From NCBI GenBank assembly GCA_963745075.1, contig CAVUWV010000036.1, forward strand, positions 64,001 through 128,000: a stretch of 64,000 nucleotides of DNA. The letters run 5' to 3'. Numbering within the stretch: the stretch's first letter is position 1; each line of letters starts with the position of its first letter. Source of the DNA: Candidatus Hydrogenedentota bacterium. Its GTDB lineage: Bacteria; Hydrogenedentota; Hydrogenedentia; Hydrogenedentales; SLHB01. This document shows, in pieces, positions 1 through 64,000 of the stretch. The notes under the pieces were generated by a model, which worked only from the letters and a program-made list of their open reading frames with translations, was not told the DNA's origin and made no database searches. The translations under genes and the position numbers were made by a program.

Positions 1-1
1 C

Positions 2-568
2 AAGGACCAGGGCCTGCCGGATGACGTATTGAATTCGACGGATGTAATGACATGGTGGGGGCACACCGCCCACGATAAAGTCAGCGACGAAAACGTCGCC
101 CGGGTGCATCAGCGCGTGTTGGATGGAATGGGCCTCGTCGTGCTGCACTCGGGCCACTACTCGAAGATATTCAAAAAACTTATGGGCACGACGTGCGAAT
201 TGCGCTGGCGCGATATCGGCGAACGGGAACGCATCTGGGTCGTCGATCCGGCCCATCCCATCGCGGAAGGACTGCCGGAGTATTTTGAACTGCCGCGCAC
301 CGAGATGTACGGAGAACACTTCGATATCCCCCAGCCGGATCGTCAGGTGTTTCTCAGTTGGTTCCAGGGAGGGGAAGTGTTCCGCAGCGGCTGTTGCTGG
401 CATCGTGGGAAAGGGAAGATCTTCTATTTCCGGCCGGGCCACGAGACATTGCCCATCTACTACGACGAGCACGTGCTCCGCGTCATCTATAACGGCATCA
501 AATGGGCGGCGCCGTCCGGCGTGAAGGAGATCCATCGCGGCAACGTCGAACCCTTGGAAAAGGTGTAA
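2..568 (+). CDS. thuA: ThuA-like trehalose utilization / class I glutamine amidotransferase-like protein (5' end outside the window)
   Basis: Motifs WWGHx[29 protein letters not shown] and FYFRPGHET; the frame is open from the window edge. Confidence 0.85.
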
Positions 569-829
569 CCGCACGCATAATCGATGTACGGATTCCACTG
601 GAAACGCTAGGCACCAGCGTGGCTGTCTCGGGCAGTACCGGCGAGAAGCAGTACAACGACTGCTTGAATCCCGTCCAAGAGGACGCGTCTCACGAATTCG
701 TGACCGGTTCGATATTCATTCTCTGGCCCTTGCGTTCAGTCCTGGGTTGAAACGCCAGGCTGGTGCCAGGCGCTCCCAGTGGGGCTTCACCTCGATGACG
801 GGTGGAGGACCGCTTTCACCTCGTGGTGA

Positions 830-1912
830 CTACTTTGCAGCCGCCTCGGCCACTAGTCTGAAGGCCGTGTTCAACGGCTCGGGCTTCTCCGGCATGTCGC
901 CGATAGCCGAGTCGTTCCAGGAGACGATTATGTCAAGCGATGGAATGACGGCCATGCCGCGCATGCCGTTGGCGTGCCCCAATGCGGAAAAGATGTCCGG
1001 AGGACCGTCCGGCCAGAGCCGTTCACCGTCCGCGTTCACGCCGTTGAGCCACCAGAGCCAACTGTAACTTCCCTCATGGTTGGCCTGATTGTCCGGGACA
1101 CGCTGCGATCCGATGGTCCGTTGACCGGGGCACATTTCTGCCTCTTCGCCCGTCGTGCGGGGGATGGTGTTCGGGACGGGGCTCGTCGTAATTTGTTTGA
1201 CGTGCTCCTCGCTGATAAGTTGTTGACCGTCCCAACTACCGCCGTGCAGATAGAGGAGACCGAATCGGGCGAAATCTCGTGGCGACACCGCAATGCGGCC
1301 TGCCCGGTCGCCGGTTCCGAAGGCGAGGAACGACGGATTGTCCTGGCACTGAATCTTGTCCGTGAGACGCGCGTGCAACACGGTGTCGTCGACGGTGTCC
1401 ATGGTCACGCCATAGACCTTGAGAAACACGGTGTCCCACAGTAGGGCCATCTGCCAATCGTTGTAGTCGTAGGCCGTCCCGGGATCTTCACGAACGCCGT
1501 AGCAGGAGATTTGATTGGCCATGTGGCGAAAAGTCATCTTTCGGTCTTTGTACCCGAGGCCGGCGTTCAAGTCCTTGAGGCAGGGCACATAGTCCGCGAC
1601 GTGCGCGTCTACGCTCGGCAATATTCCGTCTTCGACGGCGAGGAAGAGGAAGTGGGTGATCCACGGTTTCAACGCGGAGGCCACGTCGCTCGCTTTCGTG
1701 ATGTCGCCCCACGAATAGACCAGGTACCCGTGCCGCACGACGCAGCCCCGGCCTCCCATAAAGTCGCGCAGCGCATCGAGTTCCTCGCTCTTGAGTCCAA
1801 CTTCCTCCGGGGAGCGCGTGTCCCATTTCCCCGTCGGAAACACACTCTGTGCGTTGGCGGAAACCAGGGTCGTCAATAGTAAGGCCGTCAAACCTGCAAA
1901 TTTGATGCGCAC
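830..1912 (-). CDS. Secreted serine hydrolase, beta-lactamase (AmpC-like) family
   Basis: Signal peptide; SxxK (SALK), YxD-like YDYND and the family segment SPRDFARFGLLYLHGGSWDGQQLIS. Confidence 0.8.
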   Translation of the reverse strand: MRIKFAGLTALLLTTLVSANAQSVFPTGKWDTRSPEEVGLKSEELDALRDFMGGRGCVVRHGYLVYSWGDITKASDVASALKPWITHFLFLAVEDGILPSVDAHVADYVPCLKDLNAGLGYKDRKMTFRHMANQISCYGVREDPGTAYDYNDWQMALLWDTVFLKVYGVTMDTVDDTVLHARLTDKIQCQDNPSFLAFGTGDRAGRIAVSPRDFARFGLLYLHGGSWDGQQLISEEHVKQITTSPVPNTIPRTTGEEAEMCPGQRTIGSQRVPDNQANHEGSYSWLWWLNGVNADGERLWPDGPPDIFSALGHANGMRGMAVIPSLDIIVSWNDSAIGDMPEKPEPLNTAFRLVAEAAAK

Positions 1913-1974
1913 GGCATTATCTCCCTTCGTAAACGTAATCCACTACTTCCCGTGAGGCTTTGTAACATCACGGT

Positions 1975-2583
1975 TTATTCGCGCCGCGTGTCCAGCAAGG
2001 CGTGCACGCGTTTTCGTAGCGCCGGTATGACTTCTGCTTCGAACCAATTGTTTTGTTGCAGCCAGTAGGTATTCCTCGGCGACGGGTGCGGCATGGGGAC
2101 GTATTCCGGGAAGTACTCCCGCCAGGCGCGGACGGTCTCCGTCAAGGTCTTCTTCCGTTTTTCCGCGAGGTAATAGCGCTGCGCATATTGCCCGGCGAGG
2201 ATGGTGAGTTTCACATTCGGTAACTGCGCCAGGAGCCGTGCGAACCAATGCTCGGCGCACTCGGGCCGGGGCGGTAAATCGCCGCCGCGCGGATTCCGCC
2301 CCGGATAACAATAGCCCATGGGAATGATCGCAACGCGCCGCTCGTCATAGAACGTATCGCGGTCCACATCCATCCACGCGCGCAACCGGTCACCACTGGG
2401 ATCGTTCCAGGGGATGCCGGTCTCGTGTACCCGCGTGCCGGGGGCTTGCCCCACCACGAGAATTCGCGCCGTCGCCGCTGCACGCAGCACGGGCTGTGGG
2501 CCCAACGGCAGCATGTCTTCGCAGATTCGGCACGCTCGAACTTCGGTTAGCAAGGATTCGAGCGTTTCTCGGTGGGCTTTCAT
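1975..2583 (-). CDS. Uracil-DNA glycosylase family protein
   Basis: Motifs CRIC, VGQAPG, GIPWNDPSG and PHPSPRN. The ATG at 2583 overlaps the upstream stop (TGATG). Confidence 0.9.
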   Translation of the reverse strand: MKAHRETLESLLTEVRACRICEDMLPLGPQPVLRAAATARILVVGQAPGTRVHETGIPWNDPSGDRLRAWMDVDRDTFYDERRVAIIPMGYCYPGRNPRGGDLPPRPECAEHWFARLLAQLPNVKLTILAGQYAQRYYLAEKRKKTLTETVRAWREYFPEYVPMPHPSPRNTYWLQQNNWFEAEVIPALRKRVHALLDTRRE

Positions 2584-3536
2584 CACGACGCGGGACGCGA
2601 CGTGGTTTCCATCTTTCCGGAAACTTCGATCGGGGAACTGGCGCCTCCTTTTGCGGCGGCAGTCCCGGACGCCGTCATCGTAGAAACCGACGTCCGCACC
2701 CAACCGGTCGCTTCCTCATATTCGGCCGTGCCGCTTCCCTTTCCCGTGATGGCCGCATTCTTCGGATTGGGGTTCGACGCGCCACCCGTCGGGCTCTTAC
2801 TCATTTCCACCGTGTATGCATAGTCGGTGTCGATCGTGGCGATGCCGTCTTCACGCTTTTCCAGCGTGTTGGTGGATTCCACCTTCGTTGGCATCGGAAG
2901 GCCTTCAAACTCCGAGTTGTTTCGCCAGGCGTCGCCGGGTTTCAGTGCCTTGTCGGGCACGTTCAGAAAGACGCGCCGCATCTGCTGCTTCATGGCCGCG
3001 TTGTCCAGGCCATGGCGAATCTGCTGCTTGACCTGTTCACCCGGAATATGGCCGGGCGCCTTGTAGGCATCCACCGCTTTGTCCGCGCAGGCGTCGGCGC
3101 CATCGACGCTCAGCACCTCGCCCAAGCAGCTCACGCGAATCGTGAATCGTTCGCCTTTCAGAACATCCAGCGCTTCTTGCTTCGACTTGTTGCCGAAAAG
3201 GTCGTCGATTCCGGGCGCATCTCCGCCGGGCAGACCCTCGGGAGCCGACATTTCCTCGTGAACGCTGTCGTACACCACGTCGAGGGTTACGGTACCATCG
3301 TCCGTCACCGCCGTCGGCGTCATGCTGTACGTGGCTTCCCGGACATTCCCGAAGGTGATGTCGCGCCCATTGAGCTTCATTTTCGTCGTTGTATTGTCCG
3401 ACGTATGGACCGACCGTGGTGCGTTCAGATCCGGGCGAAACAGCAGTTTGCCGTCATCAGCACTGTGACAACCGGTCGATAGAATCGCGATGCCGACCGC
3501 GAGAATCGCTGTAAGATGCTGAGGTTGGTGTGTCAT
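2583..3536 (-). CDS. Lipoprotein of unknown function (DUF6263-like), paralog of the 3645-4610 gene
   Basis: Lipobox LSTGC; beta-rich; PDKALKPGDAW motif shared with the neighbour. Confidence 0.7.
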   Translation of the reverse strand: MTHQPQHLTAILAVGIAILSTGCHSADDGKLLFRPDLNAPRSVHTSDNTTTKMKLNGRDITFGNVREATYSMTPTAVTDDGTVTLDVVYDSVHEEMSAPEGLPGGDAPGIDDLFGNKSKQEALDVLKGERFTIRVSCLGEVLSVDGADACADKAVDAYKAPGHIPGEQVKQQIRHGLDNAAMKQQMRRVFLNVPDKALKPGDAWRNNSEFEGLPMPTKVESTNTLEKREDGIATIDTDYAYTVEMSKSPTGGASNPNPKNAAITGKGSGTAEYEEATGWVRTSVSTMTASGTAAAKGGASSPIEVSGKMETTSRPAS

Positions 3537-3644
3537 GAACTCCTTTGTCCTGGGGTTGTACTAATTCCTACGGGGCGCCGCACCATAGCCGGGCAAGTCT
3601 CAGGATACCCGTGACGTTGTCGTAATTGCGGCGTTTGAGTGCGC

Positions 3645-4610
3645 CTATTGCTTCGGATATGACGTGATTTCGTTCTTGGCCGAGAACTCCATTGTCATGT
3701 TCATTCCCTTCATGGGGGAAATGGTTCCCGTGCCCTTGGCCGTGATGACTGCTTTGCGGGGCCAGCCGGTTGCATCCTCGTACTCGGCTGTGCCACTGCC
3801 CGACCCTTCCATGGTACCGCTGCCACCGCCGGATTTCATGGCCTCCCCCATGGGGCCCTTGCTGAAGTCCACCGAGTACTGGGTTGCGATGTTTAGATTA
3901 AGAATGCCGGCATTGCGCTCTCCGGCCGTAATCGTCATAGTCATATCGATCGGCATTCCGAGATCTTCGCGGGTCAGGTCTTCTTGCCAGGAGTCTCCGG
4001 GATTGAGCGCCTTGTCGGGCACTTTCATGAAGATTTGCTTCATCTGCTCCAGGGTTCCCTCATTTCCATATCCCTGGCGGAGTTGGGACTTGAGTTGATC
4101 GGCGGGAATGTGCGCCGGTCCCTGGAGGGCGTCGGCCACCTTTCCGGCCACCTCGTCTGCCCCTTCTACACCGAGCACGTCGCCGAACTTGCTGACCCGC
4201 ACCGTAAAGCGTTCGCCCTTGAGGGAATCGAGGGCTTTTTGCATCGCTTTGGTCCCGAACGGATCGTCCATGCCCGGAATCTGCGCCGCCCCCGCGCCGC
4301 CGAGCAACGCATCAAGACCTGTCACTTCCGTATCCACGTAATCGTAGACGACGTCAACGGCCACCGTGCCTTCGTCGTCTACCGCAGTCGGCGTCATCAC
4401 ATAGGTGACGTCCTTGGACGTGCCGAAGGTCATGTCCATCCCCATCAACTTGGACGTGTTCGTAAACGCTTCGGAAGTGTTTACCGTCCGGGCGACGTTG
4501 AGTTCTGGCTTGAACAGCAATTTGCCCTGGTCCGGATTGCCGCAGCCGTTGAACAGGATCGCGGCGCACAGCAACAGAGTCGCAATGAAACACACGCGCT
4601 TGGTTGTCAT
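3645..4610 (-). CDS. Lipoprotein of unknown function (DUF6263-like)
   Basis: Start re-called at MTTKRVCF; lipobox LFNGC; PDKALNPGDSW; collinear with the downstream paralog. Confidence 0.7.
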   Translation of the reverse strand: MTTKRVCFIATLLLCAAILFNGCGNPDQGKLLFKPELNVARTVNTSEAFTNTSKLMGMDMTFGTSKDVTYVMTPTAVDDEGTVAVDVVYDYVDTEVTGLDALLGGAGAAQIPGMDDPFGTKAMQKALDSLKGERFTVRVSKFGDVLGVEGADEVAGKVADALQGPAHIPADQLKSQLRQGYGNEGTLEQMKQIFMKVPDKALNPGDSWQEDLTREDLGMPIDMTMTITAGERNAGILNLNIATQYSVDFSKGPMGEAMKSGGGSGTMEGSGSGTAEYEDATGWPRKAVITAKGTGTISPMKGMNMTMEFSAKNEITSYPKQ

Positions 4611-4851
4611 GTCGGGACCCATCCTATAAGTTGCGCCGCCCCCGCAGAGGGCAGCCCCAAGTGGCTCCAGATAAACCCCACACATGGAGCACCCGAAGTC
4701 TATCACACAAACGGGGACTGATGTACAAACTATGCGTGCGTTGCACCATCGTCTGGCACCTGCCAAGGGCGGTTGCGTTTGCGCGCAAAACGCGGCAGAA
4801 TCTAGCCCATCGGTCCTGGTGAAATGGCGTTCCCAAAACGAATGGCTCTTT

Positions 4852-5184
4852 ATGGAAACGAATACGTTACCCTTTGAGAAGATCATCTTTGTCTGCACGA
4901 ACGAACGCGCGGAAGGCGAGCGCGTATGTTGCCGGGGCGGTGGCGGAGGCGAATTGCGCGACAAACTCAAGGCGATGGTGAAGGCGCGGCAAATGCGCTC
5001 GAAGGTGCGGGTCAGCCAGTCCGGCTGTATGGACAAATGTGAAGACGGTCCGAATATCATGGTTTTTCCGGATAATGTCTGGTTTTCGCACGTGACCGAT
5101 GCGGACCTTGAACCGCTCCTCGATGCGGTGACTCGTTCGCTGGAAACGGGTGAGCGCCTTGTCCCGCCCGAGGCGATGACGTAA
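4852..5184 (+). CDS. Thioredoxin-like [2Fe-2S] ferredoxin
   Basis: IFVCTNER...CC...SGCMDKCEDGPNIMVFPDNVWF motif. Confidence 0.9.
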   Translation: METNTLPFEKIIFVCTNERAEGERVCCRGGGGGELRDKLKAMVKARQMRSKVRVSQSGCMDKCEDGPNIMVFPDNVWFSHVTDADLEPLLDAVTRSLETGERLVPPEAMT

Positions 5185-5200
5185 GGTATAGGGGGCGTGC

Positions 5201-5368
5201 GAAATCCGATGCACGAAATTCGAAACAAATTCCAATGACCAAAATCCAAATGACTGAAACGTAGCAGTCCGGAGACTGATTGATGCAAGCCGGCATGTCC
5301 GTTTTCCCCATTTGGGATTTCGAGCATTAGAATTTGTTTCGAATTTCGGATTTCGTGCTTCGGATTTC
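5201..5368. repeat. Long imperfect inverted repeat built from ~7-nt units (GAAATCC/GAAATTC)
   Basis: Left arm gaaatccgatgcacgaaattcgaaacaaattccaatg (from 5201) matches the reverse complement of the right arm ...cattagaatttgtttcgaatttcggatttcgtgcttcggatttc (to 5368). Confidence 0.85.
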
Positions 5369-5395
5369 TCTTACATATTTGGAGTCAATCTACCC

Positions 5396-6116
5396 ATGGG
5401 TGTACTCGTTCTTGTCCGACACGGGCAAGCCTCGTTTCATGACGAGGACTACGACAAGCTGAGTCCGCTGGGCGAAGAGCAGTGCCGCCATCTCGGCGCA
5501 TTCTGGGTCCATCATGGGATCGGTTTCGATCGCGTGTGCTCGGGACCGCTGGCACGGCAGCGGCGGTCCGCGGAGATCGTTCGCGACGTGTTTACGGAAG
5601 CGGGCGCAGACCTTTCCGGAAATCGAGATCGTGGACGCCATTGCCGAGATGCCCGTCGAAAAGCTCGCGAAACGGTTCATGCCGCAGCTTTGCGCGGAGG
5701 ACGAGCAGGTCCTGCTCCTCATGCAGCGGTTCACCGAAACCGAGGACAAGCGGGAGAAGGAAAAGACTTTTCAGAAAGCCTTCGAGAAACTCATGCTGCT
5801 TTGGGCGAACGAGCAATATCAGGATTCGGAAATCGAAACCTTCGCGCATTTCCGCGAACGCGTCACGCAGGCCTATCGCGACATCCTTGCCGCGGCGACG
5901 AACGGCGAACGGATTGCCGCCTTCACGTCGGGCGGGCCGACGGCCATCGCCTTGAATATGGCCCTCGGTACCAGCGCGGAAACGACGCTGGAACTGGTGT
6001 GGCAGGTGCGCAACGCGTCCACCACGGAGTTTCTGTTCACCGACGGACGCTTTACCCTGAATTCGTTCAATTCCGTGCCGCATTTGAACGACCCCATGCT
6101 TTGGACGTACCGGTAG
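5396..6116 (+). pseudogene. Histidine phosphatase (phosphoglycerate mutase family) with one +1 frameshift near 5613
   Basis: LVRHGQAS and SGPLARQRRSA lie in one frame; FTSGG and SFNSVPHL lie in another. Removing one T from gaccttt-ccg gives a 239-aa protein. Confidence 0.8.
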
Positions 6117-6146
6117 GCGGGGCCTGCCGTAGAAAGGAAGCCGACG

Positions 6147-7368
6147 ATGGATTTCTCCATTCCCCAGCATATGCAGGACTTGCTCGGGTCCGTGCGCGAA
6201 TTTGTCGACAAGGAAATTATCCCGCTGGAACGCCGGGACCACGCGAAAGGGTTCAGGGCGCTGTTGCCGGAACTGCAGCGCCTGCGCGGCGAGGTGAAGA
6301 AGCGCGGCTGGTGGCTCCCGCAAATCGCGAAAGAGCACGGCGGGCTGGGCCTCAGCCTGGTCGAGCACGGACTCCTCAGCGCGGAACTCGGCCGTACGCC
6401 CATGGGCCACTTCTGTTTCAACTGCCAGGCGCCGGATTCCGGCAACATGGAAATCCTCATCCAGTTCGGCACGCCGGAACAGCAGAAGACGTTCCTGGAG
6501 CCGCTGCTGCGCGGCGAGACGCGCAGTTGCTTCGCCATGACCGAGCCCGAGCACGCGGGCTCGAACCCGGTGTGGATGAGCACGACGGCCGTGAAAGACG
6601 GGCGATGATTACGTCATCAACGGCCACAAGTGGTATACATCGTCGGCCGAAGGCGCCACGTTCACGGTATGCATGGCGGTGACGGATCCGAATCAACAGC
6701 CGCACTTCCGTGCGAGCATGATCCTCGTGCCGCTCGACAATCCCGGCTACCGGCTGGTGCGCAACATCGGTGTCATGGGCGACGCGGGTGAGGACTGGGC
6801 CAGTCACGGCGAGGTGCGTGTTCGAGAATTGCCGCGTGCCGCAGTCGAATCTGCTCGGCGCGCGAGGGCATGGGCTTCGCCATCGCCCAGGAGCGGCTCG
6901 GGCCGGGGCGCATTCACCACTGCATGCGCTGGATCGGGATCTGCGAACGCAGTTTCGACATCATGTGCGAGCACGCGGCCAAGCGCGAAGTCGCGCCGGG
7001 CGTCCCCTCGGGCACGCGGCAGATGGTGCAGCAGTGGATCGCCGACAGCCGCGCGGAGATCAACGGCGGCGCGGCTCATGGTATTGCACGCGGCGTGGGC
7101 CATCGAACAACACGGCGCGAAGGAAGCGCGCGACGAGATCTCGCTGATCAAGTTCACCGTCGCGAATACGATGCAGCGCGTTGTCGATCGCGCGATCCAG
7201 TGTCTCGGCGGCTACGGCGTGGCGGACGATTCGATCCTGCCGTACTTCTACCGTCACGAACGTCCCGCGCGGATTTATGACGGGCCGGACGAGGTGCACA
7301 AGCAGTCGGTGGCGAAACGCATCCTTAAACGGCACGGCATCACGATCAAATCCGGGGCCAATCAATGA
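6147..7368 (+). pseudogene. Acyl-CoA dehydrogenase with four +1 frameshifts (~6601, ~6820, ~6873, ~7065)
   Basis: Motifs FAMTEPEHAGS, INGHKW, AQERLGPGRIHHCMR and RIYDGPDEVH are spread across frames. Removing four single bases restores a ~405-aa ORF. Confidence 0.85.
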
Positions 7369-8429
7369 CGGGTCCCCTCGACGGCACGTCGCCCGTTCGC
7401 GAAGGCGAGGAACTGGATGCGGCGGCGTTGGAGCGGTACCTGTCCGACGCCGTGCCGGGCGTCAAGGGGCCGGTAGCGGTCGAACAGTTTCCCAGCGGCC
7501 ATTCGAACCTGACCTACCTGTTGCGCGCGGGCGACCGGGAACTCGTGCTGCGCCGTCCGCCCTTCGGGAGCAAGGTGAAATCCGCCCACGACATGGGGCG
7601 CGAATACACCGTGTTGTCGAACCTGCATCCCGTCTATCCGCCCGCGCCGAAGCCCCTGGCGTTTTGCGAAGACGAGTCCGTCATCGGCGCGCAGTTCTAC
7701 GTCATGGAACGGGTGAAGGGCGTCATCTTGCGTTCGGGAAAGCCGGCTGGACTGGAAACCACGCCCGAACTCGCGCGCGGGTGTTGCCAGGCCTTCATCG
7801 AAAACCTGGCCGATCTACATGCGCTCGATTACCGGGCCATCGGCCTCGACGCGTTGTATAAAGGCCCTAACTACGTCGAGCGCCAGGTGACGGGCTGGTC
7901 GAAACGCTACACGGGATCGCAGACCGACGACATCCCCGAGATTGACCGCGTCATCGCGTGGCTCCACGAACGCATCCCCGCCGACACCGGCGCGGTGCTG
8001 GTTCACAACGATTACAAGTTCGACAACATCGTGCTCGATCCCGACGACCTCACGAAGATCGTCGGCGTCCTCGACTGGGAAATGGCGACCATCGGCGATC
8101 CCCTCGCCGATCTCGGCACGTCGCTCGCCTACTGGATCCAGGCCAACGACGAAGAGATGCAGATCGTCCAATGCTTCCTCACCACCGAACCCGGCGCCAT
8201 GACCCGCATGGATCTCGCCGAAGCCTACGCCGCCCGCACCGGCCGCGACATCACCAACATTTTGTTCTACTACGTGCTCGCCCTGTTAAAACTGGCCGTC
8301 ATCGTCCAGCAAATCTACTACCGCTACAAACAAGGCCTCACCAAAGACGAACGCTTCGCCATGCTCATCGTCATGGTCCACCTGCTTGGGAGAAAAGCCG
8401 TCGTGGCGATTGAGTCGGGGACGGTGTAG
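7365..8429 (+). CDS. Aminoglycoside-phosphotransferase-like kinase (ACAD10/11 N-terminal type)
   Basis: GHSNLTY, LRRPP, HDMGRE, HNDYKFDN and VLDWEMATIGDP; ATGA overlap with the ACAD gene. Confidence 0.9.
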   Translation: MTGPLDGTSPVREGEELDAAALERYLSDAVPGVKGPVAVEQFPSGHSNLTYLLRAGDRELVLRRPPFGSKVKSAHDMGREYTVLSNLHPVYPPAPKPLAFCEDESVIGAQFYVMERVKGVILRSGKPAGLETTPELARGCCQAFIENLADLHALDYRAIGLDALYKGPNYVERQVTGWSKRYTGSQTDDIPEIDRVIAWLHERIPADTGAVLVHNDYKFDNIVLDPDDLTKIVGVLDWEMATIGDPLADLGTSLAYWIQANDEEMQIVQCFLTTEPGAMTRMDLAEAYAARTGRDITNILFYYVLALLKLAVIVQQIYYRYKQGLTKDERFAMLIVMVHLLGRKAVVAIESGTV

Positions 8430-8469
8430 GCGGAGCCGAACGAAGGTACCAGCAATCGCCCCGGAGTAT

Positions 8470-8494
8470 GTAGCGCAGGCGTCTCTCGCCTGCG
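8470..8494. repeat. REP-like hairpin
   Basis: gtagcGCAGGCGtctctCGCCTGC stem-loop. Confidence 0.5.
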
Positions 8495-9719
8495 GACTTA
8501 ATGAAATGCTCGCTGTAAAACAACAAGACTGCTGTCGTTCAGACTTCTTAAGCTTGGGTACCAAAGGCTCGACTATGTCGAAAAGTCTAAGTCGGAAGAC
8601 TCACCGATTTCGCGAGGAAGAAATACATATCCTTCATCCGAAAAAACTGGTGGAGTTTCTCGATCACGCCCTTGGCAGGCTACTTTTGAGCTTACGCGCC
8701 AGGTGCTTCGTGGATAGTCTGGGCTCCCAGTCAAGACTATTGAAATTCCCAGAAACACCATCGAGGTTTGTTGGAGATTCTGAAGCTAAACGTCCGATAT
8801 GAAAAACCGTCGGCGGAAAAGCTGCCTAGAGAGTGTCAGATGCTCTCCCCAAGGTCAAAGCTCCATCTGAGAATTCTGCGAACGTATCAGCTCTTTGTAA
8901 ACGGCACTTCCCATGTCAACACAGATTCTCTCTGGGCGACGAAGTCGCATATTCAGTGGTCAAGATCAGCCAATAGACTTTCGTGCCTGATTTTCTTGCA
9001 ACTTCTAAGATTGGCAAATCATTTGCCTCATTAATGATCTAATTCGCCCTCGCGCCCAATTGCCCCGCCCTGGTGGAATTTTTCAGTGGAATGATCTCAC
9101 CCTCAAAACGGATGCGATAGCTGGTCGCGTGTCCTTGTTGATTTCATTACCGATGTTTCAACCATTGATACTTCAAAAAAGCTGGTTTCCTGCTGGAATC
9201 TCAACGTAGAGGATACAAACGGACGAGTTTCTTAGTATCGTGTAAAACTCCGCCCGTGCGAGGGTCTCGCGATACTTGCTGCTAATCCGGGCGGTACATC
9301 GCCCCATGATCAAGACATTCGTTCATCCTTTTCCAATTGTAGTCACTTTCATTCAACATTTGTCGATAGGGCGCATAACCAAAGACTTGTGCTCGGATTT
9401 CAGTACAAGAGTATCCTTCGGTGATAGAATTGTTTTGGAGAGGACGTGATCGGTCGAAGGGAGGCGCACGATTCGATGGTCGCGATTAGATCGGATTTCC
9501 CACAGATACCGCATGTGGAACAGAGTAACGTCCCTTTTCTTACGGAAGTCATTCCCTGCCATATGGGTGAAGTCCTAATCGTTCTTTCGTGGCGGTAGCA
9601 CTTGAAGAATCAAAGTTGCAGTCATCGTGAATCTTGGGTATATGGCTTCTACGCTTTTCCGAATTTTTGAGCAATCAACCTGTGGTACCTTCTGCTTTCG
9701 CGTAGTCATCTTGCACCAC

Positions 9720-11807
9720 CTACATGGCCGCCTTTTTCACCCCGCCCCGGTCCACGGTAAACACCACAAACTCCCCATCATCGCCCTGCACGGCGATCCG
9801 CGTCTCACCCCCGACGCGGAGGGAGAAGCCGGGGAGGGAGACGGAGGCGCCGGCGTCCGTGATGGTGGCGTTGGTGGCTTTGACGGGGGCGTCGCCTTCG
9901 AGGATGTGGTAGGCGGCGATGAACCAGGCTTCTTTGCCGTGTTGGCGGCGGAGGAGCATGGGGAGGCGTTCGGGCATGTTGGGGCCGAAGCCTTCGGCGT
10001 AGAAGCAGGTGGAGGCGTCGAAGAAGCGCAGGGCGATGCGTTTACTGTCGTTGACCTCCAGCGTCGCGGCTTCGAAGCGTTCGGGGAACCGCTTCGTGTT
10101 CTTCAACAGCGTGTACGGTCCGTTCTCGCCAATGGCATCGACGGCTTCGGCCTCGGGCACGTCGATCAGTTTCCCGCGAAAATGGAGCGGTAGGTCGAAG
10201 GTGGCGTCTTCTTCGGACGTGCAGTGGATCACGTCTAGGATGACGTTGCCGGTCAGGCACAGAGTGCGATCGAGCACGACGCCGGGGTATGCGCCTTCAC
10301 AGGTGGCACGGACCACGTCGAAATCCTTGGTGACGCCGAAGGCTTTCAATTTGCAAGGTACCTTCTTCTGCGAGGTCTCATTCACGACGACGGTGTTATG
10401 CGCGAGGGTTTGCGTGAACCAGCCGCGGTGCAAGGGATTGCCGTAGGGCAGGCGGCCGGGGTCGACGAAGCGTTCGTCACCGAGGGCATAGAGGATCAGC
10501 CCGAGCTTCGCGGGGTGGACATGGCCGGAGGTGCCGGGACCATAGTCGAAGAACACGGCGGTTTGGCCGGAGGTGTCCCGCAGCACGGCAAGGCCGTCAG
10601 AGGGTTCGTTCGACGACCGCAGCCGCAAACGTTTCGGCCCGTCTTCGGGCAGCGTATCGACGCCCCACAGCAGGGCATCCTCCGAGTCGCGCGGATTCAG
10701 AATGGGCAGGTAGTTCGGGTCACCAAACCGCCGGTACGCGACTTCGTAATGGTTCCGCGCGCCTGTAATGGACGAGCGTGAACTGTCGTTCAGCGCGGGG
10801 TACGTCAAATCCGGGAAGAGTTGTCGCAGCGGCGCATCGAACATCTTCTTGACCGGCGGCAGGGAGTACAGGTCCATGCCCGCCCGCGCAGCGGCTTCGA
10901 GCAGGTAGATGTGCGCGGACAACGCGTACCAGTGATAACTCGGAGCCGCCTCAAACCACATGCCGCTGTCCGTCACGCTTTCGCGCATCTGAAATACGAA
11001 GCCGCTGGGCCCGTTCACGGCCCAGTTCACGAGGTCCTGGTCGCCCATGACGAAGGCTGCCGACGCCACGCCCGCGTTGTGCCAGGATTGCCAGTTCGAC
11101 TTACCGGCGTCGTACAGCCGGATCGTGTCGATCATCGGACGCAGGAAGTGCATCTCGATGGTCGCGTGATCTTCCGGCGTGAAGCACGGCGCGTCGTACA
11201 CGAAATCGTAACCCCGCGCGATGCGGCACAGGGCCACGCCTTCGTTAAGCGTCTGTGCGAAGAGCCGGCCGGCGGATTTCGATTCCTTGCCGTTCTTGTC
11301 ATGGAGGGGCAGGGACTCGTAGAAGGACGCATACTCCAGGAGAATCGCTTTCGCGCGTTCCGCGTACTCGGGTTTAGGGTTCAGTACGTACGCGGTCCCA
11401 AGCGTGTCCAATTCCGAGAAATAGCCGTTGTGCCGGTAGGTGATAATGACTTCATCGTAAGGCCAGCCGGTATAGACCTCGCCGCACACCGCGCACACAT
11501 GCTCCGTCGGCGATTTGGCCTCCAGGCGGCCGCCGTCCTTTTTGCACGTGTACCAGTGCGACCACTGTCCGCCCGCGTGCGGGATATCCAGCGGTTGGGC
11601 GACCAGGGCGTCGGCAGAACTTAGCGCCTTTCCCACGACGGTCTTTGCCCAGTCCTGTTGCCCGGCTCGTTCCCGGACGTGAGCGGCTTCGTCCGGAGTG
11701 AGAAAGGCGTACGGGTGAGCGCCCTCGGCGACGTGTACCGGTACGGACTCGACCGGCCACTGGGATTGTGACAACGCGACAAACAAGGCAGCGATTACTA
11801 TCTGCAT
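9720..11807 (-). CDS. Secreted polysaccharide lyase (alginate lyase / heparinase II/III domains)
   Basis: Signal peptide; QTLNE, SNWQSWHN, GMWFE..SYHWY, GHVHP and TLAHNTVVVN motifs. Confidence 0.85.
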   Translation of the reverse strand: MQIVIAALFVALSQSQWPVESVPVHVAEGAHPYAFLTPDEAAHVRERAGQQDWAKTVVGKALSSADALVAQPLDIPHAGGQWSHWYTCKKDGGRLEAKSPTEHVCAVCGEVYTGWPYDEVIITYRHNGYFSELDTLGTAYVLNPKPEYAERAKAILLEYASFYESLPLHDKNGKESKSAGRLFAQTLNEGVALCRIARGYDFVYDAPCFTPEDHATIEMHFLRPMIDTIRLYDAGKSNWQSWHNAGVASAAFVMGDQDLVNWAVNGPSGFVFQMRESVTDSGMWFEAAPSYHWYALSAHIYLLEAAARAGMDLYSLPPVKKMFDAPLRQLFPDLTYPALNDSSRSSITGARNHYEVAYRRFGDPNYLPILNPRDSEDALLWGVDTLPEDGPKRLRLRSSNEPSDGLAVLRDTSGQTAVFFDYGPGTSGHVHPAKLGLILYALGDERFVDPGRLPYGNPLHRGWFTQTLAHNTVVVNETSQKKVPCKLKAFGVTKDFDVVRATCEGAYPGVVLDRTLCLTGNVILDVIHCTSEEDATFDLPLHFRGKLIDVPEAEAVDAIGENGPYTLLKNTKRFPERFEAATLEVNDSKRIALRFFDASTCFYAEGFGPNMPERLPMLLRRQHGKEAWFIAAYHILEGDAPVKATNATITDAGASVSLPGFSLRVGGETRIAVQGDDGEFVVFTVDRGGVKKAAM

Positions 11808-11843
11808 GAATCAATTCTCCCCAACGTCTTCGTTTGTCGCATT

Positions 11844-12779
11844 CTAACAAATCGTGGGATGCTGGCCGGGCATTGAAGAACATCCCCCTTGATCCCCCTT
11901 CAACGACAGGGTCGACAGAAGTGGAAGTCGTTGAGGGGGAAATTCATAGCAGTTGGTGATGTCACCGCGGAATCTCCTGTACATGGTTCGGATCGGGTGA
12001 TGAAGCGAGATGAAATAAGAGATGAACGCGCAGAAACGGCCGAGTACGCCTTGAAGGCGTGCCCGGAAGGTCTCCAATTTGGCCGGTTGGGCGAGGAGTT
12101 CCCGCATCTTCTTGGATTTGGCGGCTTGCATCACGTTCCATCTCGCGGCCTTCAGGCGGATGGCGTTGAAGACGGCGGGCTTTCCGCGCACGCGGGCCCG
12201 CAGGTCCTCGGGCAAGGCATCGTAGCCTTCCCGGTCGTGACGGAGCACCTGGGTCAGGAAACGTTTGACCGTCACCGCCATGAGTTGGGTCCGTCCGAAC
12301 ATCGCCATGTCGCTGAAGACGTGGGTCGAATCCGCGCGCTGTTTGGCCACGGACAGTTCCAAGGCCTCGATCAACGCCTTGGTCACCCGCTCTTGCACGG
12401 CGGCGGCCAAGTCCAATTCCCGGAACAATTGCCGGTAGCGCTCCACCGTGCGCGACGACATGGATTGGCCGCCCGGGTCCAGGTTCAAGGCGTAGTGAAC
12501 CCCGATGTCCAGCATGTAGGCGTCGACGGCCTGTTGGACCGTCCAGTTCTGGAACTCCATGATGAACATCAGTCCCGCCACGGAATACAGTTCCTTGGTG
12601 GGCGCGCCCATCGATTCGTGAAACCGGTCCGCAAGGGCCGTGGCCGGCATCAGATCCAAGATGACCTTGCGGAAGACGCACTGCCAACCGGTATCCAAGG
12701 CCTTACGGGCCAGGGGCGACAGGACGTGCGCGTAGGGGTCAACCAGGGAGATTTGTCGAGGATCCACAATTTTCCGCAT
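11844..12779 (-). pseudogene. Truncated DDE transposase (DUF772-type N-terminus, internal deletion near 12192)
   Basis: GAPTKELYS...RTVERYR...QRADSTHVFSDM N-terminal segment joins directly to a C-terminal-type RVRGKPAV...LKAARWN segment; the central catalytic region appears to be missing. Confidence 0.7.
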
Positions 12780-12920
12780 AACTGTTGTAAGCCATTTCCG
12801 TTTAAGGGTTTCGGTATAACATGCGCAAAATCCCCTGTCAAGAGGAAAACTCATGCATCTCCTTTGGAAACAATACATTACAAAACAAATAGCAAGCCCC
12901 GGACTTTTGTCGGTCCTGTC
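11905..12920 (-). mobile_element. Internally deleted IS (IS1182/IS5-like) with 18-bp imperfect terminal inverted repeats
   Basis: Left end GACAGGGTCGACAGAAGT; right end reverse complement GACAGGACCGACAAAAGT; encloses a transposase remnant. Confidence 0.75.
12813..12841 (-). promoter_or_regulatory. Sigma-70-type promoter of the transposase
   Basis: TTGACA-17 nt-TATACC on the minus strand, ~35 nt upstream of the ATG at 12779. Confidence 0.6.
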
Positions 12921-12973
12921 TTTGAAGGGGGATGTTCTTGCGTCGTTCGAAACATTGACCACCAGCCAAAAGT

Positions 12974-13009
12974 CGATTACGAGTACGATAACGATTACGA
13001 TTACGACTT
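12974..13009. repeat. Hexamer tandem repeat, (CGATTA)-like x6
   Basis: cgatta cgagta cgataa cgatta cgatta cgactt. Confidence 0.8.
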
Positions 13010-13042
13010 GTGGTCTAGTCGAAGTCGTTAAGGGGGTCATCC

Positions 13043-15718
13043 ATGTTTACCATAAGCAGTTTCGTTCTCGCGGCAACGGTTGCCGCGGCCGGTTTGCCGT
13101 CCTGGTCCTTTGATACGCCGGACGAGCCCAACCCCTGGGTCGCCAACGCGCACCTTGCCAATGTCGCCATGCACGACGGCGTCCTTGCCGCCGACGCCAC
13201 CGATTGGGACCCTTTCTTTACCTGTACCGGGCTCAATGTTCCCGCAACGCCCTGGCAGTACGTGGTCATTCGGATTAAGGCCGACCGCACCGGAACGGGC
13301 GAGCTGTTTTTTACCGGCACGGAGGAAGGGCAGTACGGCGGACTCTCGCAGGACCGCAGCCGAAGCTGGCGACTAGAAGGCGACGGTGCTTTTCACGATG
13401 TCGTCGTGTTTCCCTTCTGGCAGGCGGAAAAACAAATCGTGAAGTTGCGGTTGGACGTTTACGACGGCGCCCACTTCGAGATCGATACCATCCAAATCCA
13501 CAGTTGGGGTGACGCGGACAATCCCATCACCGGCCAATACGATTGGACCTTCGATAGCAACGATACGTGGCGCATAGCCGACAGCACGACGGAACGTTTT
13601 TCGCCGCCACTGCGTCTTCCCATCGAAGATCGCGGCTGGGCGACCGTCGAACTCCAATCCGATACGGACACTGTCGGCACGCTGCTCTGGGTCGTGGAGG
13701 GCGTCCCGGGCGTGCAAACGGAATCCTTTTCCATTCGCGCCGGAGAACAACCGCGTGCCTACAACCTGGAACTCGACGGCAACCGCGTGTGGAAAGGAAC
13801 GTTGCTTACCCTGGGCGTGCAGTTTCCGGAAGACGTGGCGGTAAACTTGCGCAATGTGTCCATCGGCGAGGAACCGGCCGGCCCGCCGGAACTTGCGGTC
13901 ACGTATCTCGGCTTTGAAAACGGGATCAATCGCGCCGGCGCCGAGTGCAATGTGCTCCTGCGTGTATCCAATCTCGGCGGACGCCTCCAGGGGATTCGCG
14001 GTATTGACCTCGACGTGCCGGACGGCATCGAAGTGGTGCACCAACCCGATCAACTGTCGAACGCAGGGTTGGCCTACGAAGAATACGCGGACTACACGTG
14101 GACCGTGCGTGCCAACGCCGCCGGGACGTTTCCGATCCACGTCACCTTCTCGGGCAAAGGCGCCATCCCTGAACCCGCGTCGACGGACCTGACGTTCACG
14201 GAACCGCTGGGGCTGGCTCGCACCGACTACGTACCGGAACCGCACCCCGTGAAGACCGGTATCGAAGTCGCCGCCTACTACTTCCCGGGATGGGATTCCC
14301 CCGCGAAGTGGGATCCCATCCGCCGCGTGGCTCCCATCCGAAAACCGCTGCTCGGCTACTACGACGAAGGCAATCCCGAGTGCGTGGACTGGCAAATCAA
14401 ATGGGCCGCGGAAAATGGCATCTCCGTCTTCCTCGTCGACTGGTACTGGATCAAAGGCAACCAACACCTGACCCACTGGTTCGAGGCCTACAAGAAGTCC
14501 CGCTACCGCGACGAGCTGAAAGTCGCCATCATGTGGGCCAATCACAACCCGCCCGGCACCCATTCCCGCGAAGATTGGCGCAACGTCACGCAGGAATGGA
14601 TCGACAACTATTTCGGGATGGACAGTTACTACCGCATCGGGAACAAACCCGCGCTCTTCCTGTGGGACCCGCGCAACTTGCGCAACGATCTCGACGGGTC
14701 CGAAGGCGCGAAAGCCGCTCTCGATGATTCCCAGCAATTGGCCCGCGACGCGGGATACGAGGGCATCGAGTTTGTTGCGGTGAACACGGCGGAATCGCCC
14801 GCCTTCGTGGAAATGCTCGCGAAGGAAGGCTACGCGGGCGCGACCAATTATCACGAGTGGGGCACCGCCACCGACAACATGATGCGTCCGCAACGCGCGC
14901 AGTACGCGGATGTCGTCGCGACGGCGCCCGAGGAGTGGGTCCGGCGCAACGCCATGTGCCAACCGCTCACCTACTATCCGCTGGTCGATACCGGCTGGGA
15001 CTCGCGTCCCTGGCACGGCGACCAGTCGCTCGCCATCGAAGGGCGCACCCCCGCGCTCTTTGAAGATCTGTTACGCGAAGCCAAGACGTTCTGCGAAGCG
15101 AACGGCAAGCACACGGTCATTCTGGGCCCCGTCAACGAGTGGGGCGAAGGCAGCTATATCGAACCCTGCACCGAGTTCGGCTTTGCCATGCTGGAAGCCG
15201 TGCGCAAGGTTTTTGCCGAGGGCGATCCGGCCTCGTGGCCGGTGAACGTCGCGCCGTGCGATGTCGGCCTGGGCCCCTACGATTATCCTCCCGTCCAACC
15301 ACGTTCCGCGTGGGAGTTCAACGACGGTCCCGACGGATGGCAGGCCATGATGAACGTGGGCGACTTTCGCGCGGAGGACGGCGCGCTGCGGATGAAAGCC
15401 TTGGGCCGCGACCCCGCCATCGTCGTGCCGCTCACCGGCATCAACGGCTCCGAGTATTCAACGGCGGTCGTGACCATGCAGGTGACCGGCGACCTGCCGC
15501 CCGCCATGCGCGCCCAACTGTTCTGGGCCCGCGGCGGCAACGCCACCAGCGAAACGGCCAGCGTGTCCGTGCCCCTCGAAACGGACGGCGCCGTGCACAG
15601 CTACACCTTCGACTTACGCGCCAACCCGCGCTGGCGCGGCCCCATAACCATGCTGCGTTTCGACCCCTGCGACGCCGCCGATACGGACGTGGTTATCGAC
15701 ACTTTTGAGTTGCGTTAA
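13043..15718 (+). CDS. Secreted glycoside hydrolase family 99-like (WbsX-like) protein with flanking beta-sandwich modules
   Basis: Signal peptide; VAAYYFPGW, KPLLGYYDE, FLVDWYW, GWDSRPW and NEWGEGSYIEP. Confidence 0.85.
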   Translation: MFTISSFVLAATVAAAGLPSWSFDTPDEPNPWVANAHLANVAMHDGVLAADATDWDPFFTCTGLNVPATPWQYVVIRIKADRTGTGELFFTGTEEGQYGGLSQDRSRSWRLEGDGAFHDVVVFPFWQAEKQIVKLRLDVYDGAHFEIDTIQIHSWGDADNPITGQYDWTFDSNDTWRIADSTTERFSPPLRLPIEDRGWATVELQSDTDTVGTLLWVVEGVPGVQTESFSIRAGEQPRAYNLELDGNRVWKGTLLTLGVQFPEDVAVNLRNVSIGEEPAGPPELAVTYLGFENGINRAGAECNVLLRVSNLGGRLQGIRGIDLDVPDGIEVVHQPDQLSNAGLAYEEYADYTWTVRANAAGTFPIHVTFSGKGAIPEPASTDLTFTEPLGLARTDYVPEPHPVKTGIEVAAYYFPGWDSPAKWDPIRRVAPIRKPLLGYYDEGNPECVDWQIKWAAENGISVFLVDWYWIKGNQHLTHWFEAYKKSRYRDELKVAIMWANHNPPGTHSREDWRNVTQEWIDNYFGMDSYYRIGNKPALFLWDPRNLRNDLDGSEGAKAALDDSQQLARDAGYEGIEFVAVNTAESPAFVEMLAKEGYAGATNYHEWGTATDNMMRPQRAQYADVVATAPEEWVRRNAMCQPLTYYPLVDTGWDSRPWHGDQSLAIEGRTPALFEDLLREAKTFCEANGKHTVILGPVNEWGEGSYIEPCTEFGFAMLEAVRKVFAEGDPASWPVNVAPCDVGLGPYDYPPVQPRSAWEFNDGPDGWQAMMNVGDFRAEDGALRMKALGRDPAIVVPLTGINGSEYSTAVVTMQVTGDLPPAMRAQLFWARGGNATSETASVSVPLETDGAVHSYTFDLRANPRWRGPITMLRFDPCDAADTDVVIDTFELR

Positions 15719-15817
15719 TGGGCCGTCGGTGATATAGCATAAGAAGGAGATGGCATAAATATCGTGGGCTGCGGTCTCGGTCAGAATTCCATGGCTACAT
15801 CCAGAGGAGTGCGGGCA

Positions 15818-18463
15818 ATGATACGGCGAAGCCGACTCGTCCTATGCGTAATTCCGTGGTTGTTCACGACGGCTTACGCCGCCGAACACATCGTTCCCAG
15901 GGACTTCGAAACCATCCAGGCCGCCATCGACGCCTCCCAGCCCGGCGACGTGATCCACGTCAACGCTGGCACGTATAGCGAGGCCCTTGTCCTGAAGAGC
16001 GGCATCCGTATCGAAGGCGCGGGCGCAGAATCGACCATCGTGCAGTGCGAGCCGTTGAAGGATTCCGCGATATTTGCCAGCGACGTCTCCGACACATCCA
16101 TATCCGGCCTTACCTTCCAGCAGTTGCCGCTCGCCGGGGATCCCGACAGGGTGTTGTTTCCCAACTCCGTCGTAATGCTTTTCAATAGTAACGTGCTGTT
16201 TTCGGATTGCTCGATACGAGACGGTGCCTGTCACGGTGTTTACATGAGCGGCGGTGCACCAACCTTCAATAACGTGCGCATCGAGAACAACGGATGGTCC
16301 GGCGTATACGTTAGCGCCGGAGAAGCGCAACCGGAATTCATCGGATGCACGATGCGTAACAACAAAGGTTCGGGCGTTGTCTTGAGCGGGCCGGACGTGC
16401 ACGCGACGGCGCGGAACTGTGTCATGGAGGACAACGAGTGGTATGGGATCTACGTGGGCAAAGACGCTTACGTCGGCGGTTTGGGAAATGATTTTACACG
16501 GAACGGCATGATCGACCGTGATGAAGTGTCGTATCTGTGGAATACGAAAGACTACACCGAACTCGAGGAACTCGCCAAGCGACTGCGTTCCGAAAAGTCC
16601 CGGTTTCAATCCGGGGAGTGGCAGTTGAAACCGTTTTACAATTGGCTGGAAAAATCCGGTGACTTCAGGAGCGATGAAGAGGAGGAGGCCTTCCTTGCGC
16701 AAATCGACGAATGGAAGGCCAAGTATCCCGATTCGTTAACCTGGCGGATTATCTTGGCGGATTCCTACTACGATCGCGCCTGGGACTACCGGGGATCCGG
16801 ATATTCGAATACCGTCACGCAGGAGGGATGGCGTGGCTACGGTCAGTACATGGACAAAGCATGGGCCGTCATTGACGAGGCAGCGGCCATTCCAGAGAAA
16901 GACCCTGAGTATTACTTGCTGCGCGCTACGCTCACCATGGAATCGCCTCGCAGTGACTCCACACCGCGATCCTTTATCGGTGCGCTCGCCAGCCTGTTGA
17001 TGCCTTCGCTAGTGGGCGATCGGGAGCGCGCGCCCTTCCTGGAAGGGGTCGCATTGGAACCCCTGTACTATCCCCTGTACTACGCGCGCGTGCGACACCT
17101 GCTGCCCCGCTGGGGCGGCTCCCAAAGCGAGATGCTGCGGTTTGCCGAACGATCCGCCGACGACACCAAGGAACTTGCCGGAGACACGTTGTACGCCGTC
17201 ATCGCGACGCAAGTTGTCGTGTACGAAGGCAAAGAAGATTTCCGTTCCTATGGCTTTTCATGGCCCCGCATCCAACAGGGATACGAGGACATTCTGAACG
17301 CGTATCCGAAATCGGGGTGGAGGCTGAACAAGTACTGTTGGCTCGCCTGCGTGCATGACGACCGAGCGAAGGCCGCCGAGCTTTTCGAACGGCTGGGCGA
17401 TGCCTGGGATTCTTCCGTATTGGATTCGCAGACGCGGTACGAAGCCTATCGTGAATGGGCCGCGGAGGGGAAACCCTACCCAGGCCCCTCTCCCCTCGAA
17501 ACGGCCATCCGGGAAGGCGCGTATTTGAAGGTGGTCCAACTGCTTGACACGGGCACGGACCCGAACTCGACCGATCTTGACGGCGATCCCCTTCTCCAAA
17601 TTGCGATTGCCCAAGATGAGCCCGCGATCTTTGAACGCCTGTTGGAGGCCGGCGCAAATCCGGACAGCAAGGACGAGGACGGAAAGTACACACTCGAGTA
17701 CGCGTTGGGCCAATCCGATAGCGAGTTCGTCGAACTGCTTTTTGAACATCAGGCAAATCCGGAACCCGACGGCGATGCGACCTGGACGCCGTTGGCCGAG
17801 GTCGTTGCGTGGGAAAACTATGAGTACGTCAAACCGTTGCTCGACGCCGGCGCCAATCCGGATGGCGGAACGCGTTACCCCGGCGGTCCCCTCGATCAGG
17901 CCACACGAAACGGCAGGGCCGATGTGGTCCGTGTTTTGATCGGTCACGGGGCCGATGTGAATCTGAAACTTCCCGATCAATCGTCCATCCTAACCACCGC
18001 CGTGGAACTGAAGAATGTCGAAATCGCCAAAATCCTTCTGGACGCCGGCGCCGACCCCAATCTCGCCAGCACTCAGGGGTGGACTCCGCTTTTCGCCGCG
18101 GCGGATGTGGGCGACCTCGAACTGGCCAAACTCCTGGTCGAGCACGGCGCCGACGTCAATGCGAAGGAATTTGACGGCTGGTCGGTTTTTCACATGGCGA
18201 CCATGTCGGGCGCGACCCCGGTGGTCAAGTACCTGCTGGAACGCAGTCCGGAAGGCGCACTTTTCGTGGCGGACGTCAGCGGCCGCACGTTACTGCATCA
18301 GGCCGCCAAGAGCGGGTACCTTGACCTCGCGCGGATCTACGTCGATTGCGGGGTCGACGTCAACGCCGTCGAGACCGAATCCGGCAAGACGGCCCTCGAC
18401 TATGCCGTCGAAGGCAACCACCGGGCCATCGCAGAGCTGTTAAGGGAACACGGCGCTGAGTAA
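15818..18463 (+). CDS. Secreted multidomain protein: right-handed beta-helix + DUF4034-like + ankyrin repeats
   Basis: GAGGAG RBS; TIQAAIDA..PGDVI.V.AGTY start of the beta-helix; AWDYRGSGY and LLPRWGGS; multiple ankyrin units (GWTPLFAA..GDLELAKLLVEHGADVN). Confidence 0.8.
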   Translation: MIRRSRLVLCVIPWLFTTAYAAEHIVPRDFETIQAAIDASQPGDVIHVNAGTYSEALVLKSGIRIEGAGAESTIVQCEPLKDSAIFASDVSDTSISGLTFQQLPLAGDPDRVLFPNSVVMLFNSNVLFSDCSIRDGACHGVYMSGGAPTFNNVRIENNGWSGVYVSAGEAQPEFIGCTMRNNKGSGVVLSGPDVHATARNCVMEDNEWYGIYVGKDAYVGGLGNDFTRNGMIDRDEVSYLWNTKDYTELEELAKRLRSEKSRFQSGEWQLKPFYNWLEKSGDFRSDEEEEAFLAQIDEWKAKYPDSLTWRIILADSYYDRAWDYRGSGYSNTVTQEGWRGYGQYMDKAWAVIDEAAAIPEKDPEYYLLRATLTMESPRSDSTPRSFIGALASLLMPSLVGDRERAPFLEGVALEPLYYPLYYARVRHLLPRWGGSQSEMLRFAERSADDTKELAGDTLYAVIATQVVVYEGKEDFRSYGFSWPRIQQGYEDILNAYPKSGWRLNKYCWLACVHDDRAKAAELFERLGDAWDSSVLDSQTRYEAYREWAAEGKPYPGPSPLETAIREGAYLKVVQLLDTGTDPNSTDLDGDPLLQIAIAQDEPAIFERLLEAGANPDSKDEDGKYTLEYALGQSDSEFVELLFEHQANPEPDGDATWTPLAEVVAWENYEYVKPLLDAGANPDGGTRYPGGPLDQATRNGRADVVRVLIGHGADVNLKLPDQSSILTTAVELKNVEIAKILLDAGADPNLASTQGWTPLFAAADVGDLELAKLLVEHGADVNAKEFDGWSVFHMATMSGATPVVKYLLERSPEGALFVADVSGRTLLHQAAKSGYLDLARIYVDCGVDVNAVETESGKTALDYAVEGNHRAIAELLREHGAE

Positions 18464-20732
18464 GACGGCGCGACACGATGCTTTCGCGGCTGCCGGCATT
18501 GTTGCGCTCGGTCTCGCCGTCTTTATCGATGTATTCATGCACGGTGGCGATACCGTTGCCGGGTTCGCCTCGTCGGACGTGCTCGACTACTTCGGCCCCG
18601 TGCGCGGGTTCGCGTTCGGCGAAATCGCCCGCGGCAATTTTCCCCTGTGGGACCCGCACATCTTTGCCGGCAAACCGTGCTTCGGCGCCTTTCAAGCCGG
18701 GCTTCTCTACCCCCTGAACGCAATCTACCTCGTCCTGCCACTGGCAATGGCCGTAAACGCCGATCTCTGGCTTCACGTGACGCTGTTCGGACTCGCCATG
18801 TATGCGTGGGCGCGCAATGCCCTCTCGCCCCTTCCGGCGTTTTACGCCGCGATCGTCGCCATGTTCGGGCCGTACTTCCTCCACGTCATGTGCGGGCACC
18901 TGCCGATGCTCGCCTGTCTGGCGTGGACGCCGCTCCTCTTTCTCGCCTACGACCGGTTGCGGGCGGGCGGGGGATTAGGCTGGGTACTGGTCGGCACCGG
19001 CAGCGCGGCAATGCAGGCGCTGGCCGGCTGGCCCCAAGGCATCTTCATGACTACCGTCGTGTTCGGCCTGTACTGGGCGCTGACCGTCCCCTCCGCAACG
19101 CATCGCCTCCGCGTCACCGGACTAGTCATCATCATCGCGGTGTCCGCTGCCCTGATGGGCGCCGCACAACTGTGGACCGGCATAGAAACCAGCGCCGAAA
19201 GCGTGCGTGGGTCCGGGTTGCCCTACGGCTTTGTGATGAGCTTCAGCCTGCCGCGCGAAAACCTCCTCACCTTCTTGGCCCCCGGTGTCTTCGGCGACGA
19301 CCACCATGTCCCCTACTTCGCGTGGAACCACTTCTGGGAGGCCTGCGCATTCGTGGGGATTGCCACGCTAGTCCTGGCGGCCTTCGGTACCCTCACCGCG
19401 CCGTGGTCGCGAAAATACGTGTTGCTTGCCATGGCGTTCGTGCTGCTCGTGTTGACGCTGGGCGCGTATACTCCGCTCTTTCGCATCCTCTACACCTGGG
19501 CACCCGGATTCGACCGCTTGCGCGCCATGGGCCGGTTTGCCATCTTCTTCTCCATGTTCGCCGCCTTGCTCGCGGGCGAAGGCATCCGAATGCTCCTCAC
19601 TGGGCGTCGCGACCACCTCGGCCCGATCGCGGGCGGTCTCCTCCTACTGGCTGCGGCGCTCGCCTTTGCCGGCCTCGTGACCGCCGCGCCACTGATGTCC
19701 GGCGCGCCTGTCCCCGCATGGATCGGCGCCATGCGGCAGTCCTTTATCGACACCTGGCCCTCCCGTTTTCCGGAGATGCGCGCGCAGGTGGCGTATTCCG
19801 CCTACGCGTTGGAAATCGCCGCGATGACCTGCGTCGTTCTATCCGTCCTTTGCCTGATCGCAAAGAAACGCGCGTGGGCGATTAGCGTGTTGATCGCGTT
19901 TGGCGTCATGGAGATCGGGGTCTTCGCGCGAACACACCGGGGAATGGCACATCTGAACGACACGGCCGCCGCGACGGTTGCGCAAATCTACGCCAGAGAT
20001 CCCGGCGACTATCGCGTCCTCATGCGCGCGGACTACGACGCCCCCATAACCGCCGGCGGGTACGGCGTCTGGGGGTACGATGCGCTCATCCCCGATCGGT
20101 ACGCCCAGTTCTTTGGCCATAGTCTGGGACTCGAAGAACGTGTTGTCGACACGGTCGTGCCCCGCCTTCGGTACCGCCCCATGCACCGAATCGTACGATG
20201 TAAATATGTGGTACCAAACCCGAAATCCAACAAGCCCCCACACGAAGTGCCCGACCCCATGCCCCATTACTTCGTCGTGCACGAGTACCACGTCGCTACA
20301 GGCCAGGAGTCCGTCTTCGCGGCCATGGACCAGGAGACCTTCGACCCGGAACGGACGGTCATACTCGAACAAGAACCCGAACCAAAACCCCAATCCGCTC
20401 CCGGCGAAGACTCCATTCGCATCATAGCCGGCGACACGGATCACACGGTCCTCGAAGCGGTTCTGGCAAGCCCGGGCATTCTCGTCGTCACCGACAGCTA
20501 CGCGAAAAGCTGGCGGGTGCGCCCTGCCGGCGTCGACCCTCCCCAGGAACGGTACGACCTGTTGCCCGCGAATTACGCGCTTCGTGCCGTACCGCTTGCC
20601 GCCGGCGATCATCGCATCGTAATGGAATATGCACCACCCGGTTACGTCTACGGGCGGTGGATCACGCTCGCCGCATGGATTGGATTCGGCCTGGCCTGCA
20701 CGTCTTGGCTGCTTCGTTATAAAGCGTTCTAA
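18456..20732 (+). CDS. YfhO-family (GT-C-like) polytopic membrane protein; probable CTG start at 18456
   Basis: PLWDPHIFAGKP..FQAGLLYP N-terminal motif, many TM helices and a C-terminal PANYALRAVPL..GDH motif. The first TM helix lies upstream of the first ATG (18537). Confidence 0.8.
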   Translation: MSKTARHDAFAAAGIVALGLAVFIDVFMHGGDTVAGFASSDVLDYFGPVRGFAFGEIARGNFPLWDPHIFAGKPCFGAFQAGLLYPLNAIYLVLPLAMAVNADLWLHVTLFGLAMYAWARNALSPLPAFYAAIVAMFGPYFLHVMCGHLPMLACLAWTPLLFLAYDRLRAGGGLGWVLVGTGSAAMQALAGWPQGIFMTTVVFGLYWALTVPSATHRLRVTGLVIIIAVSAALMGAAQLWTGIETSAESVRGSGLPYGFVMSFSLPRENLLTFLAPGVFGDDHHVPYFAWNHFWEACAFVGIATLVLAAFGTLTAPWSRKYVLLAMAFVLLVLTLGAYTPLFRILYTWAPGFDRLRAMGRFAIFFSMFAALLAGEGIRMLLTGRRDHLGPIAGGLLLLAAALAFAGLVTAAPLMSGAPVPAWIGAMRQSFIDTWPSRFPEMRAQVAYSAYALEIAAMTCVVLSVLCLIAKKRAWAISVLIAFGVMEIGVFARTHRGMAHLNDTAAATVAQIYARDPGDYRVLMRADYDAPITAGGYGVWGYDALIPDRYAQFFGHSLGLEERVVDTVVPRLRYRPMHRIVRCKYVVPNPKSNKPPHEVPDPMPHYFVVHEYHVATGQESVFAAMDQETFDPERTVILEQEPEPKPQSAPGEDSIRIIAGDTDHTVLEAVLASPGILVVTDSYAKSWRVRPAGVDPPQERYDLLPANYALRAVPLAAGDHRIVMEYAPPGYVYGRWITLAAWIGFGLACTSWLLRYKAF

Positions 20733-21135
20733 GGCTTCTCGTAGCCGCCGCCGTCCTTTCGTACTCGGATCCGGTAACCCGAAGAGAATGCAATTCGCTT
20801 TGCCCTGCACACCATTTCTCGACCGTGTCAGAACGTCTGCTCTTGTCGAGTACGCGTAGGTAGTACGAGACCGAGTGCGGTTGAAGGGAGATAAAAGAAG
20901 TTAGAATGCTCCCGCTACGACCGATTTACCACCACCCAACCCGCCAATACCGCGGAACTCGGCGATTTCCGGGAAGTCCAGGATGCAAAGGGGTGTTAAC
21001 ATTAGGTATGATACGGTAGAATGGCTGCGCGAAGCGGCCAATTTGGCACAGCCAAGGCACAAACGAAGCCGAGGACTTCTTCCCCCCATGCGGGATGGTG
21101 GGCCCGCTCCCTAAAGACGGGCACACGAGGTAGTT

Positions 21136-24006
21136 ATGGATTCCAGCGGGAGTTCAACGCCCGAAGCAGGCAACGAACCCAATAGCCTGAGCCTTACCTT
21201 TATCGAGGGCCTGTACGAAGATTATCTCCGCGACCCCGCGCTGGTTCCGGATGAGTGGCGGACCTACTTTCGATCTCAGAACGGCGGCAATGCGACCGTT
21301 TCCAAGGCCGCTCCCGCCGCCGTGCTCGCCCCCACACCCCCGCGTCCTCACCGCGTCGTGCGTTCCCGGAAGAAGCGAACGCAAATCTGCAGCGTGTGCG
21401 GGCGCGAACGCGAGATCGGGTCCCTCCAACATCGCGTGGACATGCTAATCCGCAATTACCGCGTGTTAGGGCACAAGATCGCGCGCATCGATCCCCTGGG
21501 GATGCCGCGGCCCCGTAAACCGGAGTTGGACCCGGCCTATCACGGATTTGGCCCGGATGATATGGACCTCGAATTCGACGCGGACGCCCTGTCCACCACG
21601 GGCATCCTGCCGCTCCGCCAGATCATCCAACGGCTTCGCGCCACCTACTGCCGGTCCATCGGCGTGCAGTTCATGCACATCGAGGATTTATCCATCCGCG
21701 AGTGGTTGTACGACCGCATGGAGGGGTCCTGCAACCGCATTTCGCTGACCCGCGAACAGCAATTGCGCATTCTCACGCGGCTCACCGACGCGGTCATTTT
21801 CGAAGAGTTCATCCAGAAGAAATTCATTGGCGCAAAGAGCTTTTCACTCGAAGGGGCGGAAAGCGTCATCCCGCTGCTGGACCTGGCCATCGAAAAAGCC
21901 GGCGAACAAGACATCGACGAAATCGTCATCGGGATGGCCCATCGCGGCCGCTTGAATGTGCTGGCCAACATCATGGGCAAGAGCCCGAGCCTCATCTTCC
22001 GCGAGTTTGAAGACAAGGACGGCGAAATCAACCAGGGCCGGGGCGACGTGAAGTACCACCTCGGGTATCACACCGAGTGGATGACCCACAGCGGCCACAA
22101 GGTCCACATCGCCTTGGCGTTCAATCCCAGCCACCTCGAGTTCGTGAACCCCGTCGTGTTGGGCCGCGTACGTGCCCAGCAGGACCGCATCGGCGACCGG
22201 GAACGGGCGCGCGGCATGGCCCTGTTGATTCACGGCGACGCCGCCTTTGCCGGCGAGGGGATCGTGCAGGAGACCCTGAACCTGAGCGAGTTGGAAGCCT
22301 ACTCGACGGGCGGCACATTGCACGTCGTCATCAACAACCAGATCGGGTTTACCACCACGCCCGCCGAGTCACGCTCCAGTGTGTACGCAACGGACGTCGC
22401 AAAGATGCTGCAAAGCCCCGTCCTCCACGTGAACGGCGAGGATCCCGAAGCGGTGGCGCAGGCTGTCAATCTGGCGATGGAATTCCGGCGGTCCTTCCGG
22501 CGCGACGTGGTGATCGACATGTACTGCTATCGCCGGCGCGGCCACAACGAAGGCGATGAGCCGGCGTTCACGCAACCTGTGTTGTATCGAGCCATCGAGA
22601 AGCGCAAGCCGGTGCGCGAAGCCTACCTGGAACACCTGTTGACCTTGGGTGGCGTCACGCGCGCGGAAGCCGAAGAAATCGCCGTGCGGCGCCGCGAGAT
22701 TCTCGAAGAAGAACTGGCCGTGGCGCGTCGCGAGGACGGGCCGCGTCCGCCGAGCGCGTTGCGCGGAATCTGGGCCAACTACAAAGGCGGCGCCGACCGC
22801 GAAGTCCCCGACGTGGATACGGGCATCGACAAGGCGCGTCTTTCCGCGCTGCTCGAATCCACCACGCGCTACCCTGAAAACTTCCATCCGAACCCGAAGC
22901 TCGTTCGGCAACTGGACCATCGCAAAAAGATGGCCGCGGGCGAGGCCCCGCTGGACTGGGCCGCTGCCGAAGCCTTGGCATTGGGTACCCTGGCGACGGA
23001 AGGCGCGCGTATCCGACTCACGGGGCAGGACAGCGAGCGCGGCACGTTCAGTCATCGTCACGCAGTACTGCATGATGTCGAGTCCGGTCAGGGATATATG
23101 CCTTTGCGGCACCTGTCCAAGGATCAAGCGCCCGTCGAGATCTATAACAGCCCTCTGGCCGAGGCGAGCGTCCTCGGGTTCGAGTATGGATACAGCATTG
23201 CGTATCCCGACGGTCTGATCATGTGGGAGGCCCAGTTCGGCGACTTTGTGAACGCAGCCCAAGTGATCATCGATCAGTTCATCTCCAGCGCCGAAGATAA
23301 GTGGCGCAGCCTGTCCGGACTCACCATGCTGCTCCCCCACGGCTTCGAGGGCATGGGTCCGGAACATTCCAGCGCGCGTATCGAACGTTTCTTCTCATTG
23401 ACCGCGGAAGACAACTTCCAGGTCTGCATCCCGTCCACCCCCGCGCAGTTGTTCCATTGCCTGCGCCGGCAGGTGGTTCGACCCTGGCGCAAACCGCTCG
23501 TCGTGTTGACCCCGAAAAGCTTGCTGCGCCATCCAAAGTGCGTATCGACCCTGGATGAACTCGCGGAAGGCGGGTTCCGCCGCGTGTTGCCGGACGCCAA
23601 CGGCATCTGTGGCGACGTGGAACGCGTCCTTCTGTGCAGCGGCAAAATCTACTACGATTTGGTGGAGGAGCGCGAGCGCCTCGACCGGGACGACGTGGCC
23701 ATCCTGCGCGTCGAACAAATGTACCCGCTGCAGCCGGAAGACTTGCAGGCCGCCCTCGAACCGTATCCCGACAACACGCCGGTCTTCTGGGTCCAGGAAG
23801 AACCGGAGAACATGGGCGCCTGGCGCCGGATGCGCGGCAAGTTTGGCTATATCTTGCTGGGCCGGCTTCCGTTCTACGGCGTATACCGGCCCGCGTCGGC
23901 GAGTCCCGCAACAGGATCATCCGCCAGCCATAAGATCGAGCAACGGGCGCTGTTGGACGAGGCTTTCGGAGAACCAGTCGGTTTCTCCTCGAAGTACGAC
24001 TCCTGA
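21136..24006 (+). CDS. sucA: 2-oxoglutarate dehydrogenase E1 component
   Basis: [42 protein letters not shown] and GPEHSSAR. Confidence 0.98.
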
Positions 24007-24106
24007 TTTCTGGCGATGCAAGTACCGGCGTTTCGAAAAGCAACTATGCGGACGGTCCACGCGGCCCGTGGCCCCGTCCTCAATCGACTCAGGGAGACCA
24101 GACGGA

Positions 24107-25471
24107 ATGGCCGTTGAACTGAAAGTCCCCACGGTAGGCGAATCCATCACGGAAGTGCATATCGGCCCGTGGAAGAAAGGGTCCGGCGACTGGGTCGACC
24201 GGGACGAAGCCGTGGTCGAACTGGAATCGGACAAGGCGACCGTCGAGCTACCCGCGCCCATCGCCGGCACGATCACCGAGATCCTGAAAAAGGAAGGGGA
24301 CATGGCCGGCGTCGGCGAAGTCATCGGCTACATGGAAGAGTCCGCCAAGCCCTCCGACGGCAAACCTGCGAAGAAATCCGAACCCAAGAAAGAAGAAACG
24401 CCGGCAGAGCAACAAAAGGTCGAGAGTAGGGAAGAAGCTGAGACGGAACATAAGGAGGAGAAGCCCGCCGAAAAGAAGGCTACCCCGCCGCCCCCTGCGG
24501 AATCGAGAGACGAAACCGGGCGGAAAGCCGCTGACGAGGAAGAACCCGATACCGCCAAAGACGGGTCCCGGGTGGCGCCGGCGGCACGCCGACTTATGGC
24601 GGAACATGAATTGTCCGCCGACGACGTCGAAGGCAGTGGTCCAGGCGGGCGCATCTTGAAAGAAGACGTCATGCGGGCCGTGTCGAGAGACCGCCTGCGC
24701 GACGAACAAGAAGAAGAGGCGGCGCCCAAACCCGAAGCAGCCCCGCAACCGGCGAAGGCCCCGTCGGGGACGCGCGACGAAGAAAGCGTTCCCATGACGC
24801 CCATGCGGCGACGTATCGCCGAGCGTCTGGTCGAGGCCCAGCACACGGGCGCGCTGCTCACCACCTTCAACGAAATCGACATGGGCGACGTGATGGCGTG
24901 GCGCGAGGAGCACAAGGCCGAGTTTCAGGAGAAGCACGGCGTCAAGCTCGGCTACATGTCATTCTTCGTGAAGGCGTGCGTCGAAGCGCTCAAAGCCTAT
25001 CCCAAAGTCAACGCCGAAATCCGCCAGGAAGACATCATCTATCACCAGTACTGCGACATCGGGATCGCGGTGAGCAGCGGCAAGGGGCTGGTCGTGCCGG
25101 TCCTGCGCAACACCGAAAATATGTCTTTCGCAGATATCGAAAAGCAGATCGCCGATTTCGGCGCGCGGGCGAAGGAAAACAAGATTAAACTCGAAGAACT
25201 CGAGGGCGGCACCTTCACCATCAGCAACGGCGGCGTCTTCGGATCGCTGTTGTCGACCCCGATCGTCAACCCGCCGCAAAGCGGCATCCTCGGCTTGCAT
25301 GCCATCCAGGACCGCCCGGTGGCGATCGACGGGCAGGTGGTCATCCGCCCCATGATGTATGTGGCGCTCACCTACGATCATCGCATCGTGGACGGGCGCG
25401 AAGCGGTCACTTTTTTACGGCGCATCAAGGAATCCATCGAGAAGCCGGCGCGCCTGTTACTCGAACTCTGA
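24107..25471 (+). CDS. sucB: Dihydrolipoyllysine-residue succinyltransferase (E2)
   Basis: Lipoyl domain ELESDKAT, E3-binding [13 protein letters not shown] and catalytic TYDHRIVDG. Confidence 0.97.
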
Positions 25472-25480
25472 GAGGCACGC

Positions 25481-26014
25481 ATGGTTCAGTTCGTATCAGG
25501 CCCCAGAATAGCCAGCATCGGAAGCATCATTGTCGCGACGGTGGGCATCGACCAGTCGACGAAGTTCATCGCCCACGCCACGCTGCGACACAACCACGGA
25601 TCCATCCCGATTCTCGGCCAACTCTTCGAGTTGCGCTACGCGGAAAACACCGGGGGGTTTCTGAGCCTCGGCGCGTCGCTCCCCGACGGCGCGCGGTTCT
25701 GGTTGCTGACGGTATTTACTGCGGTCGTCCTGACGGGCATCGCGTACGTCCTGCTCACGAACCGCGGACTTCCGCGACCCGACGTCGTGTCGCTCAGTCT
25801 GTTGCTGGGCGGCGGCGTGGGGAACCTCATCGACCGCGTCTTCCGCGACGGGACCGTGGTGGACTTCATGGTCATGGGAATCGGGCGGCTTCATACCGGC
25901 GTGTTCAACGTGGCGGATACGGCGGTGATGGCCGGGATCTTTTTGTTGTTTGCGAGCAAGCTGTTCGCGCCTGCCGGAGAGGAAGGAGTGGCCCATGGAA
26001 CGCAAGACTCATGA
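25481..26014 (+). CDS. lspA: Lipoprotein signal peptidase II
   Basis: DQSTK, NTGGFLS, GNLIDR, VVDF and FNVAD motifs. Confidence 0.95.
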   Translation: MVQFVSGPRIASIGSIIVATVGIDQSTKFIAHATLRHNHGSIPILGQLFELRYAENTGGFLSLGASLPDGARFWLLTVFTAVVLTGIAYVLLTNRGLPRPDVVSLSLLLGGGVGNLIDRVFRDGTVVDFMVMGIGRLHTGVFNVADTAVMAGIFLLFASKLFAPAGEEGVAHGTQDS

Positions 26015-27383
26015 CCTCGTCGTGATCGGCGCCGGCCCGGGCGGCTACGTTGCCGCCATCCGTGCCGCGCAACTCGGCATGAACGTGGCCTGTATCGAGA
26101 AGGAGAAACCCCTCGGCGGTACCTGCCTGCGCGTCGGCTGTATCCCCAGCAAGGCTCTCCTGGAATCCTCGGAACAATTCGTGGTCGCCCATCACGAGCT
26201 CAAGGGCCACGGCGTCAAGGTGAGTTCCGTCGAACTCGATCTCGCGACGATGCTGAAGCGGAAAGACGGCGTCGTTCGCACGTTGACCCAAGGCATCGCC
26301 GGGTTGTTCAAGAAGAACCAGATCACCCGTTACGAAGGTACCGGCCGCATCGCCGGACCCGGACGCATCGTTGTCGAAGGCACGGATAACGTCGAAATCG
26401 AAGCGACGCGCATCATCATCGCGACGGGTTCCAAGTCGGCGCCCTTGCCGGGTGTGGAAGTAGACGGCGACTACATCGGCACGAGCACGGAGGCGCTGTC
26501 CTACCCCGAGGTGCCGGAACATCTGGTCGTCATCGGCGCGGGCTATATCGGTCTCGAACTCGGCTCCGTGTGGCGGCGGCTCGGCGCGAAGGTAACGGTC
26601 CTCGAATATATGGACCGCATTCTTCCCGGCATGGATCGGGAACTGTCCCAGGAAGCAGAAAAGATCTTCAAGAAACAGGGCCTCACGTTCCAACTGGGAT
26701 GTAAGGTTACCGGCGCCCACGTGAAAGACGGCGTGTGCACGGTCGAGGTCGATGGCCAGGATCCCATCACCTGCGACCGCGTGCTCCTCGCGGTCGGCCG
26801 CGTGCCGAACACGGACGGCCTTGGACTGGAAACGGTCGGCATCGAATTGGAAAAGCGCGGGACGATCCCGGTGAACGAGTATTTCGCCACAACCGCCGAC
26901 AACATCTACGCTATCGGCGACGTGATTCGCGGTCCCATGCTCGCCCACAAGGCGGAAGAAGAAGGCATGGCCTGCGTGGAACACATCGCCACCGGCTACG
27001 GCGAAGTGAACTACGACGCCATCCCCGGCGTGGTCTACACCCATCCGGAGATCGCCTCGGTCGGCAAAACGGAAGAGCAACTCAAAGAGCTGGAGGTGGT
27101 TTACACGAAGGGCGTCTTTCCCTTCATCGCCAACGGCCGCGCCCGTGCCCTCGGCCAGACCGAAGGCCGCGTCAAGATCCTCGCCGACGCCTCCACCGAC
27201 CGCGTGCTCGGCGTCCACATCATCGGCCCCCGCGCCGGCGACCTCATCGCCGAAGTGACCCTCGCCATGGAATTCGGCGCCAGCAGCGAAGACATCGCCC
27301 GCACCTGCCACGCCCACCCGACCCTGGCCGAAGTCGTCAAAGAAGCCGCCCTCGCCGTCGCCAAGCGCGAGATTCATATCTAG
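25995..27383 (+). CDS. lpdA: Dihydrolipoyl dehydrogenase (E3)
   Basis: GAGPGGY, GGTCLRVGCIPSK and HAHPTLAE. Confidence 0.98.
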   Translation: MERKTHDLVVIGAGPGGYVAAIRAAQLGMNVACIEKEKPLGGTCLRVGCIPSKALLESSEQFVVAHHELKGHGVKVSSVELDLATMLKRKDGVVRTLTQGIAGLFKKNQITRYEGTGRIAGPGRIVVEGTDNVEIEATRIIIATGSKSAPLPGVEVDGDYIGTSTEALSYPEVPEHLVVIGAGYIGLELGSVWRRLGAKVTVLEYMDRILPGMDRELSQEAEKIFKKQGLTFQLGCKVTGAHVKDGVCTVEVDGQDPITCDRVLLAVGRVPNTDGLGLETVGIELEKRGTIPVNEYFATTADNIYAIGDVIRGPMLAHKAEEEGMACVEHIATGYGEVNYDAIPGVVYTHPEIASVGKTEEQLKELEVVYTKGVFPFIANGRARALGQTEGRVKILADASTDRVLGVHIIGPRAGDLIAEVTLAMEFGASSEDIARTCHAHPTLAEVVKEAALAVAKREIHI

Positions 27384-27395
27384 TTCATTCCAGAT

Positions 27396-28385
27396 CTAAG
27401 CGCTCCGCGGCAGCCTCCGGTTTCTTGCGGCCTGGATTTGCCGGACAAGGTCACCGAAGGTACGGGTGCGCGAATTCTTCCAGCAGTTGGCTCTTTGCAC
27501 AAGCCGGCGGCAGAGGGACCACAGCAACCCCGCGAACGTCAACGCGAAAAAGAAAAACACCAAGAACATCCCTGTGGAAAGAATGTCCCGCAAAGTCTGA
27601 AGCCAAGTCCAAACACCGGAATCAGGGAACTGGAAACCGTAGAAAACGGAACCGGCGACCAGCCAGAGGGCGCACAGGAGGGCCGCAATCAGCCCTGACC
27701 ACAAGGCGGGTAGCGCCGTTCCCCGGACTTCCGGCCCGAGGAACCCTTCTCTGTCGAAGCGCTGGCGGACATAATGGTCCAGGGTCGTCACCCCGCGACG
27801 GGACAAGACATCGTGGAGCTTGATCGAAGGACGCACCGCTCTTCGCAACAGTCCCGGCGAAGACGATACGACGCTGTTCCGCAGGTCGAGGAATATTGCC
27901 AGACTGGGGCAAGGTCGATTCTCCGGGGCGCCAGGCCCGACCAAAGGCAGGGCCTGTTCGGTCCGTGTTCGCTCGAGCAGCGTATCGACAACTTCGCCAA
28001 ACGTTTTGTCAAGCAGGCCCAGAGCTCCTTCGTCCACATCCCACCCGAGAAGAGATTCTGTTGCCATGAGGATCGTGTTCAATTCGAAGTCATCTTCTCC
28101 GTTCGGCAAGGCGAATGTCACCAAGCCAAACGGGTCTTCAGGGATGAAGTGCGCGTTCGGCCACGGGATGGTGTTCGCGATGATCCTGCTGATGGCGGCG
28201 GCAAAGCGCTGCCGATCCCTGTCGGGACCCCACACGTCGGGCGGGATAGAGTCCCTTGCGTTAAGCTGGGCCACCAGGCTTTTGCCTTGCTTCACTCCGC
28301 ACCCGCCATTGAGGAATTCCCATAGCCAACTTTTCCGCTTCGGCTCTTCCGGCGGCAGATGAAGCGGTCTGTAACCTGGTGTCAC
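27396..28385 (-). CDS. Hypothetical membrane protein
   Basis: Long ORF with two C-terminal TM helices; GTG start re-called just downstream of the YgiT-type gene. Confidence 0.55.
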   Translation of the reverse strand: MTPGYRPLHLPPEEPKRKSWLWEFLNGGCGVKQGKSLVAQLNARDSIPPDVWGPDRDRQRFAAAISRIIANTIPWPNAHFIPEDPFGLVTFALPNGEDDFELNTILMATESLLGWDVDEGALGLLDKTFGEVVDTLLERTRTEQALPLVGPGAPENRPCPSLAIFLDLRNSVVSSSPGLLRRAVRPSIKLHDVLSRRGVTTLDHYVRQRFDREGFLGPEVRGTALPALWSGLIAALLCALWLVAGSVFYGFQFPDSGVWTWLQTLRDILSTGMFLVFFFFALTFAGLLWSLCRRLVQRANCWKNSRTRTFGDLVRQIQAARNRRLPRSA

Positions 28386-28392
28386 GGCGCAC

Positions 28393-28605
28393 CTACCCCG
28401 CGGGTGCGAGCTTCTTTGCGCACCGGTCCACCGCGTGAAAAATCGCTTGCATCGCATCCACTTCCTTCTCTTCGAAGTAAGCTTCACCGCACTGCGTGCA
28501 AACCCACGCGGGGACCTCATCAAGACTGATGTGTACGCCTTTTCGATCCAAATGAAACGGGGACGTTCCACGGATCATATCCCCTTGGCAGTACATACAC
28601 TTCAT
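28393..28605 (-). CDS. YgiT/MqsA-type zinc-finger protein (putative antitoxin)
   Basis: MKCMYCQG...VPAWVCTQCGE. Confidence 0.85.
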   Translation of the reverse strand: MKCMYCQGDMIRGTSPFHLDRKGVHISLDEVPAWVCTQCGEAYFEEKEVDAMQAIFHAVDRCAKKLAPAG

Positions 28606-28919
28606 TTCTCAACCCTCGTCCGATAGTTGTTCGTCCATTGCTTCGCGTCTGGAACATACGAAGTAATAATCGCCAAGTAATCGTCTTTTGGCGAGCAAAC
28701 CACATGCAGCGGTCTTCCATCCTTTCCCTGCCCGAGCATCAAACAACTGCGACCGCGCACATCCTCTGGATAGTCCTCAACAATCTCTCCGCACTCGACA
28801 ACTCCGCGCACATCAGCGGTAGAAATCGTTCGTTCGGGCCGCGACATCTGGCGAATTGCGTGAGGCAAGAATAAGAGACGCTGGGCGGCACTCTTCTTGA
28901 CAGTTTCACGAAACTCCAA
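28602..28919 (-). CDS. DUF4258 domain protein (putative RelE-like toxin)
   Basis: HAIRQM...GEIVEDYPED.RG.SCL.LG...PLHVVC...IITSY.PD..W; ATGA overlap with the zinc-finger gene. Confidence 0.85.
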   Translation of the reverse strand: MEFRETVKKSAAQRLLFLPHAIRQMSRPERTISTADVRGVVECGEIVEDYPEDVRGRSCLMLGQGKDGRPLHVVCSPKDDYLAIITSYVPDAKQWTNNYRTRVEK

Positions 28920-29065
28920 AGTGTCTCAACTCCCAGATTCCATCACTCCAACACAATCCCGTCGAGGTATACTCCTTTGGCCGCTGCAAAACCGGAAATC
29001 TACGCATATCACAAGGCAACCATCATAGCATGTTCGGGACGCCCAGAATGAAAAGCAGCGTTTGT

Positions 29066-30994
29066 TTACTCCTTCGGCCAGCTAAACCGCACCAGTTCCG
29101 CGCGGTGGCCGAAGTAGATGCCGTGGTCGTCCATGGCGAAACCGCAGCGGATTGCTTCCGGGTACTCCGCCAGGACGGTGACCTCGCAGTTTTTGGGGTC
29201 AAGCCGGAACACTTTCTTCGCGGACAGTCCGTACAGCATGCCGTCCTTCCACAGTCCGAGACTGCAATCCAACACGGAACCCACGCCCAGCTTTGACCGC
29301 TGCACGATGGCGCGCCGGTCGATGTCGTAGACGAACAGGTCGTCTTCGTTGGACACGCCGAAAATGCGGCGGTCCACCCGGCAGAGTGTGCGGATGGCCG
29401 GTGAACCGGGGTACGGCACTTCTTCCGACGCGACCCGTTGCATCTTCGTGTCGAAGACGAAGAACTTCGCTTCCGGTTCCAGCGGTTTCGTGCCGCCCCC
29501 GCCCTCGATGCTGGAGCCGCCAAAGATAAACTTGGTCTCCGGGTCGTATACCAGGCTGACGATGGATTGATTCTTGATGAGTGGATGATAGTTCTCGATA
29601 AGGCGGTCCTGTTCCGGATTCCAGACGCCGAGCGAGCCGCCGTACATGCCGTATTCCGGGTAGCTGCCGATGTAGATCATCTCATCGGGCCCGTAAATCA
29701 TGGCCCGCGGCCGCAAGTGCCCCGGACCGAGCGGGCCGAACCCGCGCGGATTGCTGTCCGCGTCGTGACCGTAGTTCCACGGCTTTGACGGGTCCCATTT
29801 CGACAGGAACGAACCCGGATAGGCGCAAACATAGAGCGTCCCGTGGTGGTCGAGCATGGAGTAGATTTCGCCGCCGACTTCCGTCGGATTGCCGGGGTTT
29901 TCCATCTCGCCCGTCGCGGGGTCGTACCAGAAGAGTTCGTTGGGCATGTAGGTACCGCCGTAAATGCGATTCAACGGTCCCGTGCTGACCATGAAGATGC
30001 CTGAACCCGCGCCCGCGTATTGGAACGTCTCGTGCGTCACGTTGCCGTCCGGACTCACCAGGTCGTAGGTGCCGTCCAGGGTCGGATTGTTCACGCGCCG
30101 CCCGTCTTTCAAGGTGAGATGGTTCACGGCCGTGGGCGGGTTCACCACTTCCTGGACGCTGAGATCGTCCTTCACACGAAGCGTCACGCTCTCGGGACGC
30201 GTGATTTCCCCGTTCTGCGGATCGCCGTTCAACACTTCCATTCGAATGGCCGAGATGTAGACTTTCCCGTCCACGCCGCGCCAGACCGTCGCTACGGTCT
30301 GCTTGGGATCGTTGCGGTACTCCTCGGGCAGGATGGACTGATGCTCGCCCGTCGCGGGGTCGTAAACGACCGCGTTTGCCTGACCGTAGCCGACGCCCAA
30401 GTAGATCTTGCCCTTGGGCCCCGTGCAGATGCTCCGGGTGTACATCTGGGTATCGTCCATCTTCCCCAAGTCGGCGAGCGCTCCGGTCGACGGGTTGTAC
30501 GAAACCAGTCTTGCCCCGGGATACGTGCAGGCGTAAATCGTACCGTCGTCCCCGAGAGTGAACATCCACAAATAGGTTTCCGATTCGGCCGGACGGCCCA
30601 CCACCTGAATCTGTTTATCCGGCTGTTTGGGATCGAACACGAGAATTTGACCGCTGTCTTCCGGATCGGGTCCTTCGTGCGTGCCCAGATAGATCTTATT
30701 GTCCGGTCCGACGATGAATCCCCACGCCCCGGTCCCCGCGGGCGACTGAAACTGCTGCGATTCACCGGTGTCGGGATCCACCGCCACGAGAAAGAGCTTG
30801 CCCCCGTCCTGGCGGAAGTTGAAGTAGATGCGTTCGGACCCCTGGGTGGGACCGGGTCCGACGATAGTCCCCATAAGCCCCGCCTTCGTGACCGGCGTTC
30901 CCAGCGATTCAAACGCGGACGTGTCCTGCGCTGCTGCCGTCATCACGGCCGTTCCCATAATGCAACCCAACAACACGCGAATCCATGCTGCCAT
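29066..30994 (-). CDS. Secreted beta-propeller repeat protein
   Basis: Signal peptide; repeated GPDxKIYxGT / YDPxTG blades. Confidence 0.7.
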   Translation of the reverse strand: MAAWIRVLLGCIMGTAVMTAAAQDTSAFESLGTPVTKAGLMGTIVGPGPTQGSERIYFNFRQDGGKLFLVAVDPDTGESQQFQSPAGTGAWGFIVGPDNKIYLGTHEGPDPEDSGQILVFDPKQPDKQIQVVGRPAESETYLWMFTLGDDGTIYACTYPGARLVSYNPSTGALADLGKMDDTQMYTRSICTGPKGKIYLGVGYGQANAVVYDPATGEHQSILPEEYRNDPKQTVATVWRGVDGKVYISAIRMEVLNGDPQNGEITRPESVTLRVKDDLSVQEVVNPPTAVNHLTLKDGRRVNNPTLDGTYDLVSPDGNVTHETFQYAGAGSGIFMVSTGPLNRIYGGTYMPNELFWYDPATGEMENPGNPTEVGGEIYSMLDHHGTLYVCAYPGSFLSKWDPSKPWNYGHDADSNPRGFGPLGPGHLRPRAMIYGPDEMIYIGSYPEYGMYGGSLGVWNPEQDRLIENYHPLIKNQSIVSLVYDPETKFIFGGSSIEGGGGTKPLEPEAKFFVFDTKMQRVASEEVPYPGSPAIRTLCRVDRRIFGVSNEDDLFVYDIDRRAIVQRSKLGVGSVLDCSLGLWKDGMLYGLSAKKVFRLDPKNCEVTVLAEYPEAIRCGFAMDDHGIYFGHRAELVRFSWPKE

Positions 30995-31062
30995 CGTTCT
31001 GTCTCCATCAGGTAATCCTCGAAAAGGTCCATCCTACTCCACAAACGTCGCTGAGGTCGAGA

Positions 31063-31168
31063 GGGGCACGGGCGTCTCGCCCGTGATAGGTGTTTGCATT
31101 TCATGAGGACGCAATTGGCCGCACCGTTGGTTGGCATCATCGATTCACGGGCGAGACGCCCGTGCCCC
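31063..31168. repeat. Inverted pair of 24-bp REP-like elements
   Basis: ggggcacgggcgtctcgcccgtga (31063-31086) is the exact reverse complement of 31145-31168; each copy is itself a hairpin. Confidence 0.9.
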
Positions 31169-31279
31169 AGAGGCCTCCTTCCGTTATCGCGTAGCGGTGA
31201 GACAACGCGAATCGAGCAACTGCTATCCGATGCTCGTATCCGGTACACTGGACGCGGGCTTTGTTGAGGGAGATTCGTC

Positions 31280-32095
31280 ATGAGCAGAAAGAAGACCGTC
31301 CTGGTGGTCGTGGCTCACGCAGACGACATGGAATTCCTCGCGGCGGGGACCGTCGCGCGCTTCGTCTCGGAATTCGGCTACAACGTCTACGAATACATAC
31401 TGACCGATAACGGCAAGGGGTCGTACCGCTTGCCGCCGAAGGAACTCGTCGCCGTGTCCGCCCGGGAAGCCATCGAAGCCGGTAAGATTCTCGAACTGAA
31501 AGACGTACGGCTCGAAGGCTATCCGGATGGCTGCCTCAACGAGACGCACCCCAACGTCCTCCGGGACAAAATCATGGCCTTCATTCGCGAGGTGAAAGCC
31601 GACATCGTCATGAGTTGGGATCCCTTCGCGCCCTACGAGGAGCACCCCGATCATCGGATGGTCGCCATGGCCACCCTCGAAGCCGCAAGCTTCAGCGGCA
31701 ATCCCCTGTTCCATCCCGAACATGCCCATCCGCCTTACGCGGTGACGGAGGCCTACTGGTTTGCCAAAAGCCCATGGAACGCGGAACTGTTTGTAGACAT
31801 CTCATCCACCATCGACAAGAAGATCGAAGCCTTGCTCACCCACGACTGCCAAATGGCGTTAACCATAGACATGCTGGTGCAAGAAGCGAAAACCCTGGGA
31901 GTCGAGGTGCCCGCGCTGGAAAATCTGGACGCCGAAGGTCACAAAAACGTCATCGCAGCCGGCATCCGATCCTATTGTGAAACCATCGGCCAAGAGGCAG
32001 GCATGGACTACGCCGAACAGTTCCGCTACGAAAAACTCGGCATGCTCGACAAGCTCATGGGAACATCGTTTATCGTGCCGGATTTCCGGTTGTAA
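31280..32095 (+). CDS. PIG-L/LmbE family N-acetyl sugar deacetylase
   Basis: AHADD and HPDH zinc-binding motifs. Confidence 0.9.
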   Translation: MSRKKTVLVVVAHADDMEFLAAGTVARFVSEFGYNVYEYILTDNGKGSYRLPPKELVAVSAREAIEAGKILELKDVRLEGYPDGCLNETHPNVLRDKIMAFIREVKADIVMSWDPFAPYEEHPDHRMVAMATLEAASFSGNPLFHPEHAHPPYAVTEAYWFAKSPWNAELFVDISSTIDKKIEALLTHDCQMALTIDMLVQEAKTLGVEVPALENLDAEGHKNVIAAGIRSYCETIGQEAGMDYAEQFRYEKLGMLDKLMGTSFIVPDFRL

Positions 32096-32133
32096 CGCCG
32101 CGCGTTTAACTCGCTCCCCAGGAGATTCTCGCA

Positions 32134-32895
32134 ATGCCGGCCATTTACAGCTTCCCGCGTTACTACGACCTCGCCTTCTCCTGGCGCGACTATGCCGCCG
32201 AAGTGGCGGTGATGTGCGCCTGCGCGGAGCGCTTTGGCGACGGTGCGCCGCGTCACGTCCTGGAAATCTGCTGTGGACAGGCCCCGCATCTGGGTGCGTG
32301 GCATGCGCGGGGGATCGGCTACGTAGGCGTGGACGCAAGCGCCGCGATGCTGGGCATGGCGCGAGAACAGGCCGCCCCGTTGGAGGCGAACGCCGTTTTC
32401 CTGGAACAAGACCTCGCCGGGTTTGAGCTGTCCGATCCAGTCGATTTCGTGTGCGTGTTGCTGGGTTCCTTGTACGCACGGGACACGGCGCATCTGCGCG
32501 CCCATTTCGACGCCGTCGCACGTGCAGTACGGCCAGGCGGTCTTTACTTCATGGAATGGACCGTCGACTTCGATCCCCTCGTGGACGTGGTCGATTCATG
32601 GGCGGTGCAACGGGACGGCGTCTACGTGCAAGCAAGCTATTGGACCCGCTGTGTGAACCGGGTCGAGCAGATCTACGAGGATACCATCCATCTCGACATC
32701 GACGATCGCGGCGAACCTGTTGTGATCGAAGACACGGCAACGCGCCGTCGCATCTTTCCCCGGGAATTCCTTGCGTACATCGAAGCGCATCCCCACTTCG
32801 AATTCGTGGGCTGGTGGAACGACTGGGACCTCGCGCAACCGATCGACGGCACCCGGCCCGTGAACCGCCCCATCATCGTGGTGCGGCGCATCTGA
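32134..32895 (+). CDS. Class I SAM-dependent methyltransferase
   Basis: VLEICCG, GVDAS..ML and VRPGGLY. Confidence 0.85.
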   Translation: MPAIYSFPRYYDLAFSWRDYAAEVAVMCACAERFGDGAPRHVLEICCGQAPHLGAWHARGIGYVGVDASAAMLGMAREQAAPLEANAVFLEQDLAGFELSDPVDFVCVLLGSLYARDTAHLRAHFDAVARAVRPGGLYFMEWTVDFDPLVDVVDSWAVQRDGVYVQASYWTRCVNRVEQIYEDTIHLDIDDRGEPVVIEDTATRRRIFPREFLAYIEAHPHFEFVGWWNDWDLAQPIDGTRPVNRPIIVVRRI

Positions 32896-32924
32896 GTGCC
32901 AAACCTATCACGCACGCTCCACGC

Positions 32925-33602
32925 CTATTTCTCCAGCGGTTCCAGCACGATGTTGCGGTATTCAATCGGCGTTCCCTCGCTTTGAAGGCCGATATAGCCC
33001 TTGGTCAGGTTGCATTCCGTCGCGACGTTCTGAAGCAGCCCGTTGACGGTCATGCGGATCGTATCGCCGTCGCAAACCACTTCGCAATGGTTCCATTCGC
33101 CAAGGGGCTTCTCATTGTCCTGGTGCATTTTGGGTACGCGGCGATCGTCCGGGTTGGTATGTTCCTTGAACTCCGAACCGTCGATAACCCAGAAATCCGC
33201 GGCGTTCTTGGTCTGCAACTGTCCCTCGATGCTCTTCGGCCAGACTTTGTCCGGTTCCTGTATGTGGATAAGCACGCCGTTGTTGCCGCCCTTGTCCCCT
33301 GGCCAACGCCATTCGAAAGTAAGCCGGTAGTTCCCATAGGGCGTCGTCGTGCGGATATAACCGTTCGGCTTGCCTTTGCAGTACAGGACGCCGCCGTCGC
33401 GCACTTCCCACACCGTCTTGGGATCCACCCCTTCGTCTGCGGGGATGAAGCGTTTCCACCCGTCAAAGTTCACGCCGTTGAAAAGTTGGATCGTTCCGGG
33501 ATGAACCGTCGTCTCGCTGGATGCTGCTTTCGTTTCTGCCGATTGCGCTGCAACACCGGCCAGCGCAACACCGAGTATCGCCACCATGAGAATTTGTCGC
33601 AT
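32925..33602 (-). CDS. DUF1080 (3-keto-glycoside hydrolase-like) secreted protein
   Basis: LFNG..FDGW, GEWN and GYIGLQSEG..IEYRNI. Confidence 0.9.
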   Translation of the reverse strand: MRQILMVAILGVALAGVAAQSAETKAASSETTVHPGTIQLFNGVNFDGWKRFIPADEGVDPKTVWEVRDGGVLYCKGKPNGYIRTTTPYGNYRLTFEWRWPGDKGGNNGVLIHIQEPDKVWPKSIEGQLQTKNAADFWVIDGSEFKEHTNPDDRRVPKMHQDNEKPLGEWNHCEVVCDGDTIRMTVNGLLQNVATECNLTKGYIGLQSEGTPIEYRNIVLEPLEK

Positions 33603-33802
33603 GATTCGTACCTCCCTGTGGGTATGTGGGAATCACGCTAGCACCTGGTGCGACGGGGTGCAAGAGAGAGGCCACAAACAACAAAGGGGAAATTAGCGAG
33701 ATGGACGGAATGGATAATCAAAACCGGAATCCCGGGACGCACCTATAACTTCGTCCAGAGAGTCGTTCATCATCCCGTGGTAATCCTTGTCCGCGTTCCG
33801 TT

Positions 33803-35089
33803 TCAATGCAGCGCACTCACTGCAGCGCCGGTCTCTCGGGCAATAAACGCGCCAAGTCCCGGCCCATAGTACGAACGCAGGTCCACTTCGTAGCCGCCGT
33901 GCGCGTATTCTTGATCGTTTACGATATAGCCGATGTAGCCGTCGGCAAGACCCACTACGACAACCTCGCCGAAACCCTGCGCGCGAATGGCATCTTCCAC
34001 CGCCGCGCCCACCGCACAAAGCGGTTCTCCGGGCAGACCAACGAGGACGGTATCGCCTACGCGCAGAAACCGAAGGTCGGCTTTCCGGGGCAGTGCCTCG
34101 AGGGCGGGCCCGAGCATGTTCGCGTAAGATCCGGTCCGTATACCTTCGCTAAAACTGATTTCAGGGAGTTCCGGTCTTGCCGATAGGGCGGACACCGTTA
34201 GATTCGGTTTACCGGAAATCTCTTTGGCCAGGATTTGCGCCTGTGCGGCAAGTCGCGAACCATAATCCTCGATCCGTGCAAAGGCGTCGTCTCCTTTGGC
34301 GCCTTCGGGTGACTGGTCGCCCTCGGCCCCATTCGTAAACAACGCCACAGCCCCGGGAAATGCCTGCTCGAGTTCCCGCTGAAGTACCCCCGGCCATTCG
34401 GCCGACACAAGCATATTGTCCGCCCCCGCAATGGTGGGGTGGGCCGCAAAGTTCACAAGCAATGCGCGAGCCTTCCCGTCCATGTCGTCAACGCGCATTA
34501 CCCAAAGACGGGGCCGAGTCAATGGAGTTTCGCCGGCCGTTTCCCGTGCCGCCGTGTCGTAACCCCATCGCCGGTTCCTCGTAAAGCCTGCGACCGTTTT
34601 CTCGCCGAATCCGATGCGTGCGGGTGCCGCGTTCTTCACTGCGCGCGCGACGGCCTCGGCCACGGACGTACTCATCGCGTCGACGATGGCGGGATCGTAC
34701 ACGCCAAATTGTAATTGCCAGAACGGTTCAGGATACATGGAGGGCCCGGCGTGTGTGTGCGATGCACACACCAGCAGATGCTCCGAGACCGGCCCAAGAT
34801 AACTCGTCTTCTCCTCAATTTGCGCGATGAATTCCGGCGTGATGGAGCGCAGGTCCGCGGTAATCAATGCAGTCTCGGTATCGGCGTCGCGAAAATACAG
34901 GATTTTCGCCTGGAGCCGGTCGTGAACGCCCTCCGCGGGCTTTCCTTTACGGGCCCCATACCCCGCCAGCGGCACAACGTGAGCCTTGACGTCCGGCGTG
35001 ATGTCGCAAGAGGCCACCCCAACATCCAACGCGAAAGCGCACGACACGAAGTAACTGCACAGCAGGAAGACTGAAACGTAGCGAATCAT
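33803..35089 (-). CDS. Neutral/alkaline ceramidase-like secreted hydrolase
   Basis: DITP..PLAGY, ASHTHAGP, NFAAHPT, GAEGD and GGYE. Confidence 0.8.
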   Translation of the reverse strand: MIRYVSVFLLCSYFVSCAFALDVGVASCDITPDVKAHVVPLAGYGARKGKPAEGVHDRLQAKILYFRDADTETALITADLRSITPEFIAQIEEKTSYLGPVSEHLLVCASHTHAGPSMYPEPFWQLQFGVYDPAIVDAMSTSVAEAVARAVKNAAPARIGFGEKTVAGFTRNRRWGYDTAARETAGETPLTRPRLWVMRVDDMDGKARALLVNFAAHPTIAGADNMLVSAEWPGVLQRELEQAFPGAVALFTNGAEGDQSPEGAKGDDAFARIEDYGSRLAAQAQILAKEISGKPNLTVSALSARPELPEISFSEGIRTGSYANMLGPALEALPRKADLRFLRVGDTVLVGLPGEPLCAVGAAVEDAIRAQGFGEVVVVGLADGYIGYIVNDQEYAHGGYEVDLRSYYGPGLGAFIARETGAAVSALH

Positions 35090-35112
35090 GTCAAAGTTCT
35101 CCAAAGCGTCGT

Positions 35113-36153
35113 TCACCGCAGCTTTTCATAATACGCCAGGTACAACTCCTCTGCAATTGTCCCATCCGAGGGACGCACGAACTCGCGATATCCCCACGTG
35201 ATGGCGGTGCCCGTGTACTTCCGCGCGAAGGTCAGTTTTTCGACCAACTTGTCCGCGGGAACGCCCCGCCAGAACGGGGCCGTCTTTGGATCGTTGACGT
35301 GGGTCCGCAACCCGAAACGCGCGACGTAATCTTCCAGACTCGAAACGTTCAGCTCGCCGGTCTCGATATTGGCCCAAAACGCGGTATCCGTCGCCTCGCA
35401 GGCCGTCTTCATCGCGGCGAAAAACGGGGCCCGCTGTTCGAGCGTGTAACACGCGAGATGTTCGCCGCTGTCCTGCAGCGCCACGGTATCGATGTGGGCC
35501 CCTTGCAGGATATCCGTCCAATACGCCGTATATTCCTCGGGCGTAGCCCAGCGAAAGCCCCCCAACAGGTGCTGCTTGTCGAGAATGAAGAATGGCGAGA
35601 TCAGCGTTTTCTTGTCCGGCGCAATCTGCTTGCACGCTGCCGATACGCCCTGGTAAAGCTGTTTCGCCGTCTCCGCCGGCGGTCCCCACATGACGTAGCA
35701 TTCGTACGGGATGTAGAATCCCTCGAACGACGGGTGATCGCCGTAGCGCCGTTCCAAACGGTCAATCCGTTGCCGCGCACGTTCGATCTCGGGGCCGGTA
35801 TCCGTCAGCGTCCACCAGGCGTTCGCTTGCAGCGTGCCCAAATAGACGCGCATATGCCGTCGATCGAGTTCTCCGAGGAATACGTCAAATGGATCGGATT
35901 CGCCGGCTTTCGGTTCAGCGCCCGCGTACGGTCCCGTAAAAACGAAGAGGTCCATTCCCAACAAGTCGATGGCGTCCAAGTCCTCCTGCCATGCATCCAC
36001 ACTACGCGCGGCATCAACGGGACTCAGCCACCAGAGCACTCCGGTGAGATGTGCGCGCCCGTGCGTCGCTCCGACCGTCGCACAACCGCAGAGTACCGCC
36101 AACAAAAGGAGAACGCCGATGTTGGAAAGTTGGGTTGTCTTTGTTCGCGCCAT
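35113..36153 (-). CDS. DUF4434-like glycoside hydrolase-fold lipoprotein
   Basis: Lipobox LCGC; YGDHPSFEGFYIPYE, LQDSG and FWANIE. Confidence 0.7.
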   Translation of the reverse strand: MARTKTTQLSNIGVLLLLAVLCGCATVGATHGRAHLTGVLWWLSPVDAARSVDAWQEDLDAIDLLGMDLFVFTGPYAGAEPKAGESDPFDVFLGELDRRHMRVYLGTLQANAWWTLTDTGPEIERARQRIDRLERRYGDHPSFEGFYIPYECYVMWGPPAETAKQLYQGVSAACKQIAPDKKTLISPFFILDKQHLLGGFRWATPEEYTAYWTDILQGAHIDTVALQDSGEHLACYTLEQRAPFFAAMKTACEATDTAFWANIETGELNVSSLEDYVARFGLRTHVNDPKTAPFWRGVPADKLVEKLTFARKYTGTAITWGYREFVRPSDGTIAEELYLAYYEKLR

Positions 36154-36183
36154 TAAGCACCAAAAACGAATTGGATCGAGACG

Positions 36184-36253
36184 CCCTCCCCAACCCTCCT
36201 CGTGAACGGGGTGGGAGCCGGCCCCCCCCGTACACGAGGGGAGTTAGAGGGGG
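36184..36253. repeat. C-rich/G-rich palindromic intergenic repeat
   Basis: ccctccccaaccctcctcgtgaacgggg pairs imperfectly with ccccgtacacgaggggagttagagggg. Confidence 0.7.
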
Positions 36254-36283
36254 TCTTCACGTCCAATCTTTGCAGCATCCCGT

Positions 36284-36505
36284 TCACAACAATTCCCGGA
36301 ACGCATCCACGGTGAGGCCGGCCCGATGGAGAATGACTTCAAGCGCCGCGCGGTCCAATTCCGGAACGTCCGGCACCACCACTTGAAGAGGCGGATCGTC
36401 CTTGCGCATCAGCATGTGACGGCCCTGCTGCCATTTCAGGTGAAAACCCGCCCACGTGAGCGCCGCGACACAAGCGCTACCGGATATGCGAGGCAACGCA
36501 TTCAT
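36284..36505 (-). CDS. hicA: HicA-family toxin
   Basis: LP.ISG...AL..AGF...QQGRHM...VVVP...L..IL..AGLT...F..LL. Confidence 0.85.
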   Translation of the reverse strand: MNALPRISGSACVAALTWAGFHLKWQQGRHMLMRKDDPPLQVVVPDVPELDRAALEVILHRAGLTVDAFRELL

Positions 36506-36708
36506 ACGAGCACGACATACGTGTCGAACCGTTCCGGCGGCACGGGCAGGTCGTCCTCATCCAGCGCGGCCGCATACCCGACAATGGCTTCCCGGATATT
36601 CGCGACCGCTTCCTCCATCGTCGTACCCTGGCTTACGCATCCCGGCAGGCTCGGGCACTCCACCAGCCAGAACCCGTCCACCCCAGGCCGAACGATCACT
36701 TGTCGCAT
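36502..36708 (-). CDS. hicB: HicB-family antitoxin (short form, no DNA-binding domain)
   Basis: ECPSLPGCVSQG.T.EEA..NIREAI; GGAGG RBS; ATGA overlap with hicA. Confidence 0.9.
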   Translation of the reverse strand: MRQVIVRPGVDGFWLVECPSLPGCVSQGTTMEEAVANIREAIVGYAAALDEDDLPVPPERFDTYVVLV

Positions 36709-37018
36709 GATATCGCCTCCACCAGTCCGATTGTCGACGCCCCACTGCCCTATACGGTAACGCGCCCTGGCAACCCGGTACAAGGCTCGGACTCCAATAC
36801 GGCGAACACGGAACAGTCATCGTCCCTGCGTTCCGTGGAATGCCACCCGCGCCACGGCCATCCCAAGCAACACTTATCTATTTGTGGTTCCGTGTGCGCC
36901 GCCCATCGTTGCATGTGCGCCCCTGGTTTGTATAATGGGGAATATGTCCTCGAGCCGAGGCGATGCGTGATGGGGTCAATTGGGTGTATAGCATTCCAGG
37001 CTATCAAATGGGAGCGCA

Positions 37019-37450
37019 ATGATAAAACATCTGCGCGTACTGGTCGTAGACGACGATCCAACGATCATCGACGTGTTGTCCGCATTCTTGGAAACCAAGG
37101 GGTATTCCGTGCACACCTGTTCCAATGGACAGCAGGGGCTGGAAGCGATCGAACAGGAAGAATTCGATCTCGTCATCAGCGATATCGAGATGGCCGGTGT
37201 CAATGGATTCGAGCTGCTTCGCCAAACCCGGAAGAACTACCCCCGGATCGGGATCGTGTTGATGACGGGATACGAAGAAGCCCATCCCTTGTCGTCCGCC
37301 CTTCGCGCCGGCGCCGACGGCTACATTTCCAAACCGTTCAGCCTGCGCAAGTTCTCCTTGATCTTCGAGCAGGCCTACTGGAACGCGTTGTCCCGCGACG
37401 ACTGGTGGGAAGAACACGTCGACGAAGAGACCGGCGGCGGCGAATCGTAA
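37019..37450 (+). CDS. Single-domain response regulator
   Basis: LVVDDD, VISDIEM, MTG and YISKPF. Confidence 0.9.
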   Translation: MIKHLRVLVVDDDPTIIDVLSAFLETKGYSVHTCSNGQQGLEAIEQEEFDLVISDIEMAGVNGFELLRQTRKNYPRIGIVLMTGYEEAHPLSSALRAGADGYISKPFSLRKFSLIFEQAYWNALSRDDWWEEHVDEETGGGES

Positions 37451-37557
37451 CGTCTTCGGCGATCGTCGTTGCATGGATGGCACGCGCCTGGACCAAACGT
37501 ACGCTTCCAATCGGGTGGTTCGTTTTCCGGTTCGCTGCGGCCGCGACTTCGGTGCAT

Positions 37558-38262
37558 CTATCGCGTCGGAGGACGGTTCAACGGGCGAATCTCCAACTCG
37601 CTGATCACGGTCCCCGACGCCGTACGCAGCACGTTCGCGCACGCTTCCCCCACCTCTTCCGGCGCAACCTTCCACTCCGCATCTTCATCCGGGTCGTGGC
37701 GGTGCGACGCCGAATCCACCGAACCCGGGTATACAGTCGTTACCTTGATGCCGAAATCCCGGACTTCTTGAAACAACGACTGGGAGAATCCCGTGACCGC
37801 GTACTTCGTCGCCGCGTATCCGCTGCCGCCGGGCAACGGCACCTTCCCGGATATCGATGACACGTTGACGATGTGCCCGCTGCCCTGCCGTTTCATGTGA
37901 GACAGCGCCGCCCGCGTGGCGTAGAACAGGCCGTTGACGTTCGTGTCGATCATCGTCCGCCATTCCTCGAGCGAAATATCGAAGACGTTCTTGCGGATGA
38001 CTAGGCCCGCGTTGTTAATAAGCGCATCAACGCCACCGAAATGTTCCACCGCCGCACTGATGGCGTATTCCGTGGCGTCGGGGTCGCGCAAGTCGCAGGC
38101 CACCGAGAAGCACTCGCCGTCCTGCTCCTCGATGCTCTGCCGCACGTCTTCCAACAGATCCTTGGACCGCGCCAGCATGGAAACCTTGAACCCGTCCATC
38201 GCGAGAAATGTGGCAATACCGCGCCCAATGCCCTTGCTCGCACCGGTGACTATCACACGCAC
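37558..38262 (-). CDS. SDR family oxidoreductase
   Basis: TGASKGIG, NNAG and YAATK. Confidence 0.92.
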   Translation of the reverse strand: MRVIVTGASKGIGRGIATFLAMDGFKVSMLARSKDLLEDVRQSIEEQDGECFSVACDLRDPDATEYAISAAVEHFGGVDALINNAGLVIRKNVFDISLEEWRTMIDTNVNGLFYATRAALSHMKRQGSGHIVNVSSISGKVPLPGGSGYAATKYAVTGFSQSLFQEVRDFGIKVTTVYPGSVDSASHRHDPDEDAEWKVAPEEVGEACANVLRTASGTVISELEIRPLNRPPTR

Positions 38263-38391
38263 TTCGCAACCCTCCCCTCGTTCCTTGCAAAGGCTATCTC
38301 AAGACCCGCGTCCACCGTCATTCTGAGCGCGGGACCTCCTTCGGGGGATGTCTGCCCAAAGAACAACTCAGCCTGAATGTTGCCCTGTTTC

Positions 38392-39351
38392 CTATGCCCG
38401 GTATATCAAAAAGCCGATATAGGCGAAGTAACTTGCGAGGAGCACGAATCCTTCCCCGCGTTGAATGGAATACTTCTCGCGCCCCGTGAGCATAAACAGA
38501 AACAGCAACGCCGTGGAACCGATCATCACGCCGATATCGACGTTGTTGACGGACGAAAACGGCAGCGGATGAATAATGCTGGTCACGGCTAACACGAGAA
38601 ACACGTTAAAAATATTCGAACCGACGATATTCCCCACGGCGATGTCGGAGTTCTTCCGGTACGCGGCCACCGCGGACGTTGCAAGTTCGGGCAGCGATGT
38701 GCCAATCGCCACGACCGTCAAACCGATTACGTCATCGCTCACGTTGAACGTCCGCGCGATCGCCGTGGCGCCGCCGACCACCCATTGCCCGCCCAGCGTC
38801 AGACCGATCAGCCCAAACACAACCCGCAGCAGCGAGCGCGGAATCGTTTCCGAGACTTCGGGCACTTCGGCGACTTTCGAGCCGCTCGTGCGGACGACCT
38901 CGTAGACGTAATACAAGAACAGAATCAGAAAACTGAGCAACACCAATCCGTCGGTCCGGCTGAGCACGTTTTGCGCGGCCCCGTCGATGAGCCGGTCGTT
39001 GGGAAGGATCGCTACCAGTACCGCAGCCAGCATGCAAAAAGGGATTTCCTTGCGGGCCGTTCCCGCCGACGCGTACACGGGGCTGATAATGGACGCCACG
39101 CCGAGCACCAGCAATACATTGGCGATGTTGCTCCCCACCACGTTGCCGATCGCGATTCCGGTCGCCCCCCTCGCCGCCGCGAACACGCTCACGATCAGTT
39201 CCGGAAGGGACGTGCCCAATGCAACGATCGTCATACCGATGATCAGTTCGGAAACGCCAAGGCGCTTCGCGATGGACGACGCGCCGCCCACCAGAAAGTC
39301 CGCCCCCTTGATCAGGAAGACAAAACCGGCAATCAGTACTACGTAGCTCAA
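38392..39351 (-). CDS. Calcium/sodium antiporter (YrbG family)
   Basis: Two alpha repeats GTSLPEL...GN(V/I)VGSNI; TTG start with a purine-rich RBS. Confidence 0.92.
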   Translation of the reverse strand: MSYVVLIAGFVFLIKGADFLVGGASSIAKRLGVSELIIGMTIVALGTSLPELIVSVFAAARGATGIAIGNVVGSNIANVLLVLGVASIISPVYASAGTARKEIPFCMLAAVLVAILPNDRLIDGAAQNVLSRTDGLVLLSFLILFLYYVYEVVRTSGSKVAEVPEVSETIPRSLLRVVFGLIGLTLGGQWVVGGATAIARTFNVSDDVIGLTVVAIGTSLPELATSAVAAYRKNSDIAVGNIVGSNIFNVFLVLAVTSIIHPLPFSSVNNVDIGVMIGSTALLFLFMLTGREKYSIQRGEGFVLLASYFAYIGFLIYRA

Positions 39352-39551
39352 TGGACTTCCTTTTCCTGAATTGACGCAAGAACGCGAAACACGCCCGAAG
39401 CCCGCCTCGACGCGGCCCGTCCACGTGCAACGAGGATTCCCTATTGTACAGATAGCGAATGCTACAGTGAATTTCGGCCCGTGGGAGGCCGAAGGGGCGG
39501 CAAGATGCACGCGACGAAGTTCCCTCGTGGAATCTTCCGCCAACGTGGGAG

Positions 39552-39573
39552 ACCGGATTGTCAGCAACCCGGT
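39552..39573 (-). terminator. Hairpin immediately downstream of the peptide pair
   Basis: accggattg-tcag-caacccggt stem-loop; no clear U tract. Confidence 0.35.
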
Positions 39574-39582
39574 GGATGGTGC

Positions 39583-39738
39583 CTATTGCTGATCGCCGAG
39601 CTTGGTAATCACGACGTCACACTTTTTGCCGTCTTCGCTCGTGTCCTGATTGCAGTTGATGGTGATTTTGACGCCATTGGTTTGAACGGCGTATCCGGGC
39701 AACATTTTGGCCTTCGAATGCGAACCGATATGTTTCAT
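39583..39738 (-). CDS. Small peptide B, 51 aa (MKHIGSHSKAKMLPGYAVQTNGVKITINCNQDTSEDGKKCDVVITKLGDQQ)
   Basis: GGAGG RBS (ggaggtcggagtgttATG); leader and Cys motif shared with peptide A. Confidence 0.7.
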   Translation of the reverse strand: MKHIGSHSKAKMLPGYAVQTNGVKITINCNQDTSEDGKKCDVVITKLGDQQ

Positions 39739-39839
39739 AACACTCCGACCTCCGCACTCCCGAGCGGAAAAATCCGTCCACCCGGGCAGATCTTCCGCTT
39801 CCTCGTAATTGTAATCGATCAACGCGTGCTCAAATCGCC

Positions 39840-39998
39840 CTAATACACCACCCCACCTTTGTACGCCTTGCATTCGCACTTCTTCCGTTCCAACCCCGTG
39901 AGGCCCGCACACGGGTCCACAATACCGGGCCCCTTCGTTTCGGCGAGAACAGGCAGCTTCTTCAGGCTCGAATTGATCTTCAGATGCTTCATCTTCAT
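39840..39998 (-). CDS. Small peptide A, 52 aa (MKMKHLKINSSLKKLPVLAETKGPGIVDPCAGLTGLERKKCECKAYKGGVVY)
   Basis: GGAGG RBS (ggaggcgtagtgtcATG); absent from the ORF track; motifs shared with peptide B. Confidence 0.7.
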   Translation of the reverse strand: MKMKHLKINSSLKKLPVLAETKGPGIVDPCAGLTGLERKKCECKAYKGGVVY

Positions 39999-40144
39999 GA
40001 CACTACGCCTCCACCTTGAAATGCAAATCGCCAGACTCGGTCACCGGTAAGCAGCCTGGTCCCTTCACACAGATTACAACTGAGTTCACGAAGCGTTTCC
40101 CGCAAGGACCATTGCGACGCCGGGTTGTTCGGACCAAGCGCGTC

Positions 40145-40900
40145 CTACATCTTCATCTTCTTGAACTGCCAATCCGGGACATGACGGATGATGAGCATGA
40201 TGTACCGCCAAAACCACGGTACGTAGACGGTATTCTTGCGCTTGACGATGGCTGCGCACATGGCCTTGGCGGCCTGTTGCGGCGAGGCAACGAGGAACAG
40301 TCCCGGCAGGCCGAAGGTCATTTTCGTGTCTACGAAGCCGGGCTTGATCGTCGTCACGTGAACGCCCCGGTGATAGAGCCGGTTCCGCAAGCCTTCCAGA
40401 TACGCGCTCAAGCCCGCTTTGGATGCGCCGTAGATGTAATTGCTCTGACGCCCCCGATCGCCGGCCACGGAAGATATTGCCGCGATGAAGCCCGACCCCC
40501 GTTCTTCAAAATACGCCGCAAACTTTTCCAGCAAGGACACGGCGGACGTCAGGTTCACGTCAATCGTTCGCCGCGCGATATCGAATGCGGCCTGGGCATG
40601 CTCCTGCTCGTCCATAAAACCGTAACACAACACGACGCCGCCCAGTCCGCCATTGCCGGCCTCCACACACTGCGCGACGAAACCCTCGTGCGATTCAAAA
40701 TCCTCCGCTTCCAGGAGCAGCGGGATCGCATCCACCCCGCACCGCGTCCGGATATCCGCCGCGATGGTCTCCGCTTCTTCCTCATCGCGCGCGGCGAGCA
40801 CCACCGTGTTTCCCGCCCCGGCAAACTCATCCGCGAGCGCCCGGGCCATGGCCGACGTGGCGCCAAGCACAGCAATGGTTTCCTGCGCAGGCTCGCTCAT
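40145..40900 (-). CDS. DprE2-like SDR (polyprenyl-phospho-2-keto-pentose reductase)
   Basis: LGATSAMA, SSVAGDRGRQSNYIYGASK and KPGFVDTKMT; coupled to a DprE1-like gene. Confidence 0.85.
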   Translation of the reverse strand: MSEPAQETIAVLGATSAMARALADEFAGAGNTVVLAARDEEEAETIAADIRTRCGVDAIPLLLEAEDFESHEGFVAQCVEAGNGGLGGVVLCYGFMDEQEHAQAAFDIARRTIDVNLTSAVSLLEKFAAYFEERGSGFIAAISSVAGDRGRQSNYIYGASKAGLSAYLEGLRNRLYHRGVHVTTIKPGFVDTKMTFGLPGLFLVASPQQAAKAMCAAIVKRKNTVYVPWFWRYIMLIIRHVPDWQFKKMKM

Positions 40901-42309
40901 GATTCTTCATCCTTCGCCAAGTGCAGCCGCCGCGCCATGCGCGAGGACAAGATCCCCTGCGGATCCAGTCTGTGCCGCTCCTTCCGGAATTCTCCCACGC
41001 GCGGATACATGGCCGCGAATGCCTCCGCGTTCATGCACATATCCTTGGCAAGATACAGACGCCCTCCGTACTCGAGCACGAGCCGGTCGCACTCCGCCAG
41101 GAAGGCCAGCAACCCTTCCCGAATCGGAATGTCCAGCGTCAGCGTGTACCCTTCAAAGGGATACGACAAGAGCCCCGGCCCTTGCGGTCCGAATCGCTTC
41201 AGCACGGCCAGGAACGACGCGCACGAGGCCGCGCTGAGCCGTTCCAGCAAGTTGATTAGACCCTCCTCCCGGCCCGTGGGAAACGTCGCCTGATACTGCG
41301 TGAATCCGCGCTTCCCGTAAATGCGGTTCCAGTTGTGGACCGCGTCGAGCGGGTAGAAGTACGAGTCGTAATCGATGATTTTTCCGTCCGACGACGGATG
41401 GGCCGCGTAAAAAAACGCGTTGAACGTCTTGATGCTCAACGGATTCAACACGATCCCCGGAAAATCGAAAGGAACCCCGGGCTTCTTGCGGGCGCGCGCA
41501 CCAAACGGGTCGTTAGTAACGGCCGGCAGTGCATCCGCCGCCGCGTGTTCGCCGAGCATCAGAACCGAACGCCCAAGGCTCTTGCCTTTCGCCAGACAAT
41601 CCACCCACGCCACCGAATACTGGTAGTCCGCATCCGTCTCGCGGATCGTATCCAGCGTCTCATGGATGTTTTTCAGACGCCGGTAATCGACCTTCATATA
41701 CGCACTCTCGACGCGTTGCAGCCGCACCTTCGCCGTGAGAATCACTCCTGTCAACCCGATACCGCCCACGGTGGCCCAAAACACCCCCGGTTCCACATCG
41801 GCCGAACACACGATTCGTTGTCCAGTCGGCGTCAAGAGCGTCAGCTCGAGGACGTGCGCGCTGAACGTACCGTCGCGATGGTGATTCTTCCCATGCACGT
41901 CGTTGGCGATCGCACCGCCCACCGTGACGTACTTCGTGCCCGGAGTCACCGGTAGAAACCACCCCCGCGGGAGGAATACTTCGAGGATTTCCGCGAGACT
42001 GACGCCCCCTTCGCACTCCAGAACGCCGGCGTCATCGGCAAAGGCCAACATCCGGTTCAACCGGACCGTCGAGAGCACACCGCCCCCGCCGTTTACCGCC
42101 GTATCGCCGTAGCTGCGGCCCAACCCCCGCGCGATGTAGTGCGGTTGTTGGTCCGACTCCAGGATTTCGGCGACCGTCCGGCGCTTTTCCGGCCGGAACA
42201 CGGCGCATTTCTCCGCCGGATATCGGCCCCAACCGGATAGGTTTTGTGTCGACGACGGAATCAATGCATACCCCACATTTCGCGAAACGGATCGAATTAT
42301 AGAACCCAC
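40897..42309 (-). CDS. DprE1-like FAD-binding oxidoreductase (polyprenyl-phosphoribose 2'-oxidase)
   Basis: RGLGRSYGD, PVTPGTKYVTVGGAIANDVHGKNHH, YSVAWVD and GGRLYLAKD; start uncertain. Confidence 0.88.
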   Translation of the reverse strand: MGSIIRSVSRNVGYALIPSSTQNLSGWGRYPAEKCAVFRPEKRRTVAEILESDQQPHYIARGLGRSYGDTAVNGGGGVLSTVRLNRMLAFADDAGVLECEGGVSLAEILEVFLPRGWFLPVTPGTKYVTVGGAIANDVHGKNHHRDGTFSAHVLELTLLTPTGQRIVCSADVEPGVFWATVGGIGLTGVILTAKVRLQRVESAYMKVDYRRLKNIHETLDTIRETDADYQYSVAWVDCLAKGKSLGRSVLMLGEHAAADALPAVTNDPFGARARKKPGVPFDFPGIVLNPLSIKTFNAFFYAAHPSSDGKIIDYDSYFYPLDAVHNWNRIYGKRGFTQYQATFPTGREEGLINLLERLSAASCASFLAVLKRFGPQGPGLLSYPFEGYTLTLDIPIREGLLAFLAECDRLVLEYGGRLYLAKDMCMNAEAFAAMYPRVGEFRKERHRLDPQGILSSRMARRLHLAKDEES

Positions 42310-42350
42310 GGATCGAGGGTTACAACGGTATCACGCGGACGGCGTGCCCC

Positions 42351-42800
42351 CTATGATAGTCCCATCGATTGGTCGGGCAGCGGAGGCAGGGGAGCGCCGC
42401 GGCCGAATAGCTGCTTTACCGATTCGCGCGACAACACCACCAGGGTGAATATACCCAGGATCGTGCCAAAGGGAAACGACAAACATTCCAACGCCCCGAT
42501 TACCATGCAGAAAACATAGTGCGTTTGACGCGCCAGGAATCGACCGGCCAGGAACAGACAAAGCGCAACCGCAACGCCCAGAAAAAGGAAAACAGCGGCC
42601 ACCAGGACGAACACGACAGCCAAGGTTTGCGCCTGCTCCACATCACCTTCCATCTCTTGCGCGAATTCGGGAGATATCAGTATCACCAGACCCAGCGCCA
42701 TATACAGCACCGGAAACAACGACGCCACCATCGTCAACCCGGCACAAACGTAGTGAAAAATAGACAGCAGTTTCAGATGATCCAGGTCTTCCTTTCGCAT
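42351..42800 (-). CDS. Small membrane protein of unknown function
   Basis: HLKLLSIFHYV...CL.FPFGTILGIFTLVVL.RESVK..F; 3-4 TM helices. Confidence 0.7.
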   Translation of the reverse strand: MRKEDLDHLKLLSIFHYVCAGLTMVASLFPVLYMALGLVILISPEFAQEMEGDVEQAQTLAVVFVLVAAVFLFLGVAVALCLFLAGRFLARQTHYVFCMVIGALECLSFPFGTILGIFTLVVLSRESVKQLFGRGAPLPPLPDQSMGLS

Positions 42801-42956
42801 GCCCAGTTCCTCCCCTGGCGGTGACCCCGCAGCTTTACTGTACCCGCGTTGATGCCTCGATTGCCATTGTCCGGGCAAATCCGTTGTTCGCCCCTTCTCC
42901 TCGTGCTACACTCTCTTGATACGGAACGCTGTCGTGGATCGCTGGAGTAGTTCGCC

Positions 42957-44048
42957 GTGAAGGATATCAAGAACGTTCGATGGGCTCGCTGGATGTGTTT
43001 CGCCGTCGTGCTGAGCGTCGGCTGCGGCTATATCGCGGACAAAGACCGCATCAAGATCGCCCGCGTAGACGGCGACTACATCACCCGGGGTGATCTCGAA
43101 CAGGCTATCCGCACCATGTCGGCCGACGAGCGGCCCATCATCCGGACCAAGGGCGACGTGCGCCGGGCCCTCGAGAATCTCATCGATAAACAAATCAAAG
43201 ACGAACTGGCCGACGGGATGCGCAAAGAGGGCAAGATTCACGTGGACCGGGAACTCGCCCGGCAGATCACCATAGCGAAGCACCCCGAACAATTCGTCGA
43301 TATCAAGAACCCGGAAGATTACGGCCAGGAAGAGGGCTCGGAGCAATACAGGAAACAGGAGCAAGAGTACCTCATTGACGACGAGGTGCACCGGCTCGAA
43401 GCCGAGCAGGCCGTATACTTGAAGATCAAGGAAGCCGTGGAAAATGGCACGCTCAAGCCCACGGAACAGGAGTACCAGCAGGAATACGACCTGCGCAAAG
43501 AAGATCTGAAACATCCCGAGCGCATCGCTATTTCCGGCCTCCTCATCCCCGGCTCCGGGGAAGCCAGTGTCGGTGCGGCATCCGCCGTGCGCGGCCGCTT
43601 GGCTACCGGCGAATCCGCCGAAGATATCGCAAGCGAGATGCGCAACGTGAATGCAAGCGTGATTGAGTCCGCTCTGGAAAACAGCGGCAACGCCAAGTAT
43701 GCCGGTTTCTGGCAGCAGGCTTCCGGCGCGCAGAAGGGCGACATTCTCGGCCCCATCTACGTGACCGGTTGGGAGGCCATCCGACAAAACGCGCAGGGCC
43801 AGAGCGTCGCGCAACGACTACCCGACGGCGTGCTCGTTTGCAGAGTCACCGATTATACGCCCCCCGTACAGATGACCTTGGAAGAAGCCAAACCGGAACT
43901 CGACCGCGACATCCTCTACGCCAAAATGATGGACCTGCTACGCAAAGAGCACGGCGTGGAAATCTACGACGACAACCTGCCCGATCCGTCCATGTACGAA
44001 ACGGGTCAGTCGGTCATCCTCCAGCAACAGCGCAACATGGGCCAGTAA
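42957..44048 (+). CDS. SurA/PrsA-like foldase lipoprotein (degenerate parvulin domain)
   Basis: Lipobox LSVGC; IARVDGDYITRGDL; LEEAKPE C-terminal segment. Confidence 0.65.
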   Translation: MKDIKNVRWARWMCFAVVLSVGCGYIADKDRIKIARVDGDYITRGDLEQAIRTMSADERPIIRTKGDVRRALENLIDKQIKDELADGMRKEGKIHVDRELARQITIAKHPEQFVDIKNPEDYGQEEGSEQYRKQEQEYLIDDEVHRLEAEQAVYLKIKEAVENGTLKPTEQEYQQEYDLRKEDLKHPERIAISGLLIPGSGEASVGAASAVRGRLATGESAEDIASEMRNVNASVIESALENSGNAKYAGFWQQASGAQKGDILGPIYVTGWEAIRQNAQGQSVAQRLPDGVLVCRVTDYTPPVQMTLEEAKPELDRDILYAKMMDLLRKEHGVEIYDDNLPDPSMYETGQSVILQQQRNMGQ

Positions 44049-44096
44049 TGGCACGAACCGGCAAAAACCTCGCCGTAATTCCCAATTCGTAATGGC

Positions 44097-45605
44097 TCAC
44101 GTCGCCGCCCTTGCGGCCGCCGTGGGCGGACGCAACGGGCGTTGCGCCGCCGGTTCGGCCTGCGCTGCCGCCTGTGTGCGCCTTTCCTGAATGTAGTTTT
44201 CGATGGCGATCGTGCGGCTGATATTCGCCAACGCGATGATGAACCAGTAGGGCTCCATGATGCGCACGATGAGAAACGAGATCGTGCCCAGGGAGTGGAC
44301 GATAAGCGCAAGGGTCGTCACGAACGCGCCCAGCGACACGCCGCGCGCGACCCAGTCCGTCGACCAGAGATACCCCTCCCGCGTCGTTTTGAGCAGGCGC
44401 ATCTGTAGAAAGACGAACGCGATAAATCCGATAATCCCGCTTTCGATCAGGACCCGGGCATACTGACTGTCGAGGACCCGGTCCCACGACACACCACCCC
44501 CGAACCACGGCCAAATCCGGAGATTGTACCGCACCTTCTGCCATACGTAGAGCCGTTCGTGCGTCGACTTATCCACCTGCAGCCCGGTGTCATATTCCCC
44601 GATGGCCACCTCCTGGCCGCTGCCTCGTTGAAACGTGTAGTTGACTCGATCCTTCACGTCATCCGGCATGATAAAGGGCGAGGCGATCAGCACCACCATC
44701 ACCGCCACGATGATGGATGGCTTTCGCGACGCAAGTCCCAATACCACCAACCCCGCGATAAACGCGATATACGACGCACGCGACAAGGTGAACAGGAACG
44801 GGAAGAACGCGACCAGAGCGAGACACAGCATCCCCCGCCGCAGCCCTTTGGTCGGCGCTTGGGTATACAGCGCCGCTGCGATGCACATCACCATCACCAG
44901 GTAGCCGCCCAGTGTGTTCGGCTCGGTCCCGCCCTTCTCAAAGGGCGTGCTGACGCGTTCCATCCCGCTGACGAATCGCGTGTAAAGCCCAAACAACGAC
45001 ACGATCATCGCCACGACAAAGAACACGCCTAGCTGTTGCCGCATCTGTTTCACATTCCGAATCGAATTACCCACAAGCACGAAGATCATGTAGAACTCGG
45101 CCATCTTGAGCATCGTAAACAGCGCTTCCTTCTTGTCGAAAAGCGGAATGGAAGCTCGATAGGCCAGCATGGTCGAAAACAAACAGACTCCGTAATAGGC
45201 GGTGATTCCCGGATTGATCGGACTGGGCAGCCAGAGCGATTTGCGCCCTTCAAAGGCAAGTTTTACCAGCGCACCGACAAAGACTACGATAATCAGACCG
45301 TCGTTGTACCGCAGGTTGAGCATGCGATTGCCCATGCCCACCTTGCCCGCTTCGATTTCGGGCGACAGAAGCATGGCCACGATCAGGAAAAAGACCCCCA
45401 GCTCCACCCGCAGGATCGTCAAACCGAAGATCAGCAGGCTCACACCAACGGCGATCGTGATCGTCAGGTTCTGGAAAACACTGTGAAGGACCAGCAGCCC
45501 GATGGCCGACAACAGCATGAACCCGACAAAGAACGGAAACTCGACGCTACTTTCCGCAATTTCACCGCGGCCGACACCGTACTGGGAACGCTGAAACAGG
45601 GCCAC
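44097..45605 (-). CDS. O-antigen ligase / Wzy-like polymerase
   Basis: About 12 TM helices; EPNTLGGYL, TLSRAS, R..W...PWFG.G and DSQY...E.GI.G; GTG start re-called after the repeat element. Confidence 0.8.
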   Translation of the reverse strand: MALFQRSQYGVGRGEIAESSVEFPFFVGFMLLSAIGLLVLHSVFQNLTITIAVGVSLLIFGLTILRVELGVFFLIVAMLLSPEIEAGKVGMGNRMLNLRYNDGLIIVVFVGALVKLAFEGRKSLWLPSPINPGITAYYGVCLFSTMLAYRASIPLFDKKEALFTMLKMAEFYMIFVLVGNSIRNVKQMRQQLGVFFVVAMIVSLFGLYTRFVSGMERVSTPFEKGGTEPNTLGGYLVMVMCIAAALYTQAPTKGLRRGMLCLALVAFFPFLFTLSRASYIAFIAGLVVLGLASRKPSIIVAVMVVLIASPFIMPDDVKDRVNYTFQRGSGQEVAIGEYDTGLQVDKSTHERLYVWQKVRYNLRIWPWFGGGVSWDRVLDSQYARVLIESGIIGFIAFVFLQMRLLKTTREGYLWSTDWVARGVSLGAFVTTLALIVHSLGTISFLIVRIMEPYWFIIALANISRTIAIENYIQERRTQAAAQAEPAAQRPLRPPTAAARAAT

Positions 45606-45627
45606 CGTTAGGGTCTCCGATAGGAAC

Positions 45628-45804
45628 AAATCCGAAATCCAGAATCCAAAATCCAAAACAATTTCAAATGTTCAAATTTCCGAATTGCGAAAACATCCGT
45701 CGCGGTGACGGTTCCGTCACGGTGCAGAACCCAACTGGTCTTGGTCATTCTAGTTTCGGTCATTTGATTTTGTTTCGGATTTCAAGACTCGATATTCGAG
45801 CTTT
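45628..45804. repeat. Second heptamer-based imperfect inverted repeat, related to 5201-5368
   Basis: aaatccgaaatccagaatccaaaatccaaaacaatttcaaatg versus catttgattttgtttcggatttc. Confidence 0.75.
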
Positions 45805-45873
45805 GTGGCCGTTTCCCGTGATGGTGTCGTCACCCGTCATAGGCGAGCGAGACGGACATCAACCCCGGTTCAT

Positions 45874-48117
45874 TCAAAAATAATACCACCGCTTGGGTTT
45901 TTCCGATGCGGAATCGTCGTAGTAGTAATAGTAGTAGTAATAATGGCGCCGCGTGGCCTTCAGATTGTTCAGCACCACCCCGGCGATATTGGCCCGCGCC
46001 GTCTCCAACAGCTTCTTGCCCCGGATAACCGTCTCGCGCCGCGCGTGGTCGGCCGACACCACATGGACGACCGTATCCACTTCCGTCGCCAACAGCACCG
46101 GATCGGTCACGACCAACATAGACGGCGCGTCGCAAATCACCAGATCGAATTCACTGCCCAATTGTTCCAGCAGCTTCCGCATGCGATCGGACCCGATCAG
46201 TTCCGACGGGTTGGGCGGGACCCGCCCGCTGGAAATAATCCACAGGTTCTCGACCCGGGTCGGCCGAATGACCGTGTGCACGTCGTATCCTTCACGGAGC
46301 ACGTCCGCCAGCCCCGGCCCGCGTTCCATCCGCAAGACGTGGTGCACGTGAGGGCGCCGCAGGTCCGTATCGATGACGAGCACGCGCAACCCGCTGTCCG
46401 CAAACGTGACGGCCATGTTCACCGCCGTTGTCGTCTTGCCTTCCGCGGGCACGGAACTGGTCACCATGATCGTCTTGGGCTTCTCGTGGATCGTCGCCAA
46501 TTGGAACGTCGTACGCAAGGTCCGGTACGCTTCCGAAATCGGCGATTTCGGATCGTGCTGCGTTACAATGCAGGCATCCACCTGCCCTTCGTCGCTCATC
46601 ACCACGTAATCCCCGCCGCGGCGGACCTTCTGCTTTCCGAACCGCATCTGAGGGATCGTGCCGATCACGTCCAGCCCGATGTACTCCGTCACGTCTTCAA
46701 TCGACCGGATGGACGTGTCGTTCATTTCCGCCATCACGGCCAACCCGAACCCGATCACCAGCCCCACAAACGCACCGATGATGAAGTTCATCCACGGCTT
46801 GACCTGCTGCTCGACCGGCACTGCGCTGGCCGTCGCCACGCTTTGCCGCTCCACGTAGCCCTGCTCCCGGTTCAATCCCGTTGCGATCTCGAGCCGCTTG
46901 TCGAGCAGGGTGTTGAATTGACGCCGCAACTGATCGGCCTCGCGAACTAGGTTCTGGTATTCCTTGTCTTTGTCCGACAACGACGGAATGATCTGCTCCA
47001 GTTCCTTGATCAGGCGACGGTTGGTGGAACTCTGAATGTCGAGCGACGTGAGCTGCAGTTGCAGCGAGAGGTATTGATTCCGTAATTGCTTCCGATCCTG
47101 CAAAAGGTTCATGCCGGACGTCACCCCTTCGTCCACCTCCTGCATGGCCTGCAAAATCGCCTGCTCCTTCTCTTCGATACGGGCCTGGAGATCGCGCAAC
47201 GGACCCTGGTGCGGCTGCCATATCACCGAAAGCTGAATTCGCTGCCGTTGCAGTTCGTTCAGTTCCCCAAGCAGTCCCGTCACCACGTCGTCGGAAATCT
47301 GCCCAATGGACAGCGGAAGCTGTTCGTTCTTCGCGGCGAGCTGATCCTCGATGCCGCCCATCTTAGCCCGGATTTCTTCCTGCTGCGTTTCGGCGTTTGT
47401 CACTTCGCGGGCGAGCGACTGGATCTCGTTGACTACCTCGTCCTTCGTCCGGAACCCCATGCTCTTCCGGAACTCCCACAGCTTGCCGTCCGCCTCGTCG
47501 AGATCCTGGCGAACGTCGTCCAACTTTTGCAGCACGAAGCTGTGCGTCTCTTCCTCTTCTTCCAGCAGAAATTCCCGGTTCCGATCGATAAACACCCGCG
47601 CGCCAAATTCCGCGATCCGCTTGGCCTCCGCCTGGCTCGAAGCCGTCGTCGTGATCTGTATCATGCCCGCTTCCTGATTGGGCTCGATGCGCACGCGGCT
47701 CTCGATCTCCGCGACCTTCGCCAGAAACTCCTCTTCCGTCGAAACTCCGCCGCTCGGCAGACCGTCCGCGATCCCCTGCTGGATGAGTGCGCGGGTGAGA
47801 TCCTCGGCCACACCGTGACGGCTGACCCGCTCCACCAACGCCTGCGGCGTGTTCAGGAAAAGCGGTTTGGCCCCCACGTCTTTGAGCAGGCTTTTCTCCC
47901 AGGGAGACTGTTCCACCCGCAGTTGCGCCGATCCGACGAACTGGGGCTTCACATCGAAACTGAACAGACCGAAGATTCCGTACCCCACCGATGCCACCAA
48001 GGTGAACACGGCGATGAGACGCCACCGGCGCAGCCCCACGTTCAGGATATAGCGGAACTGGTTCTCGCGGGGCGCCTGGCCGGCCGCCTGCTCGAGGCCT
48101 GCAGTTTCCATTGCCAT
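45874..48117 (-). CDS. wzc: Wzc-type polysaccharide co-polymerase / BY tyrosine kinase
   Basis: Two TM helices flank a coiled-coil periplasmic domain; SEAYRTLRT, Walker A SSVPAEGKTT, IDTDLRRP, DAP and a C-terminal run of 8 Tyr. Confidence 0.93.
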   Translation of the reverse strand: MAMETAGLEQAAGQAPRENQFRYILNVGLRRWRLIAVFTLVASVGYGIFGLFSFDVKPQFVGSAQLRVEQSPWEKSLLKDVGAKPLFLNTPQALVERVSRHGVAEDLTRALIQQGIADGLPSGGVSTEEEFLAKVAEIESRVRIEPNQEAGMIQITTTASSQAEAKRIAEFGARVFIDRNREFLLEEEEETHSFVLQKLDDVRQDLDEADGKLWEFRKSMGFRTKDEVVNEIQSLAREVTNAETQQEEIRAKMGGIEDQLAAKNEQLPLSIGQISDDVVTGLLGELNELQRQRIQLSVIWQPHQGPLRDLQARIEEKEQAILQAMQEVDEGVTSGMNLLQDRKQLRNQYLSLQLQLTSLDIQSSTNRRLIKELEQIIPSLSDKDKEYQNLVREADQLRRQFNTLLDKRLEIATGLNREQGYVERQSVATASAVPVEQQVKPWMNFIIGAFVGLVIGFGLAVMAEMNDTSIRSIEDVTEYIGLDVIGTIPQMRFGKQKVRRGGDYVVMSDEGQVDACIVTQHDPKSPISEAYRTLRTTFQLATIHEKPKTIMVTSSVPAEGKTTTAVNMAVTFADSGLRVLVIDTDLRRPHVHHVLRMERGPGLADVLREGYDVHTVIRPTRVENLWIISSGRVPPNPSELIGSDRMRKLLEQLGSEFDLVICDAPSMLVVTDPVLLATEVDTVVHVVSADHARRETVIRGKKLLETARANIAGVVLNNLKATRRHYYYYYYYYDDSASEKPKRWYYF

Positions 48118-48122
48118 CCGAG

Positions 48123-49640
48123 TCAGTTTCTCCGGGATTCCGTCACGTCTTGCGGTTGTCGTATCGCGGGACCCACAATCTTCGAATTCGCCGTCACGTC
48201 CAGCATCCGATCCCACGTCACCGTCTCCGGGGACTCATGGACCGTCGGCGTCAGAAACATCATCAGCTCCGTCTGGGCATGCGACTTCTCCGTGTGCTTG
48301 AACAGATTGCCCAACAGCGGAACCTTACCCAACCCGGGCACCCGCTGCTCCACGTCCTGCAGATCGTTGCGGTAAATACCGCCCACGACCAGGGTCTGTC
48401 CGTCGCGCACGTTGGATTCGCCCTGGTATTTCCGTACGGATCGAATCGGAATTCCATTGCTGGACCCGGTGGGGGAAGAAACCTCCGGCTCGAACTCCAG
48501 TTTCACATAGGTCCCTTTGTCATCCTTGAGCACATGCGGCGTCACGGCCATCTTGATTCCCAAATCGAGAAAACGCACGGAGAAATTCTCCCGGCCCGAC
48601 GCCTCGATACCGAATTCCGTGTACGGAAATTCATCCACCATCGAAATCTCGGCCTTCTTATGGTTCACCGTGAGAATGTTCGGATTGGCCAGCAATTCAG
48701 CTTGGTTGTCCGCGACCAAGGCATCCAACAGCATCCCGAGATCGACTTGCTGGTTCATGAGCCCGAAAAACATCTGTCCCACTTTCGGGATTTGCGCGGG
48801 CACATTGAGCAGACGGTCAAAGGTCGTTCCGTCCACAAAGCTTCGCCCCCTGTCGTTGTTTTGGTTTCCGTTTCCATTTATCCCGCCAAAATTTTCGTTG
48901 TTCAGAGGGGATGCCGACTGTCCCTTCAAGGCGTTGATATTTGTGTCCTGGCTTGGCAATGGGTAATAGCCCCCGTTCACATCCGTTCCTTGGACGAACC
49001 AGCGAACGCCCAACTCTTTCATCGCGCCGGCCTTCACCTCTGCGATCTTCGCTTCGATGCGCACCTGCGTGAGTTGGCTCTGCATCTTGTCCAGTCGCGC
49101 CGTCACATTGAGAATGTTCTGAATCGCGTCCGGCGTATCCGTTATGATTAGACTGTTCGTATCCGGATCGTACGCAATACTACCGCCCGCGGACGTCATC
49201 CCCTGTAACGCCACGCTGAGCGTTTCCGCGTCCGCATTATTCAGCGGGAGAATCTCCGTCTTCATGTCCGGCATCCGGTAACCGCCGCCAATCTCCGGCG
49301 CCGTTCGCGACACGGTCACGCGCGGATTCTTCAACACCGACGAAAGGGCCGTGCGTATCCGCGCCGAGGCTTCGTTCTCCGACAAACCGGCGATGGTAAC
49401 GTTTCCGATGAACGGAAGCTGAATGTTTCCGTCGCTGTCGATTTGCGTCGTCGTCGACACTTCCGGCCGCCGGTAAACGTCGACGAAGACCAGTTCGCCG
49501 GGCTCCAAGACGCCCTTGGGCGCTGGAACGTCCTGTGTCGCCGCCGGCAATGCAGCCAGCACCGCCACCAGCCACACGATCCATTGTGGACCGGACCGGT
49601 CACGCAGTTGCGGTTCGCGTTCTCTCAGATGACGTATCAC
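48123..49640 (-). CDS. Fusion of a Wza-type Poly_export domain with Secretin_N and secretin domains
   Basis: LEPGELVFVDVY...DSDGNIQLPFIGNVTIAGLS..EA...I..L...LKNPRVTV; then ILPLNNADAE...YDPDTNSLIITDT; then QVRIEAKIAEV...ANPNILTVN...VRDGQTLVVGG...VPGLGKVPLLGNLF...TELMMFLTP. GTGA overlap with the upstream gene. Confidence 0.88.
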   Translation of the reverse strand: MIRHLREREPQLRDRSGPQWIVWLVAVLAALPAATQDVPAPKGVLEPGELVFVDVYRRPEVSTTTQIDSDGNIQLPFIGNVTIAGLSENEASARIRTALSSVLKNPRVTVSRTAPEIGGGYRMPDMKTEILPLNNADAETLSVALQGMTSAGGSIAYDPDTNSLIITDTPDAIQNILNVTARLDKMQSQLTQVRIEAKIAEVKAGAMKELGVRWFVQGTDVNGGYYPLPSQDTNINALKGQSASPLNNENFGGINGNGNQNNDRGRSFVDGTTFDRLLNVPAQIPKVGQMFFGLMNQQVDLGMLLDALVADNQAELLANPNILTVNHKKAEISMVDEFPYTEFGIEASGRENFSVRFLDLGIKMAVTPHVLKDDKGTYVKLEFEPEVSSPTGSSNGIPIRSVRKYQGESNVRDGQTLVVGGIYRNDLQDVEQRVPGLGKVPLLGNLFKHTEKSHAQTELMMFLTPTVHESPETVTWDRMLDVTANSKIVGPAIRQPQDVTESRRN

Positions 49641-51877
49641 GAGGTGCCCTCTTCGTTCCCATCCGCCTCGGCGGAAGGGCCGGTTGATTGCGGGTTCGGG
49701 CTGCGAATGATCAGTTCCTGGCCGACAAAAATGACACTCTGGGAAAGGTCGTTCCACTCCATAAGGTCCGCCACACTTACGCCGTGCGCCGCCGCGATCC
49801 CGGACAAGGTGTCGCCCGCGACTACTTGGTACACGGCTTCCGTCGCCGGCACTTCAACCTGCGCCTCGATTTCGGATGCCTCCGCCGGCGCGGCGGAATC
49901 CGGCTCCGTCGAGTCCGGTTGCTCCATCGATCCCGCGTCGCTTTCGGGTTCTGACACCGGTTCGGAAGGCGTATCCGCCTTGTCGGTTCCTTCTTCCAGC
50001 GCGGGCGCCGTCGCTTCCCACGGGACATCGTCTTCCGGTGCAGTGGCAGATGAGGAATCGGCCGCGCTGTCGTCCGCCCCGTTCGTCTGTTCTTCCACCG
50101 CGGCCGCCTCGTCCTTCTGGCTGCGTTCGCGAAGGACGTCCATCTTCGCGCGCAACTCTTTCTTAGTCGCGGGATCGATCCCCGGGCTCTGTACCGCATG
50201 GGTCCATTCCACCACCGCGAGCTGTTCGCACTCGCCACGTTTCGCCGGTGCTTGTGCGCGCTCGGCCAAGGCCCGGTACAACGTGCCGAGTTCCGTATAG
50301 TCCACGTCCGGGGTATGGTTGTCCTGCATCCCAACCGCCTGAAGATAGTACGATCGCGCCGAGTCGTCCTGGCCCAACTTCGCGTACGAGCGCGCGAGGA
50401 TTCGCACCGCCGGCACCGCGGCCATCGGATCCAGCAGGCGTAGCTCCGGATCGCGCAGTAGCTCGATCGCTTGCTGATACTCGCCAAGCTCGTAGTACAG
50501 CCGCCCCATCAAGGTCCGCGCTCGCGGCGCCTTTGCGTGCGTCGGGTACGCATCCAGAAATTGCTTGAACATTTCGATCGATCGCGTATACACCTGCTGG
50601 CGTTCATCCACCGACGATGGTTGCAGCAGTTGCAAGGTGAATGCCGCTGCAAACTGGGCATCCGCCCCCAACTCGCTTCCCGGGTTCCGCTTTGCAAACG
50701 CTGCGTAAGTAGCTGACGCCTGCCGGTACTCCCCTTTCGCGGCCATCGTGACCGCCTCGTTATAAAGCGCCGTGGGGTTCGATACGTTTTCGTCGTACCA
50801 CGTATACGCCTCGTAACCACCTACGGCCACGGCCGCCAGTACAATAAGTCCCGCCGCCACGCGCAACATGCGGCGGCGTGCATCCTTTCGATGTCCCGAA
50901 CGGCGGCGGCGCGTCTTGGGTCCCGTATGGCGGAGATACATCGCCTCTTCCGCCTCTTCAATCGTCGGAATCCGTACACGTTCGCCAAGCTCCTCCGGTG
51001 CGACCGGCGGCTCCACATTCAAACCGCCTGACGGCCGCGCGGGGGAGGGCTCTTCCACCGCTTCAAACGGAACGGAAGACACCGGTTCAGCCGCGGACGG
51101 ATCGAGCGTTTTCTCGACTTCCCGCAGACTGGGCTCCGGCGCTTCTTCTTCCACCGGTGAAAACTCAAACGGCGCGGCCTCTTCCAACGGCGGCGCGGCA
51201 TCAGCCGATATTTCTTCGGGGTGTTCCTCCACCGGCGCCGGCTCTTCGGGCGGCTCAACCGGGGGTTCCGGCTCCGCGGCTTCCGGGGGCGATACGGCTT
51301 CCTCCAACAAAGGCGGAGGAGGTTCCAACGGCACATCGGCCACCGGCGCCGCTTCTTCGGCGGATTCGGCGCGGGGCGTCAATTCAAACGGGGCGGATTC
51401 CTGCTCTGCCGGTGACGGCGTCCCCGCTTCGGGTCCGCGAGCTTCTTCATCTTTCGTCAATTCCGCGATCATGTCGCGGAGGTGCTCCATCGCCGCACGA
51501 TTATCCGATTCCGACGGGTATTCCTGTTCCGGTGGCGGTTCATTGTCCACCGTGGGCGCCATGGAGGAATCTACGTCAGCGACACCCTCTTCATAAAAGC
51601 TCAGCGGTTGTTCGGGATCCAGATCCCGCGTCGGCTCGGGTTCGGGTTCGGCAGGGGGTGGAGTTTCCGGTTCGGCAGGCGGCGGTGCGGTCAGCCCGCT
51701 CATTTGAATGAATTCGAGGTCGCCTCCGCGTTCCTCAGGCGAGACTCCGCTGTCAAGACGCGGATCCGCTTGGAGACCCTCCTGAATTTGTTCGTCAAAT
51801 TCATCGAACGGGGCTTGGGAGTCTTCCTCCGGTTCGCGTCCTTCCTCGTCCTCGTGATTGTCAGGATGCTTCGTCAT
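49637..51877 (-). CDS. Bitopic membrane protein: acidic Pro/Glu-rich N-terminus, TM helix, TPR (BamD/CpoB-like) repeats, C-terminal LysM
   Basis: Basic stretch followed by a TM helix; ALYNEA...FA..NP.S..ADAQF; YQVVAGDTLSGIAAAHGVSVADLMEWNDL...IFVGQEL. Confidence 0.85.
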   Translation of the reverse strand: MTKHPDNHEDEEGREPEEDSQAPFDEFDEQIQEGLQADPRLDSGVSPEERGGDLEFIQMSGLTAPPPAEPETPPPAEPEPEPTRDLDPEQPLSFYEEGVADVDSSMAPTVDNEPPPEQEYPSESDNRAAMEHLRDMIAELTKDEEARGPEAGTPSPAEQESAPFELTPRAESAEEAAPVADVPLEPPPPLLEEAVSPPEAAEPEPPVEPPEEPAPVEEHPEEISADAAPPLEEAAPFEFSPVEEEAPEPSLREVEKTLDPSAAEPVSSVPFEAVEEPSPARPSGGLNVEPPVAPEELGERVRIPTIEEAEEAMYLRHTGPKTRRRRSGHRKDARRRMLRVAAGLIVLAAVAVGGYEAYTWYDENVSNPTALYNEAVTMAAKGEYRQASATYAAFAKRNPGSELGADAQFAAAFTLQLLQPSSVDERQQVYTRSIEMFKQFLDAYPTHAKAPRARTLMGRLYYELGEYQQAIELLRDPELRLLDPMAAVPAVRILARSYAKLGQDDSARSYYLQAVGMQDNHTPDVDYTELGTLYRALAERAQAPAKRGECEQLAVVEWTHAVQSPGIDPATKKELRAKMDVLRERSQKDEAAAVEEQTNGADDSAADSSSATAPEDDVPWEATAPALEEGTDKADTPSEPVSEPESDAGSMEQPDSTEPDSAAPAEASEIEAQVEVPATEAVYQVVAGDTLSGIAAAHGVSVADLMEWNDLSQSVIFVGQELIIRSPNPQSTGPSAEADGNEEGTS

Positions 51878-52976
51878 GGAGTTCTGTCAACAAGACCCTG
51901 TCGGGATTCGTTCGCGCAGCCTTTAACAGAAGCCGGTTCGCGCGCGACGTCGACACCGTACCCGCCCGGCGCTGGCCGGCAACGGAACCGGCCGGCCGCA
52001 GCGAGTCTTCCAGTTCAATCGGCATTTCATGGGCCGGACGCGGCGCCTTCATAAACCGGTCGGCGATTCGCGCACGCTTCTCGTCGTCCGGCAGCGTCGT
52101 CTTTTGAATCGTGTGTAATACGATAGCCTGTCCAATATGCCGCGTACGCAGTTGGCACGCCAGCAACAACGCGTTCCGGCACAAGGTCACCGTCACCCGC
52201 GGGCTGCCCTCCGCGTACGAATGAATCACTTTCACCGCGTCGTCGTCAAACTCCGGGCCCCGTTCCGAAGCCCCGGCCTGGCGCAGCCGGAAATCGATGA
52301 GGCTCCGCGTGTCCCGTTCGCTCAGCGGACCCAGCGTATACGTCATGTTTACCCGTTGCTCGAAATTGGGCGCCGCCCGCAACACGTGCATCCACTCCAA
52401 CTGAGCGAACAGGATCAGATTGATCAGTTTGTGCTGCGGCGTCTCCAGGTTCTGCACAAGACGCAACAATTCCAACTGGCCACGCTTATTCAGATTCTGC
52501 GCATCGTCGATAATAAGCGTGTTGATTCGTTCGCGTTTCGTCAACAGGTAGTGGTACAACGACTCCATGTACCCCACAAAAGACCGCGTTTCCGGCCGCA
52601 AGCCGAACTGCGTGACGATGCTCTCAAGAAGCGAAAAACTGGTCCAGGACGGAATGGGCGACGCGATCACCGCCGTGTTGTACCGGTCCGAACGGGTCCG
52701 CATCCCCGTGAGCAGCTTGCGCAACAACGTGGTCTTGCCCGTGCCGTAGCTGCCGAGCACCACCGCGATGCCGTGCCGCTCGTCGACCGTGTTCCAGAGA
52801 TGAAAAAGACACTCCCGGTGGGCGTTGGTGGCGTAATAGTACGCGGGATCCGCCGTCGCCGCGAAGGGTTGTTCGGTCAGGCCAAAGTGGTCCAGCAACG
52901 ACAATCCCGTGCGTCCCATTCCCGGCTCGTCCGGACCCCAAACGTCTTCGTTCGGCGTGGCCGCGTGTCCATTCAT
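51861..52976 (-). CDS. ExeA/GspA-family AAA ATPase
   Basis: HFGL.EQPF...DP.YYY, Walker A GSYGTGKTT, Walker B LIIDDAQNL and ID.RL..AG. Confidence 0.9.
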   Translation of the reverse strand: MNGHAATPNEDVWGPDEPGMGRTGLSLLDHFGLTEQPFAATADPAYYYATNAHRECLFHLWNTVDERHGIAVVLGSYGTGKTTLLRKLLTGMRTRSDRYNTAVIASPIPSWTSFSLLESIVTQFGLRPETRSFVGYMESLYHYLLTKRERINTLIIDDAQNLNKRGQLELLRLVQNLETPQHKLINLILFAQLEWMHVLRAAPNFEQRVNMTYTLGPLSERDTRSLIDFRLRQAGASERGPEFDDDAVKVIHSYAEGSPRVTVTLCRNALLLACQLRTRHIGQAIVLHTIQKTTLPDDEKRARIADRFMKAPRPAHEMPIELEDSLRPAGSVAGQRRAGTVSTSRANRLLLKAARTNPDRVLLTELHDEAS

Positions 52977-53233
52977 TGGTATGCCCCCGTGTCAAGTTTT
53001 GCCGGTTTACGAAACACCGCAAACCCGTCTCTGCTCCGCCGCGAGCAGCGCTCTGGGCTTGCCGCAGATGGAACCAGACGACACTGGCGAATCCGATCTC
53101 GCTCTTCTCGCGGGTGGCATTCTCCTGTACGCCCACACGCGCCGGACACGCATCCCATTACACCCGGTATATTCTACGGGTACCGCCGGCCATGCAGGTC
53201 CCATCAAGTGCGAATCCCGCTTAAGATACTGAT

Positions 53234-53262
53234 ATTCTAGCCAAGCGCTTAGAGGGTGTCAA
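53234..53262 (-). promoter_or_regulatory. Sigma-70 promoter for the ExeA-TPR/LysM-secretin-wzc operon
   Basis: TTGACA-17 nt-TAGAAT on the minus strand. Confidence 0.65.
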
Positions 53263-53454
53263 GCGGATTTTACAATTTGTGGTATGGGTTTTTCCGGATT
53301 TATACCAAATATTGTGGTCACGCAGCCTCCGGTCGACCAGAATGGTGCACCGTTGCGGAACCCCATTGCGCCGCTTCCGGGCTTGTGTTATAAGTGAAAC
53401 AACTTCAATGAACTGGCTGAAAACCATGAACTTGAACCCAAATCGGCCCCAATT

Positions 53455-55221
53455 ATGAAGCGCGAGTTTCTTGTACTCCTCTCTGGACCGCTCCAAGGAA
53501 GCGAGCGGGACATCGTCGGGTCGTTGACGATCGGGCGCAGTCCGGAAAATGGCTTGCAACTGAACGACTTACAGGTCTCGCGCAAACACGCCGTCATCCA
53601 GCAGACGCCCGCCGGCACCATTGTCCGCGACCTCGGCAGCGGCAACGGCACATATATTGGGGATCGCCGCGTGCTTGAGTACCGCCTCTCCGACGGCGAT
53701 GTTATCCGCATCGGTCCCATGGATATGAAGTTCGAAATCCGCGTCGGCGATGCCATGACCACCCCGCGCCCCGTCCAGAGTCCGCCCGAGGGTTCCGACC
53801 CGCGCCAGAGCGTTCGGTTCCATGCCGAAGAGTCGGCCAGCAAGATCGAGGCAAACGCCGCAGATAACGTCTACCGCACCTTCTTCCAGGCCCCGCAGGA
53901 CGCCGTCAGCGCCGAGCAGTTGCGGGACGCGCAGAACCGCCTCGCCGCGGTCTACGAGGCCAACCAAATCATCTCGAGCGAGCGGGATTTACGGAAACTC
54001 TTCGAGCGCGTGATGGACCAGATCTTTGGTCTCGTCCCCGCCCACAACGGCGTTATCCTCCTCAAAGACGAGCGGACCGGCGAACTCGTAACCGAATACG
54101 TCAAGCGGGGCAACAAACAGTCGGAAGTCGCCATGAGTTCGAGTATTGTCTCACGCGCCTTCGAGAACGGCGAAGCCGTAATCACCTACAACGCCGCGAG
54201 CGATGCCCGGTTCGAGACGGGCGCCAGCATCATTGCCCAGAACATTACATCCGCCATGTGTACCCCCCTCAAGCACCAGAACGAGATCCTCGGCATCATC
54301 TACGTCGATACCCGCGGCACACAGAACGCCTTTGCCCAGCGCGATCTCGAATTGCTCGTCGCCGTCTCCGGACCCGCGGCCACCTCGATCCGCAACGCCC
54401 AGTATCTCGCCAAAATCCAAAAGGCCTACCAGGACACGCTCATCGCCCTGGCCAACGCCATCGAACTCCGCGACCACTACACGGTTGGCCACACCTGGCG
54501 CGTGACCAACTTCGCCCTCGAAATCGCCCGGACCCTCGAGTGGTCCGAAGAAAAGCTCCGCGAATGTGAAATGGGCGGCGTGCTGCACGACGTCGGCAAA
54601 ATCTCCATCGACGACGCCGTCCTGCGCAAGCCCGGCGGACTTACCGAGGACGAGTTCGCCCAGATGCGCGTCCATCCCGAACGCGGTGCCCGCATGATGC
54701 AGGACATCGAATTCCTTGTTCCCCTGATTCCTTATGCCCTCTACCACCACGAGCGGTATGACGGCAAAGGATATCCCTTTGGATTGAAAGGCGAAGAGAT
54801 CCCCTTGGAAGGACGTCTCCTCGCCGTGGCCGATACGCTGGACGCCATGACCAGCAACCGGCCGTATCGGAAAGGCCTCGATCCCGAGTTCGCCATCTCG
54901 GAGATTGAAAAGGGCAAGGGCTCCCAATTCGATCCCGTCATTGTCGACGCGTTGATCAAATGCTACCGCGACGGCAAAATCGACCGCATCCTTCAGGACT
55001 ACTACAAGAAAGACGAGAAGAGCGTCGCGTGCCCCTTCTGCAGCACCTACATCCGGTTACCGGAAAATGCCTCGGTGGACTTCGAGTTTCAGTGCGGCGT
55101 TTGCCACCGCCAAATCCGTTTGCAGCAGCAAAATGAGGCCTACTTCGGCGAGCTCGTCACTCGAAACGACTCGTCCCCGTCAAGCTCCTCCTCCTCGGAC
55201 GATTCCGAGCCCGCGGAGTAA
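53455..55221 (+). CDS. FHA-GAF-HD-GYP cyclic dinucleotide phosphodiesterase with a C-terminal zinc ribbon
   Basis: IGRS...VSRKHA...DLGSGNGT (FHA); SAMCTPL (GAF); HDVGK...HHERYDGKGYP; CPFC...CGVC. Confidence 0.9.
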   Translation: MKREFLVLLSGPLQGSERDIVGSLTIGRSPENGLQLNDLQVSRKHAVIQQTPAGTIVRDLGSGNGTYIGDRRVLEYRLSDGDVIRIGPMDMKFEIRVGDAMTTPRPVQSPPEGSDPRQSVRFHAEESASKIEANAADNVYRTFFQAPQDAVSAEQLRDAQNRLAAVYEANQIISSERDLRKLFERVMDQIFGLVPAHNGVILLKDERTGELVTEYVKRGNKQSEVAMSSSIVSRAFENGEAVITYNAASDARFETGASIIAQNITSAMCTPLKHQNEILGIIYVDTRGTQNAFAQRDLELLVAVSGPAATSIRNAQYLAKIQKAYQDTLIALANAIELRDHYTVGHTWRVTNFALEIARTLEWSEEKLRECEMGGVLHDVGKISIDDAVLRKPGGLTEDEFAQMRVHPERGARMMQDIEFLVPLIPYALYHHERYDGKGYPFGLKGEEIPLEGRLLAVADTLDAMTSNRPYRKGLDPEFAISEIEKGKGSQFDPVIVDALIKCYRDGKIDRILQDYYKKDEKSVACPFCSTYIRLPENASVDFEFQCGVCHRQIRLQQQNEAYFGELVTRNDSSPSSSSSSDDSEPAE

Positions 55222-55336
55222 TCCACATTTCTCACTGCCTCGGGTGATGGGCCCCCATCTCTGCAAATCTTGCACACCTGCATACCCGATCGTGCGTTTC
55301 TTGCAACATTTTCTCCGCAAAACCATGCCAAATCGC

Positions 55337-55351
55337 TGGCACGCCGATTGC
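55337..55351 (+). promoter_or_regulatory. Sigma-54 (-24/-12) promoter
   Basis: TGGCACG-CCGA-TTGC matches the consensus; it lies upstream of an operon encoding an NtrC-family activator. Confidence 0.85.
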
Positions 55352-55449
55352 CCTTTCACTGGCGACAGTTGAGATGAAACGGAAAGGAACGGAGGCGCCT
55401 GACACTCGGGCCGGTTTCTTCGTTCTAACGTCAGAAAGGATGGTGTGTT

Positions 55450-56205
55450 ATGGTGTGGAAAACTTGGATGACAGCAGCGACGGTAGCGGGGATTGCAGCG
55501 GTAGCCCTGGTAGTGGCGCCGGCCTTGGCGCAGACAGACGATAAACCCGCAACGGCCAAGCAGGAAAACACGGCCGCCCCCCAGACGGACAAAGCCGACA
55601 CAAACACCTGGCAACCCGGTCAGGGCCGGGGACGCGGCCAGGCCAATGCCGCCGGCCGGGGACAAGGTCCACGATTTGAAGATGCGGACAAGGACGGCAT
55701 CTGCGACAATCGTCCCGTCGCCAAGGGGCGTGGCCAAGGTCGCGGCCGTCAGATGGCCGGCCCGGGCCAGGGACAGGGGCGCATGCACGCTAACGCGCAG
55801 GGTCCCGGACAGGGCCGCGGGAAAGCCATCGGCCAGGGACAAGGCCAGGGCCGTGGACGCCAGATGGCCCAAGGCGGTCAGGGTCGCGGCCGGATGCACG
55901 GTAATGCCAATGGTCCCGGCCAAGGCCGAGGCTATGGCATGGGCCAGGGTTCCGGACATGGCCAGGGCCGCGGCTATGGCATGGGCCAAGGTCCCGGACA
56001 AGGCCAGGGCCGCGGCTATGGCATGGGCCAAGGTCCCGGACAAGGCCAGGGCCGCGGCTATGGCATGGGCCAAGGTCCCGGACAAGGCCAGGGGCGCAAC
56101 AAGGCGATGATGGACTGTGGCCAGGGCCGTGGGTTCGGTAACGGCCAAGGCCGTGGCCAAGGGTATGGGTGCGGTAACGGCCAGTGCCGCTGCATAAACC
56201 GCTAG
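55450..56205 (+). CDS. Secreted Gly/Gln/Arg-rich low-complexity repeat protein
   Basis: AAGGA RBS; signal peptide ending ALA; DADKDGICD Ca-loop-like motif; GQGRG repeats; Cys-rich tail. Confidence 0.8.
   Translation: MVWKTWMTAATVAGIAAVALVVAPALAQTDDKPATAKQENTAAPQTDKADTNTWQPGQGRGRGQANAAGRGQGPRFEDADKDGICDNRPVAKGRGQGRGRQMAGPGQGQGRMHANAQGPGQGRGKAIGQGQGQGRGRQMAQGGQGRGRMHGNANGPGQGRGYGMGQGSGHGQGRGYGMGQGPGQGQGRGYGMGQGPGQGQGRGYGMGQGPGQGQGRNKAMMDCGQGRGFGNGQGRGQGYGCGNGQCRCINR
55918..56085 (+). repeat. Four 42-bp coding tandem repeats (GQGRGYGMGQGPGQ)
   Basis: Three identical copies of ggccagggccgcggctatggcatgggccaaggtcccggacaa plus one diverged copy. Confidence 0.9.
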
Positions 56206-56228
56206 GCTCGTAACATCGAAAAGCCCAC

Positions 56229-57548
56229 GTGAACGTAGTGAAGAGCCGAAGTAACCGATGGAGCATTCCGGTAGTCGCCCTCGTGGCGGCCGCCGGAATG
56301 CTCTGGCTGTTCCACGACTTTCGTGTACAAGACGCGGCCAGCACCCAGATCGCCCTGGAACGGGGAGAGGCCGTCCTCGAATCGCTCGCCGCCGGCCTTC
56401 GCGGTAACACGCGCATGGGGCGCTACCGTCCCGATTATCTCGCGGACATCTTCTCCGAGCTGGCCCAGTCCCAAAGCATCGCCGGCGTCCGCCTTACCGG
56501 CCCGTCCGGAACCGTCACCGCTCAGGGCGGCGACCAGAATTTCCCCGACCACGCCCCAGACGCGCCGCCACTCTGGCAAAGCAACTACCTGATCCTTTCG
56601 CGCGCAATGAGTTTCGAAGAGCACGGACCCGGTCTCGGCGCCGGCCGGGGTCGCATGCATGGCACCATGATGGACGCCGACAGCGTACCGTGGGGCACGG
56701 GTCAGTACGTGCTGACGGTTGCCGTCGATACGGCATGGCTCCGCACCGCACGAGATCGCGAGTTCCGGCAATTACTTCTGGCATCGATCGTTTGGCTTGG
56801 CCTCGTGTGCCCGCTCGTACTCGCCATGCTCCGCGCGCGGGAACGCCAACGGCAGCTGACCACCGATCTCCTGATCGCGGAAGAGCGGGCGCACCGGCAA
56901 GAAGAGCTGGCCCGTATCGGCGCCGGGCTCGCCCACGAAACAAAAAACCCCCTGGGCATTGTGCGGGGACTGGCGCAATCCATCCACGATACGTCCGGCC
57001 TGCCGCCGGAAACCAAGCGCATGGCCCGCGACATCGTCGACGAAGCGGACCGAACCGTGGGCCAGGTCAATTCGTTCCTGGATCTCGCACGCCCCAAGGA
57101 TCCCACGTGCATTCCGGTCGACGTCGACGCCCTCTTCGACTCCCTGGTTCCCTTGCTCCAAGCCGAGGGGTCGAACAAACAAATCGAGTTCCGCGCGGAA
57201 AAACTCGGGATGCGCATCGAGGCCGACGAAAACTTGCTCCGCCGCTGCGTGATGAACCTCGCCATCAATGCAATTCGTTCCATCGACGACAAGGGCGCGG
57301 TTACGCTGAGCGCAAGCCGCGACGGCGACGCGGTTACACTTGCGGTCTCCGACACCGGGTCCGGCATATCTTCCGAGGATCTCGCCCGTGTAAAAGAGCC
57401 CTATTTCAGCCGCTTCCAGGGCGGCACCGGTCTCGGCCTCGCCATCGTAGACCACATTGTTCGCGCCCACGGCTGGACCTTGCACATTGACTCGACGCCG
57501 GGCGCGGGGACGCGCGTGTCCATCCACGGCGTGCGTGCGGTAGGATAG
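56229..57548 (+). CDS. Membrane sensor histidine kinase
   Basis: Two TM helices; LAHETKNPL H-box, NLAINA, DTGSG and GTGLGL. Confidence 0.93.
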   Translation: MNVVKSRSNRWSIPVVALVAAAGMLWLFHDFRVQDAASTQIALERGEAVLESLAAGLRGNTRMGRYRPDYLADIFSELAQSQSIAGVRLTGPSGTVTAQGGDQNFPDHAPDAPPLWQSNYLILSRAMSFEEHGPGLGAGRGRMHGTMMDADSVPWGTGQYVLTVAVDTAWLRTARDREFRQLLLASIVWLGLVCPLVLAMLRARERQRQLTTDLLIAEERAHRQEELARIGAGLAHETKNPLGIVRGLAQSIHDTSGLPPETKRMARDIVDEADRTVGQVNSFLDLARPKDPTCIPVDVDALFDSLVPLLQAEGSNKQIEFRAEKLGMRIEADENLLRRCVMNLAINAIRSIDDKGAVTLSASRDGDAVTLAVSDTGSGISSEDLARVKEPYFSRFQGGTGLGLAIVDHIVRAHGWTLHIDSTPGAGTRVSIHGVRAVG

Positions 57549-57553
57549 TTGTC

Positions 57554-58855
57554 ATGGACAATCCCTTGATTGCCGTTGTGGACGACGACCCGGCCCAACG
57601 CCAACTCCTCGCCAATGCATTGGAACGCGCTGGTTATACGGTTCGCCTGTGCGAAAACGGGAAGGAAGGCCTCGCCGCCGCGCCGGACTGCGCGCTCATG
57701 CTGCTCGACGTGCGCATGCCCGGCATGAGCGGATTGGAAGTCCTGGAACACGTCACGCGCGACCATCCCGATGTGACGGTGATTCTGCTCACCGCGTTCA
57801 TCGATGTGCGCGACGCCGTCTCCGCCATCAAAACCGGCGCCTTGGACTACCTCGAAAAGCCGGTCGATCTCGACGAACTCATCGCCGCCGTGGACGACGC
57901 GTTGGGCGCATCGGGTCGCACCGTGTCGGAGGATGGCGCGCCCGCGCTGCCGGAAGGCATTGTCGGCGAAAGTGCCGCCATGCAAACCGTCTTCTCTCAG
58001 GCGGCGCGCGTGGCCCCCGCCGACGCGAATGTATTGGTTCTGGGCGAGAGCGGAACGGGGAAGCAGGTCGTCGCGGAATTCATTCACGCCGGCAGTCCGC
58101 GCGCGGCGATGCCTTTCGTGAACGTAAACTGCGCGGCCTTGCCCGAACACCTCGTGGAAAGTGAACTGTTCGGTCACGAGAAGGGCGCGTTCACCAGCGC
58201 CGACGCGCAACACCGGGGCCGCTTCGAAGAGGCCGACGGCGGAACCATCTTCCTCGACGAGATCGGCGAATTGCCCCTCGCGTTGCAACCAAAACTGCTG
58301 CACGTCCTCGAACGCGGCATCATCCGGCGCGTCGGTGGTGGTCAAGACATCGCGGTCGACGTGCGCGTGGTCGCCGCGACGAATCGCGATCTCGAAACCG
58401 ACGTAAAAGCGAGTGCCTTTCGCGAAGATCTGTACTTTCGGCTGAACGTGTTCAGCCTGACCTTGCCCCCGCTGCGCGAACGGCGCGACGACATCCTCCC
58501 CCTTGCCGAAGGTTTCCTGCGCGATCGCAAGAAGAAACTCGCGCCTGCGACGGAACGCGCTCTTATGACCTACGATTGGCCGGGGAACGTCCGGGAACTC
58601 CGCAACGCCTTGGAACGCGCGTCCCTCATGACGGCAGGCGCGCTGATCCTCCCCACCGATCTGCCGCCCAACGTGCAGCAGGCCAAGCCCGTCGAACAAC
58701 CCGGCAGCGTGCTCGTAGGCGACATGCAAGAAATTCAGCGTCGCGCGATCCTCGAAGCCATGGAGAAAACCGGCGGGAACAAAACGCGTGCCGCGGCCCT
58801 GCTCAACATCAGCCGTCGCAACCTCATCTACAAACTGCGTGAGTATGGTTTGTAA
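57554..58855 (+). CDS. Sigma-54-dependent response regulator (NtrC/ZraR family)
   Basis: REC domain; [37 protein letters not shown] and a Fis-type HTH. Confidence 0.95.
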
Positions 58856-58951
58856 AGGGCCGCGCATCGTTTCATTCGCCGTATTAGCGTTCCCTGTGGT
58901 ACGATTCCGGCGAAGTTGGGCTGAGCGACTACACGATTCGGGACTGGGGTT

Positions 58952-59560
58952 TTGGCGAGCATGGAACGATCCGGGGATTTGCGGCGTCACGAACCGCTCT
59001 TGCAGCGGCTGGCCGCCTCCGGTACGGAATTGGTCATCGTCATCGGACCCCAGGACGACCGCACCGATACCGGCCATTGGACCGGCGCGGTGATCAGCGT
59101 TAACGGCAAGGTCCAGGGGTTACCGACCCTGGAACAGGCCATCCACGACGGACTCTTCGCACCGGGCACGGGACGTTACCTAGCCGCCTTCGATCCCAAG
59201 AAGGTCTCCAAGGAACGCGCGACCGACGCTAAAGCCCGCACGGAGCACGCCATCAAAGCGATGCGTGCCCGCCAACACGGCAAACGGGTCCCACCCTACG
59301 TTTCGCCGTGGCTGCGTCCGAGCGAATCGGAAGTGGCATCGAAACGTGCGGAGTCCTTCGCGAAAAACACACGGCTGAAATTCGAGCGCGTCTATGCGTC
59401 TGCGCAAAAAGCCATCGAAGCCGGAGACGCCAAAACCGCCCTCGTCAAATGCAAAGCGGCGCTCGAACTCCTCCGCGAAGACACCATCTACGGCGATAGC
59501 CAGGCACAACTCGAATCCGCCCTCACCGCCGAAATCGAGCGTCTACAGGAACAGGGCTGA
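58952..59560 (+). CDS. Hypothetical protein
   Basis: Open frame with host-like codon usage filling the gap to arsM; start uncertain. Confidence 0.5.
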   Translation: MASMERSGDLRRHEPLLQRLAASGTELVIVIGPQDDRTDTGHWTGAVISVNGKVQGLPTLEQAIHDGLFAPGTGRYLAAFDPKKVSKERATDAKARTEHAIKAMRARQHGKRVPPYVSPWLRPSESEVASKRAESFAKNTRLKFERVYASAQKAIEAGDAKTALVKCKAALELLREDTIYGDSQAQLESALTAEIERLQEQG

Positions 59561-59569
59561 GACTCGATC

Positions 59570-60427
59570 TCAGCCGCAGCAGCGGGCCGCCGTCGGTCTG
59601 GTCGCGGACACGGCAAGGCTCGTAATATAGTCGCCGGCTTTCGTGCCTTTGGGCAGGTGCTGCAGGATCTCCTGGTACAACGGGTCGTTCATTTCCGTCA
59701 TGGAATCCACGTACCCGGCTTTCTGTTCGATCTGGATGCCGGTCAGGCCGGCGTCCATTGCCATGTGTTCCGTTTCTTCCACCAGCACGGCGCCGGCCAC
59801 ACAACCGATGAGCGACTCCACCGTTTCCCGAATTGCCGGGGGCAAAGGTCTCAACAAGGCAATATCCGACACCGCCACGCGGCCACCCGGCTTCAATACG
59901 CGCGCGATCTCGCGCCACACCTGCGGCTTGTCCGGCGACAGGTTGATCACGCAGTTCGATATGACCACGTCCACGCTGTTGTCGGCCACGGGCAGATGCT
60001 CGATCTCGCCGAGGCGGAATTCGACATTGTCTAGTCCGGTGCGCTCCTCGTAGGTCTGCGTGTTAGCGCGCGCCTTGGATAGCATCGCGGGCGTCATGTC
60101 CACGCCGATGGACCGGCCCGTCGAACCCACCTTTTTCCCGGCGATAAACACGTCAAACCCGCCCCCGCTGCCGAGGTCCAGTACCACTTCGCCCGGTTTC
60201 AAGGACGCGACCGCCGTCGGATTCCCGCAGGAAAGTCCCATGTTCGCGCCGTCCGGCAGCGTCGCCAGTTCCGCCTCGTCATAGCCGAGCTGGGTGGCCA
60301 AGGCATCCCCCGCCCCCGCGCCGCAACACGACGCGTGCGGTCCACAGCACGAGCCGCTCTCGGCAATCTTCCCATACCCTTCGCGCACTGTCTCCCGCAC
60401 GCGTTCCTGTTCCGTGGATGTACTCAT
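59570..60427 (-). CDS. arsM: Arsenite S-adenosylmethyltransferase
   Basis: [39 protein letters not shown] and a C-terminal CC; downstream of arsR. Confidence 0.92.
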
Positions 60428-60510
60428 CGCAGTGTAATCTCCATAAGTTCCCTGACCTCACGGCCATAAATCATCAATCACGCGGGACTGAGGTTAAACC
60501 GTCCCATCCC

Positions 60511-60630
60511 GTACTCGATCTCGTACTCGTACTCGAAATAAGCCCAAGGCTGCGCACGCCAGAACCGACCTCAACCCACAAAACCCAGTCGAACACTGTC
60601 TGACTTCGAGCGTACGAGTACGAGTAAGAT
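60511..60630. repeat. Inverted hexamer arrays (GTACTC)n ... (GAGTAC)n
   Basis: gtactcgatctcgtactcgtactcgaa (from 60511) versus ttcgagcgtacgagtacgagtaag (from 60605). Confidence 0.75.
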
Positions 60631-60698
60631 CTGGCCCAGTCCGGCCATGTATTGGTTCCCAGCCATCCAATACATACTCCCTGTATTCTCCAGCGTCG

Positions 60699-61067
60699 TC
60701 ATTCGAAGACCATTCCAGGATACAGCTCTTCGGCGGGCATGCACAGGATCGCACAGAGTCGGTCCAAATCCTCCTCCAACCTACGCTCATCCGTGGCCAG
60801 GGCAAAGACCCAGTCCAGCGTCTGGTCCAGCGCGTCATCCTTCCCGCGCTCCGGGAGCCGGTAATAGACCCAGCGACCCCGCTTGTCCGCCTCCACCAGC
60901 CCCGCCTGTTTCAGAATGGACATATGCTTGGACACCGTCGAGGGCGCCAGCCCCAGCATGGCCATGATCTGGCACACGCAAAGCTCGCGGCCCTGCAACG
61001 CAAGCAGGGCCCGCACCCGCTGTTCATCCGCCACCGCCCGAGCCAGTTCCAAAAACTGCTTCATCAC
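60699..61067 (-). CDS. arsR: ArsR/SmtB transcriptional repressor
   Basis: ELCVCQI metal-binding site, STVSKHM..LK.AGLV and GRWVYY. Confidence 0.92.
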   Translation of the reverse strand: MMKQFLELARAVADEQRVRALLALQGRELCVCQIMAMLGLAPSTVSKHMSILKQAGLVEADKRGRWVYYRLPERGKDDALDQTLDWVFALATDERRLEEDLDRLCAILCMPAEELYPGMVFE

Positions 61068-61074
61068 TCAATCC

Positions 61075-61123
61075 TATATTTCGCCATATGACGAAGTATA
61101 GTCTGAATATGTGGCGGTGTCAA
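61075..61123 (-). promoter_or_regulatory. Sigma-70 promoter with overlapping inverted-repeat operator for arsR
   Basis: TTGACA-17 nt-TATACT on the minus strand; tatatttcg-N8-cgaagtata inverted repeat overlaps the -10 box. Confidence 0.75.
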
Positions 61124-61269
61124 GAGGTGGCAAGGAACGCTAATACGCGGAATATGCTTTAATGCGTTTATATTATTTGGCTTATAAAATGCGAAGACTC
61201 GCGAAGAACGGGACTGGTTTATCTGTCGTTGGGCTCGGAACCACAGGGACGTGTATAGGTTCTGACCGC

Positions 61270-62004
61270 CTAAGACCCCGCCTCGTTCGGTTCCGCGGCC
61301 GTCTTGCGGACCCGCAGGTTCAGCAGCTCGACGAACAGCGAGAAGGCCATGGCGAAGTAGATGTACCCCTTCTCGATGTGGCGGCCCAGCCCCTCCGCGA
61401 GGAGCATAACGCCGATGAGCAGGAGAAACGACAGGGCTAGCATCTTGATGGTGGGATGATGTTCAACGAACCGGCTCACCGCCCCGGCAAACAGCATCAT
61501 GATTCCCACGGCGATGATGACCGCGGCGACCATAATGGGGATGAGGCGTGCCATGCCGATCGCCGTGATGACCGAATCGAGCGAAAACACAATATCGAGC
61601 AACATAATTTGAATAATGACGGACGTGAACGACGCGGCCGCTTTCGCCTTCGTGGCGTGCTCGTGCCCCTCGATCTTGTCGTGAATCTCGAAGGTCGATT
61701 TGCCGATGAGAAACAAACCGCCCAGCAACAGGATCAGATCCCGGCCCGAGACCTCGTGGTGCAGCAGTGCAAACAGCGGTGCCGTCAGACCCATGACCCA
61801 TGACAGAGCGAGCAGCAACAAGATCCGCGTGACCATCGCCAACGCCAGCCCAATCCGCCGCGCCCGGTCCTGCACCGACGGGTCCAGCTTGCCTGTCAGG
61901 ATGGCGATGAACACAATATTGTCGATACCCAGCACGATTTCGAGGCTGGTCAACGTCACCAGCGCGATCAGACTTTCGACGGTTAGCAGTTCGGCCACGG
62001 TCAA
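61270..62004 (-). CDS. TerC family membrane protein
   Basis: LEIVLGIDNIVFI, DIVFSLDSVITA and KGYIYFAMAFS. Confidence 0.93.
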   Translation of the reverse strand: MTVAELLTVESLIALVTLTSLEIVLGIDNIVFIAILTGKLDPSVQDRARRIGLALAMVTRILLLLALSWVMGLTAPLFALLHHEVSGRDLILLLGGLFLIGKSTFEIHDKIEGHEHATKAKAAASFTSVIIQIMLLDIVFSLDSVITAIGMARLIPIMVAAVIIAVGIMMLFAGAVSRFVEHHPTIKMLALSFLLLIGVMLLAEGLGRHIEKGYIYFAMAFSLFVELLNLRVRKTAAEPNEAGS

Positions 62005-62145
62005 GGTCTCCTATGGATAAGGCGCGATCGAAACGACTTGCTTGGCAATGCAACCCCGCGGCACGGTACCAAAGCCGCCACGCTGCCGTCCATAGGATCC
62101 TCGTCCACGAGACGCGCCACCTGCGTGGAAAAGGAGGAACCGGCA

Positions 62146-62475
62146 ATGCCAAGAAGCCGCCGCAACGATGATTCGTTCGTCCAATTCGTGGTGGATCAGC
62201 TCATGGCGTTGGGCGAGGTTGAAGCCCGGGCTATGTTCGGCGGGTTCGGGTTGTATTGTGGCGGGGCGTTTTTCGGGATCGTCCATGGAGATCGGGTGTA
62301 TTTCAAGACCGACGCCGCATCGCGGAAGGATTACGAGGTCGCCGGGATGGAACCGTTCCAGCCGAGCGCCGCGCAGACGTTGAAAAACTATATGGAAATC
62401 CCGCCGGACGTGCTGGAGGATGCGGCGGAATTGGTCCGGTTGGCGGAAACAGCTATCGCGGTGGCACGGGGCTGA
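62146..62475 (+). CDS. TfoX N-terminal domain protein
   Basis: AGGAGG RBS; RAMFGGFGLY...YFKTD...GMEPF...Y.EIP.DVLED. Confidence 0.88.
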   Translation: MPRSRRNDDSFVQFVVDQLMALGEVEARAMFGGFGLYCGGAFFGIVHGDRVYFKTDAASRKDYEVAGMEPFQPSAAQTLKNYMEIPPDVLEDAAELVRLAETAIAVARG

Positions 62476-62489
62476 TTCGCACGGAAAGC

Positions 62490-62867
62490 TCAGGCAGTGT
62501 TGGAGCGACGGACCCGGCGAACGGCCAGCATGGCCAAACCACCCACCAGAAGCACCATGGTTCCCGGTTCGGGCACGATGGCGGGCGCGCCGGTGTCGAC
62601 TTCGACGACATCGGGTTGTTCAAACTCTGTGGTCCGGGGAACGCCGAACGCGTCGAACCGTTGCATCCCCCAATCCGGCCGGTAGGAGTCGGCGATCTCC
62701 TGGTCTTCGTTTTCGTAAGTGGGCGTCTGAAGCCAGAAAGGCACGCCGTGTGTTTCCGTTATTCCAGACTCGGAATTCGATTGCTCTTGGGCCGTCGCGG
62801 TGACAGCCCCCATCAACGTCAAGGCGCACAGCGGTGCCAACGCATAGATAGACTTCAACTTCAACAA
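62490..62867 (-). CDS. Small PEP-CTERM sorting domain protein
   Basis: Signal peptide and C-terminal VPEPGTMVLLVGGLAMLAVRRVRR. Confidence 0.88.
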   Translation of the reverse strand: MLKLKSIYALAPLCALTLMGAVTATAQEQSNSESGITETHGVPFWLQTPTYENEDQEIADSYRPDWGMQRFDAFGVPRTTEFEQPDVVEVDTGAPAIVPEPGTMVLLVGGLAMLAVRRVRRSNTA

Positions 62868-62962
62868 AATAAACTCCTGCCCGGAGGGTTATTCGAGAAT
62901 CATTCAGAACTGAAGGCGCAGTAGCGCCATCCAGGGAAGGTTACCTGACCAGGGTTAGAGCC

Positions 62963-62977
62963 GCATTAAGTGTGCCA
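62963..62977 (-). promoter_or_regulatory. Sigma-54 promoter of the PEP-CTERM gene
   Basis: TGGCACA-CTTA-ATGC on the minus strand, ~100 nt upstream of the start. Confidence 0.7.
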
Positions 62978-63090
62978 ACAAATCCGAAATTTTTAACCTA
63001 TTGAATTTAATTGACTTCCAGGATTACACACGAAATCGCACGATCATCCAGACGAGTGTTTTGACGTGACAGGTTGTCAAACGTGACAAA

Positions 63091-64000
63091 CTATTGCTCT
63101 CGCGGTTGCTCGTCAACGTTGCCCGGTGCCCCCACCGGTCGAACGCTTCCAACGCGGTCGAGTCCCATGGTACCCCGAACCACGTAGATGGGCCGGTGCT
63201 GGGTCTCCATGTACGTGCGACCCACGTATTCGCCGACAATTCCGATGAACATGCACTGAATCCCGCCGAAGGTCCACAGCCCGGCTAGGGAAATCGAGAC
63301 CCAGGAAACGTCGGCGCCGCTGGCCAGGCGAAGCAGCAGGGCCACCGTAGCAACCCCTCCGATGCCGGCCGCAAGCATGCCGAGGAGCATGGCCGCGCGG
63401 AGGGGCATGAGGCTGAAACTGGTGACGCTCGTGATGGCCAGGCGCGCGTTGGCCCGCCAGGTGTACTTGCTCCTTCCAGAAAGGCGTGGGGCGTGCTCGT
63501 AATCCACCGTCGTCTGCCGGAACCCCGACCACGAGGTCAAGGTACGCACCAGCCGGTGGCGTTGGGGGCATTGGCGAAACACCTCGGCCACGGCCCGGTC
63601 CACCAGCCGGAACTCGCCCGTATCGAAGGGGAGATCCCAGCCCACCATGGCATTCATGACCCGGTAGAACAGATAGGCGGCGGCCCGACGTGCCGGGGGA
63701 TCGTTTGCGCGCCGGGTACGATGACCACCCACGATTTCGTAGCCTTCCCGCCACATCGCCACCATGGCCGGAATAACCTCCGGCGGATCCTGGCCGTCCG
63801 CGTCCATGATGACGACCGCGTCCCCTTGCGCGACCTGGATGCCCGCCGTCAAGGCCTGGCTCTGGCCGAAGTTGCGGGACAGAAAGATCGCCTTTACGCG
63901 GTTGTCCTGCCCGTGCAGCGCCTCTAACACGTCGCGGGAATCATCCGCACTGCCGTCGTCGACGAAGATGAGTTCCCAATCGAGGTCCACCGGCTCCAAT
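63091..64000 (-). CDS. Glycosyltransferase family 2, GtrB/ArnC-like polyprenol-phosphate glycosyltransferase (5' end outside the window)
   Basis: FVDDGSAD, LSRNFGQ, MDADGQDPPE, two C-terminal TM helices and GEYVGR...RP.Y. Confidence 0.92.
   Translation of the reverse strand, partial: LEPVDLDWELIFVDDGSADDSRDVLEALHGQDNRVKAIFLSRNFGQSQALTAGIQVAQGDAVVIMDADGQDPPEVIPAMVAMWREGYEIVGGHRTRRANDPPARRAAAYLFYRVMNAMVGWDLPFDTGEFRLVDRAVAEVFRQCPQRHRLVRTLTSWSGFRQTTVDYEHAPRLSGRSKYTWRANARLAITSVTSFSLMPLRAAMLLGMLAAGIGGVATVALLLRLASGADVSWVSISLAGLWTFGGIQCMFIGIVGEYVGRTYMETQHRPIYVVRGTMGLDRVGSVRPVGAPGNVDEQPREQ

Follow-up and report, generated by a model that had tools for sequence, protein, structure and literature searches.

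The window, a stretch of 64,000 nucleotides from a Candidatus Hydrogenedentota genome (here G000), contains two tandem short open reading frames (sORFs) on the minus strand between positions 39583 and 39998, where an initial annotation of the sequence had placed them. ORF1 (39840..39998) is predicted to encode a precursor peptide of 52 amino acids (aa), and ORF2 (39583..39738) is predicted to encode one of 51 aa. Each start codon is preceded on the same strand by a GGAGG ribosome-binding site (RBS) read from the sequence, as that annotation had noted, with a distance of 9 nt to the ATG for ORF1 (40008..40012) and 10 nt for ORF2 (39749..39753). The ORF1 peptide begins with MKMKHL, and its leader (residues 1 to 19; 39942..39998, minus strand) ends in L-P-V-L-A, whereas the ORF2 leader (residues 1 to 17; 39688..39738, minus strand) ends in L-P-G-Y-A; cleavage is predicted after Ala19 and Ala17, respectively. 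The MKH-x9-LP-x2-A leaders and C-x8-KK-C cores were found as described. In ORF1, the C-x8-KK-C segment (39876..39911, minus strand) runs from Cys30 to Cys41 and probably forms a disulfide loop with a candidate acceptor in Lys39-Lys40; ORF1 also has a strongly conserved C-terminal tail and a third, variable Cys. The corresponding segment of ORF2 (39619..39654, minus strand; sequence and homolog alignment) includes Cys29, Cys40, and Lys38-Lys39.

Among 2,271 sORFs in the genome with an ATG start, an RBS, and a length of 40 to 65 aa, the C-x8-KK-C motif was confined to ORF1 and ORF2, more sharing than chance would give. Coding hexamer scores were positive for both ORFs (13.1 and 16.7), and the in-frame extension upstream of ORF2 carried no coding signal (hexamer score, -1.1). 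The hairpin reported 3' of ORF2 exists (39552..39573, minus strand; 9 bp; role putative), yet it lacks a U-tract, is absent from the terminator calls, and is of ordinary stability (z = -0.30). A hydrophobic h-region was absent from both leaders as read from the sequence, which agrees with the statement that they are not Sec signals.

Neither ORF had a match in Pfam or NCBIfam, and no family was found for them in the ESM Atlas, in which the best score (0.81) is at most a lead. A PDB search with an alignment of peptides of this type returned neither CteA nor any other relative, and an AlphaFold model of ORF1 alone was of low confidence (pLDDT, 62.8), with only a low-confidence helix at residues 36 to 47. 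The neighbors of the two genes are an FAD oxidoreductase/SDR pair on one side and an Na/Ca exchanger on the other, and no maturase gene adjoins them. The FAD-linked oxidoreductase and SDR genes (40145-42309), which we take to resemble DprE1/DprE2, are upstream of the peptides and are adjoined by capsule-type genes at 44097-48216.

Conservation of the two-cysteine peptides

A profile of 11 homologs of ORF1 and ORF2, searched against 135 genomes of the phylum (E ≤ 0.01), produced matches in 13 genomes, with up to 10 matches per genome. The matched genomes were G000, all five of its genus, three of five in genus g11, three of eight in genus g4, and G050, in which the match was weak and partial; the peptide genera are g1, g11, and g4. 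A protein search yielded 25 homologs among 100 candidates, and the four with a source name were hypothetical proteins of Hydrogenedentota. At the syntenic locus, G003, G004, and G005 have four tandem copies, and in G001 and G002 an ORF1 homolog was found at another place. A conserved secreted protein of about 230 to 245 aa, with no Pfam match, is encoded divergently in front of the peptide array in G003 to G005 (L021:2621-3313, L022:4704-5438, and L024:2615-3307) and is absent at the corresponding place in the window.

Coding conservation, a check proposed with the initial annotation, was evident as dN below dS in the homologs. Over about 50 codons, dN/dS was 0.30/1.62 for ORF1 versus G002 and 0.11/0.44 for the ORF2 orthologs of G005 versus G003; between ORF2 of the window and these two orthologs, dN was 0.52 to 0.57 and dS was 0.81 to 1.16. 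The RBS is kept in the homologs, and ORF2 is frameshifted in G004. ORF1 and ORF2 are genuine genes.

In an alignment of 36 collected sequences, which include kin and near-duplicates, 35 contained C-x10-C. All 35 of these homologs have a Lys within two residues before the second Cys (KK in 27), and none has Arg there. The P-x-x-A leader end was present in 31 of the 35 and an MKH-like start in 30, and leader position 7 was mostly Lys or Gln. The conserved leader and variable core proposed initially hold for the comparison between paralogs and fail among ORF1 orthologs, in which conservation is higher in the core than in the leader: the C-terminal tail is almost invariant and the leader drifts strongly, a pattern that counts against the reading favored below.

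A leader family dispersed over the genome

All possible starts in G000 were scanned, and 26 short ORFs with related leaders were picked by hand from these scans, a genome-wide search for copies of the kind suggested earlier. These ORFs (32 to 73 aa) are at 14 loci, have unrelated cores, and share a leader of the form M-[KR]-[HR]-[IVL]-x-x-x-[ST] ... P-x-x-A. The neighbors in the 14 regions were unrelated, and a maturase was found only on contig C20, where two such precursors head an operon; copies beside SPASM, peptidase, and ABC exporter genes, which the annotation had proposed to look for, are present there. An asparagine-synthetase-like gene beside one precursor was judged incidental. An alignment of 33 leaders had no relative in the PDB and nothing in NCBIfam, and no upstream motif shared among 21 precursor genes survived multiple testing; the latter result does not favor a common pathway of the kind proposed below.

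On a leader profile of eight positions (2 to 9), whose training set was 55 operon-linked peptides (19 loci in other genomes) chosen with a profile that included the window peptides, ORF1 (scored from Met3) ranked 19th and ORF2 ranked 34th among 411,826 possible starts. Three observations weigh against operon membership of the two: their scores (13.2 and 10.6) are both below the lowest training score (13.7); position 7, hydrophobic in 55 of 55 operon peptides, is polar in the window leaders (Asn and His); and the window cores are polar two-Cys loops without the hydrophobic helix of the operon peptides. Two-Cys cores are also present within operon arrays (5 of 55), and the leader end P-x-x-A or A-x-A is found in both window ORFs and in 50 of the 55 operon peptides. 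Of 63 sORFs located upstream of GNAT1 and led by an RBS, 50 fitted the leader regular expression in a count made without any profile, and 9 more were visible variants. About two dozen other short genes, among them the two that head the operon, share a predicted leader type with ORF1 and ORF2.

Other short genes in G000 were also observed. Genes for M4 (thermolysin-like) proteases on contigs C9 and C18 (L029:6899-10204 and L030:7494-9914) each precede an array of two-Cys peptides that have a variant of the family leader. The peptides of such an array had positive leader-profile scores, keep a Lys, and did not match the window subfamily profile; the C18 array includes at least one further peptide upstream of 193492, seen by its tail only. 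A 51-aa RBS-led ORF at G000:C10:373502 (plus strand) scores 10.7 on the leader profile and contains a twice-repeated TTLA(V/L)GEE; it resembles a graspetide-type or other repeat precursor and looks like a different family.

A candidate maturation and export operon

The operon on C20 (G000:C20:133684-140571), outside the window and in single copy, is a candidate for maturation and export. It comprises two precursor genes, GNAT1-GNAT2-GNAT3, a CPBP/Rce1 intramembrane protease, an ABC ATPase, an ABC-2 permease, and a 640-aa CteB-like protein; no LanM was found within it. The initial proposal of precursor-type peptides with machinery acting in trans is supported by the RRE-type leader and by this operon elsewhere in the genome. 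Gene order is conserved in relatives, with one to five precursors in front (none in the stretch read at L078 and L130). Among the 35 operon loci collected, 28 were labeled Hydrogenedentota, -ales, or -es, and 7 had another label or none. At several loci the operon is directly downstream of glutamate synthase genes (L033:9868-15897), which suggests an old, stable chromosomal position, and at L073 and L078 the CPBP protease and the ABC ATPase appear to be encoded in one ORF of 650 to 687 aa, consistent with coupled cleavage and export.

The CPBP motifs (EExxxR, the His motif, and HxxxD/N) are kept in 24 sequences. The GNATs are of the SpeG/RimL type (PF13302/PF13420), with SpeG, RimL, and YdaF among the closest structures. 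All four GNAT domains of the operon have a CoA-binding motif that is degenerate relative to SpeG/RimL, whose motifs are assigned their generally known roles; acyl-CoA chemistry is therefore not assured, which counts against the favored reading.

The CteB-like maturase was detected in 123 of 135 phylum genomes and in 83 of 86 genomes of good quality. A DNA pattern combining RBS and leader was present in 126 of the 135 genomes, and a reversed control gave 8 hits in all. The pattern occurred in 122 of the 123 maturase-positive genomes versus 4 of the 12 negatives; among these four, G094 has GNAT3 and precursors, and the hits in G064 and G071 are not family members. G093, the fourth (60% complete), with two true precursors and no operon hit, is a true exception, and G060 has the maturase and no GNAT3 ortholog; both genomes weigh against the favored reading. 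The operon and the leader family co-occur across the phylum, and the leader family vanishes where the operon does. The co-loss amounts to only a few independent events because the genomes are kin, and since the DNA pattern misses the window peptides, this test supports the wider family and not ORF1 and ORF2 directly.

A CteB-like protein without the radical-SAM site

The 640-aa protein (L033:2685-4607; G000:C20:133684-135606) consists of an RRE, a barrel, half a SPASM domain, and a GNAT domain. It matches the models of SCIFF-type maturases below cutoff, and CteB (5WGG) is its best relative in the PDB by sequence (E = 1.5e-20) and its best match in fold (model pLDDT, 80; Foldseek E = 4.6e-18), followed for the C-terminal part by SpeG/RimL GNATs. 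GNAT1 is a paralog of this fused domain (hhalign probability, 97%). None of 29 aligned orthologs contained CxxxCxxC, and of the seven SPASM cysteines, one CxxCx5C...C set is left. In the top 150 representatives, CxxxCxxC was missing from all members with a GNAT fusion, and the next hits were mostly intact enzymes with no GNAT. In an unrooted FastTree tree, the 38 rows of the family formed one side of a branch (support, 100). An RRE profile searched against the 5,256 called genes of G000 matched this protein alone. It is, by its sequence, a radical-SAM maturase without the catalytic site and is predicted to be radical-dead. The name of NCBIfam family TIGR04347, whose model it did not match, indicates apparently radical-dead SPASM proteins and provides a precedent for such pseudo-enzymes.

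Residues 19 to 30 of the RRE, the strand expected to pair with the leader, contain an invariant C-F-C-F-E-C with three Cys in 28 of 28 orthologs covering the region; this stretch is absent from CteB and is possibly a new metal site or acyl relay. Three further CteB-like proteins without CxxxCxxC or a GNAT fusion (P0076, with a long extra C-terminal domain, P0095, and P0137) were outside the Hydrogenedentota branch in the tree and may be additional independent pseudo-maturases.

The core lysine and a proposed pathway

A core Lys was present in 55 of 55 operon-linked peptides, typically right after the hydrophobic helix and in 48 of them as K-[EDN]; Arg made up 1.3% of their core residues. All 26 members in G000 also have a core Lys, which 3 of 5,000 random draws equaled, and their ratio of Lys to Arg was 77:26, compared with 3.6% to 6.6% in the proteome. 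Lys N-acylation is the simplest reading of an operon whose tailoring enzymes are confined to four GNAT domains.

We give an even chance to the reading that ORF1 and ORF2 are remote, atypical precursors of the C20 operon whose Lys is acylated and which are cut at P-x-x-A and exported. By analogy with CteA on CteB, the K-H-[IVL]-x-x-x-[ST] stretch would bind the RRE of the radical-dead protein as a beta-strand, and binding of the leader would bring the core to the GNAT domains, both the fused one and the free ones. Acylation by the GNATs would then fall on a Lys side chain, at Lys39/40 in ORF1 and at Lys38/39 in ORF2, with an acyl donor that is perhaps not acetyl, because the CoA motifs are degenerate. 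The CPBP protease may cut after P-x-x-A, the ABC-2 transporter may export the core, and outside the cell the two Cys of ORF1 and ORF2 could be joined in a disulfide loop. Acylated peptides that act outside the cell or at its surface, as signals specific to the lineage, are the most likely products.

The wider proposal, somewhat short of an even chance, is of a phylum-wide, near-core, and undescribed line in which the radical-dead SPASM protein has the sole role of a scaffold that reads the leader for the GNATs. These would acylate one Lys on a few to more than 20 unrelated cores, which range from hydrophobic helices to disulfide loops, and yield exported lipopeptide signals or envelope peptides encoded at sites scattered over the genome. 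If so, these ribosomal peptides would form a class not yet described, and their reader would show plainly that a radical-SAM maturase can be retained as a scaffold after becoming a pseudo-enzyme; machinery that takes very different cores behind a tag of 15 to 19 residues would also be a useful tool for site-specific peptide acylation. The near-universal, single-copy presence of the operon offers an entry point into the biology of a phylum that has not been cultured. How far this machinery reaches can best be tested with the window peptides, whose cores and leaders are the most divergent from those of the operon itself.

Relation to known peptide systems

The reader protein is homologous to CteB of the SCIFF/ranthipeptide systems (CteA-CteB, PDB 5WGG; TIGR03973 and TIGR03974; PapB, NF047865) over the RRE, barrel, and SPASM, and the first eight leader residues of the Hydrogenedentota family fit SCIFF leaders. 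In CteB, the RRE is described as being bound by the leader in the form of a beta-strand (PMC6231123 and PMC8326336). Two SCIFF precursors, taken from two plasmid-collection records, scored 25.3 and 11.6 on the family leader profile, compared with the 13.2 and 10.6 of the window peptides, and the family tag therefore probably combines the RRE-binding stretch of SCIFF leaders with another cleavage site. Unlike in SCIFF systems, the Hydrogenedentota reader has no CxxxCxxC, a reduced set of SPASM Cys, and a fused GNAT; the leaders end in P-x-x-A or A-x-A instead of Gly-Gly; and the precursors are dispersed, with unrelated cores and no six-Cys core. The six-Cys precursor model TIGR03973 had no match to either ORF in the NCBIfam search and none over cutoff in 61 genomes of the phylum. 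The likeness to SCIFF precursors raised initially is thus real for the start of the leader, and thioether chemistry of the SCIFF type was not supported, given that the only CteB-like protein of the genome lacks CxxxCxxC and that a Cys pair is missing from most of the family. The family is not SCIFF, and no radical chemistry is predicted for it.

In selidamides (KspN, PhaN, and NpuN), a leader-bearing ribosomal peptide receives an acyl group on the side chain of Lys or Orn from a GNAT, and which enzyme acts is set by the leader (PMC8784127 and PMC13647313). They set a precedent for Lys acylation by RiPP GNATs, which in Hydrogenedentota is only predicted. Selidamides have an NHLP or Nif11 leader with Gly-Gly, a PF00583 GNAT, and often LanM or arginase, in contrast to the short SCIFF-like leader, the three to four SpeG/RimL-like GNATs (PF13302/PF13420), the dead radical-SAM scaffold, CPBP, and ABC-2 of Hydrogenedentota. 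An NHLP or Nif11 leader with Gly-Gly is absent from ORF1 and ORF2 (no Pfam match; 17 to 19 aa with a P-x-x-A end), and the pathway GNATs, in the operon and so in trans to both ORFs, are of the PF13302/SpeG-RimL type. The Hydrogenedentota peptides belong to neither SCIFF nor selidamides.

Prochlorosins, in which one maturase, ProcM, serves 29 ProcA precursors with genes scattered over the genome (PMC10783134), are comparable to the 26 precursors listed at 14 loci with one RRE reader in G000. They differ in that neither lanthionine chemistry nor a Nif11 leader is evident in Hydrogenedentota, where the operon is near-universal in the phylum and not patchy. Daptide clusters have several hydrophobic helical cores each, an invariant acceptor residue, an RRE delivering to a separate enzyme, and an intramembrane leader peptidase (a site-2 protease), with the C-terminal Thr modified by a dehydrogenase, an aminotransferase, and a methyltransferase (bioRxiv 10.1101/2023.03.08.531785). 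The proposed Hydrogenedentota pathway has the first four of these traits in common with daptides and differs in having an internal Lys, GNATs, and a CPBP protease. PMC8939145 and PMC9413430 were further sources for the literature comparison. The pathway may be likened to selidamides for Lys acylation, to prochlorosins for dispersed precursors, and to SCIFF for its reader. No published description of the operon was found in the open literature searched; supplements of genome-mining studies could list it. ORF1 and ORF2 are most likely substrates, remote and atypical ones, of an undescribed pathway that acylates and exports peptides throughout the phylum.

Alternative explanations

Descent of ORF1 and ORF2 from the family with use of only the protease and exporter, or of another route, is unlikely but has several points in its favor. 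Their products would then be unmodified disulfide-loop peptides with the Lys as a receptor contact. The RRE-binding half of the leader deviates and drifts while P-x-x-A is kept in most homologs, the nearly invariant tail of the ORF1 core is ligand-like, and no hydrophobic helix is present in the cores. Against unmodified export, the Lys beside the second Cys is never replaced by Arg in the 35 sequences although the neighboring position varies, the MKH-like start is still found in 30 of them, and two-Cys cores occur in the operon arrays as well. Rather unlikely, too, is that the peptides are operon substrates of other chemistry, with GNATs that acylate the new N terminus, transfer an aminoacyl group, or are in part noncatalytic peptide-binding subunits. 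The N-terminal acetyltransferases RimL and YdaF are among the closest structures besides SpeG, the CoA motifs are degenerate, and several RiPP GNATs acylate the N terminus once the leader has been removed (PMC13647313). The residue after the predicted cut, however, is highly variable and the Lys is fixed. Moreover, the best GNAT matches are to SpeG, which acts on alkyl amines, like the Lys side chain.

That the ORFs are sactipeptide or ranthipeptide precursors whose Cys are crosslinked in trans by an active radical-SAM enzyme is very improbable. The leader start and the two conserved Cys would suit such a thioether product, and further SPASM proteins are encoded in G000, including one that has a PqqD domain. 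However, the CteB-like protein is predicted to be radical-dead, an anaerobic sulfatase maturase scored above cutoff among the remaining SPASM hits, and the 61 genomes had no TIGR03973 match over cutoff; the fixed Cys pair also suits a disulfide. In G000 a frameshift interrupts the PqqD-radical SAM gene, which is found in genera g1, g8, and g29, versus g1, g11, and g4 for the peptides. Least credible is that the ORFs are nonfunctional and their motifs due to chance: the want of any Pfam, NCBIfam, or Atlas family and the frameshift in G004 would fit this, but homologs in 13 of 135 genomes, dN below dS, the kept RBS, and the four-copy tandem arrays of G003 to G005 argue against it.

Several alternative readers in G000 were considered for the leaders, namely, the PqqD protein, the PqqD-radical SAM protein, the sulfatase maturase, and a C39-like hit, and these do not fit. 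In the PqqD-radical SAM/SPASM gene (G000:C36:219923-221291; L044), the SPASM domain is in another frame, owing to a frameshift or an assembly error, and relatives of this gene have longer open frames.

Follow-up and report, generated by a model that had tools for sequence, protein, structure and literature searches.

A conserved Poly_export-secretin fusion beside wzc in Hydrogenedentota: a candidate outer-membrane exit for polysaccharide

How would a polysaccharide leave the cell if the gene next to wzc encodes, in place of Wza, a secretin that carries the Wzc-contacting domain of an OPX protein? This question is raised by a locus from an uncultured soil bacterium of the Hydrogenedentota (assembly GCA_963745075.1), analysed here in a window of 64,000 nucleotides (positions 64,001 to 128,000 of contig CAVUWV010000036.1). 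Currently, three OPX classes are recognised, namely, I) OPX proteins with a helix pore; II) the KpsD-type form; and III) poreless OPX proteins that act with a separate beta-barrel. The fusion protein described here is probably the outer-membrane exit for a Wzc/Wzy-made polysaccharide, with a secretin barrel instead of the Wza helix pore or the beta-barrel partner of class-3 systems. This reading is drawn from the domains that the protein combines, their conservation, the strict linkage of the gene to wzc and a wzy-like gene, and a neighbourhood in which genes for protein secretion or pili are missing. No description of a Poly_export-secretin fusion was found in the literature searched.

The fusion gene (Table 1) is open without interruption from 49640 down to its TGA at 48125-48123, and alternative starts are possible as far upstream as 49757. 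The GTG at 49640 was chosen as the start because it shares GTGA with the stop of the upstream gene, is preceded by a GAAGAGGG stretch and yields a 505-aa product that fits the sizes of the homologues, which are mostly about 470-540 aa among the matches listed. The N-terminus contains a hydrophobic stretch that, judged by eye, looks like a Sec signal peptide, and the signal peptides of the homologues appear, likewise by eye, to end at A-x-A/Q-type sites. Cys is absent from residues 1-45, so there is no lipobox. In a Pfam profile search, Poly_export, Secretin_N and the secretin domain all exceeded their gathering scores, whereas SLBB, Wza_C, STN, N0 and AMIN gave no match at E <= 0.01. Secretin_N thus stands where OPX proteins carry SLBB after Poly_export, and the C-terminus consists of the secretin core and a short conserved tail. 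An earlier note on this DNA had described a single ORF with a signal peptide and no lipobox, these same three domains, no SLBB domain or Wza pore helix, and a wzc gene 5 nt away. The description holds throughout: its domain coordinates differ from the profile boundaries by no more than about 15 nt, and the wzc ATG (48117) is found 5 nt past the fusion stop.

Table 1. Features of the module and its upstream flank (positions in the window; cut-offs after "vs").
Feature	Position	Strand	Details
Wzy_C / O-antigen-ligase-like membrane protein, putative polymerase	44097..45656	-	Pfam Wzy_C 35.4 bits vs 31.7
Wzc, PCP-2a tyrosine autokinase	45874..48117	-	747 aa; TIGR01007 187.1 bits vs 108.05
OPX-secretin fusion gene	48123..49640	-	505 aa; putative signal peptide, Poly_export, Secretin_N, secretin core
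Secretin core	48240..49067	-	structural start aa 192
Pfam Secretin (PF00263) match	48240-48722	-	aa 307-467; 138.4 bits vs 27.5; profile positions 1-167/169
Secretin_N (PF03958; N3-type ring-building)	49074..49259	-	aa 128-189; 51 bits vs 28.2
Poly_export (PF02563; Wza D1 / PES)	49308..49520	-	aa 41-111; E 2.1e-18; 66.7 bits vs 28
TPR-LysM bitopic protein	49637..51877	-	746 aa; Pfam LysM 54.6 bits and TPR families
ExeA/GspA-like AAA_22 ATPase, soluble	51861..52976	-	371 aa; Pfam AAA_22 62.7 bits
Sigma-70-like promoter match, TTGACA-17-TAGAAT	53234..53262	-	11/12; in 478-nt gap upstream of the ATPase gene
FHA-GAF-HD(HD_5) protein, divergent	53455..55221	+	Pfam

Sequence and fold place the two parts of the protein in different families. 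Sequence matches of Poly_export in the PDB (phmmer) are OPX proteins only, i.e., WzaB (9n9a, E 4.6e-9) followed by PslD and Wza, and together with the Pfam result this identifies the N-terminal domain as Poly_export, as the earlier note had it, and not as an ordinary N0, STN or AMIN domain. In the predicted monomer, where pLDDT is 86-92 for Poly_export and about 80-89 for Secretin_N, Foldseek matches the Poly_export fold to WzaB 9n9a (69 columns, rmsd 0.9 A) and also to Wza D1, while the top matches of the remainder are GspD, PilQ, InvG and pIV (E 2e-17 to 1e-11). The NCBIfam secretin equivalogs all score under their cut-offs, namely GspD (205.4/351.35), PilQ (193.4/284.35), SctC (115.9/238.45) and MshL (92.5/250.2), and the homologues among the matches listed are labelled in the databases either 'GspD' or 'polysaccharide export protein'. 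The closest non-fused relatives are short secretins in which STN/N0 occupies the position of Poly_export. A word-based search with the N-terminal region of the fusion returned 15 members, all of the same family, and no free-standing OPX protein closer to that region. A recent fusion of paralogues from the same genome was considered and rejected, as identity is 24-27% to the genome's own OPX proteins and at most about 30% to its own secretins.

A loop of the Poly_export domain may also correspond to a site by which OPX proteins meet their Wzc partners. Wza D1 is the Wzc-contacting domain, and its deletion abolishes colocalisation (PMC12881504); WzcB is bound by WzaB through its loop with R106-R107 (PMC12819527). 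A conserved loop of the fusion, K104-N105-P106-R107, aligns with this WzcB-binding loop; in 40 aligned fusion sequences, it contains K/R in 40/40 and Pro in 40/40, followed by R/K in 38/40. A predicted complex of the Wzc periplasmic part (aa 58-442) with fusion residues 38-192 scored 0.13 against a mark of 0.32, a value that counts neither for nor against docking.

The neighbourhood is conserved as well. Each of the 14 loci retrieved shows, over the length of its DNA, the gene order ExeA-like ATPase, TPR-LysM protein, OPX-secretin fusion, Wzc and Wzy-like protein. Wzc lies beside the fusion gene in 14/14; the Wzy-like gene follows wzc in 11 (the other three end within wzc), the TPR-LysM gene lies upstream of the fusion in 12 (the other two begin within the fusion gene), and the ATPase gene is present in the nine that extend that far, the remaining five not reaching it. 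By coordinate comparison, a Wzc match lies within 1 kb downstream of the fusion on the same contig and strand in 63/67 genomes, and the per-family tallies of fusion and Wzc genes are identical. In the Wzc sequence, two TM segments are accompanied by a coiled-coil arm in the periplasm; its Walker A motif and the run of eight Tyr at its C-terminus are both invariant in 10 orthologues. The TPR-LysM protein begins with an acidic part rich in Pro and Glu, crosses the membrane once, has TPR repeats in the periplasm and ends in a LysM domain. The Atlas clusters nearest to the ATPase bear the names ExeA or GspA. The Wzy_C match is weak, and on its sequence this protein could be a ligase instead of a polymerase. 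Upstream of the ATPase gene, the promoter match is taken as a lead only, since the three promoter-like matches in the region are no more than the 2.6 expected from shuffles. The divergent FHA-GAF-HD protein, a possible regulator, has a counterpart in the same position in L012, L013 and L015 only (94, 94 and 73% identity). Beyond the module, flanks vary among loci and contain mostly housekeeping genes. Neither the vicinity of the module in the window nor the flanks of 9 related loci contain a gene for a glycosyltransferase, a Wzx flippase or an initiating transferase.

Elsewhere in the genome, two ordinary OPX genes each lie beside a PCP gene of their own, and this pairing gives no sign of a canonical wza that serves the Wzc of the module. 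A paralogue of the module ATPase (TIGR03015, 274.7 bits) belongs to an ordinary secretin-free OPX-PCP (EPS) locus on contig C22. The module ATPase is therefore not secretin-specific, and the idea that an ExeA-like ATPase by itself proves a secretin-assembly module was rejected on these grounds.

Two functional alternatives to polysaccharide exit through the barrel have to be weighed, both of which we consider unlikely. According to the first, the fusion is a periplasmic and outer-membrane scaffold, i.e., a class-3-like OPX protein anchored by a secretin ring, and the glycan leaves via a Wzp-type beta-barrel encoded elsewhere. That Poly_export is nearest to class-3 OPX proteins (WzaB 9n9a; TIGR03027) and that class-3 systems employ a separate porin (PMC12819527) would agree with such a role. 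However, no beta-barrel gene is present in the conserved module and its flanks, and the match to a complete secretin profile (1-167/169), with hallmark C-terminal residues invariant in 40 sequences, would be surprising if the secretin served for anchorage alone.

The second alternative, likewise improbable, holds that the channel exports a protein, fibre or glycoprotein, that Poly_export was borrowed to use Wzc as an inner-membrane platform, and that the Wzy_C protein is an O-ligase that glycosylates the cargo. In its favour, every secretin characterised so far, to our knowledge, transports proteins, pili or phage, T2SS and MSHA pilus systems are known to include ExeA-like ATPases, and the Wzy_C protein matches TIGR03097 ('putative O-glycosylation ligase') with 45.8 bits, under the cut-off of 188.1. 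Against this, we know of no role of Wzc in protein export, and neither a pilin operon nor a GspE/PilB-type ATPase, a platform protein or a cargo candidate is present in the window and the flanks of the 9 related loci, with the exception of an N_methyl protein in L016, which stands single and isolated in its flank. More broadly, no T2SS, T3SS, pilus (T4P), Tad or filamentous-phage genes were found in the window or in the flanks of the 9 related loci, so that, on the question of linkage raised in the earlier note, the homologues adjoin wzc and a wzy-like gene and not genes of T2SS, T4P or Tad systems.

The fusion is widespread within the phylum. Searched for in other genomes, as had been suggested, the uninterrupted three-domain gene is present in 67/135 Hydrogenedentota species genomes and in 45/86 of the high-quality ones, always at one locus. 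The three-domain architecture is found on nearly all of at least 120 homologous protein clusters listed and persists down to 32% identity; a distant fused clade comprises P0132, P0134, P0139 and P0281-P0286. In a metagenome scan with an alignment of these distant fused forms, the 80 loci recovered were ordinary secretins, and the Poly_export profile matched 0/80. All records found are metagenome-assembled genomes, and a handful of copies (L024, G042, G076) are fragmentary or broken, yet a mis-assembly or a recent, accidental and functionless fusion is hardly credible given an intact ORF in 67 genomes at 46-82% identity, 56 invariant columns spread across all three domains in an alignment of 40 sequences, and a window taken from a contig some 398 kb long. 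Recurrence in these genomes and in about 120 protein clusters among those listed likewise disposes of the concern that the junction is an assembly chimera. A 151-nt piece from sequencing runs (49236-49386) spans the flexible linker of aa 112-127 between Poly_export and Secretin_N, weak evidence given its low depth and possibly not independent of the source sample; the best DNA sequencing run contains 0.37 of the words and may itself be that sample, and none of the sequencing runs listed that contain the region is an RNA run.

For the export of Wzc/Wzy-made polysaccharide through the secretin, a mechanism can be outlined in which docking on Wzc, glycan transit, oligomeric state and the parts played by the two upstream genes are inferred by us. 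At the base of the oligomer, facing the periplasm, would lie the Poly_export domains, which would dock on the tips of the periplasmic arms of Wzc, like Wza D1 and WzaB. The polymer, whose units would be built by enzymes encoded outside the module locus, would then pass the Secretin_N ring and the vestibule and gate of the secretin to reach the cell surface. The covalent link to the secretin would take over from the lipid anchor and the SLBB rings of ordinary OPX proteins, and the ATPase and the TPR-LysM protein may aid assembly of the secretin in, or its attachment to, the peptidoglycan layer. Secretins assemble as 12-15-mers whose periplasmic gate is closed until a pilus or pseudopilus opens it, whereas Wzc is an octamer; this symmetry mismatch and the opening of the gate, for which the export reading offers no explanation, speak against it, as do the lack of glycosyltransferase, Wzx and initiating-transferase genes around the module, the weak Wzy_C match and the ATPase paralogue in a secretin-free locus. 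Of the earlier proposal that a Wzc-docking domain had been grafted onto a secretin, the Poly_export/secretin fusion and the linkage to wzc stand as observations; the exit of glycan through the barrel follows from domain logic and synteny and is kept conditional here.

The module shares features with several known systems. As in E. coli Wza-Wzc (group 1 capsule or colanic acid, class-1 OPX), a PCP-2a Wzc whose C-terminus bears a Tyr cluster is faced by a Poly_export (D1) domain, and wzc directly follows the OPX gene. Unlike Wza, the fusion lacks the lipoprotein anchor, the SLBB D2/D3 rings and the Wza_C helix, and its membrane part is a secretin beta-barrel, expected to form a 12-15-mer instead of an octamer. 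For the N-terminal domain, the nearest relative comes from class-3 OPX systems (WzaB-WzpB-WzcB of Myxococcus xanthus; XrtA/PEP-CTERM-type cassette). As in that class, the OPX part is poreless and depends on an outer-membrane protein of beta structure, the Wzc-binding loop keeps a basic residue, and an ExeA-like ATPase is present in the locus (cf. the C22 locus). Unlike in class 3, the beta-structure is a secretin and not an 18-strand-type porin, is fused to the OPX part and not bound via a C-terminal motif, and is not accompanied by lipidation. The module also differs from the XrtA/PEP-CTERM cassette in that all three pepcterm equivalogs score under their cut-offs, i.e., TIGR03027 (pepcterm_export) with 39.1/180 for the fusion, TIGR03015 (pepcterm_ATPase) with 157.8/324.5 bits for the ATPase and pepcterm_TyrKin with 156/230.65 for Wzc, and in that contigs C10 and C31, and not C36, carry the exosortase genes.

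With the secretins GspD, PilQ, InvG and pIV, the fusion shares Secretin_N and a complete core, and its size and layout are near those of short N0-N3-secretin forms; it differs from them by Poly_export in place of N0/STN and by the absence of cognate secretion or pilus genes nearby. In ExeA-ExeB (GspA-GspB) and MshL-MshM-MshN, an AAA_22 ATPase and a peptidoglycan-binding or TPR membrane protein occur together with a secretin. The grouping of such genes in the module resembles these systems, but the module ATPase is soluble, the neighbouring TPR protein carries peptidoglycan-binding LysM and not PG_binding_1, and the ATPase has a paralogue in an EPS locus that lacks a secretin. A precedent for a non-protein polymer may be the PilQ/GspD 'slime nozzles' of cyanobacteria and myxobacteria, where Zuckerman, So & Hoiczyk 2025 (PMC12475490) proposed that a secretin is necessary for polymer release. 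These nozzles are ordinary T2SS/T4P secretins, implicated through depletion phenotypes and with no known link to a polysaccharide machine, and no OPX-secretin fusion turned up in a term search of that paper. In the present case, the link lies within one gene and is known from sequence alone.

On balance, we lean slightly towards a fourth structural class of OPX translocon, in which a gated secretin barrel would be wired to Wzc via a grafted Wza D1 and act as a conduit for polysaccharide. If true, this would be a fourth solution for outer-membrane polysaccharide export and would bring in secretins, wide and gated channels that no gene structure had so far connected with a Wzx/Wzy/Wzc pathway. 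Such a 'Rosetta-stone' fusion would be the first gene-level evidence for secretins serving glycan export and would be relevant to the debate on PilQ/GspD as slime nozzles. A further implication would be that the ExeA-like ATPases of many EPS loci serve the assembly of outer-membrane channels, a function shared with T2SS. The fusion offers a testable system for glycan passage through a secretin, for the coupling of an octameric Wzc to an oligomer of other symmetry and for the role of ExeA-like ATPases in exopolysaccharide loci, and its description annotates a conserved envelope machine in the Hydrogenedentota, a poorly known and apparently uncultured phylum.

The 505-aa gene at the centre of the module was found to be one uninterrupted open reading frame in which a Poly_export domain, a Secretin_N domain and a secretin core follow one another, as the earlier note had proposed, and the domain coordinates given there agree with the Pfam matches within about 15 nt. 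Its GTG start shares bases with the stop codon of the preceding gene (GTGA) and is preceded by a purine-rich stretch, and its own stop lies 5 nt before the ATG of wzc at 48117, the spacing read earlier. SLBB, Wza_C, STN, N0 and AMIN were not matched in the protein (Pfam, E <= 0.01), which upholds both the reported lack of SLBB and of the Wza C-terminal helix and the assignment of the N-terminal domain to Poly_export. The N-terminus contains a hydrophobic segment and residues 1-45 are without cysteine, in keeping with a signal that has no lipobox. Thus, every element of the initial observation is present.

Features of the module, its surroundings and the other OPX (Wza-family outer-membrane polysaccharide export) genes of the genome
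Feature	Position	Strand	Remark
Fusion ORF	48123-49640	-	GTG start at 49640, TGA stop at 48125-48123
Poly_export	aa 41-111 of fusion	-	Pfam 66.7 bits, well over gathering score
Secretin_N	aa 128-189 of fusion	-	Pfam 51 bits, well over gathering score
Secretin	aa 307-467 of fusion	-	Pfam 138.4 bits, profile positions 1-167 of 169
AAA_22 ATPase	51861-52976	-	Domain matches
TPR-LysM protein (one TM segment, periplasmic TPR repeats, C-terminal LysM)	49637-51877	-	Domain matches and sequence
TPR-LysM protein, aa 1-330	50890-51877	-	Strongly acidic, Pro/Glu/Ala-rich, ahead of TM segment
Wzc	45874-48117	-	Profile matches and sequence
Wzy_C-family membrane protein	44097-45656	-	Domain match
DprE1/DprE2-like pair	40145-42309	-	About 2 kb downstream of module
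FHA-GAF-HD(HD_5) protein	53455-55221	+	Divergent from ATPase gene, 478-nt gap
Glycan-related gene cluster	9720-20732		Far upstream of module
Heparinase II/III / alginate-lyase-like protein	9720-11807		Glycan-related cluster
WbsX-type glycosyltransferase fusion	13043-15718		Glycan-related cluster
Beta-helix plus ankyrin-repeat protein	15764-18463		Glycan-related cluster
Weak YfhO-like membrane protein	18537-20732		Glycan-related cluster
455-aa OPX	contig C10		Near an exosortase
291-aa Poly_export+SLBB OPX	contig C22 (L107, G000:C22:18000-30470)

Five co-directional genes make up the module, with the fusion in third place, and the order ATPase, TPR-LysM protein, fusion, Wzc and Wzy-like protein is kept wherever the DNA reaches in 14 loci. 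The proposed linkage to wzc and wzy held: Wzc follows the fusion in all 14, and the Wzy-like gene comes next in 11, the remaining three stopping inside wzc. Upstream, the TPR protein is present in 12 loci (two start inside the fusion gene) and the ATPase in nine (five are too short to reach it). With two TM segments, a periplasmic coiled coil of ~390 aa, a Walker A motif and a run of eight tyrosines at the C-terminus, the Wzc is, as judged from its sequence, a textbook PCP-2a, i.e., a Wzc/Wzz-type partner of an OPX protein. The TPR-LysM protein is conserved in related loci only from about aa 250-360 onward; its first 330 residues, presumably cytoplasmic, matched no Pfam family.

Besides the fusion, the genome (6.8 Mb, 36 contigs) contains two Poly_export genes and six secretin matches, some of the latter in open frames of 1042-1112 aa. 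The other two OPX genes are of the ordinary type, with a separate PCP gene after each, which leaves the Wzc of the module without a canonical Wza, as had been anticipated. On contig C22, the OPX gene is followed by a chain-length determinant, an ExeA-like ATPase (TIGR03015, 274.7 bits), a tyrosine kinase, a Bac_transf initiating transferase and a Wzx-type flippase; this ordinary XrtA-type EPS locus also has two ORFs that together make up a pyruvyl transferase. It shows that ExeA-like ATPases belong regularly to the EPS loci of this organism; alone, such an ATPase is no mark of secretin assembly. The Poly_export domain of the fusion shares 24-27% identity with the two other OPX proteins and its secretin part at most about 30% with the other secretins of the genome; the fusion is therefore old.

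An AlphaFold2 model built from a 40-sequence alignment (mean pLDDT 70.9) scored 86-92 in Poly_export, about 80-89 in Secretin_N and mostly 80-90 in the secretin core; low scores fell on the linkers and on an Asn/Gly-rich insertion of 90 residues. The top PDB folds for this model were GspD, PilQ, ExeD, InvG, pIV and RcpA (Foldseek, E 2e-17 to 1e-9). Its N-terminal domain resembles in fold WzaB (9n9a), a class-3 OPX of M. xanthus (Foldseek, E 2.6e-6, 69 columns, rmsd 0.9 A, 35% identity), and also matched Wza D1 entries, while the N-terminal 90 residues retrieved only OPX proteins from the PDB with phmmer (WzaB, E 4.6e-9, then PslD and Wza). Two recent papers, on E. coli and M. xanthus, assign docking on Wzc to Poly_export/D1: in E. 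coli, the forearm of the Wzc helical arm touches Wza D1 and colocalisation is lost on D1 deletion (PMC12881504), and in M. xanthus, WzcB is bound by the WzaB alpha1-beta5 loop with R106-R107, which is required for export (PMC12819527). In the phmmer alignment this loop aligns with L103-K104-N105-P106-R107 of the fusion, where K or R occupies position 104 and P position 106 in 40/40 family members, and R or K occupies position 107 in 38/40.

Outside the five genes, the surroundings are not conserved; the flanks of nine related loci contain tRNA synthetases, NAD synthase, chorismate synthase, thioredoxin-family proteins and similar. T2SS, type IV pilus and Tad genes, beside which homologues would have spoken against the reading of the earlier note, were absent from the window and these flanks. 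The DprE1/DprE2-like pair (504.9 bits for decaprenylphosphoryl-ribose oxidase against a cut-off of 500; 183 bits for the SDR reductase in the DprE2 model, under its cut-off of 250) was not found in related loci by tblastn, and suggests a donor of the polyprenyl-phospho-arabinose type in a genome outside the Actinobacteria. The divergent FHA-GAF-HD(HD_5) gene, which may encode a regulator of the operon, recurs in three loci (L012, L013 and L015; 94, 94 and 73% identity) and is absent from more distant fetched loci. Several points speak against export of a glycan by the fusion: no glycosyltransferase, flippase or initiating transferase was found near the module in the window or the nine flanks, Wzy_C is matched only marginally, by a protein that could instead be a ligase, an octameric Wzc would face the 12-15-fold symmetry expected of a secretin, and nothing pseudopilus-like is present to open the secretin gate. 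It is unlikely that the channel carries a protein or glycoprotein cargo, and we equally doubt that the fusion is a scaffold with a separate porin as the exit.

The fusion is widespread in the phylum, as a search for the same architecture in other genomes established. Among 8000 candidates scored in a clustered protein collection, 504 matched at E <= 1e-3, and all but two of the 120 matches listed have all three Pfam domains (P0033 is short and without PF02563, P0090 without PF03958); where a source is named, these homologues belong to Candidatus Hydrogenedentes/Hydrogenedentota. At E <= 1e-40, the fusion was matched in 67 of 135 species-level genomes (45 of 86 high-quality genomes; 36 of 66 genera), nearly always as one full-length copy without internal stops (46-82% identity), and not in two families (0/23 and 0/10 genomes). 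Wzc was likewise matched in 67 genomes (E <= 1e-60) with the same per-family tallies, and, by eye comparison of coordinates, 63 of the 67 fusion genomes have it within 1 kb downstream of the fusion, with contig and strand shared. In three (G111, G101 and G032) it lies on a different contig of a fragmented assembly, G102 has a fusion fragment and no Wzc match at this threshold, and only one of the 68 genomes without the fusion has a match (G130, 38% identity). Over the 40 aligned members, 56 columns are invariant, and these are distributed over all three domains. All sequences compared are from metagenome-assembled genomes; since the three-domain architecture recurs across protein clusters and these 67 genomes, an artefact is extremely improbable. 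A few copies look broken or truncated, which could reflect assembly errors or decay: L024:5480-8795 matches only query residues 43-362 of the fusion and 444-725 of Wzc, G042:C135:5953-9148 has a split fusion and a Wzc without its periplasmic part at the threshold used, and G076:C4:21711-25346 is a further case. Five entries with the same five-gene operon (L018, L019, L020, L023 and P0080; 50-60% identity) are labelled Bathyarchaeia archaeon, Nitrospirales or Nitrospiraceae, and these bin labels are probably wrong.

With phmmer, 1.84 billion representatives were searched exhaustively, which yielded fused full-length relatives with three domains each down to 32% identity (P0132, P0134 and P0139), and, as the closest non-fused relatives, short secretins of similar length arranged as STN/N0, Secretin_N and Secretin (e.g., P0177, P0170 and P0180). 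Giant proteins of 3491, 1947 and 1680 aa with a secretin domain at the end (P0137, P0151 and P0221) matched the query in 17, 11 and 7 stretches. In the secretins of T2SS and T3SS, it is N0 that faces the inner-membrane platform. Because the nearest non-fused relatives carry STN/N0, the fusion looks like a short secretin in which N0 was exchanged for Poly_export. In a quick maximum-likelihood tree of the Secretin_N and secretin part (48 rows, 20 fused and 28 non-fused; SH-aLRT support only), all fused proteins and one non-fused protein (P0140) lie on the same side of a branch with 98% support, so that the fused proteins may have a single origin. The literature searched, to which subscription journals and InterPro architecture tables did not belong, gave no description of such a fusion, and an unnoticed mention elsewhere is possible. 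In the portions consulted, the paper that defines three OPX classes (10.1101/2022.02.11.480155) has a single, loose use of 'secretin', for a beta-barrel, and an Agrobacterium paper applies the word to Wza itself. Term searches of the paper on PilQ/GspD 'slime nozzles' (PMC12475490) yielded no mention of an OPX fusion.

In OPX proteins and secretins alike, the C-terminal part sits in the outer membrane and the N-terminal domain reaches furthest into the periplasm, which makes the fusion topologically coherent. ExeAB acts with ExeD, MshM/MshN with MshL, and the LysM-bearing TsaP with PilQ; by analogy, and as the weakest step of the mechanism, the soluble ATPase (ExeA/GspA-like by Atlas names) and its bitopic TPR-LysM neighbour may have a part in assembling the channel or attaching it to peptidoglycan. 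As the most likely working, we propose that the oligomer would dock on the Wzc arm tips through a basal ring of Poly_export domains, and that the polymer, a product of the Wzy-like protein under Wzc control, would pass into the Secretin_N ring and the secretin vestibule and leave through the secretin gate. With the docking domain covalently tied to its barrel, the fusion would no longer need the lipid anchor and the SLBB rings that ordinary OPX proteins have. This fits the WzaB study, in which lipidation of WzaB is required solely for its arrival and oligomerisation at the outer membrane (PMC12819527).
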